A stretch of DNA of 64,000 nucleotides from Cyanophora paradoxa CCMP329. Its lineage: Eukaryota > Plantae > Glaucophyta. The stretch is taken from NCBI GenBank assembly GCA_004431415.1, contig QPMI01000056.1, positions 124,001 through 188,000 of the forward strand, in the 5' to 3' direction. Shown here one piece after another: positions 1 to 64,000 of the stretch (within the stretch, counting starts at the first letter, position 1; the number at the start of each line of letters is the position of its first letter). The translations under genes and the position numbers were made by a program. The notes beneath the pieces are model-generated. The model was not told the origin of the DNA and made no database searches. It saw only the letters and a program-made list of their open reading frames with translations.

Positions 1-2855
1 AGAAGGACCTCGATGTGGTCGTCCTCGAGCTGGTTCCCGAGGGTGAGCCACCCCGGCCGCACGTTGTGCGCCCTCCCAAAGATCTCTGTGAAGGAGTACC
101 CCCCTCAGAAGAGGAGAAGAGGAGAAGAGGGGGTACGCGCCGATCTTGGGGCAGTCGGGGTAGATGCGTTCGATCATGCTGTAGATCTCGTCGGGCTTGC
201 GGCTCGTCTCCCGCACCTGTGTGCACGTGTACCCCCCTCGCGGCCTCAGAGAAGGCGGGACGGGGCTTGGGGGAGTGGGGGAGGGGGGGGTACGGCGCGC
301 CTCAGCGACAATGACGTCGCAGTCGATGTTCCGGTGAATGGGCGGGTTGCCCTGCAGCCCAAATCGGATTGGCAGGGAAAAGGCAGGGGGATTTTCTTTA
401 GTGTCCCGATTTTTAAACCCCACAATTCGAATTCTTAACGACCTGCACCTTTATGCCGACGAGGCAGTGCTCCTTGGAGTGGTTTAGCCAGTGGCCGGTG
501 CGCCCCGTGCGGATGATCCGCTGCAGCTGGTTCGTCTTCACCTGCGCAGAACGGAGTACACCCCGTCACGAAGACCGAACGGAGTACCCCTCCCTCCGTT
601 TTTTGTCCGGCGCACCCAGATGATCTCGTCGACGCGCCTGTACCCCCAGATGGACATGCACTCCCGGGCCAGCTCCATAGCCCGGCCCGTGACCCACCTG
701 CAGAGAGGGGTACGCGTCGCTGCGGGGTTACGAGGTGCGCGCAGGGAGGGGGGTAAAGGCGCACAGAAAGAGCAGGCCATGCTCTGCGAGGCATTGGAGC
801 TTGATACCCCGCATCTCGTCGTCCGTGAGGGTACCGTAAGGCAGCTGGGGGTACACGAAATGAGAAGAGAGTGGAAAAATGCGGGATCGCTGTACCCCAC
901 CTCCATGTGGATGTCCCAGGGAGGGTCCGCCATAATCACCCCGAACTGGCCCACCGACTCCCAGGGGAAGCTCCGGACCTGTGGCGGGGGGTATGCGTCC
1001 TTCCGGGGCCGGCGGGGGTACGGGAAACGAACGTCGGCGTTGATCCACTGGGCGGGGCGGGCGCCCGCGAGGTGCCTCCCGACGACGGGGGCGGAAGGGG
1101 GGGACGAGGAGGAACCCGAGGGGCCCGTACCCCCGTCGCCGTTGTCCGGGTCCGGATCGACTTCGTAGTGCACGAACTGAATCGCTTCGTTCGCAGCCAA
1201 ATTCGGGACCGGGGAGGGGCGTACACGATCGCACTTTGCACGTCTTGACGTGGCGGCACGTGTCGAGGTACGAGCAGTCGCCTAGCGTCACCTGGGTACG
1301 AAATTCAGGGGCGGAGGGGGAGGGGAGGCTCTCGAACCGCGCACCTCGGTGTGGGAGTACAGGAGTTGCCGAAAATGGATCTGAGACGTGCGAAGGTCTC
1401 GCGAGGAGTGGGAAGGGGTACGCAAAAAGAAGGAAGGGCGCGCCTTCGGACAAGCCGAGTACGCGGCGCCCGAGGGGCCAGCCCCCGGCCCGTCCTCCTG
1501 CTAGACCTCAGGGGTACCGCCGGAGGCGCATTCGAAGGGGGAAGGGGGGTACGGCACCTGCCGCTGGCGCCGGACGCACTCCTGACGCGTGAGGTGGTGG
1601 CAGTACTCCTTCACGATACCCCCCGCGCTCCGCGAGCGCAGCTGCGCACCGGTCGGCGCGATCGGAACCGGCGAACGAAGTCACCTGAGTCCGGGAATCG
1701 GCGTACCCGGGCCAGGGCCTCCCTCTCTTTCACAGAGCGGGCGTTGAGGAGCTCGGCGATCTCCGCCCCGACGCGCCCCGCCTCCCGCGCCTGTTTCGAC
1801 CCCAATTTAAGTCAGGGGGGTACGCGATTTCTTTCCGTTCGGGAAGGGTACAGTGGACGCTCGCCTTGAAGGTGGAGTGCCCGAGCAGGCGCTGCAGCTC
1901 GGACGCAGGCTCGGCTGCGGGGGTACTCGGATTCGGAGCTGGGAGGAGGTCGAGGGGGGTACGCACCCTCCCGGGCGGTGGAGGAGGAGGCAAAGAGAGC
2001 CGTCGCGCGGAAAGCTTGCGGGGACGGCCCGTCTTCGGCTCCCGGGCGACGGGGGGCCGGCGCCGCGGCCCCGGCGGCCGCCCTCCCCAGCAGTTCCCGT
2101 ATGAGAAGGCGGCGGTAAGGGGCGGCCCTGCGGCGCGAGCGTTCGCTCTCTCGGCGGGCGCGCGCGGGAGTGGGGGGTACGCGAAACCGCACGCACCCAT
2201 GGGCGCTGGAGGTGAGCTCGGCAAAGGCGGCGGGGGCGTCGGCCGAGAGGACCATGAGCCGCCGGCCGCTCCCGACGTACGTTTCCTCCGTGGAAAGCAT
2301 TCCGGCGCCGGCGAGGTCGTGGATCGCCGGCTCGGCTCCGCGCCATCCCGCGCGGAGCAAGAGCTCGTCGGCGCGCGGGTGCGCCTCGCGGAGGCGCCGA
2401 AGGATGTAGCCCGAATCCAGCGGAAGCGAAGCCGAGTGCTCGTAGAGGTACCACAGGATCAGATCCCGCACCGCCGCCCGGCACTCCGCCTCGTCTGTCG
2501 GCGTTGGCGGGCGAGCGGCGGCTGGCACGTACGCGTGAGAAGCGCAGATCGGGCTCGCACGCGCATACGGACGCACGCTCGCGCGAAGAACCGCCGATTG
2601 CGGCAACCGCGCTCTCCGTCGGTGCCGCGGAGTGCCCGTTGCCGCTGCTCGGATCCGACGAAGCCAACGAGGGGAGAGGCTCGGGCTCGTCCGCTGCGCG
2701 GCGAGCGGGAAAACGGCGGTCAGGAACGGCGGTCTGGGAGGTTCTGCGCGCGCTCAAGGCGGCGAACCCTGCGTGCCGAGGCGCCTGCGCTTGAGCCGCT
2801 CGCGGACCGCCTGCTGCAGCCGGCGGTGTTCCTCGACCGCGTCCATCGACTCCAT
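1..2855 (-). CDS. METTL3: mRNA m6A methyltransferase catalytic subunit (MT-A70 family, METTL3/Ime4 ortholog), multi-exon, 3' end beyond window
   Basis: Hand-spliced exons give an N-terminal leader helix [25 protein letters not shown], zinc-finger segments ([11 protein letters not shown]; [21 protein letters not shown]) and catalytic [27 protein letters not shown]. These are followed by [60 protein letters not shown] and [23 protein letters not shown] at 2855. Confidence 0.93.
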
Positions 2856-2980
2856 GGCCGTCCGCAGCGCCCAAGGGGCGACAGGGCGGCAGCCAGCTGC
2901 GTTCGCTTGGATCGTGCGGCTGCTTTTGGGGGGTACAAGCTCGGCGTCGAGGAGGCGCCAGGGCGGCGATCTTCAGGGCA
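2856..2980. promoter_or_regulatory. Putative compact bidirectional promoter between METTL3 and cathepsin C
   Basis: Only 125 nt separate the divergent predicted ATGs (2855 minus, 2981 plus). Confidence 0.5.
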
Positions 2981-5900
2981 ATGTCCCGCAGCGGCGCGCG
3001 CGCGCTCCTCTTGCTCGGGCTGGTGTTACTGGCGGTGGCGCAGGACACGGCGCGCAGCCCCCCGCGCACTTTCGTGACCCGAGCGCTGCCAGGCTGACCG
3101 GCGGGCGCAGCCTCCCGCAACTGATGGAGAGAGCGTGTGCGTGGCCGCTGATCTTGAGGGCGAGTGGGTGCTCGAACTGGAGGCGGAGCCCACGAACGCG
3201 CTGCCGCTCCTCGCAGCGACCGACTGCCTCAAGATGAAACCCTCGCTCCTGCTCGAGGCCAGCGACACGCTGAAGGTGCGGGCTTCAAGCGTATGCTCGG
3301 ATCTTGAGCTATCTGTCTTCGGCGCGGCCCCGCGCGGCCGCAGGGCTCGGCGATCTCTCCTCCCGCGCCAGCTCGATTGATCGGGGCCCAGTCCCCGGGC
3401 GCGCGGCTGACCTGCGTGCGCGCAGCTCACTCTCAAGAGCCCCAATGTGGCCATGGATGTGGAGAGGAACACCGAGGGTGAGCATGCGCCGCGCCGGCGC
3501 CCGTCTCGAGGCTTCCCGCGCTCCAGCGCTAGCCGGCTCGTCCCCCCGACGCGCTGACCGATGCGACCGCCTGCGACCGCATCAGGCACATGGACGATGG
3601 TGATCCCGCGCTCGCGCGCGCGCCGGCCGCGCGAAAGCCGACATTTGATCCGCCCACGCGCACGCGCGCGCAGGTCTACGGCGTCGGCTTCGAGATCACG
3701 ATCGACGGGAAGAAGTACTTCTCGTTCCTGGCGGGCGACAAGGACGGGTGCCACCGAACAAAGGCCGGCGTCGCCCACAACGCGGACGACACACACTGGG
3801 CGTGCTTCGCGGTGCGCTCGCGGGCGCCGCTTCCGCTTCCGCTTTCTCCGCAGCCGTATTCGGAGAGATAGCCTAAGGTGGCTTAGGTGTGGCGGTAGAG
3901 TACACCTAATTATATAAGCCACCTTAGGCTATCTCTCCGCTTCCGCTTTCCCCGCAGCCGCTTTCGCCTCGCGATTCAATAGTTTGATCGCGCGCAGGCC
4001 CAGAAGGTGAAGCACGCGGACGGCTCGCCCGTCGACCCGCGCCCGCTGCCGCGGGGCGAACCGCGTGCGCGCTCGCCCCGCCGACCGCCCGCCCGCCCGC
4101 CCGCCGCCTCGCGCCGAGCGCACGCATGCGCATGCGAAGCGATCGGAGCGGCTGCGGAGGAGGCCGAGGGCGACGCGGGGGACGCGGGGATCGCGTCGAG
4201 GCTCGCGGGCCTCTACGGCGGCCTGCAGCGCGCCGTGGACGAGGCCGCAGCGACCGCCGCCGCCGCGCTCGGCCTCGCGAGGCGGCCCGGCGCTCCCGAG
4301 GACGAGCCCGCCGCCCTTTCCTCGCTGGAGATCAGCCGGAACCGTGCGCGGCGCGGCCGCCTCTTCTTCCTTCGAATTCGAATTCAAATGCCGCCCCAAT
4401 TTGATCTGTGGCGCAGTGGCGGCGGCGGAGCGCTACGCGGCGCACATCAACGCGGAGCAGAGCTCCTGGAGGGCCGCCGCATCGCCACGCTTCGCGGCCA
4501 TGACCCGCGCCCGGCTCCGCCGCATGCTCGGCTCCAGGCCGGCGCGGCGGCTCGTGGCGGCCGTCAACCCACTCAAGTGCGCCGGAGCCGCCCTCGCCGT
4601 TCGAATTCGAATTTGAATTCGAATCGAATTTGATCCCCGCGCCCGCCCGCGCCCTCGGGCCGCAGGACGGCGTTCCGCATGTCCCCTCAGGAAGAGCGCG
4701 AGCGGTGCGCGCGGCTCATCTAACCAATTCGATCCGATCAAATTCGAATCGAATTTGATCCGATCGAATCCGGCCCCGCAGGTACGGGGACCTGCCCGAG
4801 AACTTCGACTGGCGCTCCGTCAACGGCGTCGACTACGACCCGCCCGTCGACGACCAGTCCAGGTCCGCTTTCGGCAGGGCGGGGCGGAGCGGGGCGGGGC
4901 GGGGCGGGCCGGGGCGGGCCGGGGTCGGAGCGGGGCGGGGCTAGGGAAGGACCGGAGCGTCCCTCCAACGGGGCGGAGTGAGGCGGGGCGGGGCGGGGCG
5001 GCGTCTACCCCAGGAGGAGCCTCCCCCCCCCCCCCCCCCCCCTCCCCTTTCCTCCTCCAAGGCGGGGAGGGCTCTGGGTGATCCTAGAGAGCCTAGAGGA
5101 GCGGGCGGCGTCCTAGAGGGCCTAGGACCCCCTCTACCCTCCAACCCCCCAAGCTTTCGGGCTTTCGGCCCTCGCCTCCCCCGCCTCTGCCCCTCCCCGT
5201 CGCGGCTGACGGGCCGGCGGCAGCTGCGGGTCGTGCTACGCCGTCTCGTCGGCCGCCATGCTCACCGCCCGCGCCCGCGTCCAGTCCCGTGCGCCCCCCG
5301 CCGCCCGCCGCCCCCCCACTTAGAGTGGGTCCGCCCGGTTAGATCGTCCACCCCCCGCCCGCCGCCGCCCGCCGCCGCTTTGCCCAGAGAGATAGGTTAG
5401 AGTTGATAAAGGACACCCAGTCCAAGCAAGCCACGCGTGCCGGGCACAGCCTAGTCTAAACTCTACCGCCACACCTAAGCCACTTAGGCTATCTCTCCGC
5501 GCCCGCGTCCTGTCCCGTGCGCCGCCCCCTGCCGCCCGCCGCCGCCCGCCGCCAGCCCAACCCAACCTCTGACCTCTGATCCTTTTGCAGGGGAGGCGGC
5601 GCGGGCGGCCTTCAGCGCCCAGGATGTCGTATCCTGCTCCCCCTACTCGTGCCCCCGCCCCCGCCCGCCCGCCCGGCCCCCTTCGAGCCCCCAGCCTCCG
5701 AGCCCAATCTAAGATTGGGCTCCTAAGCCTAACCTAACCTAAGCTCCGGTCTTATCTAAACCTAAGAGTCTAACCTAAGCTCCGGTCTTATCTAAACCCT
5801 CGCCCCTCCTCCGGCGCGCAGGGACGGGTGCGACGGGGGCGAGCCTTTCCTGGCCTTCAAGTACGGGGCCGACGTCGGCATCGTCGACGCCGCCTGCTTC

Positions 5901-7988
5901 CCCTACGCTGACTACGTGCGCCTCTAAGACGAAGCCTTTCATGCCTTAAAACCTCGAGCGCCTTGCAGCCTCAAATTGCGAAGCCTTAGACTGCTTTAAG
6001 CATCTTTAGCTCCTTGAAATCTAGCTAAAGAGCCCCGCTTGAAGCCTTGAAGCCCTTGAGGCTGCCACGTCAACGCTCTTATTCTTCGTTCGCTTTAGAG
6101 CCTTGAAAGCTCGATCACCTCTAGCTTCGTTAGACTGGAGCGCCCCGCTTCGCTCCTCTCCCTCGGCCCGCGGGACTTCGCTTACGCTCTTCTTCTTCGT
6201 TCGCAGGGGTACAAGGGGGCGACGGCGCCGCCGTGCCGGGCGCGCTGCCCCGGCGGCAAGACGCTACGCCGCAAGGTCCGTCTATATTGAAAAAGAAGCA
6301 TTAGCTACGTTAGTTGTTAATAGACATTTAATTACTTAGGGGGTAAAGACTTTTAAAGACACCTAGGGCCGGGCCGGGCCCACACCAACTAGCGGGGGGC
6401 TGGGCTAGCTAGCTCCCCCCTCTCCCCTTCCCTGTGGATCTGATGCGGGGCGGCGCCGCGGGGCGGCAGGTAACGAACTACCAGTACGTCGGCGGCTTCT
6501 ACGGCAACTGCTCCGAGGTGCGCCCTGCAGCGGGCCTACAGCACCAGCTCTAGGGGCCGCCCTAGGCCACCGCCCCCCCCGGCCTCCCCCGGCCTCCCCC
6601 GCCGACCCCCCGGCAGGTGGGGATGATGCGGGCGATTCTGGAGGGCGGCCCCATCGTCACCGCCCTCAACGTGCCCCCTCTCTCCCCCCCCCCCCCCCCC
6701 CCCCCACCTCCCCCCCGCCCCCCGCGCCCCGGCCCTCCGGGCCCTCCCTCGCCGCCGTCCCGAGCCATTTGCCGTCCCGTCGCCGCCGCAATTTGCACGC
6801 CCTCGCCGCCCCGCCCCGCCCCGCCGCCCCGCCGCCCTGCGCCCCGGCCCTCCGGGCCCTCCCTCGCCGGCGCCCGAGCCTTTTAATTTGCCCGCCCGCC
6901 CCGGCCGCCTCCCTCGCCCGCTCCTCTCCCCGCCTCCGGATCCCCTCCCCCTGCGACGCCCCCCCCCCCCCCCCCCCCCCCGTCCGCCCCTTCCCACCCC
7001 CTCCCCCCCCCTTTCTCTCTTTCTCTCGCGCCCCGCCCCGCGCTCAGGCCCCGCTTCGCTCGCAGGCGAAGGACGACCTGGTGGCGTACAACGCGGGGGT
7101 ATACCACCACGTCCCCAGGCCCCCCGGCCCTCACCTCGAGGTCCGCGGGGCCACCTCGAGAAGCTTCTCAGCTCGGGCCCGGGTCTGATCGCGGGCGGCG
7201 CGGGCCCGTGTCTGGGCGCAGGGGATGGAGGACGCGTTCTTCGAGCCGACGAACCACGCCGTCGTCGTCGTCGGATGGGTGCGCCCGCCCGCCCGCTGAG
7301 CTCATTTGGACGCCTGGCTTAGGCAGCTGCTCTGGCTGGAATAGCTTAAGACCGCTGCCTAGCTGGAATAGCGCAATAGCTTATGATTGCGCACTCGTCC
7401 TTGACCTATATACCGTACTGGCTTATATAATTAGGCCGCCGCTCTAGCTGGATAAGCTCTAGCTCTAGCTAAGGCCGTCTACGTTTCGTCCTCTGATCGC
7501 CGCGCTCCCTCGCAGGGCGTGGAGGCGGCGAGCGGGGAGAAGTACTGGATCATACGAAATAGCTGGGGGGCGGACTGGGGCGAGGGGGGGTACTTCCGCA
7601 TCCGCCGCGGCACCGACGAGTCCGCCGTCGAGGCCGAGGTGCCCCCACTGGTTAGAAGCTTGTTCTAAGATCGTCTAGAAATCATTCGAAGCTTAAGCTT
7701 GTTCTTAGAACCTTGCCCATTCCCGGAACCTTGGAGCCTGTATAAATCCGATGCAACTCGCTAGAGATAGCGATTAAAAGAACCTAGAGAACCTGCCGCC
7801 CCCTCCAGCTCCCCACCCCACCCCACCCTCCCTGCGGAGCTTCCCCCCCCCCCCCCCCTCTCCCGCCCCGGCCTCGCCTGAGCCCCCCCCCCCCCCCCCC
7901 CCTCTCCCCCCAGGGCGTCTTCGCGGACCCCGTCTTCCTCCCCGGCGACCTCGGGCCGCCCTCGGCCTCGAGCGAGGCGCCGGCCTAG
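2981..7988 (+). CDS. CTSC: Cathepsin C / dipeptidyl peptidase I-like papain-family (C1A) cysteine protease, multi-exon
   Basis: Signal peptide [21 protein letters not shown] followed by DTPPA, then the exclusion domain ([21 protein letters not shown]...HWACF) and pro-region [10 protein letters not shown]. The mature domain has LPENFDWR, catalytic [36 protein letters not shown] and [29 protein letters not shown] at 7986-7988. Confidence 0.92.
3861..3939. mobile_element. Small intronic hairpin/MITE-like element with 25-bp perfect terminal inverted repeat
   Basis: CGGAGAGATAGCCTAAGGTGGCTTA ... TAAGCCACCTTAGGCTATCTCTCCG, flanked by a ~30-bp imperfect direct duplication (~3833-3862 vs ~3937-3966). 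Confidence 0.6.
5387..5499. mobile_element. Second member of the GAGAGATAG hairpin element family, in a cathepsin C intron
   Basis: Its right end CTCTACCGCCACACCTAAGCCACTTAGGCTATCTCTCCG is the reverse complement of 3861-3900 (1 nt gap). It is followed by a copy of the upstream exon end and 5' splice site. Confidence 0.5.
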
Positions 7989-9313
7989 GGCCGTAGCCTC
8001 GTGGGGGCTCGGGCCCTGGGGGTCCGCTCGGGGCGAGCGAGGCGTGAATAGATAGCTATAGATAGGTAGCGCCCCTTCCGCGCGGCTCCATATGTTTGGT
8101 AGGGAAGGGGTGTTTAGGCAAGATATCGGTAGCTTTGAATATTCGCTGCAGCTTTTTCTTCGAATTCAAGAGCTAGGAGCCCGGGCTTATGTCTGTTCAT
8201 AATTCTTTGCGAGGTGGGTAGCGCCTTAGTTAGCGTGAACGTTTTTAATTCTCTCAGAGTCTTGCTCTTTGCTTTCAAGTTTTGCTCTTAGAATTTGCAA
8301 ATTGTAAGTATCTATAGCTTGAGGCAGCCGACCGGACCAGCCTTCCTGTTCATCAGGCTTTAAATGATCATGATGTCCGGACCGACCGGACTATTGGAGT
8401 CGCGGCCGGCGGCTCTCCTGGCGGGGCGACGTCGGCGGTCCGGCCAGCGGGCATGGTCCGCCAGGAGAGCCGCCGGCCGCGACTGCCCGGAGAGAACCGT
8501 CGGCGGGGCGCCAAGTACCCCTGCGCATGCTGCGCCCCGCCCGGGCCCGGGGCGCGCGACGGGAGGGGCGCGCGGGCCCGGCGGCGGCCTCCCCGCGGCC
8601 GGCCCTCGAGCTCGGGGCCCGGCCGGGACAGCACCGTCGCCGCCGGTGCCGCGCGCGGCCGTCCCCGCGCGCGCCGGCGGCTCTACTAGCGGGTCGGCCG
8701 CCGGGCCGCGGGGCCGCGCGCGAGGCTCACGATATCATATGCACGATGCGCTCCCAGCTGCGTATGCGCATGCGGCCGCTCGGGACATGCAGATTGTGCA
8801 CGTTCGAGAGCCGCCGACTGCGCCGCGCGCGCCCGCAGCGTGCGTTGTTGCTGCGGCAGGCCGCTTGCAATTGGTGCTCGAGGGCGCTTGCAATTGCTCC
8901 GAGCTCGAGCGCGGACCGGAGCTCGAGCGGGAATCGAATCGAGGTGGATGCGGGCAGGCTGGTCGAGCTGCCCGCATCCGCCTCCAACGCGCCTGCCCAG
9001 CGCCGTTGCTTCGTAGCCGCCTGCGTTTTGTGCCGGCTTTGACAACCGCTTTGTTCGGTTTGCAATTGGGGTACAATACCCTCATCGTCATCGTGGTTTC
9101 TGAGAGAGAGCACTCGGCGGCGAGACGCAGGCCCAGATGTACATGTGATTGTAGACTGAGCTCGAGCCGAATCGATAAGCCTGCATGACGCATCAGGACG
9201 CGTCAGGACGCATCAAAAACGCATCAGCAGCATCAAAAGCCACTGCAGCCTGACCGTCGACGTCGTAACAGAGGGCACCCTTATCACCCGCACCTTGCAC
9301 CAGCTGAGCGCAG

Positions 9314-12300
9314 ATGGGCTGCTGCAAGTCCAAACCGAATTTAGGCAGTCGCAACGCAGCGGCAACGAGAACCGCGAATTCGAAGCTCGAGGAAGTGACT
9401 GTAGTAGTTTCGGAACGTCCGTCGATCCCAGCGACCCCACTGGTCCCATCCGCGCAGCCTAGGCCTGCAGCCGCACCTGCTGCTGCATCGGCGGCCCAGG
9501 TTTCGGCAGCTCGTCAAGATGGGGCACCCCAGCAGCTCGTTGTGCACGGCGTGCCGGTAGAATGGCCAGCCGCTGCGGTCCGAGCTCCTTCGACGGCCCC
9601 GCGGCCGGCTGCGGCTCCCTCGGCCGCGCTCCGGGACGGTCAGCTGGCCCAGAAGCGCGTCGTGCGCATCTTCGTCTCCTCGACCTTCCGTGCGCGCGAT
9701 TGGACGCCGTCTAGGCCAGCGCAGGCCGCGGCCGCCCGTCCCTTCTGACCTGTGGCCGCGCCGGCAGAGGACATGCAGGCGGAGCGCGACGCCATCCGGA
9801 GCTTCGTAAACCCGACGCTGAAGGCGATGTGCGCGGAGCGCGGGCTCTTCTTCCACTGCGTCGACCTCAGGCCCGGCCCGCCTGCGATTCGATCTGGCCT
9901 CCCTTGAACTGACGCCGCGCGCCGCAGGTGGGGCATCAACGAGGAGGCGTGCAAGGCGGGCTTGGTGACTCTCCTGTGCCTGCGCGAGGTATCTCGCAGC
10001 ACTCATTTCGTCGGCCTGCTCAAGGTGCCGCCCTCCCTGCGCGACGCCCGAGGTCCGGGCCGGGGCGCCCGCCGACGCACCGCGATGCAACACAGGCCCG
10101 CTACGGGTGGCACCTGCGGCCCGACGCGCCCACCGACGACAAGGACAACGGTCTCTTCCGCCTGTACGCACCATCCCGGGCCCAATCCTTTCCGAGGAGC
10201 CGCCGGTGACCGGACGCGCTGCGCAGGAACCTGAACCGCGCGGCGGAGGAGTTCCCCTGGGTGCGCGAGTGGGAGGACCGCAGCGTGACCGAGATCGGTG
10301 CGTGCACAAGCGGGCTCCGGGCCGCGGCCGCCTTCTTAGCGGGCCGCGATCAGAGATCCGCGCGGGCGTACTCGGTGGCGCGGCGCGGACCGCAGGGGCG
10401 GGGCCCCCCGCCTCGCGCCTCGAGGTGCGGCCCGGCCCGCAGCGGCCGCCGCTTCGCTCGCCGCTTTCGGCGCCGTCGGCTCACTGCCCGCCCTCAGGCG
10501 ATGCGCGGCAAGAGTCTGTTCTACGTTGCCGGGCCGGGCCTGATGCGAGACGCCGTCGCCACCGGCGGGGCCGGGGAGGGTGCCTACGCCAAGCAGCGCC
10601 TGGAGGCGCTGAAGGGCGAGATCCGCTCCGCCGGCCTGCCCGTCGCCGAGTACCCCGACGCCCAGCGGCTCGCCCTCGCCATGCGCGACGCCCTCAAGGC
10701 GGTGCGCGCGTACCCCGGCTTCGATCGTCTGCCCGCCCCCTGACCGTGGCTGCAGAGGCTTGAGCAGGAGTTCCCGCTCGAAAGGGAGCGGCCGTGGCTG
10801 GAGGCGGAGCGGTCGCATCACGAGGCGTTCGCGGCATCGCGGCAGCGCGTCTTCGTGCGCAACCCGGAGGACATAGACACGCTGAGCGCCTATGCGGCGG
10901 CCTCGGGCCCCGAGGTCCTCGTCCTCCATGGCGAGGGCGGCTGTGGCAAGAGCGGTGCGCCTGCAGCCACCGGGCATATGCGCATGGTCCCGTTGCTGAC
11001 GGCGGGCCGCGCAGCGCTGCTTGCAAACTGGGCGCGGGAGTGGGCCGCATCGTACCCCGACGACCTGGTGGTCGTTCACTTCATCGGTGGATCCCAGAGC
11101 AGCTCACTGCTCGCGTCGGTCGCCCGGTTCGCGTACTCCACCGCGCCTCGTCCCCCACGCTCCCGCCGATTCCGTTCTGCCCGACAGGCGCATCAGCGAG
11201 GAGGTCCGCGGTCGGTGGCCCGGGGCCGAGGCCATCGACCTGCGCGGCACGGACGCCGAGGTGGCGGCCCGCCTGAGCGCCTTCCTCGCTGCCAGCGCCG
11301 GCTGGCCCTTCCGCGCCGTCCTCATCATGGACGGGCTGGACCAGCTGCGGGGCGACCCGGCCGCGACAGGCCTCGCGTGGCTCCCGCCCGCCGCCGGCCC
11401 CCGCCTCGGCATCCTCGTCTCGAGCCTGCGCGGTACGGCTCCCACTGCAGCTGAGCCTTGGCGCCCCGCCAAAGCGGCCCGGCAGGCCCGACGCTGGACG
11501 CCGCGATGGCGAGGGCGCACATCGCCCGCGAGGTTGCACCCCTCACGGAGGCCCGGTGCCGGAGGCTGGTCGAGGGCGTGCTCCGTGAGCAGGGGCGTGC
11601 CCTCTCCGACGAGCGCCTCGAGCGGATCGTGCGGGCGGAGGCATGCCGCAACGCGCTCTTCCTGACCGTCCTCCTCGATGAGCTCTCGGCCGTCTCCGTC
11701 CACGCAAAGCTCGATGCCGACATCGACGCGCTCCTTGGCTGCGGAGGCGAGCCGCGGGACCTCTTCCGCCTCGTCTTGCGCCACCTCGGCTCGCGCCACG
11801 GGGCGGCCCTTGCGCGGGACGTCGCGTCGGCCATCGCCTGCGCGCGGCACGGGATGGCGGAGGACGAGCTCAAGGCATTCGTGGGCGTGGACACGAGTGG
11901 CGGGCCACGGGAAGTCGACTGGAGCCTCTTCTGGCATGACTTCCTGGGGCTCGTCGTCTGCCGCGACGGCCCGTACGCCTTCTTCCACCGCTGCACAGCC
12001 GAGGCGGCGGAGCTCGAGTTCGGCCTTGCGGGCGAGTGGACGGCCGAGCAGCAGGCGGTCGTCCACGCGCGGCTGGGCGAGTTTTTTGCCACGCAGCCGG
12101 CCTCGCAGCGGCGCGCGGAGGAGGGCCCATGGGCGCTGGCGCGGGGTGGGCCCAACTCGAGCGAGCGCCTGGCGGGCATCCTCTGCGACCCCGACATCCT
12201 CAATCGACTGGACGAGTACGAGCGAGTGGGCGGTCCGACGAGGCTGCGGTGCGCTACGCAAAGGCGCTACGGCTGGGGGACGAGGAGGCGAACCCTGGCG

Positions 12301-15300
12301 AGCTAGACAACGCCGGCAACCTGCTTCACAAGATGGGACGAGCCAGCGAAGGCATCCAGTTCCTGAAGGTGAGGCAGTGCTTCCTTGGCCACTCAGATAC
12401 GCCCAGCTCCCTCAACTCTCCCGTCCCTTGCAGGAGGCTCTGCGGCTGCGCAAAAAGGCGCTGGGGCCGGAGCATCCGAACGTTGCTGTGGAGATGCAGA
12501 ACCTGGCCAACCTGCTGCACACCCAGGGCGACTACGCGGCGGCGCGGCCCATGTACGAGGTGCGGCACGCGTCCCCCTGGATCGTTGCGGCCCTGCGCCT
12601 TCCTTCGATCGCGAGGCCCCGATTCAGGCCGCCCCTCGCAGGAGGCGCTGCGGGTGCACAGGAAGGCGCTGGGGCCGGAGCACCTCTATGTCGCAGGGAC
12701 AATGCAGAACCTGGCCATCCTGCTGGAGGACCAGGGCGACTACGCAGCAGCGCGTCCCATGTACGAGGTGCAGCGCAAGTCCCCCTGGCTCGTTGTGGCC
12801 GTGCTTCTTCCTGCGAGGCCCCGACCGCCGACCGGGGCCCCTCGCAGGAGGCACTGCGGGTGATCAAGAAGGCCCTGGGGCCGGAGCACCCGGACGTCGC
12901 GACGGCGATGCAGAACGTGGCCAACCTGCTGAAGGCCCAGGGCGACTTCGCAGCAGCGCGGCCCATGTACGAGGTGCGGCGCAAGTTCCCCTGGCTTGTT
13001 GTGGCCCTGGTCCTGCCTCTGAGGTGCCACCCCGGCCCGCCCCTCGCAGGAGGCGCTGCGGGTGAAGAAGAAGGCGCTGGGGCCGGAGCACCCAGACGTC
13101 GCGGGGACAATGCAGAGCCTGGCTGCCCTGCTTCAGGCTCAGGGCGATTACGCAGCAGCGCGGCCCATGTACGAGGTGTGGCGCGCATCCCCCTAGAGCG
13201 TTGTGGCCCTGCTCATTCCTCCGCCCGACCGGGGCTGCCCCTCGCAGGAGGTGCTGTGAGTGTTCAAGAAGGCGCTGGGGCCAGAGCACCCGGATGTTGC
13301 GGGGACAATGCAGAACCTGGCTGGCCTGCTGAAGGACCAGGGCGACTACATGGCGGCGCGGCCCATGTACGAGGTGCGGTGCACATCCTCCTAGAGCGTT
13401 GTGGCCCTGCTCCTTCCTCCGAGGCCCCAATGTGTTCCGCCCCTCGCAGGAGGCGCTGCGGGTGTACAAGAAGGCGCTGGGGCCGGAACACCTGGACGTT
13501 GCTGCGACGACATCGAACCTGGCCGGCCTGCTTCAGGCTCAGGGCGATTACGCAGCAGCGCGGCCCATGTACGAGGTGCAGCACGTGTCCCCCTAGATCG
13601 TTGTGGCCCTGCTCCTTCCTCCGAGGCCCCGACCCGGAACGACCCTCGCAGGAGGTGCTGCGAGTGTTCAAGAAGGCGCTGGGGCCAGAGCACCCGGATG
13701 TTGCGGGACAATGCAGAACCTGGCTGGCCTGCTGAAGGACCAGGGCGACTACATGGCGGCGCGGCCCATGTACGAGGTGCGGTGCACATCCTCCTAGAGC
13801 GTTGTGGCCCTGCTCCTTCCTCCGAGGCCCCAATGTGTTCCGCCCCTCGCAGGAGGCGCTGCGGGTGTACAAGAAGGCGCTGGGGCCGGAACACCTGGAC
13901 GTTGCTGCGACGACATCGAACCTGGCCGGCCTGCTTCAGGCCCAGGGCGATTACGCAGCAGCGCGGCCCATGTACGAGGTGCAGCACGTGTCCCCCTAGA
14001 TCGTTGTGGCCCTGCTCCTTCCTCCGAGGCCCCGACCCGGAACGACCCTCGCAGGAGGTGCTGCGAGTGTTCAAGAAGGCGCTGGGGCCAGAGCACCCGG
14101 ATGTTGCGGGGACAATGCAGAACCTGGCTGGCCTGCTGAAGGACCAGGGCGACTACATGGCGGCGCGGCCCATGTACGAGGTGCGGTGCACATCCTCCTA
14201 GAGCGTTGTGGCCCTGCTCCTTCCTCCGAGGCCCCAATGTGTTCCGCCCCTCGCAGGAGGCGCTGCGGGTGTACAAGAAGGCGCTGGGGCCGGAACACCT
14301 GGACGTTGCTGCGACGACATCGAACCTGGCCGGCCTGCTTCAGGCCCAGGGCGACTACGCGGCAGCGCGGCCTATGTACGAGGTGGGGCGCAAGTCCTCT
14401 CTAGCGCGTTGTGGCCCTGCTCCTTTCTCCGAGGCCCCAATGCGTTCTGCCCCTCGCAGGAGGCACTGCAGGTTAAGAAGAAGGTGCTGGGGCCGGAGCA
14501 CCCGGACGTCGCGACGACGATGCAGGGCCTTGCCGGCCTGCTGAAGGCCCAGGGCGACTACGTGATGGCACGGCCCATGTACGAGGTGCGGCACGCATCT
14601 TCCCCCTGGATCGTTGTGGCCCCACTCCTTTCTCCGAGGCCCCAAACCGGGCCTCCCCTCGCAGGAGGTGCTAAAGCTTCGTAAGAAGGCGCTGGGGCCG
14701 GAGCACCCGGACGTTGCAGCGGCAATTTTGAACCTGGCCATCCTCCTCCAGGCCCAGGGCGACTACGCGGCAGCGCGGCCTATGTACGAGGTGTGGCGCA
14801 CGTCCCCCCTAGAGCGTTGTGGCCCTGCTCCTTAAGCTTCCTCTTGAGGCCCCAATGTGTTCCGCCCCTCGCAGGAGGCACTGCGGGTGTACAAGACGGC
14901 GCTGGGGCCGGAGCACCCGGGCATCGCGAGAACGATTTTGAACCTGGCCAACTTGCTTGAGGACCAGGGCGACTACGGGGCGGCACGGCCCATGTACGAG
15001 GTGCAGCACGTGTCCCCCTAGATCGTTGTGGCCCTGCTCCTTCCTCCGAGGCCCCGACCCGGAACGACCCACGCAGGAGGCGCTGCGGGTGTACAAGAAG
15101 GCGCTGGGGCCGGAACACCTGGACGTTGCTGCGACGACATCGAACCTGGCCGGCCTGCTTCAGGCCCAGGGCGACTACGCGGCAGCGCAGCTTATGTACG
15201 AGGTGCGGAGCACGGCCCCCCAGATCAGCGGACTTGCTCCTTCCTGCAAGGCTCCGACCTGGGCCGCCCCTCGCAGGAGGCACTGCGGATTAAGAAGAAG

Positions 15301-15795
15301 GTGCTGGGGCCGGAGCACCCAGACGTCGCGGCGACGATGCAGAACCTGGCCATCCAGCTGTTATGCCAGGGCGACTACGCGGCGGCGCGGCCCATGTACG
15401 AGGTGCGGCACGCATCTTCCCCCTGGATCGTTGTGGATTTGCTCCTTCCTTCAAGGGCCCGACCTGGGCCGCCTCTTGCAGGAGGTGCTGCGGGTGTACA
15501 AGAAGGCGCTGGGGACGGAGCACCCAGACACAGCGTATTCAATGGGCTGCCTCGGGGACCTCCTCTCGAGGCTGGGGACGAGGGCGGGCCTCTCTGAGGC
15601 CGCGCCACTCCTCGAGGTGTGCACGTGTTTGTGGCCCTCTGTTCCGCCGACACAGCCCGTCTGACCACTGTCGACGTCCGCGCCGCCTCGTGACCGCAGG
15701 CCGCGCTCCCGGTGCTCGAGCGGACTCGGGGACCTCAGCACAAGGAGACATCGTTTGTTCGGCAAGCACTGGAACGTGTCAAAAATGCAAAGTAG
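9314..15795 (+). CDS. DUF4062 + STAND/NACHT-like P-loop NTPase + 42-aa TPR array with N-myristoylation motif (nephrocystin-3-like / NLR-like architecture); carries lesions as assembled
   Basis: MGCCKSK start; RIFVSSTF.DMQAERD...VDLRWGI (DUF4062-type); Walker A HGEGGCGKS; Walker B VLIMDGLDQL; NALFLTVLLDEL; FFH motif. Then 15 single-repeat TPR exons, a 135-nt variant exon (15482-15616) and a last exon 15700-15795 ending in TAG. Lesions: frame break ~12220, TGA at 13257, 1-nt deletion at ~13706. Confidence 0.8.
12434..15616 (+). repeat. Tandem exon+intron array, ~200-bp unit (126-nt exon + 72-84-nt intron) x15 plus a variant terminal exon
   Basis: Exon starts at 12434, 12642, 12848, 13050, 13248, 13450, 13652, 13853, 14055, 14257, 14460, 14665, 14875, 15077, 15277 and 15482. 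The first 15 run CAG|GAG...ATGTACGAG|GT, all phase 0. Confidence 0.95.
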
Positions 15796-15861
15796 TGGTA
15801 GAATGTGTCAAGAATGCAAAGATAGGAGCCAGTGTATTGGTGAAGAAAGTTAAAGTAAACT

Positions 15862-15925
15862 AATCGCAGGTCGCGTCGGTCGCCTGCTGCTGGCCCTTCT
15901 TGGGGCACCGCCCGCACCGCCCGCG
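15862..15925 (-). pseudogene. Orphan inverted copy of an exon segment from the gene at 22414-24157
   Basis: Reads CGRCPKKGQQQATDATCD versus CGRCPKKGQAANATCD at ~23351-23399. Confidence 0.7.
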
Positions 15926-16957
15926 AGCAAGCATCCTTAGAGCAGAGGATGGGCTTGAGGTGGCCATGGGCCGGGGACAGGGCCGCCTCTGGAGCCGCCC
16001 CGGCCCCTTGTCACGGACGGGGCCCCGGGGTGCGGCGGACGAGGCTAGAGCAGGCGCCGGCACCTAAATCGACCGGCCACTGCGGGGGAGTCGGCGAGAA
16101 ATCCGCATGCAAACGAGGCTAAGGTCTACATCAAGACTCTGAGACCGACAGCTACGAGGATGCTGGCCTCTGGGCGCCTCAAGGGACAGGGTGGGCGGGA
16201 ACACGAAATTGCGGCTCGGGCGCCGCGCTTGTTTTGCCGCGAAAAACGGGTATGCTAGCTCAAGGCGACTTGGATCAAATTCGGACTGTAAAATAATTGA
16301 GGCTCGACTAGCCGACTCGCTAACCTCAGTAAATCTACTTTACTACCCATATAGATGACATGGCCACATATGCATGCATACATGTATACAGTTGCATACA
16401 TGTATACAGTTGTTATTGCTTTGTTGTCTTTAATATCACTACCTACGGGGGGTTCGCCCCACCGTAGTCTCTCAAAAAAAAATTCTTTGTATTTATAATT
16501 TGATTTTCGCCGCCTGGCACACACGAATTCGAACTCGAACTAACACATCAATTCGCTAACTACAGAAATCTTCGAATCCGTTGCCAAACACGCCAACTAG
16601 CACACTTACTTGCCACTAACTTGCCAGCATGCACTAATTATAACTAGAACAAATGCACAAATCAAAACGCTGCACTAGTATCTTCATTTCAAGTTCTCGA
16701 ACGCACTAACACAACTACTTTCCGATTCGAATCTGATGCATGATAAGAAAAGTGTACATGTCCGAATACACATGCAGTGTATGCTGAACGAACAATTGCC
16801 GCAGTGCCACTGCTCGCTTGCACTCACTTGCTTGCACACGTAAATCTGTACACTCGCGCGCGGTTCGAGATCTAGATCTAGACGTCCTCGCTGACCGGCT
16901 CGCGACTGCAGGAGTCTTCAGCTGCCCCCGGACCTCGGCTTCGATTAATTAAATCCC

Positions 16958-19900
16958 TTAGTCCCGCTTGTCTTCGGGCTGGAAGACCACGGGGAGCTGC
17001 GGCTCCGCCTGCGCCGCCTCCGCCGGCGCGACCTGAGGCCAAGGTCAAGCTCAAGCTCAAGCTCAAGCGCCTCGTCTAAAAATAGCGGCACCTTGGAGGA
17101 GGATGCCTCGCCGGCCCCCGCGGGCCCCGAGGACATGCTCGCGACCGCCGGGGGCCGGCTCATCACCGTTCTCGCTGTACCCGAGGCGGTCCCCGCCCCC
17201 TCGCCCTCGCCCCCGCCGTGGTCCATGCCCACGCCGAGGCCGAAGCCCATGCCGGGGGGCATCGGCATGCGGAGCGGCGGCTTCGGGGGCGGCTTGACGT
17301 AGTTGCCCTCCCCCGTGATGAACCGCTCCAGGCCCTGCGCCGTACCCCCTTCAGGCTATTTATAGCCGCGTTCGCTTGAAGATCGAAAATTCACCATGCG
17401 GATGCTCTCGATCTCGTCCCCCAGCGTCTGGACTGCTCGAGCGCGGGTGGCGGCCCAGTCAGTGAGCCGGGGGTTACGTGCAATCGAAACAAATTTGCGC
17501 ACCCCGCCACTCGAGGTCCTGGGTCGGCTGCTGCATCTGGTGCGAGGAGAGCTTCCTGCGAGTAGAGGGCCCAGTCAGCCGCGAAGGGCCGCGGCCCGGC
17601 CTCGGGCCGGCGCACCAGAAGAACTCGATGGAGACGTAGAAGTCGTAGCTGCGGGGAATATATATAATTCAGCGGCTTGCCTTGTCGAAGAAAGGCGAGG
17701 CGAGGCGCGAGGGGAGGGCGATCGGACGCACCGGTGCTGGGCCTTGAGCGCAGCCAGCCGCTTCTCCTGCTCGATCCAGTGAGCTAGGAGATGCGAAGGA
17801 ACGCGTGGCGCCCATGCCGAGCGGGGCCTATCGCTAGCAGACCTATCTCTAAGGTCTGCAGGTCTAGGGGATCGACACCCTATAGTAGATTTCTAAGACC
17901 CTAGCATGTTAAGCAGGGCCTAAGCTGAGCACCGCGGCGGAGCGCCCGAGCTTCCCCTTCGGATCGCGCCTAGACTCGGCGCGGGGCCCAAGCAAGCCCG
18001 GCGGGACGGCGGGGCGGCGGGGCGCACGTCGGGGGCGTTGAGGCAGAAGCGGGCGGGGCCGAAGGACTTGGCGAGGTCCACGACGTCCATGAACCCGTTC
18101 ACGATCTTCGAGACGAACCCGCCCTTCTGCGGGGGGATGGGGGGGGGGGGGGGGGGGGGGGGGGGCGATGACGTCAGCCGCGGCCACGACCAGAAGCCTC
18201 GAGCCGAGGGCTCAGGCACAGTCGCGCCGAGCTCGGAGAAGGGCGGGGGGCCCGGCCCGGGCGCGCCCACCTTCATGCTCATGGGGGCCCAGCTGCGCGC
18301 GTTCTGGCGGATCACGTGGTACCGGAGCGTGTCCAGGTCCTGCGCGCGGCCGGAGGGAGGAGGGAGGCATCGAGGTCGGCGGGCGGGCCCGAGGCGCGCG
18401 GATTTTAGAGAGGCCTAAGGAAGAGGGGAAATTCAAAAACTAGAACTAGGTCCCTAAGCACTATATGGAAGAACTAGGAGCACTCGCCGGGAGTTCTATA
18501 AGAGGGTTCTAAGTTCCAAGTTCTACAAATTCTAAGTTCTATAAGAGAGACATTCAAAGGGGCGGGGCCGGAGCGTACGCGGCGCCAGAGGGTGTGGGAG
18601 TCCAGATCTAGATCTAAGCACTAGGAGCACTAGGAGAACTAGGAGAACTAGGAGAACAAAGCACTAGGAGCTCTTATTTATAAGTTCCGTCTAAATTCTA
18701 TAAGAGAGGCTCAGACCCGGCGCCAGAGGGTGTGGGAGTCTAGATCTAAGCACTAGGAGCATTCTAAGCTCTAAGTTCTACAAGTTCTAAGATAAGAAAG
18801 GCTCAGGGGCTCAGGGCGGGCCGCACCCTGCGCCAGAGGGTGTGGGAGTCCTTGAGGTCGCGCGTCTCGTCCCACTGCTCGAAGACCGCCCGCCGCGTCG
18901 TCAGCACCAGCCGGTGCACTGCGAGAGACCGGATCGGATCGCATCGGATCATATCATATCCGAAGGGAGAGGGGAGGGGACACGCACTGTTGAAGGGGAC
19001 GCGGGCCTCGACGTCGCGCATGTCCTTGTCCAGCGACAGCTCGTCGATGTGCTGCGCGGGGGAGGGGGGGGGGGGGGGGTTAGAAGGGGGGGGGGGGGGC
19101 GGGGCGGAGAGGGAGAGGAAAGAGCGATGGGGCGGGGGCGGGGCGGTGGAGTGTGTTTGAGGGGGGTGGGGGGGGTAAAGGAGGAGGGGAGGGGGTGGGC
19201 GGGGCGGGGGAGGGGGCGGGGAGAGCCCTTGGAGGACGGGGCCGGGGGACCAGGTCTAGACTGGCCCATGCGAGGCTGGGATAGGCAAGTGGGGGTTGGA
19301 GGCAGGGGAGAGGGGGTACACGCACGATGCGCTCAAAGGTGTGCCCCTTGGACCACTTGTAGCAGCACCAGAGCTTGGGCCAACAGACGCAGCGGCACCA
19401 CAGGCACGAGCAGCTGCGAGGGGGGAGTACGTCAGCAAAGGGGTGGGAGGGAGGAGGAGTAGGCGGACCCGTCGGGCGGCTGTAGCGGGAGCGCGCGAGT
19501 TGAGGGGATTAGTGCCAGCGCGAGAGCAGCGATCATCCGGAGCCGAACTCACGCAGAGGCAGCAGAGGCGCTTGGTCGGGATGTCTGAGGCCCGCGGGAG
19601 GTCAGACCCCATCTGAGCGCGGCCGGCCGGCGCCGGCGCCGGCGCTCACCAAGGCTGAACAGGGGGCAGTAGCACTCGCTGTCGCCGCCTGCGAATTCGA
19701 ACGAAGCGGCCGGGCCGGCCGGCCGCGGGCCGCACCCCCCTCAGCACGGCGCGCGCATGCAGCTCGGGGGATCCGGATCGAATTGGATCGAATTCGAATT
19801 CAAATCAGATCCAAATCAAATCCGTACGCACACCACGGCCAGCCCTGGAAGACCGGCTCTCCGATCCCTGCGCACGAAGTCTTTTAGATAACGATCTAAT

Positions 19901-21438
19901 CTAGGCACGAGCGCCCTTCCGAAGCTTAAGCTCACGCCACTAGATCAAGAGGGATCCTTCAGCGTAAGCTTTAAGTCAAGCCCGCGCGCGTGCGCGGCGC
20001 ACCGGTGGCCATGAAGGGGCAGCACTTGTGGCAGAGGTGGGGGCGGACGAGCCAGGGGAGGCCGGGGGGGTAGCTCTCGTTCCACTTCGCCTTGTAGCAG
20101 CAGTACGCTGCGGAAGGAGAATTCTAAGACTGGCGGGTCGGGCCGGCCGGAGGAGGAGGCGGGGCCCAGGAGGTGGCGCAGAGGGAGGTGGCGCGGGATC
20201 GGAGGCGGCGGCAGATTAATATAAAGAAGAAGAAGAAGGGTCGACGTCGGGCCGGCCGGCCGGCCGGCCGAAGCTTAAAGGTAGCAGGGGTACGCTGCGG
20301 AGGCGGAGGGAGGGGGCGGGGCCTAGGAGGCGGCCGGGGCCTAGGGAGGCCAAGTCCCTGGCCTTGTCCTGGCCGAGGCCTGGCCATGGGCCCAGGAGGA
20401 AAAGGAGGAGGACGCTAAGGAGGCGGAGGGAGGCGGGCGGGGCCAGGGCATGGGCCCTGGCCTGGGCCTGGGCCTAGGACGAGGCGGCGCCTTCTAGCAG
20501 CAGTAAGATGCGGCGGCGGCGGCGGCCGAGGCGGAGGCGGAGGGCGGGAAACAAGAAGAAAGCGGGCGGGCCGGGCCGGCCGGAGGCCCGGGCCCGGGCC
20601 GGGGGCTCAAGCACCTCCGAAGCCGCAGTACCTGAGGCCGCGATCAGATCAGATCAGATCAGACCAGACGGCGTGCGCCTTAGGTTACTAATTCGAACTA
20701 TAAGCTCAGAGCTGTTAGACGCTTAAGCTTTCTTGAGCTCAGTGCCCTTAGATTCGAATGCAAAACGCACCAGTCGCAGAGCTGGCCGCAGTTCATGGAG
20801 AGCGGCCACCACTGCGAGCGAAGGGATGGCCCAGGCGGATCAAATCAGCTTTAAAAGACCGGATCAAATCTTTATAGACTTTATATAAAGACTTTATTAA
20901 AGCGCTGTGGCAGCGCGCGGCCGCGGACGCAGACGCACCCGGTTGCCCATGGGGATCGGCGGGACGTGCGTCCAGATGCCGATGAGCTCCTCCCCTGCGG
21001 CCGTACGCGAGCCGCGATCAGGTCTATGTGCGATCGACTCGGCGACGTCGCGAAGGCGTGCGGACCGGGAAGGAACTGCTTCGGGGTGAGGCTGAACCTG
21101 GACGAGGACGAACGGGGCGTGAGCTCACACGCGCGTACGCAAGCAGCGGGCAACGCGTGGGGATCCGCTTGAGATCGGGCGGGGCGGGGCGGGCGGCTGC
21201 ACCGGTTTTCAAAGTCCGGAGCGGCGCGGGGATCCGTCCCCCATGTCGTGCTCCGCCTGCGTCGACGTCGGGGCATGCGGCGTCACGCTCAACGCTAAAG
21301 CTAACGATCGGAAGCGAGAGATCGAGAGATCGAGAGATCGACCCGCACGCAGCGGCCGCGCCACTTTTAGACCTATGGAAGATCGGGAGGGCGGGGAAGC
21401 GGGGCGCACAGCACTTCCGTGTCGCCGATCTTCGCCAT
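16958..21438 (-). CDS. Hypothetical multi-exon protein with Cys/Trp-rich N-terminal half
   Basis: Splice-consistent exons: MAKIGDTE..., YCCYKAKWNESYPPGLPWLVRPHLCHKCCPFMATG, CYCPLFSL, CSCLWCRCVCWPKLWCCYKWSKGHTFERI, HIDELSLDKDMRDVEARVPFN, VHRLVLTTRRAVFEQWDE, GLERFITGEGNY and a last exon VAPAEAAQAEPQLPVVFQPEDKRD-TAA. No family recognised. Confidence 0.6.
18440..18850. repeat. Intronic triplication of a 21-nt exon end separated by CTAG/TTCTA-rich low-complexity filler
   Basis: GCGCCAGAGGGTGTGGGAGTC occurs at 18582, 18720 and 18830 (the last is the real exon end). Filler is made of CTAGGAG(A/C)A and AGTTCTA units. Confidence 0.8.
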
Positions 21439-22081
21439 CGTGGCTTGCCGGCAACAGCTGCAGGCCTAGCTAGCTAGCTGCGGCTTCCGAAGTTCCTGAG
21501 AGCTGCAGGTTGCAGGCTGCAGGTGTCAGCTGCCAGCGAGAGTCCCCGCGAGACACGCCGTACGCGTGCTGGCGAAGCTCAAGGATGGGAGCTGTACGGT
21601 CTGTACTACAGTGTACCTCGCGATTCGCGAAGCCTACGCTTGCGTAACGCCGTCAGCGTACCGCCCAAACTTCAAGCTAAGGAAAGGCCCTAAGGGGGTA
21701 AGGCCCCGCTGAAGTTCCGGAAGCTCGCAGATCTAGATCTCCGGGATCCGGACGCGTGACGGAGCGCTCAGACGATCGCGATCGATCGGAGGGGTACAGT
21801 TTGCAAGGCCACCCGGGCTACCGTAATTATAATTGCCAGCACACCGGCCGGCGCGCGGGTGAAGGGATCGGGCGTCGAGTTCCACGAGTCAAGGACCGAG
21901 GATAAAGGGACCAGCCATGGAACCAGCGAGTCAAGGACCAGCGCACATTACGGTGGCAGCTGCGTGGTTCCCGAGGCACGTCATGTGCTTCACGCTGCCG
22001 CCTTGAGCCTCGGCGCCGTGCGCTCAGTACTCTAGCACCGCACAGCGCAGAAGCAAGCCCGGCCATTACAGTCCGAAGACC

Positions 22082-22125
<44 letters not shown>
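22082..22125. repeat. (GCA)14 microsatellite
   Basis: Direct reading of the sequence. Confidence 0.95.
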
Positions 22126-22413
22126 TCCGCACCACAACCAGTCGACTCGCCTAGTCTCGCGCCGCGCCGCCCCGGCCCGCAAGTACAGCAAAACAACCGC
22201 GGCAGCGCGGCCGCCCGCTGAGCCTGCAGCCTCGTCTCCTCGCCAGATAAGAGCGTATCCGAGTCCATCGCGTCCCGCGGTCGCAAGGTCCGTACATCGA
22301 GCTCTAAAAGAGAGAGCCCTGCGCATGCGGCCCCTCCCCGCGGCCCGCTTACGTTCCTCCGCGTTCGCGCAGGTCCGACTTCGAGCGCCCCTGAGCGGAT
22401 CCGGAGGCGGAGA

Positions 22414-24157
22414 ATGGCGCAGCACGCGCGCTCCTCGCTCGCCCTGGTCCTCGTCATCGCCCTCGCGGGCCTGGCGGCCGTCTCGGCCGGCGGGACGGGC
22501 GGCGGCAACGGGACCGGGAACGGCAATAGCCCCGCCAAGGACGCGGCCGTGCTGGCGCCCCGCGTGGATGCTAACGGGACCATCATCGCGTGCCCTATCT
22601 TCAAGGCGAAGCAGGTCCGAGCTTTACAAGTTACATTAGAGAGTCTCGACGAACTGAATGTTAGCTGAGATCGTGGCCGGGCACGGCAGGTCTCGTGGCG
22701 CAACTGCTCGGAGCAGCTGGGCCCCAAGCGCGAGTGCCGCGGCGCCGCCGGCTGCTTCGGCGCGAACGAGCCGGACCCCCGCCGCATCCAGGTCTCCGGC
22801 GACCGCAACGGTCCGCGGCGGCCCCGGTCTCCCCTAGCCCCTCTCAGCTGACTCTTAGCCAATTGCAACGCCCGGCAGGCACCGTGAACGGGACGTGCTC
22901 CTCCCGCGCCGCGAACCTCGCCACCGGCCGCCCCGTCCAGTGCGCCCCCCTTTCCGCCTGGCGGGACCCGCCCTTCCTCCTTTCTCGCCGCGTGGTTTGA
23001 TTGTTTTTTGTTTGCCCTCGCAGGTGCACGCTGCAGTGCGGTGGCAAGAAGTGCCCGCGGGGCCTCGGCTGGGCCTACGCATGCTCCAACAGTACCTGCG
23101 TCAAGGCCGGTGCGCCGTCTTCCCCGAGGCGCAGAGTCTCTGGCTCAGTGGGAGTCTCGTCTGACCCGCCCTCTGATTCGCAGAGAAGCTCTTCAACCTC
23201 CCGAACGACACGGCCTGCCCCGCCGCCGGCCAGTCCCGCCGCGACGCCTGCGGCCTCTGCGGCGGCAAGGGCCGCGACCTCGTGCGCCCGTACCCCCTCA
23301 GCTTCTCCCACCCCCCACCATCGCCCCCCCCCCCCGAACTTCGTTCGCAGTGCGGGCGGTGCCCTAAGAAGGGCCAGGCGGCCAACGCGACCTGCGATTT
23401 CCCCGCGGGGGCCCTCCCCATGGACGCCCTCGTGGCCCCGGGTACGACCGACGAGAACGTCACGCAGGCCCTCTCCGACCTCACCGGTACCCCCCCCCGC
23501 TCCCTCCGGTCCCCTTCGTTCGCACTGAATTTCGTTCGCAGGCGTGGACCCGTCCCTCTTCGCGGTGACGAGCCGCACCTCGTCCTCCTCGCGGCGCATG
23601 GGGCGGCACATGCGCCACCTCCCCGCGGCCCGCCGCTCGGCGCTGCAGGCGAGCCGCCCGGCCCGGGCGAGATGCTCTAGGCTCTGCGCGCTAGTTTCGA
23701 ACCTGCTAAGGCGCCTGCGATCGCAGGCGGGCGCCTCGGGCGACTCGATCGTCGTCGTGCTCCTCAGCGACGACCCCGCCACCCAGGCCCGCCCCCGCCC
23801 CCGCCCCCGCCCCCCGCCCCCGCCCACCTTCTTCGTCTGACGGCCTCGGGGGGGTACCCGCGCAGGAGCTGCTCCTCGAGGCGGCGGCCAGCGGCGCCGC
23901 CTCCGACGCCGGTGCGGCTCCCCTTGAGAACTCGTCAGGGACTCTTTCTGATCGGGGGCGGGCGGGGCGCAGGGCTCCTCGGCCTGCGGAGCCTGCTCGC
24001 GGTGGGCGCGGAGCTCCCCGCCGGCTACGACCCGCTCGACGCGGCCCTGGGCGGCGCCCCCAGCGCCGCCGCGCCGCTCGCCGGCCCGGGCCCCGCCTCC
24101 CTCCTCGGAGCCGTCCTCGCCCTCGCCCTCGCCCTCGCCGCCGGCCTCCTCGCCTAG
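22414..24157 (+). CDS. Secreted Cys-rich, N-glycosylated, probably GPI-anchored surface protein, multi-exon
   Basis: Signal peptide MAQHARSSLALVLVIALAGLAAVSA; many NxT/S sites (NGT, NCS, NST, NDT, NAT, NVT); Cys-rich exons including RDACGLCGG; small-residue stretch followed by hydrophobic C-terminus ASLLGAVLALALALAAGLLA-TAG. Confidence 0.72.
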
Positions 24158-24838
24158 GCAGTTTCCGCAGTGTACAGCAGTGCCGAATTCGATTCGAGAG
24201 CGAGGGGCCGCGAGGCGTCGAGGTCGAGGGCACAGGCCTGCATGGGCGGCGGGTGTCGGAGCCTGCAGCTGCGCCTGCTCTAGCTCTAGGAGCCGCTCGT
24301 GGAAAGAAGCTCGTGCATAAATAGATTAAGTTCAATATGCAATTACCTCGCCAAGACTCCCGCCCGCCATTGGCCAATTACCTCGCCAAGACTCCCAGGC
24401 TTTGTCCACAGCCATTGGGCTCCCAGTGTACAGCAGTGCCGAATTCGACGGCATCGACGGCAAGGCTGCAGGCCGGCTATCCTGGGCCTGGGGCTGTGCC
24501 TGGACCTGCACATGCGCATGCCGGCCGTGGCGAGAAGGAAGTCTCGAAGGGGAAAGTCTAGGGGGCGAAGCCCGGCCTTTCCGCTGATCCGAAGGGAGGG
24601 GACGCGGGGGCAGGGGCGGGCCGGGGTTAGGGGGCCAGCGCCTGGCCCCGTGCCCCCTCCCCCTCCCCACCCCCACCATCATATGGGGCCACGAGACCGG
24701 GTGCTAGACCCCTCACCAGCGCTAGCAACCCTGAGCTGACTCAGTGAGGTTCGCAGCCGGCCCTCAGGTTCACAGCATCAGGCAGCATAAATAGAATAAG
24801 ATAAATATACAATAATCTCGCCAGGACTCCCGCCCGCC

Positions 24839-26967
24839 TCACAGGAGGGGCGCGCGCTCTGCATATACCCCCGCACCGCCCTCCAACACCGCCGCCTCGA
24901 GCCACGCCGACCCGTCCGCGAGGTCGCCGTACCCCTCCAGGGCCGCCCCGTCCTCCCCCGCCTCGGCGCCGGGGAGGGGTACGAGGTCCGAGGTCTCCTC
25001 CGCCCCCTCCGCCGTGTACGGCTGCACCTAAAAATACCGTGAGCGGCGAGGGGGGGTACGGTAAATAAATGAATCGAATTCGGGGCGTACAGCGCGATCG
25101 CCGCCGTCGGCGTCGTCGAGCTCCTTCCAGAAGCGGAGGCCGCGGAGGCAGGACCCGAAGCAGCCCTTGGGCGCCGGCGCCGCCGCGGGCCCGTTCCCGC
25201 CCCCGTTCCCGCTGCCGCTGCCGTCGTCGTCGGGAGGCGTCGTCGCGGTCCTGCGCTCGCCCTGCGCCGTGTAGTACTGCGATGCCGCGCGCTCGACGTC
25301 GGCGCAGCCGGCGCCTCCCAGGCCCCGCATCACTGGCGGCCGCGGTCAGCGAGTCAGTACCAGCGAGCCATGGCCGGCGCGGCCCTGGGCCGGAGGTGCC
25401 GGCGCCGGCGCGGCCGCGCGCGTCCTCCGGACGCCCGTAGACTTGGGACGGGGCGGGGCCCGTTCAGGGCGCACCGGCGTGCGAGTTCGCGAGCGCCATC
25501 GCTTCTTTCACCGCCTGCGAACGAAGCGGCCGGCCGGGCGGGCGGGCGCGGTACCCCCGTCAGCGAGGCGGCTTGAAAAGCGCTGCGTTCCGACCTTGAG
25601 CGTCTCGTTGCCTGCGACGGCGTTGGCGCTCAGGATGTTACCCCCCTTGCTCGCCGCCTCCTGCATCGCCGCCATGAACGCCTGCACCGAAAGAAAGACC
25701 GGCTCTGAGGGGGGGGGAGAGAGCGAGAAAGATCGGAAGGGGTGGGGTGGGATGGGGGGTACACCTTCTGCATGATCCGGGCGGCCTGAGTGTTCTCCTC
25801 GAGGATGGCGCGCCGAACGGAGTACCCCTTGAAGCTATCCATGCCCTCGTTGCACATTCCGTCCCTCGCGGGGTTCCAGAAATAGCCGTACCTAGGGACG
25901 GCGTCGGTTTCGAAGGGGGTACGCGAATGAGGGGGAATCGCGAACTCGGCGGGGTACGCGACGCTCTTCAGCACGTCTTCCCTGATCGGGGGCGGACCCC
26001 ACAGGTACCCCACAGGGCCGTCGCTCGGCTGTTCCGATACCCCCAAGCCCGCGTCAGGGGGTACGCATTCCGCAGCTGCAGTGCTGGGATACCGCGCACC
26101 GCGCCAAACGGGAGGCCATCGGATTCAGAGAGGGTACTGCGGCTCTCCGCGAGAGAGAGCTTCGACGAGGGTAAGCATGATTCACGGGGGGTGGGGGGGG
26201 GGTACGCGGACCGTCAGGCCGCCGTTGTTAGGGGCTGGCTTGGGGTCCACAACGGTCTGGTTGTCTGGCCGCACGTAGGACACGTGGGGGTCGAGCCCGC
26301 CGGAGATCTGCGGGGGGTACACGGCGAAAATCAGCTGCAGGGGTACGCGACCGAATCGGATTTCGCTACGCACGGCCTTTTGCTGGACCGGGACGGGTCT
26401 GCCGATGGGTTGGTTTGTGATGTCACGGCACTCGTACCCGTCGAGACCGCCCTTCGGCACCGCGGCGCCGGGGTACCTGCCGATATCGATCGCATCGAGT
26501 GCGCGGGCGCGGGCGGGCGGGGCCCGGGGCGGCGCCAGCGCGCCGTACCCCTTGTCGAGGGGGCAGCAGACGTGATCGTCGGACTTGTACACTCCGTCGG
26601 GCCCGCTCTTGTAGAGGGGTACAGCCTTGAAGACCTGACGGACGGGCGGGGGTACTGGTGAGCGGGCGCGGTCCGTTCGAAGAACTCGGGTACGAGAAAT
26701 CGGAGGAACGGGCGCACGTGGTATACGGTCCCGGCTCCTGGGTTCTTGGCGTCGTTGAAGAACGGGTCCGGTAGCGGGGGGCAGACCTTGGCGAGCTTCG
26801 AATTCGAAGCCCCGCGGGCTCCTGTGGCCTTGAGCGGCTGCTTGCCCTGCGTGCGAAAAGCACAGTTTAGGCCGCGCGCGTGCGGGTGTGCGCGGGGCCC
26901 GGCGCGCGCGCGCTGGCCCTGGCGACCGTCGGACGCCTGCCAGCGTGGCAGCCTGGGCGCTGGCCAT
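24839..26967 (-). CDS. Hypothetical multi-exon protein
   Basis: Splice-consistent exons: MASAQAATLAG..., VCPPLPDPFFNDAKNPG, VYKSDDHVCCPLDKGY, LSLAESRSTLSESDGLPFGA, PSDGPVGYLWGPPPIREDVLK...IMQK, AFMAAMQEAASKGG, MRGLGGAGCADVERAASQYYTAQG and ...YAERAPLL-TGA. Confidence 0.6.
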
Positions 26968-27317
26968 GGAGCGGGCCGGACCCGGGGTCCGGGCAGAGCT
27001 AAGATCAGATCTAGGAGTCGCGAACGGACCTTATCAGCGCGGCCGCGGCCGCGGGGCGACGGCGACGGTGACCGCGACCGCAATGTTGGCGCGCCGCCGA
27101 ACCGTGGGCTGTCCATGCAGACGCTCTGTGGTGAAAGTGATGCTCCGGAGCCCGAATGAGCCTCGAACGAGCCCGGGCTGCAGCTGCCTGCGCGTCAACG
27201 TCGCGTCGACGTCGGTCAGGTCAGCCCAACAGGCCTAGAGCGGCGGGCGCGCGGCCCGGCGCAGCGGCTCATTGGGAATATAACGGTGTGCGTTGCGTAC
27301 CTCGGGAGAGCGCTGCG

Positions 27318-29280
27318 ATGAGGCCGAACTTCAACGCCCGCTCGAAGTCGTACCCCGGCTGGACGAGTCCCCCCGGCGACTCAGCGAGTCCTCAGCCGCC
27401 GATATCGATGGCGGACGACGAGTGGGTCCGGTTCACGCGCGTGAGCGCCGAGGCGCCCGAGGGCGTCGAGCTCCAGGGCGCCGCCTTCGCCTTCAAGAAT
27501 GAGTCGAATGGCCACGCGACGATCGGCATCGTCGGCGGCCGCACGCGCGACCTCCGGGTGCGAGGGCGCGGCGATGCGCGCGTCCGGCCTCGCCTCCGGC
27601 GCTCCGCTCCCCGGCTGACGTGCGGCGCGGGCGGGGGCTCAGCTGCTGGACGTGCAGACGCAGGAGTGGCGCATTCGGCGGCAGAAGAAGCGGCAGGCGC
27701 CCGAGGCGGACGGGGAGGGCTCCGCGGCGGCCGCCGCGCCCCCGCCGCCGGCGTCGGACTGGCCGCCGGCGCTCGACCACGCGACCGTCGTCGTGCACGC
27801 GTGCCCGGAGCCCGTCGGGTGCGCCCCGGAGCCCTCTTCGCGCCTCTCCGCTTGGCGCCCGACGCGGCGCGGCGCGCGCGGGGCCCGCGGCAGGCCCTGC
27901 GCCTTCCTGTACGGCGGCGTGGGGGAGGACACGAAGCTCGGCGACGTCTGGCGCCTCTCGTGCGCACCGCTACGCCCGAGCTCGAAGCTTCGAATTCGAA
28001 TCTGACGAGCCGCCCGCTCGCCCGCCCGCAGGCTCCGCACGCTGCAGTGGACGCGCGTTTACCAGCACCACGAGCGGGCGGCCGCTGCCGGCGCGGGCGG
28101 CGCCGCGCCGGCGCCCGAGGGCCGCTCCAGGCAACCCGCGGCCCCTCCTCGAGCCCGCGCCCGCGCCCGCCGCTGAGGCGCCCGGCCTGCGGCAGGCACG
28201 CGGCGGCGGTGAGGGGGGACGAGATGCTCGTGTACGGGGGCGGCGGCGCCGCGGGGGGGAACCTCGCCGACCTCTGGGTACCCCCCTCCCTCCCCTCCCC
28301 GCCCGCTTCGTTTGCGCCTCTCATCTGGCCCAGGCGTTCCACCTGGTGGACCACAAGTGGCGGCTGGTGGCGGCGTACCCCGCGGGCGCTTCGGACCCAG
28401 AGGCCCCGCCCCCCTGCGAGGACCCCGCCATGTGGTGCGCTGTACCACCCGCTCGGCTCCCGTCGCCCTCAATCTGAAATCTTCCTTTTTCAGGGTATCC
28501 CGGGACGGCAACCTCGTCTTCGTTCTCGGGGGCGACGAGGACGCCGAGGTGCCGTACCCCCCTCCCGTCCGCCCTTCCACTTCTTCCCTCTGACGGGGGG
28601 TACAGGGCCCCGGGGCGAAGCTGCCGCGGTTCCACTGCTACTCGTTCAAGCGGCTCCGCTGGCGGCGCCTCCTCTCAGACCCCGGCGCCCTCGGCAAGCT
28701 CCGCGCCCGCGGCGAGGCGCGCCCGTACCCCCTTTGGTCCATTTCAGTTCGACGTACCCCCCTCGCCTCTGAGGCTGCACGCCCCAGGTTTCCTACGGGA
28801 CGGTGGGGGGCCGGCACCTGCTCTGGGGCGGGCGTACCCCCCCGGAGCACTTCCACAAGGACGCGTACGAGCTCTGCGTTCGAGTACGCGATTCCCTGAC
28901 CCCGGAACCCTGGTACCCCCGGCCTCCGTGATGCGTACCCCCGCAGCCGAAGCCGAGCGGGGCGAGCGACATCTTCTGGCGGCCCCTGAACTGTTCCGGT
29001 CGTGTACCCCCCGCTCGTGTGCGCCCCGACTGCAGTCTCGTACCCCTTCCCGAAGTCACGCGAGAGGTACGGCAGGCCCTGGCGCGCGTGGCGGTCGTAC
29101 CCGGGCCCCGCGGCGCGGCGTACTTCGTCGGCGGGTGCCCTGTACCCCTCTCCCCAAGCCAAGCCAGTACCCGTCTCACACTGACGTACCCCCCACTCTC
29201 CCAGGTACGCAGCGGACGAGGGGGATCGCGTCGACTTTGCGGACGTGTACGAGATCGGAGTGGCCGCGCTCGCCCCGTGA
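27318..29280 (+). CDS. Kelch-repeat beta-propeller protein, multi-exon
   Basis: Repeated GG-containing Kelch motifs: IGIVGGR, AFLYGGVGEDTKLGDVWRL, RHAAAVRGDEMLVYGGGG..NLADLWAF...KW, VFVLGGDE, HLLWGGR, AYFVG. TGA at 29278-29280. Alternative start at 27408. Confidence 0.8.
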
Positions 29281-30167
29281 GTCTTAAGGAGCTAGGCCTT
29301 GCAATGGAGCGATGTGAGCGAATTCAATCATTCGTCTTGGGGGCGCCGGCGAGTAAGACCTTCACTTCTACTGCTGCGGCAGTAGTGCCGCAGTACTAGG
29401 TGCTACTGCGCATGCTGCAGTACTAGTAGGGCCGGCTGAGTGGGCCCGGCTGAGTGGGCGGCCGCGGGCCCATCGATATCCGCCCTCCAGATCCGATTTT
29501 TTGAGAGCTGCATCTGGGCGGCGGCCCCGCCGGCGGGACGGCGCCGGGGCGGCGGGGCCGCCGGCGCGCCGCCCCGCCGAACTCGGGCTGCAGTCGGGCG
29601 CCAGCGACGGACACAGACTCTGTCACAGTGTCACAGAGGAGTCTGAGAGGACTCTGAGAGGAGCCTCCGAGGAGGTGGGGGGGTAGGGGCCCCGCCGGGC
29701 CGGGCCCGTAGGGCCCGGTAGGCGCGCGCGCCAATGAATCGGCCATGAGCCGATTCATGATCGCCGTTGATCTATGGGCCGACGACGGCCCGACGTGTAC
29801 GTATAGTAGTCGTATACTAGTACCGTGACACAACCGTCCTACGGTCACACGGTGTGAGGCCGGGTGAGGGCCGTGACGGCCCGTGAGGCTCGGTGACTCG
29901 CCGAGTCGACGGTGAGTCCGGGTCCGGGAGGCTCCCCGAGCTCGCGATGTCGGGATTCGGGAACTTGGGAACCGTGAACCGGTACCAGGCTTCAAGCCTT
30001 CAACCAGCTGCAACTAGCCTGCAAGCCTGCAATTGCAACGCCGCGGCGTCTCATCGATATCAGCCAGCAGCTGCAGCAGCCTGCTGATCGGATCATCGGA
30101 TCTAGATTCTGGACCAGCGGCGCGCGCGCGCGCCTTCTGCAGCTTCAGTAGACCGGACCCGCGGCCG

Positions 30168-31733
30168 ATGGCTCGATGGACGCGGGCCCAAACGCGTCCG
30201 CGCGCTCGGGCGCGTGTAACGGCCATATGCATGGCCATCCATCGGCGCGTTCTCGGCGGGCTCCAGCTGGCCATGGCCCAAGGCTTGGCCCTAGGCATAT
30301 GCCTGGCTTTTATCGTCGACGTCGCAGCTGCGCATGCGCATGCAGGCGAGCCCGCGGTGCGGTTCGAATTCGAGGCTCGGCTGCAGGGCGACCTGCCGCT
30401 CGGCCTGCTGCGCACCCCGGGCGCCCGCGTCCACTCCACGCGGCCGCTTGGCGTGCTCGTCATCTCTGCAGCTGCCTCGAACGGTGCGGTCGCGTGCAGA
30501 TGTCAAGCATGCGCACATATGCATGCATGCGCATATGCACGTGTCATGCATATGCACATATGCATATGCATTGCATGATCATGACCACTGATCGCGATCA
30601 TGACCGCGCATGCGCAGAGAGCGATGCTCGAGATCATGATCTCTCGTTCTTCAATCTCAGCTCGTCCGTGCCGATGTTCACTCTCCGCCGGTAACAGCGC
30701 ATTTGTGCTTCCTCGCCGCTGGGTCATGACCCGCTCCCGTACACGTGGCGCGGCTGCAGCGGCACGCACATCGAGGCTGTGGCGACGACGTCGCCGCCCG
30801 CGGCTGATCGGACCCTGGTCGCCTCCCTCGCGTCCGATGGCTCTGTCAGGTGCCGGCGCCCCGCCGCGCCGCCCCCGCACGCGTACGGCCCCGCACGGCG
30901 CCGGGGCGCCGGCGCAGCTGCAGCGCCGCGGCGTGCACGCTCAGCCGCTCCCCGACTCGCATATACGTACTGATTATGATACGCCTGGCGCGCAGCGTGC
31001 ACGATGCGGACGGGAGGCAGCTCGTGCGGGAAATCTGCTGCCACCCTCACGCCGCCCAGTGCGCTGGCTTCCGCCTCCGCCCGGCCGCCGCCGTCGGCCC
31101 CGATCCAAGCTCTAATTATAAGTAAATTAATATTAATATGAATGCGCAGGGTGTCCATCTCGCCAGACGGCAGCCACGTCGCGACCTCCGGTGCGCTGCC
31201 GCGCAATATTATTCATTATATGCACGAACGCCCCTCCTTCTATATTAAACGGTCGCCTTGCTCTGCATGCGCAGGCGGAGGAGGCGTGAAGGTCTGGGGC
31301 GTTGCCGACGGCGCCCTTGCGGCCGACCTGCCCGTGCCGCTCGCCCTCGCCACCGCCTGGTCCCCTAGGCCTGCAGCTGGCGGCTCGTCCCTCGAGCTCG
31401 AGCTCGCGATCGCCGCCGCCGACAGCGTCCACATCTACCGCACAGCGGACTGGAGCCCGACCGTCACCCTTGGCCTTCCATTCGGGGTGCGCATGCACCC
31501 AGCCTGGCAGATTCCGAGCGCGCCCTCACTCCGGATCCGGAGCAGGCACGGCGCGTCGCGTTCGCGGGAGAGGACCTGCTGGTCGCGACCGACGTCGACG
31601 GGGCGACGCTGCGGGTGTGGGACCTCCGCCGCGGGGCGCAGCTGCACGCGCTGCGGGAGCCCATGGCCGGCGGCGCCGCCGGCGCTTTCACCGAACTCGA
31701 CGCGGCGCGCGTGCCCGTCGACTTCGAATTCGA

Positions 31734-31771
<38 letters not shown>

Positions 31772-34700
31772 ATCGCGAGCTCGAGCTCGCCGTCGTGGGC
31801 ACTGACGGCCCGCGGGCGCACCTCGTCGACCTGCGGGGCGGAACCTTTCTGGTCGCCCTTCCGATGCCGGAGGGGCCCGTCGACTCCGTCGCTGTGCACA
31901 TCGCCGGGAACGTCGACGGCCGCCGCGGGTTGAGCGTCTCCGCGGCCGGCGGCGGCTCCGTTCGCACCTGGTCCCTCGAGCTCCTCCGGATCGCCGCGAT
32001 CCCGGCGGCCATGGCCATCCATGGCCGCAAGCGCGCGCCCCTCGAGTCCGAGACGATTGTCATCGAAGGGAACACCAGCACGACTTGCGAACTTGCACAC
32101 ATGCCCCAAGCAATCTATTCCACGTGCACCGTCGCCTTTTCTGGCTACACGGGCGCCTTCCAAGTTTTCGTCTGCAACGCTTCCGTCCCGGACATCTCCT
32201 ACAGCGACGCCACCCCTGGCTGCAACTTGGTAGGCTTCCTGGCTGACCGCGGACTAAAAAACATAGGGCCTCGTCCTCATTCAGCAAAAGAAATAATAAA
32301 TGCTTCGCTCTCGCAGTTTGCAAACTCGCAGCACGTTCAGTTCGAAGATGGCACATTGAAGCACGTCATGGGCACTATCTTCGATCAGGAAAATTTTTTG
32401 AGCGTAATCTGCGGACCGGGTGCAAGCAGGTGGGTAGAGCATAACTAGTATTATCTGTCTGGGTGTATCATATATAGTATATAGGCGCTTCTACCCAGTG
32501 ACTGAGCCTCCGCCTTTCATAATCATCGCCTGTGTGCATGCGCAGCTCGGGGTGTAAGGCGAAGTGGGTCGTGGTTTCCAGCACATCGCCAACGACTTTT
32601 GCAACACGTGCCGTTGTTTTAAAACCAGGTTTGAGGCCCATTCACGGATCTAGCTGTAAAGTCAGTGTATTAAACACTGCTTACATTGATATCGCGCAGC
32701 CCCATTGGTGCAAATTGTTTCTCCGACAGCGGATGTTTGTGTAATTGGAAAGCCATGCACTATTGCTTGGAACATCAGGGGTTCTGCTGCTGTCTCGATC
32801 GCGAACGTTTTTGTCTGCGGGGACCCCGACCGCATCGATATCGAAACCTATCCATCGTTCAAATGTGAACAGGTTTGCCCTGTACTAATACGATATCATA
32901 TTGAATATAATTACCGGTTAGACTTTATACTAATAAAATTAGCCTTCGAGCTCCTGTACATCTAGATCTGCAGATACATGCACAGATCTAGAGGACCGTT
33001 AACCTCATGCCTCCTGCAGATAGCGACTGAAGTGACCAGCCCCGCTCTGGTCATGATGACCTCGAATATCTGGCACATGTTCTGCAACGATTCTACACCG
33101 CGTCCTCGGTGCTCTTTCGAGCTTAAATCGCGATCGACGTCATGTGGAGTCGATTCCAGCCGTGCAGCTCACGCTGATTTTGAGCCCGATGGTCGCAGGT
33201 GCCCGCAGCGCGCTGCGTTAAGTTGGAGGGTCGGAGCATATATACGTGTACAGGGCAGTGACAAAAGCCTCACGAACATTTTAACCCAGTTAGACTTGAG
33301 CTCGCATGCCTTCGAGCTCCGAAATATTCGCGATCCTGCCGGTGAGCTCATGATATATTATATATGAACCGTGGCAGCGCTTATAATTATTGTCGATCTT
33401 TCGCGAGCGCAGTTCCGGAGGACCCCATTGCGGTCTCTGATACCAGCAATGCCACGTGTTTTGCACAGAACGACATTTTTCAGCCTACCTGTACCATCGG
33501 CTGGTCGGGCTACGCTGGCATAGTCTCGGTCTTCCTCTGCAGCTTGGCCGTCCCCAATGTCTCCTATGACCGCACCACATCCGGATGCTTCGAGGTGCTT
33601 TGCGATATCTAATATTTATCTCTATTATGATCGGCTTATATATGATTACGTGTGGACGCAATTGCGAGCAGCTCGCGCATGAAGATTCTGTTTACGGTAC
33701 CTCGGTCCAAGTCGTCATCAGCAAGGAAACTCTCGCTACTGTTTGCGCGTGCAGATCGGGCAGGTACTTCTCCTTACGCGCATTACGCGATTGTGTCTCG
33801 TGTCTGATGTCCTCACACCTACAGATCAATTTGCACCGCAAAGTGGGTGGTGGTTTCGAGCACATCGCCCTTGAACTTCGCCACGCGTATTGTCGTCATG
33901 GAACCGGGTTTGTTGTCTTGATATATTGCGTACACGATGGAAAATGTTTTGGATGACGCAATCGCTCGGGCCGGGGCTCGAAACGCAGCGCCCATCGACT
34001 TTCAGATTTTCCCAATGAAATCCTCCACGGCCATCTGCTATGTCGGCCAGCAATGTGCGATCGGCTGGAGCGGATACACGAATGCTGATTTATTTATATG
34101 CGGAAATACGCAATTGAACCCGAGGACGCCAGCCTGTGTCAAAGTGCGTTGCATAGCGAATCGACGTATTTATCATGCATATCCTCATGATCATGATCAG
34201 GTCGCTACTCGAGCGAGTAGCCCCGCTTCGGTCGCAATCACTTCTATAATCTGGGAATTGTATTGCGATCCGTACACAACGGCATCTGAATTCTATACGA
34301 CTCGGTGCGAATGAGGTTTTAGATTAATTCTCGGCACATTGCCGCAATGATATGTCGTCCAATTGCTCTACCGTAATAGTACATGTACAGTCGTCAAATA
34401 CTGATGCTGCATGCGCAGTTGTACAAATGAGTTTACCGGCTTATCGTGGAAGGTAGTGGTGGAGACAAGTCTCGGTCCCATCACAAGGGTCGCCAGTTTT
34501 GAGCTTCGTAAAGCACGTAACTACACAGGTGCTGAGCTATAACTTTAGGGTGCTCTCTACAGTTTAAGGATCACTGTGTGTTCGATCGCAGTTCCGGAAG
34601 ACGCTATCGCCGTCCTCAGTACAAGCCATTCGGAGTGCATAGAGTACTCGGAATTCGAGAACACCTCCAATCCGTGCTTCGTCTCCTGGGCGGGGTACAA

Positions 34701-37462
34701 CGGCCTCGTCTCCATCCTTATCTGCGACTCGGGCGTCCCCGACGTCGCTTACAAGTACGATACTCCGGGTTGCTACGAGGTAATGTTAAGTTTACGTTGT
34801 GTGTTATAATAAATTCAACGATGCATGACATGTACACATCTCGCGCCCGCGCGCAGCTTGACTACACAGACTCGGCATATGGAATGACGTTGAATGTTGC
34901 GCGTCGCGGCTTTTTCACGAGCACAGCCTTTCACACGCCAGCGACTTTGAAATGGGTCGTCGTGTCGAGCACGTCACCAACGAACTTTGGCACGCGCGCT
35001 CTCGCATTCCAAAGTATTATATGGTTTGGCGGTGCGCATTATAATTAATAGAATCTTTTGTCTTTCGTCTACCCCCACGTGCACCCACCCACGTGCCCCT
35101 CCCCCCCTTCCCCCCCCCCCCCCCCTCACTCCCCCGCGCACCTCCGCACCCACATGCATGCGTACGGATCAGAACCCCTACTGCTTCGGATCGTCCCACC
35201 GACGTCATACTCCTGCACCATCGGCCAGCCCTGCGTGATCGCCTGGAGCTTGTATCTGGCCTACGTGCAAGTGATGCTTCTTAATTGATGCTTCTATGCT
35301 CATGCACCCCGCCAGCGCCATTCCGAACTAGCTTTCCTGATACCAATTAATATTATATAATTAGCTCCTGATGCCAACTTTTCCTATGAATGTATATATA
35401 CGTCCGACGGTCTTTCCTTCGCGCAGAAGGCGATTGCTACTAAAGTGACAAGCCCTGCTTCGGTCACGATCAACTCGAATATGTGGTGTCTGTACTGTTC
35501 CGGGTCCGGAGCTGCTCCGGATCCGGCATCCGGGTGCACCCTAGCGCGCGTTTGATGGCGCCTCATTTTGCATGGAGTCGTCATTCATTCCGCACAGGTG
35601 TAAAGTTTCATCATCGGTGCGATTCAGACTCGTGTACTTGGAACCGATTGTCAGGCGCTTTATTCAGAGAGAATCTCCAAATATTGAGCTTCTTCACGGT
35701 CCGATTCTGGTGATTGCAACGTTTGGTGATTGGAACCTTGATTGCAAGCATACAGAAATGCCGAACGAGCTCTGTTCTGATGACATTCAATGCCCAACTC
35801 CGGTTGCGTCGCCGTCGCCGTCAGCTACACCGACGGAGCCGTCCCCGATGCCGGCACCGGCGCCGTCGCCGTCGACGTCCCCTTCGGGCGCCGTCAACGG
35901 CCTCCCCTCCACGGAGCCGAGGCCACGGAGCCCACAGCGCTAGCGACGCCGGCGCGCACCCGCTGCTTGCAATGATAATGATATCGATAATGATAATGAC
36001 CGTTCCCGACGCACTTTTACAGACTTTGACTGCGGCGCCTTCACCCACCCCGCGATCCGACGACGCTGCTCCCCTTCCGCCGCTCGTGCGCTGTCGCACA
36101 CTTTCGAACGATTCCTCACGTTTATTCTCAGCTCATGATCGTGCAGGATTTCCTCAAGCGGGGTCCGAATTTCCGAGCTGCCTTGGGGGCTTTTTGGGCG
36201 AGACTCTTTTCGAGTTTTTGTTGTGGATTCCTGAGACTGCAGCTTATATAGTAATCGCCCTCCCAGATCGCCCCAGGAAATTTCACGAAGACCAAGGACA
36301 GAAACGGCAACTACATCTACAGAATCGAGCTCCCCATGTTGCTGGTCATCATCCCGCCGGTAGGCCTCGCGCTTCCCTCTGCAGCTGGATCTAGATCTTC
36401 GAATTTTGCACGGCCCCGCACTGCAGTTGTCTGACTCCAGCGTGCGTCCAGTCGACGTCCGGCTCGATAAGGGTGGTTGCGATCCCTGTGGTGGGCAATC
36501 CCTGTTGAATGCATATATGTAAACGCCTCCCATCTTGAAGTTTACCGGATTTTCCGCGCGCCTGCAGACCGGACTCCTTAAGGCGACCGCCTCTCGATCT
36601 GTCACCACACATCGCGGTCGTGCGCTCTCTCACATGCGCAGCAGGCGGGACAACGGCTGAGGGTGATTGTCGAGAGCGACGCCGACGCCGGGGACCAGCG
36701 GGAGGCGGCCGAGGTGGAGGTCGCCGATGCAGACGTCGACGGCGCCCTGCAGACCGTGCTCCGATTCCGTGCGCCCGTTAAACGTTCCGAGGCTCTAGAT
36801 CCCTCGCGATCGGCATCGCAGCGGCTGCTGCAATCAGCACCGCGGCCGCTCTAGATTTAGATCTAGATCCGACGATCCCTCGGCCTTGAGGATGCATTTC
36901 TAACCGCTGCCTCCACGGCGATCGCGATTGCGAGCAGTGCCGCCGTCCCTCAACCGGCGCCGCGTCCTGTTCGCCTTCCAAGCCGGAAAGAAGGCGAGAA
37001 ATTGCAATGGGGAAACATGTTATGTTATTTGACGTCCGCGCGCCCGCAGTACGACCTCCGCGTCGAGGCCGGCCCGGGCGAGCCTCCGTTCGTCCCCCTC
37101 GTCTTTGGCGGGGTCCGTCCACTCGCTTCGCATTTATTCGCAATTCATCTTTGCGATAATCCAACTATTATATTACTATAATTAAGTAGCGGTCTCACAA
37201 GACCGCTCTCCTGCCCCGCAGGCCGTCCAGTGGACTCAGGGCACCGCGGCCGGCGTCCTAAGCGCGCCCTGGCCATCCCTGAACGCGGCTCGTGGCCCAC
37301 CCCCGGTTCGCCAGCATACATATATCATAGTATTGGACTACTTTGCGTCCTAGGCCTCGCAGCGAGCCCTTACGATCGACTATTATCGCGCAGAATATGT
37401 GGGGCTGGCTCTTGAGCTTGGCGGTTGTCATTTCCTGCTCGTTTTTTCTGATTACCATTTGA
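30168..37462 (+). CDS. Large putative surface protein: signal peptide, WD40-like propeller, three copies of a Cys-containing two-part module, Pro/Ser/Thr stalk, hydrophobic C-terminus
   Basis: Signal-like GLALGICLAFIVDVAAAHA; WD40-like VSISPDGSHVATSG..VKVW, TLRVWDLR and SVRTWSL. Three copies each of KWVVVSSTSP..F.TR, C..G..C.I.W and AT...SPA.V.....W..(F/Y)C. Stalk PVASPSPSATPTEPSP; last exon NMWGWLLSLAVVISCSFFLITI-TGA. Apparent 1-nt deletion at ~35920. Confidence 0.6.
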
Positions 37463-37719
37463 GCGGTTCATCAACGTTTCCTGCTCGTTCATCAACGTTT
37501 TCTGCTCCTACACCGCAATGGAATTTCGAGGCCCGTTTACTGCGTATACAATGTGAATACTGAATACGAATTAATTCATAAAGTCTTTCGCCTTGCAATC
37601 CTACGGCTGTCTGTCGGTTTTGTTCTGTAGAGCGCCATTTATGAACCTTGGATGGGCCCCTTGAATTTTGTCTGGCCGGGCGCCGTGATGGGACCGGGCC
37701 GGGACCGGCCCCGACTCAT

Positions 37720-37900
37720 GATCACTGACCCACTACTTGCCGCCAGTGCCACGGTGATGCGGGGTCTCCCGGAGTCCGGCTGCGGGGACGTCGAGCGAGC
37801 GGCCGGGCCGCGGACGGTACTACACGGCGCAGGGCGAGCGCAGAACGGCGACGACGCCTCCCGACGACGAAGCAACGGGAAGGCGACGGGACCGCGGCCA
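37720..37900 (+). pseudogene. Degenerate inverted copy of an exon (plus upstream intron end) of the gene at 24839-26967
   Basis: Reads VMRGLPESGCGDVERAA/YYTAQGERRTATTPPDD, matching MRGLGGAGCADVERAASQYYTAQGERRTATTPPDDD at ~25190-25340, with a frameshift. Confidence 0.75.
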
Positions 37901-38141
37901 ATTGCAAGGGCTGTTTTGTGTCGGGTCGTCGTGTCGAGGCCCGGCCGCGGGCCCAGCCCCAGAAAATATTGCAATTGCCACAGTGCCCCTACCTCGACCT
38001 CCCTCCTCTATAGCTAAGCTCGAAGGGTCGGCTGCCGCGCGCGGGGAACCACCTTCTTACCTGGCCGGACCTATTCGAGCAAAATTTGTTTCAAGCTCGA
38101 AGGCCGCGGGCACCTCCCGACCCCCATTCCTCCCAATTAAT

Positions 38142-38142
<1 letters not shown>

Positions 38143-38220
<78 letters not shown>
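38143..38220. repeat. (CA)39 microsatellite
   Basis: Direct reading of the sequence. Confidence 0.97.
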
Positions 38221-38223
<3 letters not shown>

Positions 38224-38623
38224 CGACCCCTCTATCTGCTCTCCTCTCCAAGCGCTTTTCCCGCAAAGCGGAGCGTATAGACGTATCGAAATCACTCGAT
38301 TTCAAGAATTGAATTACAAGCTGATCATGAAGGCACGTCGCGATCGATAGAAGGAATCGTCTCCGGCCTCCCTCACGTTCCCCCCCTGCAGCTGATCATG
38401 ACCTCACCCCCTGCACGTTCCCGATACCCTCCGTCACATTAAAATATTTCCTTCCTGACCCCTCTATCGATATCTCGTGCTCTGATCGACCCCTCTCCAA
38501 TATTATATTAATATATATCTCTCGCTCCCATCAAGGAGAGGGCTTCTCCAAGCGCTTTTCCCGCGCAAAGCGGAGCGGTCAGATCGTAGCGGTGGAGCAA
38601 TATTAATATCTCGATCGCTTTGA

Positions 38624-40712
38624 ATGGCGAAGCGAACAGCGAAGCGCGCGCGCACGGAGGCGCCCTCGTCCCCGGCGCGCTCTTCTTTCCCAGCAGCGGG
38701 CATCTCTTCGTCAGCGCTAGCAGGCGCAGCGGAGGCGCCGACGGGCGGGAGCGGGGGCGGCGCGGGAGAGGCGCCGCGGCCGCGATCGCGATCAGCGCAT
38801 GCGTTCAATCATTTCGCGCGGCTGCCCGACGAGCTCGTGCAACGCATCTTCAGCAATATTGAAGCAACGGAGGCGTACGAGACGTGCCAGCTCTGGTCGC
38901 TGAATCGTCGGTTCAGCCGGCTCCTGCAGGGCGTGCAATGGCAGCAGCTCCGTGTCCACGATGAGCCCTGTGAGAGACTCGATGTCGATATCTCGTTCGA
39001 AACGCAGAATCGTTGCGCCCGAGTCACATCTCGCATCCGAAGCGGGGCACTGGCGGGATGCCGCAAGCTCATCATCGGCCCATCTCCAGCAGATCCATGG
39101 CGAAATCAATCGTTTCCCCAGCAAACATTAACGAAGGAGAAAGTGCAGGCGTGCTTTGACGGCGCCCGCTCTCTTGCAGGTATCTGCATTATTTGCCATC
39201 ACTCCAGAGCTTTCCACAAACAACTTCTATCCATGTTTAAAAATCAGACTTGGCAATGGAAAGATAATTAAATGATTTGCGTTCTGACGGTCGCTCTGCG
39301 CAGAGACGCTGGCGGCCCTGGCTTCAGCGGCTTTACCGCTGGAAACAATCCACTTCTCGGGCAGCTGGCGAAACTGGCCGGCAACAGCGACGCAGCGCCA
39401 GGCCGGCATTGCCGCACCGAATGTCTTGTCTCTTGAGGACGTCGCATTGGACTTTCTGACAGCGCTGCACCCCGCCCCTCTTCGATCGCTACAACTGGAC
39501 GACGAGGAGCTCACCTCAGCTTTCATCGCTGCTGCCGAGCAGCATTGCCTCCCTCACCTCCAAGAGCTGCGCATTAAAAATAAAGACCTAGGAGCTGAGC
39601 ACGCGGTTCGTGCTAGAATGAGCCCTCTTTCAGTCAATTCTAATTTTGTGCAGGCGAAGCTGGTGGAGGTCTGGCCCCGCCTGCGGGAGCTATCGTGCTA
39701 CCTGAGCGATGGGCACGCACTGCGGAACTTGGCCGCGCTTCCTCTGGAGGACCTGCGGGTCCTTTGCTTCTCATATGCCGGCCTGGAAGAGGCTCTCGAG
39801 GCACTCAACGCCGACTGCGTCCGGGAGCTGGAAATGGACGGGTTTTTCTTTGTTAGCTCCCGACGTGTTTTCGCCGCCATCCTCCGCTTCCGCAATCTGG
39901 AGAAGCTCTCAATCAAGGTTCGTCTTAATTCATGGTTGAATTAGTCTCCTCGGGCCTCCATGACTTCAACTTGGTTATATGTTGGGCTTAACCTGGGTCC
40001 CGTGCTCGTTCTCGTGCTCATTCAATTCAATTCTGGACCCAGGTCGATCACACGTCCAGCGATGCCCTCGCGGACCTGGGGTCTCTTACAAAACTGCGTT
40101 CTCTCGAGCTTCAACTTTCTGTGCGCCCTGCTCTTTGCTTCATGTCCTTTCGCCCTAGGCCCAGATTAATGTGCAGCGCAGATACGAGCCGCCCCCGACG
40201 GAGGCGCGGGCCTGCAGCTGCTGCAGGCTGCGGCTGCAGCGGCAACGGAGCTGTCCGCCGCCCCTCGGTTCGAGTCGTTCGCTTTGACGGTCGACGGGGG
40301 CGGCCCAGCGGGGCCCGAGATGGACCCCGGCAGCCTCGCGGCCCTCCTGCGCGCCTCCTGGCCCAAGCTCTTCCGGCTCGAAATCGTGCAGGTTCCCGCC
40401 GCGGCAGAAGTCATGCAGGTCGGTTTCTCCCTCGGAAGACTTTTTGAGAATTGTGAGCACCGCCAGCGCTCGCCTCTGATTGCCCTTTCGCAGGAAATCG
40501 CGCTGGCCCCTCGTGTTGCTGTATATATGATTCTTAGACACGCGTTTGCAGAGAATGACAGCCTCAACAAGCTGCGCGTCTTCAGCGAGCTGCTCGGCTC
40601 GTCAGCTGCCGGCCCTGTCATCGCATTGGACATCAAAGTCCCCGTCGCGCTTTTGGATCGGGCGCGCGCGATTCTCATCGGCTGGTTCAAGGCCAAGAGA
40701 TCTCAATATTAA
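38624..40712 (+). CDS. F-box protein with divergent leucine-rich repeats, multi-exon
   Basis: Basic N-terminus MAKRTAKRAR; F-box FARLPDELVQRIFSNI....C.L.SLNRRF..L; LRR-like PLRSLQL, LPHLQELRI, WPRLRELSC, PLEDLRV, FRNLEKLSI and LTKLRSLEL. Confidence 0.78.
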
Positions 40713-40809
40713 TCTTTGTCAATGATGTCAACCTGCAGCTCAGCTGCAGCGGCTGAGAATTTTAGACTCGATGCATCATCTGCCTCGGCCTTTCTGAAAA
40801 TCTGCGTCG

Positions 40810-42665
40810 ATCAAATCATGCATATTCGAATCAATACAAGAGAGTCCCTTCGGAGCAAGAGTGGGTCTGTAATCTCAATGATCTTGGGGCTTCAAGGCAT
40901 GAGGGGGATCGCTCTTTGTTTTTAAACGGGAGCCTGCAGCTCAGGGAGGGGGAAGGAGAAATAGGAGGGGGGACACTCGGCAAGGGTACACGCTCAAGCG
41001 TACTAGAAGTACAAATGGGTACCTCATTTCGAATTTTTAAACCTTATTTCGAATTTTTCCACAGAACAGGGACAGACCTAAGGGCCTCGCCTTTCCCCAG
41101 GGCCGATTCTCTGTCTCTTAAATTCTTCGAAATTGCAAGAATTATTAATATTGCCCTTCGATTCAGAAGTTATTTGTGTTCGAATTCGTGTTCCTTGCGA
41201 TCCGTTTCTTTTGCGGTCGCTTTAGGTTTGTATACGTATCGATATCGCGCGATCGGAGTATATTTTATATATAGCAGTATACTGAGTTCTTGAATTACTT
41301 TGACCAGTCAAAAATCGCTGGCATGCATGTCATTTAAGAAGCTTGCGCTACACCGACTACAGCGACCCAGGCTCCACCTCCCCGGCTCGCTCGTTCTATT
41401 TGGGGGGCTCGCTCGTGGGGAATTCGAATGGACAAAGGAGGCGGAAACTCCGGGACTGGGCGGGCCGGGGGACTGGGGCCATGAGCGCGCCCGTGGGTGT
41501 AGACGCAGGGCGTGGGGCTTAAGCTTGACGCTTGCAATCGACGAGAGGCTTGGCGGGGCTTGGCCGGCGGGGGCGTCGCCGCTGACTGGTGAGACGTACG
41601 GGGCGGCCGCGCCGCGGCGGGGCGGCGCCAGGGGAGGGCGGCGCCTGGCAGGGCGCGCGAGGGTGAAGTGGGGGCCGCGTGTAATCGTCCATTGAAGGTC
41701 CGGAACCGGTACCCCCGGGCGTGCCCGAACCAGCCGGGCGGCCGGGCGGGCGGCGGCAGAGACCGAAGCCGGCGGCCCGGCGGACCCGGCTGCATGGGCG
41801 CGCTAGTACTTGCAGACGCCGCGCAGCTCGACGCGGGCGGCGGGGAGCAGCCGCCGGAACGCCGCGAGGGTCCCCAGCTGCTCCGGCTTCTTCCGGTAGG
41901 TCTCACTCAGGAGGCGGATCTGCGGGGTACGTGAAGGCACATTAGTAAGGGGTGGGGTTTACATGCGAAGGGCGCGGGGGTACGGGAGCGGCGCGGACCT
42001 CGAGGCGGGCGCCGAGGGGCGCGAGGGCCGCGAGGACGTCGTACCCCGGGGGCACGTCGCCCGGGTAGGAGGGGAGGGGGAGGGAGAGGGCGACCGAGGC
42101 GAGGGGGGGCCCGCGGGTGGCGAGGGCGGCGAGGTCGCCCGGGGCCGGGGGCTCCTTCACGGCCAGGGCCAGGGACCGCAGAGCCGCCCCGCGCCGGCGC
42201 CCTCCAGCAGCGGGGACAGGGCGCCCCCCGGCGGCCCCGTCACGTCTGCACACACGGGCGGGCGGTCAGAGGGCGCCAGCGGGTCCGTGAGCTCCGTTGA
42301 ATGAAATGGGCCGCGCCGGATTCGAGCTCGAGGCGGAGGGCGGCGAGGGGCGAGCGGCGGATGGCCTTGCCAATTGCACGGTGTGAGACCAAGGCGCCCG
42401 GGGGGGCGTGCTCCAGGAACAGGTGAGCCTCCCTGAGCTTCCGAATCTGTCTGACGGTCCCGGGTAACTAGTAATTATTAATGCGCCCCGCGTGGTTGCA
42501 ATTATATTGTCACCAGCTTGGGCCTCCGTTTAAAAACAAAAAGCGAGCAACCTCATGGACACGCCTTCATGCCCCCAGCTCGACCCCAATTGTTGAGCCC
42601 CATGCCTGTCCCACGAAACCGCTTCAAAGATGACTACGTATACTGCGCCATTCATGATCGATATC
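40810..42665. mobile_element. Candidate decayed long-TIR (Mutator/foldback-like) element carrying a gene fragment
   Basis: CATGAGGGGGATCGCTCTTTGTTTTTAAACGGGAGCC (~40898-40934) is an imperfect inverted match to GGCCTCCGTTTAAAAACAAAAAGCGAGCAACCTCATG (~42521-42557). Weaker similarity extends ~100 bp outward. No TSD identified. Confidence 0.4.
41803..42420 (-). pseudogene. 5'-truncated fragment (last exons) of an LRR/F-box-type gene
   Basis: Exons ALRSLALAVKEPPAPGDLAALATRGPPLASVALSLPLPSYPG...LGARLE and IRLLSETYRKKPEQLGTLAAFRRLLPAARVELRGVCKY-TAG with an intact GT-AG intron. There is a frame break near 42190 and no start or upstream domain. Confidence 0.55.
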
Positions 42666-43068
42666 AGCGCGCGCCCTCATGACGAGGCGTCGACATGCCA
42701 TGATGTGCATGACTGCACGAGGACCGTTCAAAACGTGCAATCTACGCCCTAGAAGTCGAACTGCAACCGACAGCGCCTGCAATATATATCGATCTCGCCT
42801 TAAGCTTAACTATAAAAGCATGCACGATCATCGGATCCTCTCAATAAAGATCTGAATCGAAGACCTGAAGATGAAATCGTATCTGAATCTGAATCTGATC
42901 CTATAAAGGCGAAAACGAATCGAAGATCCGATGATCTGGAGATGAAAATCGAAGATCTGAAGCTAGATGAAATCCTTTACAGGGCTTGATATCAGATAAG
43001 GATTATAGATCTAGAAAAGTCTAATCATATTTCAGTGAAGTCGTCGTAACGCTTGTGCAGGTTATTTT

Positions 43069-46000
43069 TCAACGTTTCGAGTTTGGGTTTCGTTCTTCCG
43101 ACTTCGAGTTCTTCGTCCGGGACGGCGCGCTAGCGCTCTCGCGATCGGGCTGCATCCGCCTGAGCCCAACGTCGACGGCGACTCGCGACCGCCCCGTGGG
43201 GGACGAGCCCGATCGCAAGGCCACCCGGTCCGGGGCGGGGGCCAACGACGGCGCGCGGACGGAGCCCGTGCTCTCGATCGATCCCGAGGATGCGGCGACA
43301 CGGTCGGCGTCGCGGTCGCGATCGGGGACGTTTCGTGAAGGGGTCCGCGATCGCACCGGCTGGACCCGATCGCGAGCGGCTGGCGCTGAACGCGGCCCGC
43401 GGTACCGGTGGAGCCCGACCCGCGGGCGCCCGCGGGCGCTGTCGGCGTCGACGTCGGCGGAGGGCGGCTGCGGCGCGGAGCTCGCCTTGTTGCTCGCGAT
43501 CGTGTCGACGGGCTCCTGGGCCGCGGGAAGCTTACGGGGCGCTTCCGCCTGCTTTCCGGCCGCGGCCAGCTTGGACGTCACACCGGCTGCATGGACAGGC
43601 AGCGGCGCTTGCATTGATTTGACCTCCCCCTCGGCCGGGCTCGACGCCGCGGCCGTTGCTCCGGGACCATGAGCACGCAGCTCCGCCAGACTGGCGACGG
43701 CCTCGTCATGTGCTGCGGCTGGCGGCAGCTGCAGACCCAGCGCGGGGGCCGGTCGCGAGTTGCGGAGCGTCGCGCCTGTTGACGACGCGGTCACAGAAAC
43801 AAGGTCCGCGCCGGGGAACGGTCGGGCTGAGTCGTCCAGCGCTTTCTGCCTCGCGAGTGCGCCGGCCAAAGAGTGCGGCGCCGGGTCGAACTTGGGCGGA
43901 CGAGCTGCGATCGCCGTAGAAGGTTGCCGCCGTTTCTGCTCGCCACCGGCGCCGAACTTGACGCGCGTGGCAGCAGGCGGGGGCGGGGGCGGGGGCGGGG
44001 GCGGGGGCGGGGGCGGGGGCGCCGGAATTGGTAGCGGGGACTCGAGGGCCGCGCCCAGCGCCGCGGCCGCGTCGCGGAGTGCGCTGTTCGCCGGGTTCGC
44101 GCTCGTCACGGAATCCGGCGGAGGCCTATAGCTAGGGGGCTCCGCCGGGCCATCGTCGGCGCCAGCCCACAGCGGCGCCAGCGCCCCGACCCGCTCGGCA
44201 GGGCGAACATCGCCGAGGCCCTGCGTGTCCAGGAACTGTGCCAGCATCGGCAGGTTCGCGCCCGTGTCGGCGGGCGGGAGCACTAGCGCCGTGCCCACGC
44301 CGCGCGGCACTGGCCGAGGCGGCGGCCCCGCCTCGAGCGGCTCGTCGCAGGCGGAAGAGACGCTGGCGCGCCGGAGGAAGGCGCTCGCGCGAGCGACCCA
44401 CGAGCGCCGCCGCCCTCGAGGGTGCTGCCCGAAAACCTCACCCACGTCGGCGATAACGACGGTCCGCATCCCGGGGGCGAGGGCGCTGAGGTGGTCGACG
44501 TCGCTCGACACTTCGGAGGCCGAGCTGGTCCCTGCGATCGAGCTTTTCACGCCGACGAGCGCCATCTGCAGCGACTCCCGGCGCGCCAGGTACTTCGCAA
44601 ATCTCGGGTACCGCTGCGAGGCGAGCCAATATATATGAGGCGAAGATAATGTGACAAGAGATCTAGACCGCTTCGGCTCGCCTGCATGAGCTGCAATAGG
44701 GCAACGTAGGCGAGGAGCATCTGGCAGCCGATCTCGACGGCGCTTCCCCCGAGAGACGACAGATCGGCGAGCATATCCAAGAACGAGGAACGCTGCACCC
44801 GGCTGACCTGCACGCGACCCGATTTAAAGTCAAATTTCGCGATCGGGTGCGGGCAAGCGGCCGTTTGCGCGGGGGAGAGGCACCCTGACGTGGACGTCGC
44901 TCAGCTCGAAGGCCGCGCGAAAAGCAACCGACTCGCCCGCGCAGTACGGGTGCGACAGCGGGAGCGTCACCGAGCACAAGCTCTGCCGGCGTGCGTTAAA
45001 ACCGCGACAACCTTGAGCAAGTACCGCTGGCGATAGGCGAGTTCCACGCACAAAGGATTCCTCCTCGGCCTCGGCTTCCCGGTTCGACGACGGCCAGAGC
45101 GACGCGTCGTAACGCGGACTCCCGTCACGCGCGTCCTGCGGTACGTTAACAGCAAAGATCAGCAACTGGACGCGAAAACAGGAGCGCGAGTTTTAATTTC
45201 GCACCTCGAAGTGGAGCGGAACGAGGGAGAGAGGTGCGACCACGGGTCGGAGGCCGCGGAACACACCGAGCGCGGCATCCGATCGGGTGCGGACGCGCGC
45301 CCGGACCGTCAAGTTCTTCGGCACCTGGCGCCCAAGCCCCGTCAGCGGTGAAGCGGTCGACAACTTTGGCGATGTGCGCGCCACCCGCACCTCGATCGTG
45401 TACGAGATGGCGACGGCGACGGCCATCCGTGAGGCAAGGCGCAGCTCGACGGAGACGTTCGTCGCAGCCGACAGCGTGCAATTCCGACACATCCAGTCCA
45501 CTCTACAGAACCAGGGTCATTCGATATCGAGCACGCGTCTCGATACACAAGGAACGCACATGCAAGCCCGCTGTGTCTCGTTGTAGAACGCTGACAGCAG
45601 CGGCAGTGACTCTGGCTCGTCGTCCACCGGCGCGATGCCGCGGAAAGCGGCAGTCGCACCGATCCACAATGCATCCGACACGTTCGCAGAGCCCGACGGG
45701 TCTGGCGATCGCGAGCCTCGCACGGTGCATGAGCCGGGGTACCCCACGAACGCTGCTCGGACGGCAAAGACGCCGGAGATGCTGGCGGCTGATGGGGACG
45801 CGCCGCCGAGGAGCGTCTGGAGGACCGTGTAGTTCGCGAGCGCGTACTGGAGGACGACGAACGCCGCCGCGATAACGAGGAGACCCAGGCCGGCGATAGC
45901 GAAGATGGCGCCGCCGGCGCTGATCACGTCCGACGCAGCCTCCAAGTCCTCGTTCTCTGCCAGCACCTGGTCGATCGCGTCGCCGTACAGGACGTTGATC

Positions 46001-49000
46001 TTGGAGACCTAATATAATTATATATATAATCATGTGTCAAAATACGACAGGATGTCAACGGAGGGCACATACGTACCCGGCGGTAGCGCTTTGCAGCCCG
46101 TTCTTCGGATGCAGTCTTCAAGTGGACGCAGATGGCGATCGCGGCGACGAGCACGAGGGCGCCGACGGCGGCCGCGATGTACGTGATTATGCGGTAGAGT
46201 TGCGCGAACGCGACGGACTCGTCCTCGATCTCGGGGCGGGTGATGGTCGCGTTGACCGTGTCGTCCACGAAGGTTTCCACGACGTACTCGTCGATGGCGT
46301 CCTGGAGCAGCCCCCTGCGGCAGCCGTACGCGTCAATTCACTCGCATGTCGCACTCGCCAGACAATACTCGCACTCGCCTGCGTTGCGGCACTATTCGGG
46401 CTCCATTGACGGCTTCTTTGATCCCGCCGATGACGTACTGGTAGCGGAGTATCTCGACGGGGTCGGCTGTGCCGACTGCGCCCCGTCATGATCATCAGGA
46501 TTGAACGGGTTCACGTGCAGTGCACGCGGGTTTCGCGCGGGAGCAGGTCGGACCTGGGCAGAGCTGCGTGGCCGTACAAAGGACGCAGGTGGACGCGCCA
46601 GTTTCGCCTGCCATGAATCCCGATGGGCTGCGTGCACGTGCACGAAGCTTAAGCTTAAGCTCTCATGAGCTACCAAGTGGAACCAACCAGGGCGTGCAGT
46701 AATCCATGGACACATTGCGGTACTGGCCGCGGGCACACGGGCTGCAGAACGCTTGGGTTTCATCCGACTGCAACCGCATTCGGAGAAGGTCAAAGAAGAG
46801 AATAGCAGGGTCGTAAAATGCATTTGCATTCACGCACGACGTGTCCGCCAGCGCACTGCGTGCATCCGGGGCTCCCGTTCCCGGAGACGGTGTTGCGGGG
46901 GCACTTGATGCAGGACATGGCGCCCGCCGGCCGGTACATCGACACGTTGCAGGCGATGCACTCCGTGCCGAGAGCATTGGCGACGAAGCCCTCGGGGCAG
47001 GGCGAGCAGGTCGGGTCTGGTCAGAAATGTCAGCGCGCGCAGCGAGCGAATGCAGAAAACCTTCGGAATCGAACCTCCAGGCAATGCAGTTGACACGGAG
47101 TCGCATCGTACGCACGTCCCGTTAATAGGCATGTACCCGCCTTCGCAATCTGTCGTACCGCGTTGGGGCCGAGGCGAGCGACGGAACAAAACGAAGATTG
47201 TGAGATTAATATATATTGTGCGAAGGCTCGTACCGACGCATTCGGCCCTATCCTTTCTCGGCACTTTCCCCGGGGGGCTGAGGCGAGAGGCGCGCGGTGT
47301 CGGCACAAAGCGACGCGTGACGCGGTTGCGGGTATCTGGCAAAGCGCACCACGGCTCGCACTGCACCATGCCTTCCCGGCGCGCGGCGGTTGCGATCGGA
47401 CACGGCTGGCAGGTGGAGAAGTTTGAATCCCTGTAGGAACCCTGCAAAACCAACCATGGCCAGCCTCAGCGCTCTACACAGGAATAGAAGAGATGCATTA
47501 CAACCCACCAACGGGCACGGAAAGCATGAACGGAAATCGGGTGCAGAGTAAAACCCAAGCGAGCAATTCATGCAGCGCTCGAACGTTCCCTCTTTCGGCG
47601 CGTACGTCCCCAGCGGACACTGCACCAGAAATGATCATGAGAAGGCGCTCTTTTCGCTTTTCTCTCGCGGGAAACGCGCTCAAATTAAATGTGTACCCGC
47701 AAGCACTTGCGTGGGCGGGAGGTGTTCTTTGGCAGCCACTCGAAGAAGCCAGCGTCGCATGGGATGTAGCGTGTGCTGTCATTGGACGCAAAGTGGCCCC
47801 AGGGCGGCTCCAGGCAGCTCCCGCTCGTCGCCAGAGGAGACCAAAGGCCCTGGGAATGCGTGGAGAGTCAGCTATCGAGCACGCACATGGGTCTCTCGCG
47901 TGAAGCTACTTGCGCCCCGTTCCAAGCGCACCGTTTTACAGGGTAGGCACGCATTCTGCAAATTTGAAGCCGAGTAAATAAGCGAAAGCAGGCATTTATT
48001 TAGACTGCATCTTGGGCTACAGATGGCGCACCGAGTCCCCGTGGAAGGTCCCCCCGCGGCATGGGAGGCAGCCCGACCGGTCGTCGTTGCTTATGTAGCC
48101 CGGGGTGCACGGCGTGCACTCGGAAGCCCCCGGCGCGCTCCAGAATCCATCCTGAAATCGAAGCCACAGTTGCCATTGAAGCCGGAAATGAAACAAGCAA
48201 AAGCGGTGCAAAGAGCACCTGGCAGGGCACGCAGGTGCTGTTCCGCTCGTAGAAACCGGCCCGGCAGAGGTCACACTCGGCCCGGTTTAGGGAGCTCTCA
48301 GTCCCGCGCGGGCTGACGGCGCAAGGTTGCAGTTAGCGTACCGATTGGCTCGCTGCGTTTTACAGGCGATATCGCCGCACCACAGATTGCAATACCAGAA
48401 GCCCGGCGCGCTCGTGTACTGGCCGTGAGGGCACTGCGGCAGATGTTTAATTTGCGGTCGCGGCATTGCAATTGGCATCGAGCGAGCGAAAAGACAGCGC
48501 GCCTGCTCGCAGGACGTCATGTTCTCCGCTCTGTAGTACCCCCGCGAGCACGGAGTGCACCCTTGCCTGTCCGGTGTCGGGATCGTCCCCCGCGCACTGC
48601 GGACCGCGGGTGAGCGACGCGGTTGACGGCGGATCTGGATGCATATGTACGCCTACGGGGCGGAGCCCACCAGGTTTTGCAGCTCGTCATTCCGCGGTCG
48701 GGGGCGTACATTAATCCTGCGAAATATCGATTCTTTCGGACCGACGGACAGCTTAAAGCTGCGAAATTAAATCTACGATTTATGCGAACCGATGCAGTCA
48801 ATGCACTCCCAGCCAACCTCGATCGTGCCCCGCTCGCACATGTCGCACGAGGTGGCCTCGAGGTCCGGGCGGCTCCCCCGGTCGCACATTGTGTAGTTGC
48901 GGCTGCCGGCCGCCGCGATGGCTCCGCGGGGCGCCCGCTCGCACTCGACCATACCCTCGTGCCGGTAGAACCCCGGCAGACACGCTGAAACATTGCAGCG

Positions 49001-52000
49001 CGCTCATGAATAAGAAACGAGATGCGAGTTCCATCGTGGGAGGCTGCCGCGCGCACGGACGCAGAACTGGCCGTTGGCGGCCGCGACGGTGCCGTTGTCG
49101 CACTGCTCGCAGCGGTCGAGCCCGGGCGTCGCTGCGACCCAGTTCGTTTCGCACAAGATGCAGGAATCGTTGACCTGGTACGAGCCTTCGATACGGTTAG
49201 TCCCAGTCGGCGCAGAAAGAGATGGAAGTATCCACCCGCAGGGCAGGGAATGCAGATCGCTCGGGGCCCGTCAGCCACATAGCCCGCATCGCAAATGGTC
49301 CAGGTGGGCGAGCCGGCGAGTGCCACGGAGCGGAAAGGCACGGGCAGGCAGTCGGTCATGTTTTCGCCGCGGTACGTTCCTGGAGAAGCTTCAGTACAAC
49401 TTTCTAATTATATATAAGCTGCAGCTGCTCGGTAAAATGCGGGATTCGATTGCGAGCGTACCTGCACTGCACGGCACGCAGTTCTGGAGATCGGCCGCCG
49501 AGACGTATCCGGGCGCACACTGGAGGAGCAGGTGAAAAATGTCGAGACCGCAAACCAAACCAAAGTCCACACCAGCATGCAGGACGTCATGTTTTCAGCG
49601 GGGGTGATCGTGTTTGTAGCGCAGACGCGGCAAGCCCCGTCGTCCTCGTACGACCCTTTCGGGCACGGCAGGCACATGGACGCGACGTTGTTGGCAACCC
49701 AACCTGGCTCGCACCGCTGGAACCACGAGCGGCCCGGGACGGAGACTGTCTTGTGCGGCACTGGCTCGCATCGCGACATGTTCTCTGCCCGATACGTTCC
49801 TGCAGGGTCGTCAGCGTTCACAGGTGGAGTCCAGAAGCAAAAGAGCGATATCGATGCCTTCTGAGCACAGAAAGCAAGTCTGCTGGTCAGCTGAAGCAAC
49901 CTGTCCCGGGGGGCAGCGCGTGCAGTTCGCGCTGCCCTCAAACGGGGCGACCATATTCTCGGGGCAGCTGCGCGCAAAAGCATATTGTTAGCAACGTCAT
50001 ATGTATATAAAGTTCCTTGAAATTGTATCGGGCGCGCTGCGCGCGATCGCGCACTTCTGGCAGGTGTTGTTGAGCTCGTAGTACCCTTTGCTGCACGGCA
50101 GGCAGGTGTCCCGTGCCTGGTTGGCCACATAGCCGTCCTTGCATAGCACGAAGGACGCCGAGCCCTCCCTTGCGACTACATCCTCGAGGACGGGCTGGCA
50201 CGAGGCCATGTCTGCGCTGCGGTACATCCCTAGCAAGCCTGTCAGTTGCTCCGAGCGTGGATATAACATCAGAGAGGCTATATATCACACCGGCCGGACA
50301 CGGAATGCAGGATTGGAAGTCGCTTGCGGAGACGTATCCCGGCGCGCAGAGGCTGCAGATCGGGGTGCCTTCCAGCGAGGCCACAGTGTTTTGGGCGCAG
50401 CTGCCAATTTCACAAGATCTTCAGTTTTGCGCGCGAACACGGCAATATTAATCAATTGCAACAAAATAATGCGCACGTGAGGCAATTGTCATCAAAACGC
50501 GAGGTTCCTGTGGAAAGTGGGATAAATCAATGTTCGAATTCAGCGAATAGCAATGAAGAAATGTAGAGCGCGCCGAGAACTCACCTTTCGGGCACTTGAG
50601 GCACTCGCTCCTCTCGACGTTCGGGACCGAGCCGTTCCCGCAGACGGAGAAGGCGGACGAGCCGACCAGCGCGACGCTGCGCGCCCCGACGGGGAGGCAG
50701 ATGGTGGACTCGGCCGGCCTGTAAGAGCCTGGGGCTGCGCACACAACATCGGCAAAGATGCTCAAAATATTCGATGAATCAGCGGATATTAGAAGTAGGC
50801 TCACTGCATTCAAAGCACATGGTGAGGTCCGGAGAAGAGTAGGAGCCGAGCGGGCAGGCGGTGCAGTTCGTCGAGGCCTCCAGCGGCGCGATCGTGTTCA
50901 CCGGGCACGGGGTGCAGACGCCGGGATTTTCGGCGTCCTCGTACGTCCCCGGCGGGCACTGTTCGTGGAGAATTTGAAAGTGAGTAGCGCGAAGTTCCAC
51001 GGTGCGGTCGCATGCGCAGTTGCAGCACACCGGAATGCACTGCAAGCGGTCGGGAAGGCTAATGTACCCGGCAGGGCACCGACTGCAGCCCAAGCCAGTA
51101 GGAGATGCGTAGTCCTGAAAACACAGATCGCAGGCGCGAGTGCCTTCGGGGCTGATTTTAACCTCGAGCCCCGGTGGACACAGCTTGCAGCCATCCCCGT
51201 TGTCGTTGGACAGCTGGTTCGCGGGGCAGGCGAAGCAGCTGCCGAACTGGCCTGCGCGGCTCCAGGTTCCTATTGGGCATGGCTCGCACGGCTCGTTCTC
51301 GCGGCGTTGGTACCAGCCGGCCTGCAGTCAGACACGTTCGACTTCAGCTAACCAGTTTCAGCACTCAGGTCGCATTTGCATGCGCTCGGACCGTGCAATT
51401 CGTGCAGTCCGATCTCTCTTGGTTCGGAAAACTACCTCGCGGACCTGTTCCAAGCAAGTCAGACTTCATAGTCTTTTTCCTCGAATTGAGTCTAGAAATG
51501 CGCTTACAGTTTGAGCAACTGTCTATCGTTCCGTACGAAGAGTACTGGTGTGCGGGACAGCCGAGACAGAAGAGCCGATCGCTCGCTGTTCGAAGGAAGA
51601 GGCCAGCAAAGCTGAATCGAAGAACCGCACGTGAGATCATATGAGTCACGATTCTGTTGCCGTTCTAGAAACCAGTAGTCGCGAGCGAGCGCGCACCATT
51701 TGAAGCACTGTGCCGTCCAGCGGTCGCGCACGGTGAACGCGCCCGTCTCGCACCGCGTGCACGGCATCCCCTCGGACAGGGCGAACGTGTTCTGCGGGCA
51801 ATTGTAGCACTCCGAGCTCCCGGACGCCGACCAGGTCCCGGCGGGGCACGGCAGGCACGCCGTCGCCCCTCCCGTGCTGTAGGTCCCCTCGGGGCACCGC
51901 TCCGCCTCCGACTCGATGAGGAGCCCCGTGCGCGTCGAGAAGAGGCCCGGCGAGAGAGGCGTGCAGAGGTCCTTCACGGAGACCGACCGCTTGAAGGCGG

Positions 52001-55000
52001 CGGCGTCGGCGTTCCAGACGGTGCCCGGCGGGCACTGCGTGTGGAGCGAGATCAAAGTGGCCGGCTCCGACACGGCGAAGAGGACGACGGGCAGCTCGGG
52101 GACGGGCTCCGACGCGTTCAGCATGCCGAGCCCGAACGACGCCGCGTCGAGATCGAGAGCGCTGTAGTCCTCCACCGTGTAGGCGCCGGCGACGTTCGCG
52201 ACCCAGCTGTCCAGCACGATCGCGACGCTGACCGAAGAGGCGTCGAAGGACGGGCCGTCGACGCCCCTGATTCGGAGCAGCTGCGACGACAGTGCGCGCT
52301 CGTTGGCACGCTGCAGCCGCTTCTCCTTGATGAGCCGCGGCCTCGGCATGTCGCTTGTGGCGAAAGAGAACGAGCGCTGGGTCGCGGAGGAGTGGATCTC
52401 TCGGACGACGTAGAGGGCGCCGTCCTTGTACACCGCGGCGGCCACCTGGAGCGCACGGTTCAAGTCTAAGCGGACGAAGGGCCGAGAACGGCGAAACAAA
52501 TATCAAATATGGAAAGGAAGCACCGAGGTCCACTCAGCCAGGGACCCGCGCCAGGTGGACGCGCCATAGATGCGGACGCTCCCGTCGAGCTGCCCCGCCA
52601 TGCCGCTCTGGTACCCGTTCGCCTTCACGACGCGAAAGATCTACGGCAGGCGCTGCCGTCAGGAGAAATGGGGGCAAAGCGCTCGCGCCCAGATCTAGAG
52701 GACTCTGCAGCTCGCCTGGTCGCCCGTGACGTAGAAGCTATACCTTGATCCGGGCGCCTCCACCCAACGGCCCTGGGCGACGCGAACGAAGTCATATGAG
52801 CACGACGGCCGCGGCCGGTAGCTCGCGCGTTTTCAGAGCGTGCGCACCTCGAGATAACCGACGCCTCGGCCGGCAATTAACGGTCGCTCGTTCTGGACCT
52901 GCACAGGAAGACGAGAAAATTAAAGAGGGTAGCATTGAGCGATGAAGCAAAACGGAACGCCCCAAACAAAGCGTGGCTCACAATCCAGTGATGAGCGAGG
53001 AGCAGCGTGTCCGTGCGAAGAACCTTGTGCGAATCGTGCACCACCACCCCCGACCGGAAAGCGTACGCCGCGTCCGCGGTCGACGCGCGTTCCGCGAGAC
53101 TGGACTCGTTCACGGCCCCTGGCCATGGCGACGGAATGGCATTAAATTCAGACGCGCATCTTAAATGCAGCAAGCGCGGAAAAGAAGCAAATTAAATACG
53201 GCGCACATGAGAAGATGGCCGTCACGTGGACAACGTCCAGACCCGGGCAGACGGTGGATCCGACGAGCTCGAAGGGGCATGTCGCGGGGCCCGTGGGGAA
53301 GAAGGGCAGGCGGACGAGCGCGTGGTACCGCAGCGGGCCGCCCTCCTCCGTCCGCCCGTCCGCGCGCAGCTCGACGATCGAGGCCGGGGGCGGGTACGCG
53401 TCGGCGAACGAGGAGCCCTTCTCGCCGGGCCACCTGCAAACCCATCAGCGAAACACAAATCTCAGACATGCCGAGCTTGCAACGGGATGTGCAAAAATAT
53501 AGAGCAATTCAACGCACGGGAGGCGCTTGTAGACGGTTGCGGCGTTGTGCGAGAAACCCGCCGGCGCGATGGCCTCGAGGTCGAATGCGAGCAGCGCAAC
53601 GCCCATCTGGGGCGCGCAGGCCTGCAGCGCGACCAGAGCACGTGAGGCCGCTCGCAGGACAAAGTAAACACGAGGAAGTGACGGCAGGACGGATCGGACC
53701 TTGATAAGGGGTACCGCCGTGATCGGCCCCGAGGAGGCGTAGCTGGCGAAGAACGCGAGGCCCCGCTGCGAGAAGGAGAAGATCTGCACGCCCGAACCTC
53801 AGAATTATTAGGATAGGATAGGATGAGGACGCCCGAGAAGCGCGGTATTTAGGATAGGCGTGGCCGGACCTGCACGTCCTCGAGCAGAAGCGACTCGAAG
53901 CTGGCGCCGTAGCTCCTCTGCACATCCTCAGCCGCCCGCGAGCCACCGGGCGACCGCCCCACCGACGCCGGCTCCGCATCGTAAACTGCGATCGCAATCG
54001 TAGAATTGTCAATATTAATGCGTTGAAAGGACCCGATCTAGAGCAGGCACGAGACGCTCACATGGCGTGCATTCGTTGGCTAAGTAGCGGTTCGCGAAAG
54101 ACTCAAAGCCGAGTCCGGAGTCGACGTTGCCGTCGCCTCCCCCTTCGGAGTCAAGTAGACTCAGGTACTCGGTCTGCGGATCCCGGATCGCAGTGAGCAC
54201 AGCCCTGTGCATGCGCGCCTCGAGCCAAAATAAAAAACGTTCGGCTCGCCTGAACCCTCGATAGCTTGCTCGAATCAGCATCTGGGGCGGTCTGACCACC
54301 ATGGCCATGAGTGTACGAAGTCGGAACACGGAGCGAACTCGACGTGAAAAATTAAACGTGACATCGTTAATATTCGTACCGTGGGTGTGAAGATGGAAAC
54401 CGATCCGAGGGCTGCAGCCCATTTATCCGCGCAGTCTCCCCCTGCTGCTACGGCATTTGGCCCAGACGTCTGCGCCACACATATGATTTGAGAGAGCCTT
54501 TGACCCAACCTGCAGCTGCACATGTACAAATCCGACGCACCGCTTCATAGAATCTCCGCTCATACAGAGCGTGGAACAGGCGGAAGTCGAGCGAGAAGTT
54601 TCGTGCGACGTCCATAAAGAGGTAGGGATCGGGACCGCCGGCGTTCGGGGAACAGAGCTCCCTCGGCCATGGCCGCACCGCGCCGAACGCGCCGGGGTCG
54701 CACGACCCGTCAAAGGTGTACGCAACCCATCTCTGGGCCGCGAAATAATGGCAGGCGGCGTCGGCGCAGGCGTCCGGCGGCTGGAGGCACGAATCCAGGG
54801 TCGGCCCCAGAAGATCTGCCTTGCTCGCAGAGGTCGCCCCCCAGATCCAGTTGCCCTGGTGCGCCTCCAGGGCGTGTGGGGAGAACCGCCGGTCGGGATC
54901 AACCGCCAAAAAGGGAAGCATGGAAGAGAATGCGAACTGCGAGCTCTCCGAGACCACGCCCTGCGCGGAACCGGTCACGGCCTATATGTCTCGAAGGTCG

Positions 55001-58000
55001 ACGTCGAGCTCGCGGCGGGCTCTCGCACGTGCGCTCACCGAGTAACGCTGCAGCGCCATGCAGAGAGAGGACTTCAGGTCGTAGTCGCAGTAGACGAGGT
55101 CGGGGCCCTTCCTGAAGACGAGGGCCATGCGGGTCGACGCGCCCCTGCTGCCGAGCGGGTAGCCGGGCAGCGGCACGGCGTATACGAGCTCGCGGTCGAC
55201 GTCCTCGTCGTCGTCAATGTCGATGAGGGGACGGTTGTACACGTTGTACACCTTGCTGTTCCCGGCGGGGAGGAGCGCTGTCCCGATGTTGATGTGAGGA
55301 TGGAGTCGCATGAATAGTGTAAAATATAGAAATAGCAATCACCGGACTGCGTGGGAAGCGAGCCGCCCGGTGGCACGCTGACAGTGACGCTCGCAGAGGC
55401 GGGCGAGAAGCGCTGCGTGAGCGTGCTGGCCAGCGCGGTGCAAGAGAGCGAGTACGAGCCCTCGTAGGACGGTACCGTGTTCAGGTCGAACGTCTCGCCA
55501 GCGGCCGCGCGAGCGTCGCTCACAGACTTGACCGCGCGGTACGGGCCGCCGAAGCCACCGCAGCGGACCTCGATGCTTGCGATGAAGCTGCCCGTCTGCC
55601 ACGTGACGGAGACCAGGACGCTCGTAGAGGTTGTGACAGAGGCCGTCAGGATGGCTGGTGCCGGGACGGACATACCGGGAGCGCCCGCCGGGCAATCGAA
55701 GTAGGCGTCGTCGTTGACCTGCGGATGGCATTGAGGAAACGTGTGACTGATCATGAGCCGCGCGGGGAGGGGGAAAAATAGCTCACCAGCGCATGTCGGA
55801 CGTTTCCGGAGCTGTCGAGGGCGCGCCGCGTCCCGGCTCCCGATTTCGCGCAGTCGTCGAAAGGGTAGTGCAGATGGATCGACGAGCGCGTCGGCCCAAT
55901 GTCGAAGTAGTGCTCCATGACCTGCTCGTCCGTTCGCGTGCCGCTCCAGAGGCGCAGTTCCGTCAGCACTATCCCAGCGAAGAACGGCCTCCCCTGCGAG
56001 ATCCGCCAGCGTTAGCGCGGCACTCGCGATCGCCTGCGAGGCGGACGATCGGAAAGCGAGCGCGCCCACTCGTTTCCCTTCCCGATGAAGTTGGCGGTGC
56101 GCGCGACGCTCTTGATGGACTTGATGGATGTGCTCGTGATGAGGTAGCCGTCCCGGTACGCCTTCAGGGTGCTGTCGCCCGCCGCGTTGGGAGGCCCGAA
56201 CTCGAGCCAAATGTACTGCCAGGACCCTCCTATCTGCGCATTGACGCCCACCAGTGAGGAGCCTAAATCAAAGTGCGGATCCGCGCCTCGAGATAGGGTT
56301 CCAGTCGCAATCAAGTTCAGATCTCACCGTTATTCCATTCGTGTCGCCAGTAAACACATCCACTTGGCCTACGCGGGTAGACCCGTGGAAAACCTCGATC
56401 CGCAGTGCGAAACGTCCAGCCGCAACCTGCCGGGTGAATTCGAAAAATGCACGGAGCGAGCCTGAGTAATGGATCGGGCCCGCACGGTGCACTGAGTGGT
56501 GCAGGAGCTGATAATCTGTTCCGAAAATCGACCGGTCAGGGCAGCGCCGGCGCTAGTCAGGGTCGCGGCGGCGGCGCACGAGGGAGTCGACGTTGTACTT
56601 GGTCGAGGCGGAGAGCGGGTCGTAGTTGCCGAAGTCGAACAGCACGGCCCCCTGGGCCGGGATCTGCAGCGGCCTGGCCCACACCTCCAGCACGACGTTC
56701 CCGCCGAAGGTCAGTGCCGGCATCGCGAGGGACCTCGGGCCCAACGCGGCGTTGTTCGTCCCAAGGACGACGCCCGGGGGCGAGGGCCAAAATCGCGGCG
56801 GGCAATCCGGGAGTGACACGGCTCCTTGGAACCATGCCGTTCTTCCGTTTCCGGACTAGGCGAGAGGGTAAAAGACTGTAAGCTCAAACAGCTGCGGGAT
56901 TGGGGTTGGACACTTGCAAGCGGGCTCGAGCTTCGCACCTGGTCGCACGCGGCGTTGCCACCGCAAGCATACAGGCAATCGTATCTGGTTTCACAAAAAC
57001 CAAAATTAAAGAACGATTGGTTGCACGTATCTTGTATATAGGTAAAGTCCTCGTCATCCGAATAAGACCAATCACGCACAGATCAAACCGATAGTCTACA
57101 TACCGCGGCTGATATGTTGGAAGGGCCAAGTTCGCGTATGCGTTCCAAATCTCGGAGCCGGAGAGCACTGCGGCGTAGAAGCCAAAGTGCGCAATTCGGG
57201 TGTTGAAAATAGGATAGGTGCCAGCCCAGGATATTCCTATTCTTGAGGTACTCCACTGCTCTGCACACAGCGATCAAACAATTGCAACACGTGCGTATAA
57301 GTCGTTATAATCAGGCGTACTCATCGCTATCGATTTGCGGCCCCCGATCTCGCCGACGTGCGCTCCGTTGCGATAGAACTTGATGACGCCGCCACCCCAA
57401 GTAACGGCAAAGTGCTGCGCAGAGACCGGTCATGAAATCTTCCTTGAGCCAGCAAGAATGAAAAGAGCCAAGAATGGCGAGATCGCACATTCCAATGTCC
57501 GATCTGTCAAGCAGACAGCAAGGAAGCGTATAAATTCCAGTCCCTGAGCCGGATAGAGAGATTGCGGACCTTGAAGCCGTTCGAGCCAGTCATATAAACT
57601 TGTATCGCACCATCGCTATTGACCTCGCACCACATGCTGGAATGGAGTTCAACGGTTCAGCAATTCTACATCATAACTTGGAATTCGAAATAGCGCAGAC
57701 AGCCCACCAGTTGAACAAGAAGGCGACGTGCCCCGAGGCGTCGCCCCCGCCTCTCATGACGGGTTGGCCCGAGTAACAATTAGGTTCCCTGTCGTCTGGG
57801 CAAAACCTGCGCGCCGACGGGTCAGGGATTCCAATTAATATTCAAGAGTGAATTCGACCGGAGCGGACCACAGCCCGAAGTGTTGGTCGAAGGGGAAGAA
57901 GAAACCCGGAGACAACTCATTATTGTACACCTGAATAATGATATATATTGAAAATGAAATGGGGGCGCTAATATAAGAACACGATCAACGCACGTCTCTG

Positions 58001-58397
58001 AAGGCCAAGATATCTCGATACATTTCTTGAAAAGAGTCCGGCTTAATCCTATCGTAAGAGTAAACGCATAGATTCAATTTTATCTGGGCATGGCTGGGGA
58101 AGGGGATTCGGACCAAAACATGATCGTGAAATCTGTGCCCCACGCCCAGTTGAGAGGGATGTGGCCTGCGAAATTTGAACGAGCAGGATTAATTTTATAA
58201 GTTATAGAGAGAGGGCGATCCATATCGCGAGGCATACCGCCGTTAAAGTACGCTCCTGCGATATTCATACGCCGTTCGATGAAAAGTCAACATCGTGATC
58301 AGAGTGACGAAAGGGGGGCGAGCAGAGAAGGACCTCTGGTCGGCGCAGCGTTTCCTCCACAGCTCAAGCTTATCGCCAGAAGAAAGAGATGAAGCAT
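43069..58397 (-). CDS. Very large multi-exon receptor-like protein: signal peptide, two LamG/concanavalin-like domains, long GCC2/GCC3 (ephrin-receptor-like) Cys-rich array, ~3 TM helices, Pro-rich tail
   Basis: Signal MLHLFLLAISLSCGG; LamG motifs FTIMFWIKP, LEVWARP...LFDFG, LKAYRDG...NFIGK and ELRLWSGTRT; many CxxCPxGx(Y/F)...CxxC repeats at ~46250-52050. TM segments IITYIAAAVGALVLVAAIAICV, AIFAIAGLGLLVIAAAFVVLQY and LSSLGGSAVEIGCQMLLAY; a ~500-aa last exon with a poly-Pro run. Confidence 0.75.
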
Positions 58398-59780
58398 AAT
58401 CTTGCAGACTGCGCGAGCAGACTGACGATCGCGAAGACGTCTTTCAACAATGCGGGGCCGCGGTTTGCTCTGCGCGCCCGCTGGCAGCCGCCGGCGCCTC
58501 TCCGCTCGTCGGAGGGGCCTTGGCCTTGGGCATGGCGCGGCTCGTTTGATACTGGCTGGACATATGCATGTGGCACTGGGCGCCGCTCGTCGACGTCGAG
58601 CGAGCAACTCATTAATATTGGCTGCATCCGCGCCCTTGAACCCGAATGAGTGTCCGCCACGGCGCTCAAGCGTACTCGTGTGGCGAAGTTGATGGGCGGC
58701 ACGTGCACGCCCCCGGCGAGAGGTGGCCGCCAGCCGGTCTGCCTCCGGCACTGGCCATATGGCCGGCCTCCGGCTCGTGCTCCAGGACGCGCCGGCACCT
58801 CGCCCCGCGTCCGGGCGCAGTTGCGGCGGCGCGAGCGCGCACTGATCGCCTCGCTGGACGCTCGCGGTCGCCATCGCCGTGGCGGGCATCATTCAATGAT
58901 TGCAGTAGCGACGACGAGCGCCACGATGATCACGCTTTGTCCAACCCGCGGCCCTAGGCCTTCTGCTGCAGATCTAGAGTGATCTATTGCAGATCTAAAT
59001 TCAAATGTAGTTGATCATAATGAAGACGGGGAGAAGAATGCGATCGCACCCGCGGACCGTGGCGCGCCATGACCATTGGCTATCGGTAGAGCGACGCCTC
59101 AGATTGCGATTCCAGACCTATACGTTCAACCTTTTCCCCCGGGGCCCGGCCCGGTCGACGACGGAAAGCTGGCAGAGCCCTAAGCTTGAAAGAGCAAGGG
59201 CAGGCACAGTGCTAGCAGCAGCGCACCTGGGGCTTCGACTCGGCGAGACTGAGCATATATGCGAGGATTCGAGGGATCTTTAATTTTTGAGTTCTGCGCG
59301 CCAGATATCAGTCGATCGTATGCCTAGCAGGCCTGCAGTTGCAGTCTTGCAGACAGCTGCGGCTGCGAACAGGTCGTCCGGCGGGAGCTCGAGACACACT
59401 GTGACACATGGGCGCACCTGAGACCAGCTGCCACAGCCTGCCAGGGCTGGCAGCCGCTACGTTAACGTTGCCTGCAGGCTTATGGCTACCGGTAGGCCTA
59501 GGACCGCCGGGGCCGGTACCGTCGGACGCCAGCGCGAACTGTAGCGCGCGTGGTACAGACCGTACAGCGGCTAGTAGCCGGCTACTACCGGTATATGCGC
59601 CGGCGGCCGGCGCCGCGGCTGATCATGAGCCGAATGATTGAATTATCTAAGTTAACGGTTCAGGAACGAGGTGCCGGACGGCGCCTTGGTTAGCGAAAAA
59701 AAGGGAAAACTCGGCCCGCAGTCTGCCAGTCTGGGACTCTGGGCGGCACTGCCGCACTACTATATAGTAGTACTGGACCG

Positions 59781-60090
59781 CAGTGTTGCTGAAATTTTAT
59801 TATCCCAAAATGCCCTGTAAATTTTCAGTAAACTTTCCAGGCCAGAATGACCGCCAGTAAAGAGTAAGTAAAGACCGCCAGAATGTGTCCAGGCCTACAT
59901 AGTCTCGTATTTCGACGGATTTGACCCTCGTTTATGGCGTGAAACGCCCCCAGAATGGCCTCTTCAAGAGTACCCCCCTTGCAAATTTATTGAAAGTTTT
60001 TATTGCTCATTTTGGAGGTGAAAATTTACTGAAAATTTACATGAAAATTTTCAAGTTGAAAGTTTGGAAAGTGAAAGTTTAGCATCACTG
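59781..60090. mobile_element. hAT-type MITE (310 bp, AT-rich)
   Basis: TIRs CAGTGTTGCTGAAATTT / AAAGTTTAGCATCACTG; 8-bp TSD CTGGACCG (59773-59780) vs CTGGGCCG (60091-60098). Confidence 0.75.
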
Positions 60091-60585
60091 CTGGGCCGCA
60101 GTCTGGCCGCACTGGCAGAGTCGACGTCGACGGCGCTTCGACCACAGTTCGTTTTGTTTCCTAATCGACTCGACATGCCCGTTGTATGGGCAAGGGTAGA
60201 CGGCGATCGCGATAACTTTTCACCCGAAGCTAGGCGGCTAGTGCTTTAATTTAAGCTACATCTTAAGCTTGTACATGTAGCCGGCAAGCTAGCGGGTAGA
60301 TTGCACTAGCTAAAGCATGCAGGGGAATTCAAAATACCCGCGGGGAATTTGAATTTATACCGGATATTCGCCATGTTTGGTCGAAATACAAAAAAAACGA
60401 GCTGTGGACGCAGACGGCGGCATGCGCAGCCTGCAGCCTGCAGGCTGCAGCAGTCGCCGAGTCGACGCCGACTCGCCGGCACTGCGGCAGACCGTCCGAC
60501 GGTCCGATCCGAATCATCCGATCCGACAGATTCCGACTCGGCGATCGTGAGGCTCGGAATCCTCGCCGATTCCTCGGATCCCGGA

Positions 60586-60843
60586 TAGGCTTGCGACTAG
60601 GCTCGGACTAGCTCGAAGCCCGCCCGGCTCTAGTCAAGTCAAGCCGCCCGGACTCCTGGCTCTAGCCGCTAGCTAGTTTGGCTAGTCGGCTAGCCTGATG
60701 GGCATGGCCCGCTAGTTGGGCTGGCCAGCCAACTAGCGTTCCCAAGAGCCTCGCGATCGGAGGGCGGGTAGAGTCGCGGGCCGAGGGCCGCTAGTCAAGC
60801 CGGCTATAGCTAGCTAGTTGGCTTGACTAGGGCCGCAAGCCTA
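60586..60843. mobile_element. hAT-type MITE (258 bp, CTAG-rich)
   Basis: TIRs TAGGCTTGCG / CGCAAGCCTA; perfect 8-bp TSD ATCCCGGA at 60578-60585 and 60844-60851. Confidence 0.82.
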
Positions 60844-60985
60844 ATCCCGGATCATCGAGTCGGATGATCTCCGCGGCCGGGGGGCACGAAACAGTTTTCA
60901 TGTTGCAAAAAACAAATCGGGCATTTTTCATGTGCCGGCCGGCGCCGCGGCGCGCGGCGCGCGCCGCGCGCCCGCCCCGCCGCCG

Positions 60986-61079
60986 AGTGCCGACTCTGCC
61001 GAGTCACACTGCCGACTCAGTGCCGACTCAGTGCCGACTCTGCCGGCCGACTCTGCCGAGTACGTCACTGCCGACTCCC
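60986..61079. repeat. TGCCGA(C/G)TC minisatellite-like cluster
   Basis: About eight GCCGA(C/G)T units, two in a perfect 11-bp tandem. Confidence 0.7.
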
Positions 61080-61602
61080 AAGAGTCCCAACTTGCAAGCC
61101 GAGTTATAATTATTGGGGAAGGGACTCCGGGAAAAACACTTCCCCTGTCCCTGTCCTTCGGGTCCTACCCCGGTAGTTCCCCCTTGAAACGTCTAGACGC
61201 ATTTAAGCTTGTTATTACGGGGATAGGGTAGGCCCGGTAGGGTCACACTACTAGGGTGTGCGGCAGCGGAGTGCATGTGCGTTCCGACAAGGCATCGGCA
61301 AGACTGGCGCCTGGCCGTAGCTATAGGGCGTCGGCGTCGGCAGCACGAGTACATACACGAGTCCCGCATTCCCTTCGGACTCGAGCCCCCGCCGGGCCAC
61401 ATCCCTTTCATTTCATCGATATCGCGATCGGTTGCGTCTCAGGCGTCTCAGGAGCGGGGCCGGCCCGGCGGAGCTCGAGGTCTGTAGCTACGTATACTGG
61501 CCATACGAATACGAATTGAATGCGTATACGAGGGGAATTTGAATGCGAATACAAATTGTCAGGTGGCGCCGGCCATGGTACGAGAGATCTTTTGCGGTGG
61601 GG

Positions 61603-64000
61603 TCACGATGACGACTGCTCCCCGCGGAAGCGGCGGCGCCCGACGGCGGCGAGGTAGTCCCCCAGCGCGGGCAGCCCGATCGCGACCCCCGAGCCGGCGC
61701 CGGCTGCAGGGTCGCCCTCCGCCCCCGCCGGGCCCGGGCCCGGGGCCGCCCGCCCCTCGGCCGCGCACTCGGCCACGAGGCGCGACACGAATGCGCGCTC
61801 CGCCGCCCCGCACACTGCGCCCGCGAGCGCGAGCGGGTCGCCAGCCGAGCCCTAAATTATACTATTTCGGAAATGAGAGCACCGTCGTGGATGTCGCGGC
61901 CCGAGAAGCCCTCCGTCGCCCCGGCCAGCGCCTCGAGGTCCGCCTGGGGCAGCTGCGCGCTCGACAGCACCCGACGATCAGGACTGCGCCGCCCGCGGAA
62001 ATTTAAACCATCGCGAGGATAAATCGACCCACCTGCTTGGCGAAGCACGCGAAGATTGCGGCGCGGGCGGCCGCGTCGGGCAGGCCGAAACGCACGACGA
62101 GGTCGAAGCGGCTGGCGGCGCAAATCAAAGAAATTGAAGTTGTGCCGTACGAACACCGGCCCGCCCCGTCGGGATCGATCGCGGGGACGGGCGGACCTCA
62201 TGACCGCCGCGTCGAGGTCTTCCACGCGGTTCGTGGCGCCGAGCAGGACGATCTTGCCCGGCGCCGTCGCGCTCCGCCCGCTGATATTAAATAATTAGCT
62301 GCAGGGCGGTTTGTGCGAGCTTGAGCGCGAAACCGCGCGCGCGCCTTGGCTGCTGTTTGAGGGGCCCAGCCGACTCTGCAAGGGAAAAGCGCCGATTATC
62401 TACGACGCCTAATTCAGCCGCCCCCGCGCACCGAAGCCGTCCAGATTCCGCAGGAGGATGGAGAGCAGGCGCCGCGTCGTCTCGCTGACCTCTGGCGGCG
62501 TGCACGCGCGCGTCAGCGCTGTCAGCGCCCGCCCCGCGAGTTCGATCCCGAGCGCGATCGCGAGCGTCCTCGCCTCGGTCGGAGTTGCGCGTCGGCGTGA
62601 CGGAATCCAGCTCGTCTACGAACAGGAGGACCGCCGGGCCGAGCTGGTCACGGCCAAGAGCTCGAGCAATCAGGCCTAGGGCGAGACGTCGCGGCGTCGC
62701 AACCGGCGGCAGTGGCAAGCTTTAAGAGCCGTGGCCGCGCCGCGTGCACCTCGCGGCAGAGGTCGAAGATGCGGCCCAGCGTCCGCTCGCTCTCGCCGTA
62801 CCTGCCCGCCATCATGGCATCTCGACTTCTAGCATTTACGTTGAGGCCGCAGCCGAGACATCGCACCACTTGCCGACGACGGTCTCCATCCGGAAATTGA
62901 CGAGGGGGGCCTGCGCACATCGCCAGTTGCGATTAATATTGCGATCAGCGATGATCAAGGCCGAGCTTGAGCTCGTTTGAATGTGAAATGTGTGAAATGT
63001 GCAATGAGGCGCACGTCGCACTGGGCGGCGAGGACGCGGGCGCAGGTCGTCTTCCCCGTCCCTGCGGCCCCCGGCGCGCCCCCGTCACGAAGCGCGCCGG
63101 AGGCCGAGCCCACGCTCCTCGGGTCTGACCCGGCGGGCCCTCGAAGAGGACGCCCCGGGGGACGCTGGACACCGGCCGCCTCCGCGTCCCCCGGCAGACC
63201 TGGGCGGCGCGCGCGCGTCAACGTCGCCCGCGCCGGAGTGCGCGGAGCAGAGCGGAGGGCTCGAGGGTCGGCGTCGGACCGCGTCGAAGAGGGGGGCGTA
63301 GCGGAAGGGGACGACAAAGGAGGCCTCGATCTCCTGAGGCGGGAATGTAAATGGCGCGCTTTTCAGAAATAAATAATTCCTGAAATTCCAAGTTCAAGCG
63401 GCGCGTGCGCATGCGCACGCGCTTGACGTCGTCGTAGCCGGCGAGGTCCGACCAGTCGAGGCGGGCCCCTTCGGCGCCGTACGCGTCCTTCGCGTCGGGG
63501 GGCCCGCGGCCGGCTGCGGGCCGCGAGACCTGCCGAGCGCCTCGTGAAGCCGCCGAATCTGAAATAGTTACATGATTACAATAAAGCGGAGCTCACAAGG
63601 AGGCCCATCTCCTCCAGCTTCCGGGCGGCGGCCTCTGCTCGGCTGCTCCAGCCGGGCCCGAGGCCAACGGCATTCGGGCTCGCGTGGCCTTTCTCTGCTT
63701 GTCCTGTCTCGACGTCGGCCGCGGGTCCCGCTGCGGCGCCGCCGCTTGCCGGCGCCTGATCATGACCCGATCGATATCGTAAATCAACCGTTTGTGTACG
63801 AACTAAATTATGATCATTCAATCCTGGCGCGCACATTGGCGACACCGGTGGTGCCGGCGGTGCTCGAGCTCGAAGGGCGATCCGTTTCGATGATCTGCGA
63901 TGATCATGAGCTCTCTTACATGCCGACTACGTTTTCAGCCGAATTATTAGTTTAGCGAGAAAGCGAAGCTCGTCGAATTCCTTAGCACTTCGACGTATGC
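61603..64000 (-). CDS. Classical-clade AAA+ ATPase, single AAA domain visible, multi-exon, 5' end beyond window
   Basis: LDWSDLAGYDDVK; PRGVLFEGPPGTGKTT (Walker A); KWYGESER pore loop; LLFVDELD (Walker B); VLLGATNR..DLDAA...RFD (second region of homology); TEGFSGRDI. TGA at 61603-61605. Confidence 0.88.

Follow-up and report, generated by a model that had tools for sequence, protein, structure and literature searches.

The gene at positions 9314-15795 (forward strand) of the 64,000-nucleotide stretch of Cyanophora paradoxa DNA analyzed here (the window) has probably died recently and is still transcribed; it belongs to a DUF4062-NACHT-TPR (NLR-like) expansion specific to this lineage. Its N-terminal MGCC is followed by DUF4062 and a NACHT domain, and an array of TPR-period exons lies at its end (Table 1). 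The original prediction described a working, membrane-anchored recognition receptor, whereas its repeat sensor is out of frame both in the DNA and in a spliced RNA contig.

Table 1. Features of the repeat-array gene, in positions of the window
Feature	Position	Strand	Remarks
Exon 1	9314..9689	+	MGCC N-terminus (candidate myristoyl/palmitoyl anchor), low-complexity linker, start of DUF4062
Exons 2-6	9768..10424	+	DUF4062 (TIR-like) domain; motifs DLRWG, CLREV, RYGW, RSVTEIE
Exons 7-10	10498..11432	+	NACHT-type STAND NTPase; Walker A GEGGCGKS, Walker B MDGLDQ; RNA joints
Exon 11	11486..12368	+	helical/winged-helix region and first TPR-like linker; bears the frameshift; weak NPHP3_hel match
19-nt deletion relative to close paralogs	12223..12224	+	2 nt where paralogs code for 7 residues; frame shifted
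Premature stop of the spliced frame	12304..12306	+	788-aa product ending in 27 out-of-frame residues
Array of 15 one-period TPR exons	12434..15402	+	phase 0, separated by homologous 72-84-nt introns
Recent higher-order duplication	13248..14382	+	two-exon block A-B in three copies (array exons 5/7/9 and 6/8/10)
In-frame TGA, array exon 5	13257..13259	+	CpG transition from the CGA of exons 7 and 9; unconfirmed in reads
GGG for GGGG, array exon 7 (125 nt)	13705..13707	+	frameshift; in no contig
Displaced copy of B-type intron and B-type exon (fourth copy, downstream)	15001..15188	+	intron 13 / exon 14
Capping repeat exon and last exon	15482-15616, 15700-15795	+	135 nt; last exon ends in TAG

From the ATG at 9314, 11 exons lead through the DUF4062 domain and the NACHT-type NTPase to the array. 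The locus is transcribed and spliced, as seen in RNA contigs: the joint 9689>9768 supports the first intron, and several introns of the gene are spliced out in these contigs, their joints being absent from the DNA contigs. Letters specific to array exon 15 occur in RNA, and thus the far part of the array is transcribed as well. The second intron (9871-9927) is of the GC-AG type, and its GC donor is required for the DLRWG frame. The public model for the locus, tig00000215_g18555 (P0158), contains four repeats identical to array exons 1-4, and the C-terminal pattern of a capping and a last exon is also found in paralog P0008. The sequencing runs differ from the window and among themselves at 9539-9540 (X8) and 9583 (X1, X18), which may reflect collapsed paralogs or strain differences. 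A search of the window for further copies of the array or the core detected none. The upstream neighbor (6400-7990, forward strand) is a gene for a papain-family, cathepsin C-like protease, whose exon 7516-7635 matches Peptidase_C1 (E 2e-12). Elsewhere in the window, cysteine-rich ephrin-receptor-like/TNFR-like repeats on the reverse strand (51507-52499) are part of a probable large surface protein, and a stretch with 50-60% GC (32000-41000, in a context of 65-73% GC, with a (CA)39 run at 38143) is possibly derived from a mobile element.

The DUF4062 region matches the TIR-like domain of TEP1 (PDB 11gz, E 8e-18), and Pfam DUF4062 is found on P0158. The NACHT model scores above its cut-off in paralog P0008, and NB-ARC has no match in P0008 or P0158, where NACHT/AAA_16 is found instead. 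Matches to the locus were sought with its single exons, and the public proteins P0158 and P0008 served for folding and further searches. The near-invariant RSVTEIE motif (SVTExE) is kept in the locus, and its Glu may be the equivalent of TEP1 E1008, as judged by residue counting. Together with the Walker A and B motifs, the MGCC at 9314 and the repeat array, these matches uphold the DUF4062-STAND-TPR identity and the MGCC start that had been read from the letters alone, and the locus shares with NLR-like STAND proteins an N-terminal effector domain joined to a Walker A/B NTPase. DUF4062 has been described as a TIR-like NADase family in a preprint (bioRxiv 10.64898/2026.05.01.722283), according to which only TEP1 is active among the four human DUF4062-NACHT proteins, full-length NPHP3, NWD1, and NWD2 showing no NADase activity in its assay; thus the activity of the algal domain is putative. 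As in TEP1, NWD1/2, NPHP3, and the bacterial Swarozyc proteins of the same preprint, the TIR-like domain adjoins NACHT, and NPHP3 has TPRs too. The Arg equivalent to TEP1 R908 is Gln in the Cyanophora locus, and the animal DUF4062-NACHT genes are single-copy and conserved, in contrast to the large expansion in this alga.

At least 33 related gene models, the present locus counted, were found in C. paradoxa, and an MG start is present in 11 of 29 paralog models. Outside the alga, the closest relatives are for the most part DUF4062-NACHT-TPR proteins of prokaryotes or metagenomes; the prokaryotic ones have the same domain order and 30-36% identity over the core, but lack introns and fall on a separate side of the tree. 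In the NTPase-core tree (a quick tree with no root test, with two short rows dropped and animal NPHP3 not included), a 100% branch separates the 27 algal rows from the others, which are mostly prokaryotic or metagenomic. Could the family be non-immune and supply a scaffold or trafficking protein, acylated and similar to NPHP3, with its array homogenized by neutral concerted evolution and its exposed groove sites under relaxed constraint? The domain order and the N-terminal Gly are as in NPHP3, and there are matches to the NPHP3-family Pfam models; these matches, however, stay below the cut-offs (NPHP3 20.1 versus 33 bits, NPHP3_N 21.7 versus 24.8, NPHP3_hel 21.9 versus 27.9). Such sub-cut-off core models and the multi-copy family do not fit a nephrocystin-3 orthologue (animal NPHP3 being outside the tree), whereas the number of paralogs, the variable repeat number, and the gene death fit birth-and-death evolution. 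With the nearest non-algal relatives being as described, we consider this role quite improbable. The large gene family turns over fast, and the locus is most likely a dead member of it.

In outline, the predicted array is real. Fourteen of its 15 exons are 126 nt long, and all are bounded by GT..AG, in phase 0, preceded by CAG and followed by GT. The exon and its intron form a single unit (TRF period 202, 15.3 copies), and the array introns are homologous to each other, as had been predicted (mean identity 0.76, minimum 0.67, versus 0.55, maximum 0.61, for shuffled controls), and not to the introns flanking the array. Each array exon encodes one period of the kinesin-light-chain-type 42-residue repeat, and a structure model covering repeats 1-4 (pLDDT 97) resembles KLC1 with a TM score of 0.94. 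In this model helices lie at 15-30 and 34-52, so that helix A corresponds to exon positions 15-30 and the splice junction falls inside helix B; thus an array exon is one 42-aa period rather than one structural TPR. The claim that each TPR is a single 126-nt phase-0 exon therefore holds for 14 of the 15 exons as a statement about periods, but not about structural repeats, and it passes over the 125 nt of exon 7 and the in-frame TGA of exon 5. In intron 12 (14791-14874), a 6-nt insertion turns CTT into CTT-AAG-CTT, an inverted triplication.

Upstream of this array the gene is interrupted. Relative to the closest paralog it lacks 19 nt, including a Trp codon conserved across the paralogs, and in consequence the reading frame of the helical region ends at 12222, the linker and the array following in a different one from 12225. 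An assembly error at 12223 was ruled out: DNA contigs of two runs (2012 and 2024; X1 record 7, X8 record 29) match 12099-12552 without difference, and a spliced RNA contig (X16 record 13) joins 12099-12366 to 12432-12552, again with no difference from the window. All the sequencing runs may stem from one strain lineage. As encoded by the main transcript, the protein has 788 aa and no sensor. A C-terminal repeat sensor in frame with the NTPase is found in paralogs such as P0008, and at the locus neither the DNA nor the spliced RNA contains one. No rate acceleration was observed downstream of the deletion, and thus the lesion is recent.

The public model bypasses the frameshift through an intron at 12233-12306, which restores the frame. 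This intron was rejected, since RNA contigs of both runs (X16 record 13, X18 record 22) retain its sequence while the next intron is spliced, and since the same sequence is conserved coding sequence in the paralogs; the public gene model thus conceals the frameshift behind an unsupported intron. Several cryptic GT-AG pairs could restore the frame. One candidate donor (GTGGGC, 12226-12231), just past the deletion and in phase 0 of the upstream frame, could splice in frame to TPR exon 1, and no such joint is listed among the RNA contig joints. The combinatorial splicing invoked in the original prediction would need such a bypass together with skipping of exons 5 and 7, which the phase-0 exons would permit, and repeat exons of brown algae have been reported as alternatively spliced. 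In the RNA contigs of two runs, which drop rare forms, no reliable exon skipping was detected within 9300-13651. Both RNA runs contain a single joint of array exon 1 with exon 4; its short side, however, measures 24 nt, and transcripts of paralogs, also present there, could explain it. A receptor repertoire generated by such splicing is therefore very unlikely.

The gene might also be alive in a shortened form. As a regulator, decoy, or partner of the intact paralogs, a sensorless DUF4062-NACHT-helical protein of 788 residues could be likened to the truncated TIR-NB proteins of plants; the 5' frame is open over 11 exons with putative catalytic and Walker motifs intact, spliced RNA is present, and the branch on the tree is short and without acceleration. 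A recent pseudogene, however, would look identical, and the putative protein would end in 27 out-of-frame residues. Furthermore, the stop precedes 17 introns, and a transcript with a stop upstream of so many introns is a typical target of decay. We regard a living sensorless gene as unlikely. The dead-copy reading is favored by the frameshift being real in DNA and spliced RNA, by the stop at 788 aa, and by the unaccelerated sequence beyond it, whereas the cryptic GT-AG pairs, the loss of rare forms from the contigs, the persisting transcription and splicing, and two lesions inside the array that lack read confirmation count against it.

These two lesions, the stop in exon 5 and the base loss in exon 7, had been missed in the original prediction along with the 19-nt deletion. 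RNA pieces on exon 5 show one difference and no gap, as would be expected of exon 9, in contigs that drop minority variants. The G missing from exon 7 sits in a G run, a place typical of long-read error, and the loss may be an assembly error; the assembly, of an alga that is probably haploid, was made from PacBio reads and corrected by Illumina majority rule. The read contigs were compared directly with 9300-13651, and thus with array exons 1-6; the block beyond contains a 281-nt exact repeat.

Within the array, the two-exon block of 404 bp stands three times, the copies being about 99% identical. Between blocks 1 and 2 there are 3 differences in 404 positions, two of which are the disabling ones. 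In the displaced downstream copy, a single base of 76 separates intron 13 from intron 8, and exon 14 is identical to exon 10 over 112 nt; exon 13 is unrelated, with 24 of 126 positions differing. The nearest relative changes from unit to unit along most of the array, and clonal descent is rejected by the PHI test whether the near-identical copies are kept or removed (p=0.0005, the lowest value attainable with 2000 permutations). The triplicated block, the displaced copy, and the PHI test vindicate the unequal crossover proposed in the original prediction: array units have evidently been exchanged by in-register unequal crossover or conversion, in part recently. Given conversion within the array and exons that are mostly still open, the dead copy might be kept as a reservoir of TPR cassettes to be donated to live paralogs. 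Yet the best repeat in the four closest paralog models matches in 35 of 42 residues, there is no sign of transfer between loci in these models and no near-identical repeat, and donation was rejected; as an explanation of the locus, a reservoir is extremely improbable. In the closest paralog, P0008, two kinds of repeat alternate over 786-1079 (S/M at TPR position 2), a hint that duplication by two units is recurrent in the subfamily.

The residues named as variable in the original prediction are all present at the given repeat positions. Exon positions 19, 22, 23, 26, 29, and 30 correspond to TPR positions 2, 5, 6, 9, 12, and 13 (numbering set by the conserved core), which are peptide-contact positions for the ligand (PMC1261162) and uphold the predicted place of the variable sites in the groove. 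Over 10 non-redundant exons, pN at these positions is 0.40, versus 0.08 outside the predicted variable set, with an overall pS of 0.31 (permutation p=0.0008), an excess of amino-acid change at the groove. TPR positions 12, 9, and 2 are the most variable in the pool of close paralogs too, four repeats of the present locus being part of that pool. Codon likelihood (a GY94 script on a fixed tree) gave omega of 0.94-1.51 for the groove and 0.11-0.23 elsewhere; the groove values do not differ significantly from 1 (p 0.82 and 0.11). M2a was only marginally better than M1a (p 0.079 and 0.025) and singled out exon positions 6 and 26, in a test that recombination can inflate. Amino-acid change is thus concentrated at the groove, dN/dS above 1 being only borderline. 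The repeat scaffold was under purifying selection, and the groove was free or mildly favored to change. Omega of about 1 at the groove under F3x4 is what the NPHP3-like role would lead one to expect, although the same groove sites vary in the paralogs.

The likeness to brown-algal genes and fungal NLRs noted in the original prediction stands. In Ectocarpus, 13 of 24 NB-ARC-TPR genes have 126-nt exons encoding 42 aa, some exons are dead, and 5 of 24 genes are probable pseudogenes (PMC3341825). The Cyanophora locus shares with them a STAND NTPase, 126-nt one-repeat exons (14 of 15), local duplication, recombination between units of the array, exons apparently disabled by a stop or frameshift, and probable gene death. 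It differs in its NACHT-type NTPase in place of NB-ARC, and in the DUF4062 effector, the MGCC start, the short homologous introns, and its unicellular glaucophyte host. Set apart by this NTPase class, the Cyanophora layout is probably independent of that of brown algae. Fungal NLRs with highly conserved TPR repeats (Podospora 42-residue repeats, PDB 4y6c/4y6w) resemble the locus in the KLC-type 42-aa repeat, concerted evolution, and variable sites on the concave face, and their repeat number is polymorphic across isolates, but their effector domains are different and the one-exon-per-repeat layout is not part of their description (PMC4986451). Our literature search found no paper joining Cyanophora, NACHT, and TPR, and nothing relevant on Cyanophora or glaucophyte NLRs. 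The layout, the dead exons, and the pseudogenes have precedents in the NB-ARC-TPR genes of brown algae, and the DUF4062-NACHT chassis in a glaucophyte is a new version of this design.

In the intact paralogs, the N-terminus would be lipid-anchored (acylated), the groove of the TPR solenoid would bind ligand, NACHT would oligomerize after groove binding, and the TIR-like DUF4062 domains would then cluster and cleave NAD+. As the sequence shows, the sensor is altered at the DNA level, misaligned crossover and gene conversion adding, deleting, and mixing whole repeats in frame because the exon and its intron constitute one homologous 200-bp phase-0 unit; point changes gather at the groove positions, as an excess with borderline positive selection. 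In the present copy, the 19-nt deletion evidently uncouples the array from the switch, and the array would thus no longer be translated from the main mRNA.

The locus, which cannot itself be a working receptor, preserves direct evidence of gene death and of very recent in-register duplication. The family points to a second origin of STAND sensors with one repeat per exon, this time on a DUF4062-NACHT chassis and in a unicellular lineage that is sister to plants. A tentative extension, which we consider possible but doubtful, is that the glaucophyte maintains a repertoire of NLR-like, NAD-cleaving proteins of independent origin, whose arrays would gain, lose, and swap whole exon-intron units very fast, perhaps even in culture, and whose sensorless or dead copies, such as the present one, would be by-products or regulators.
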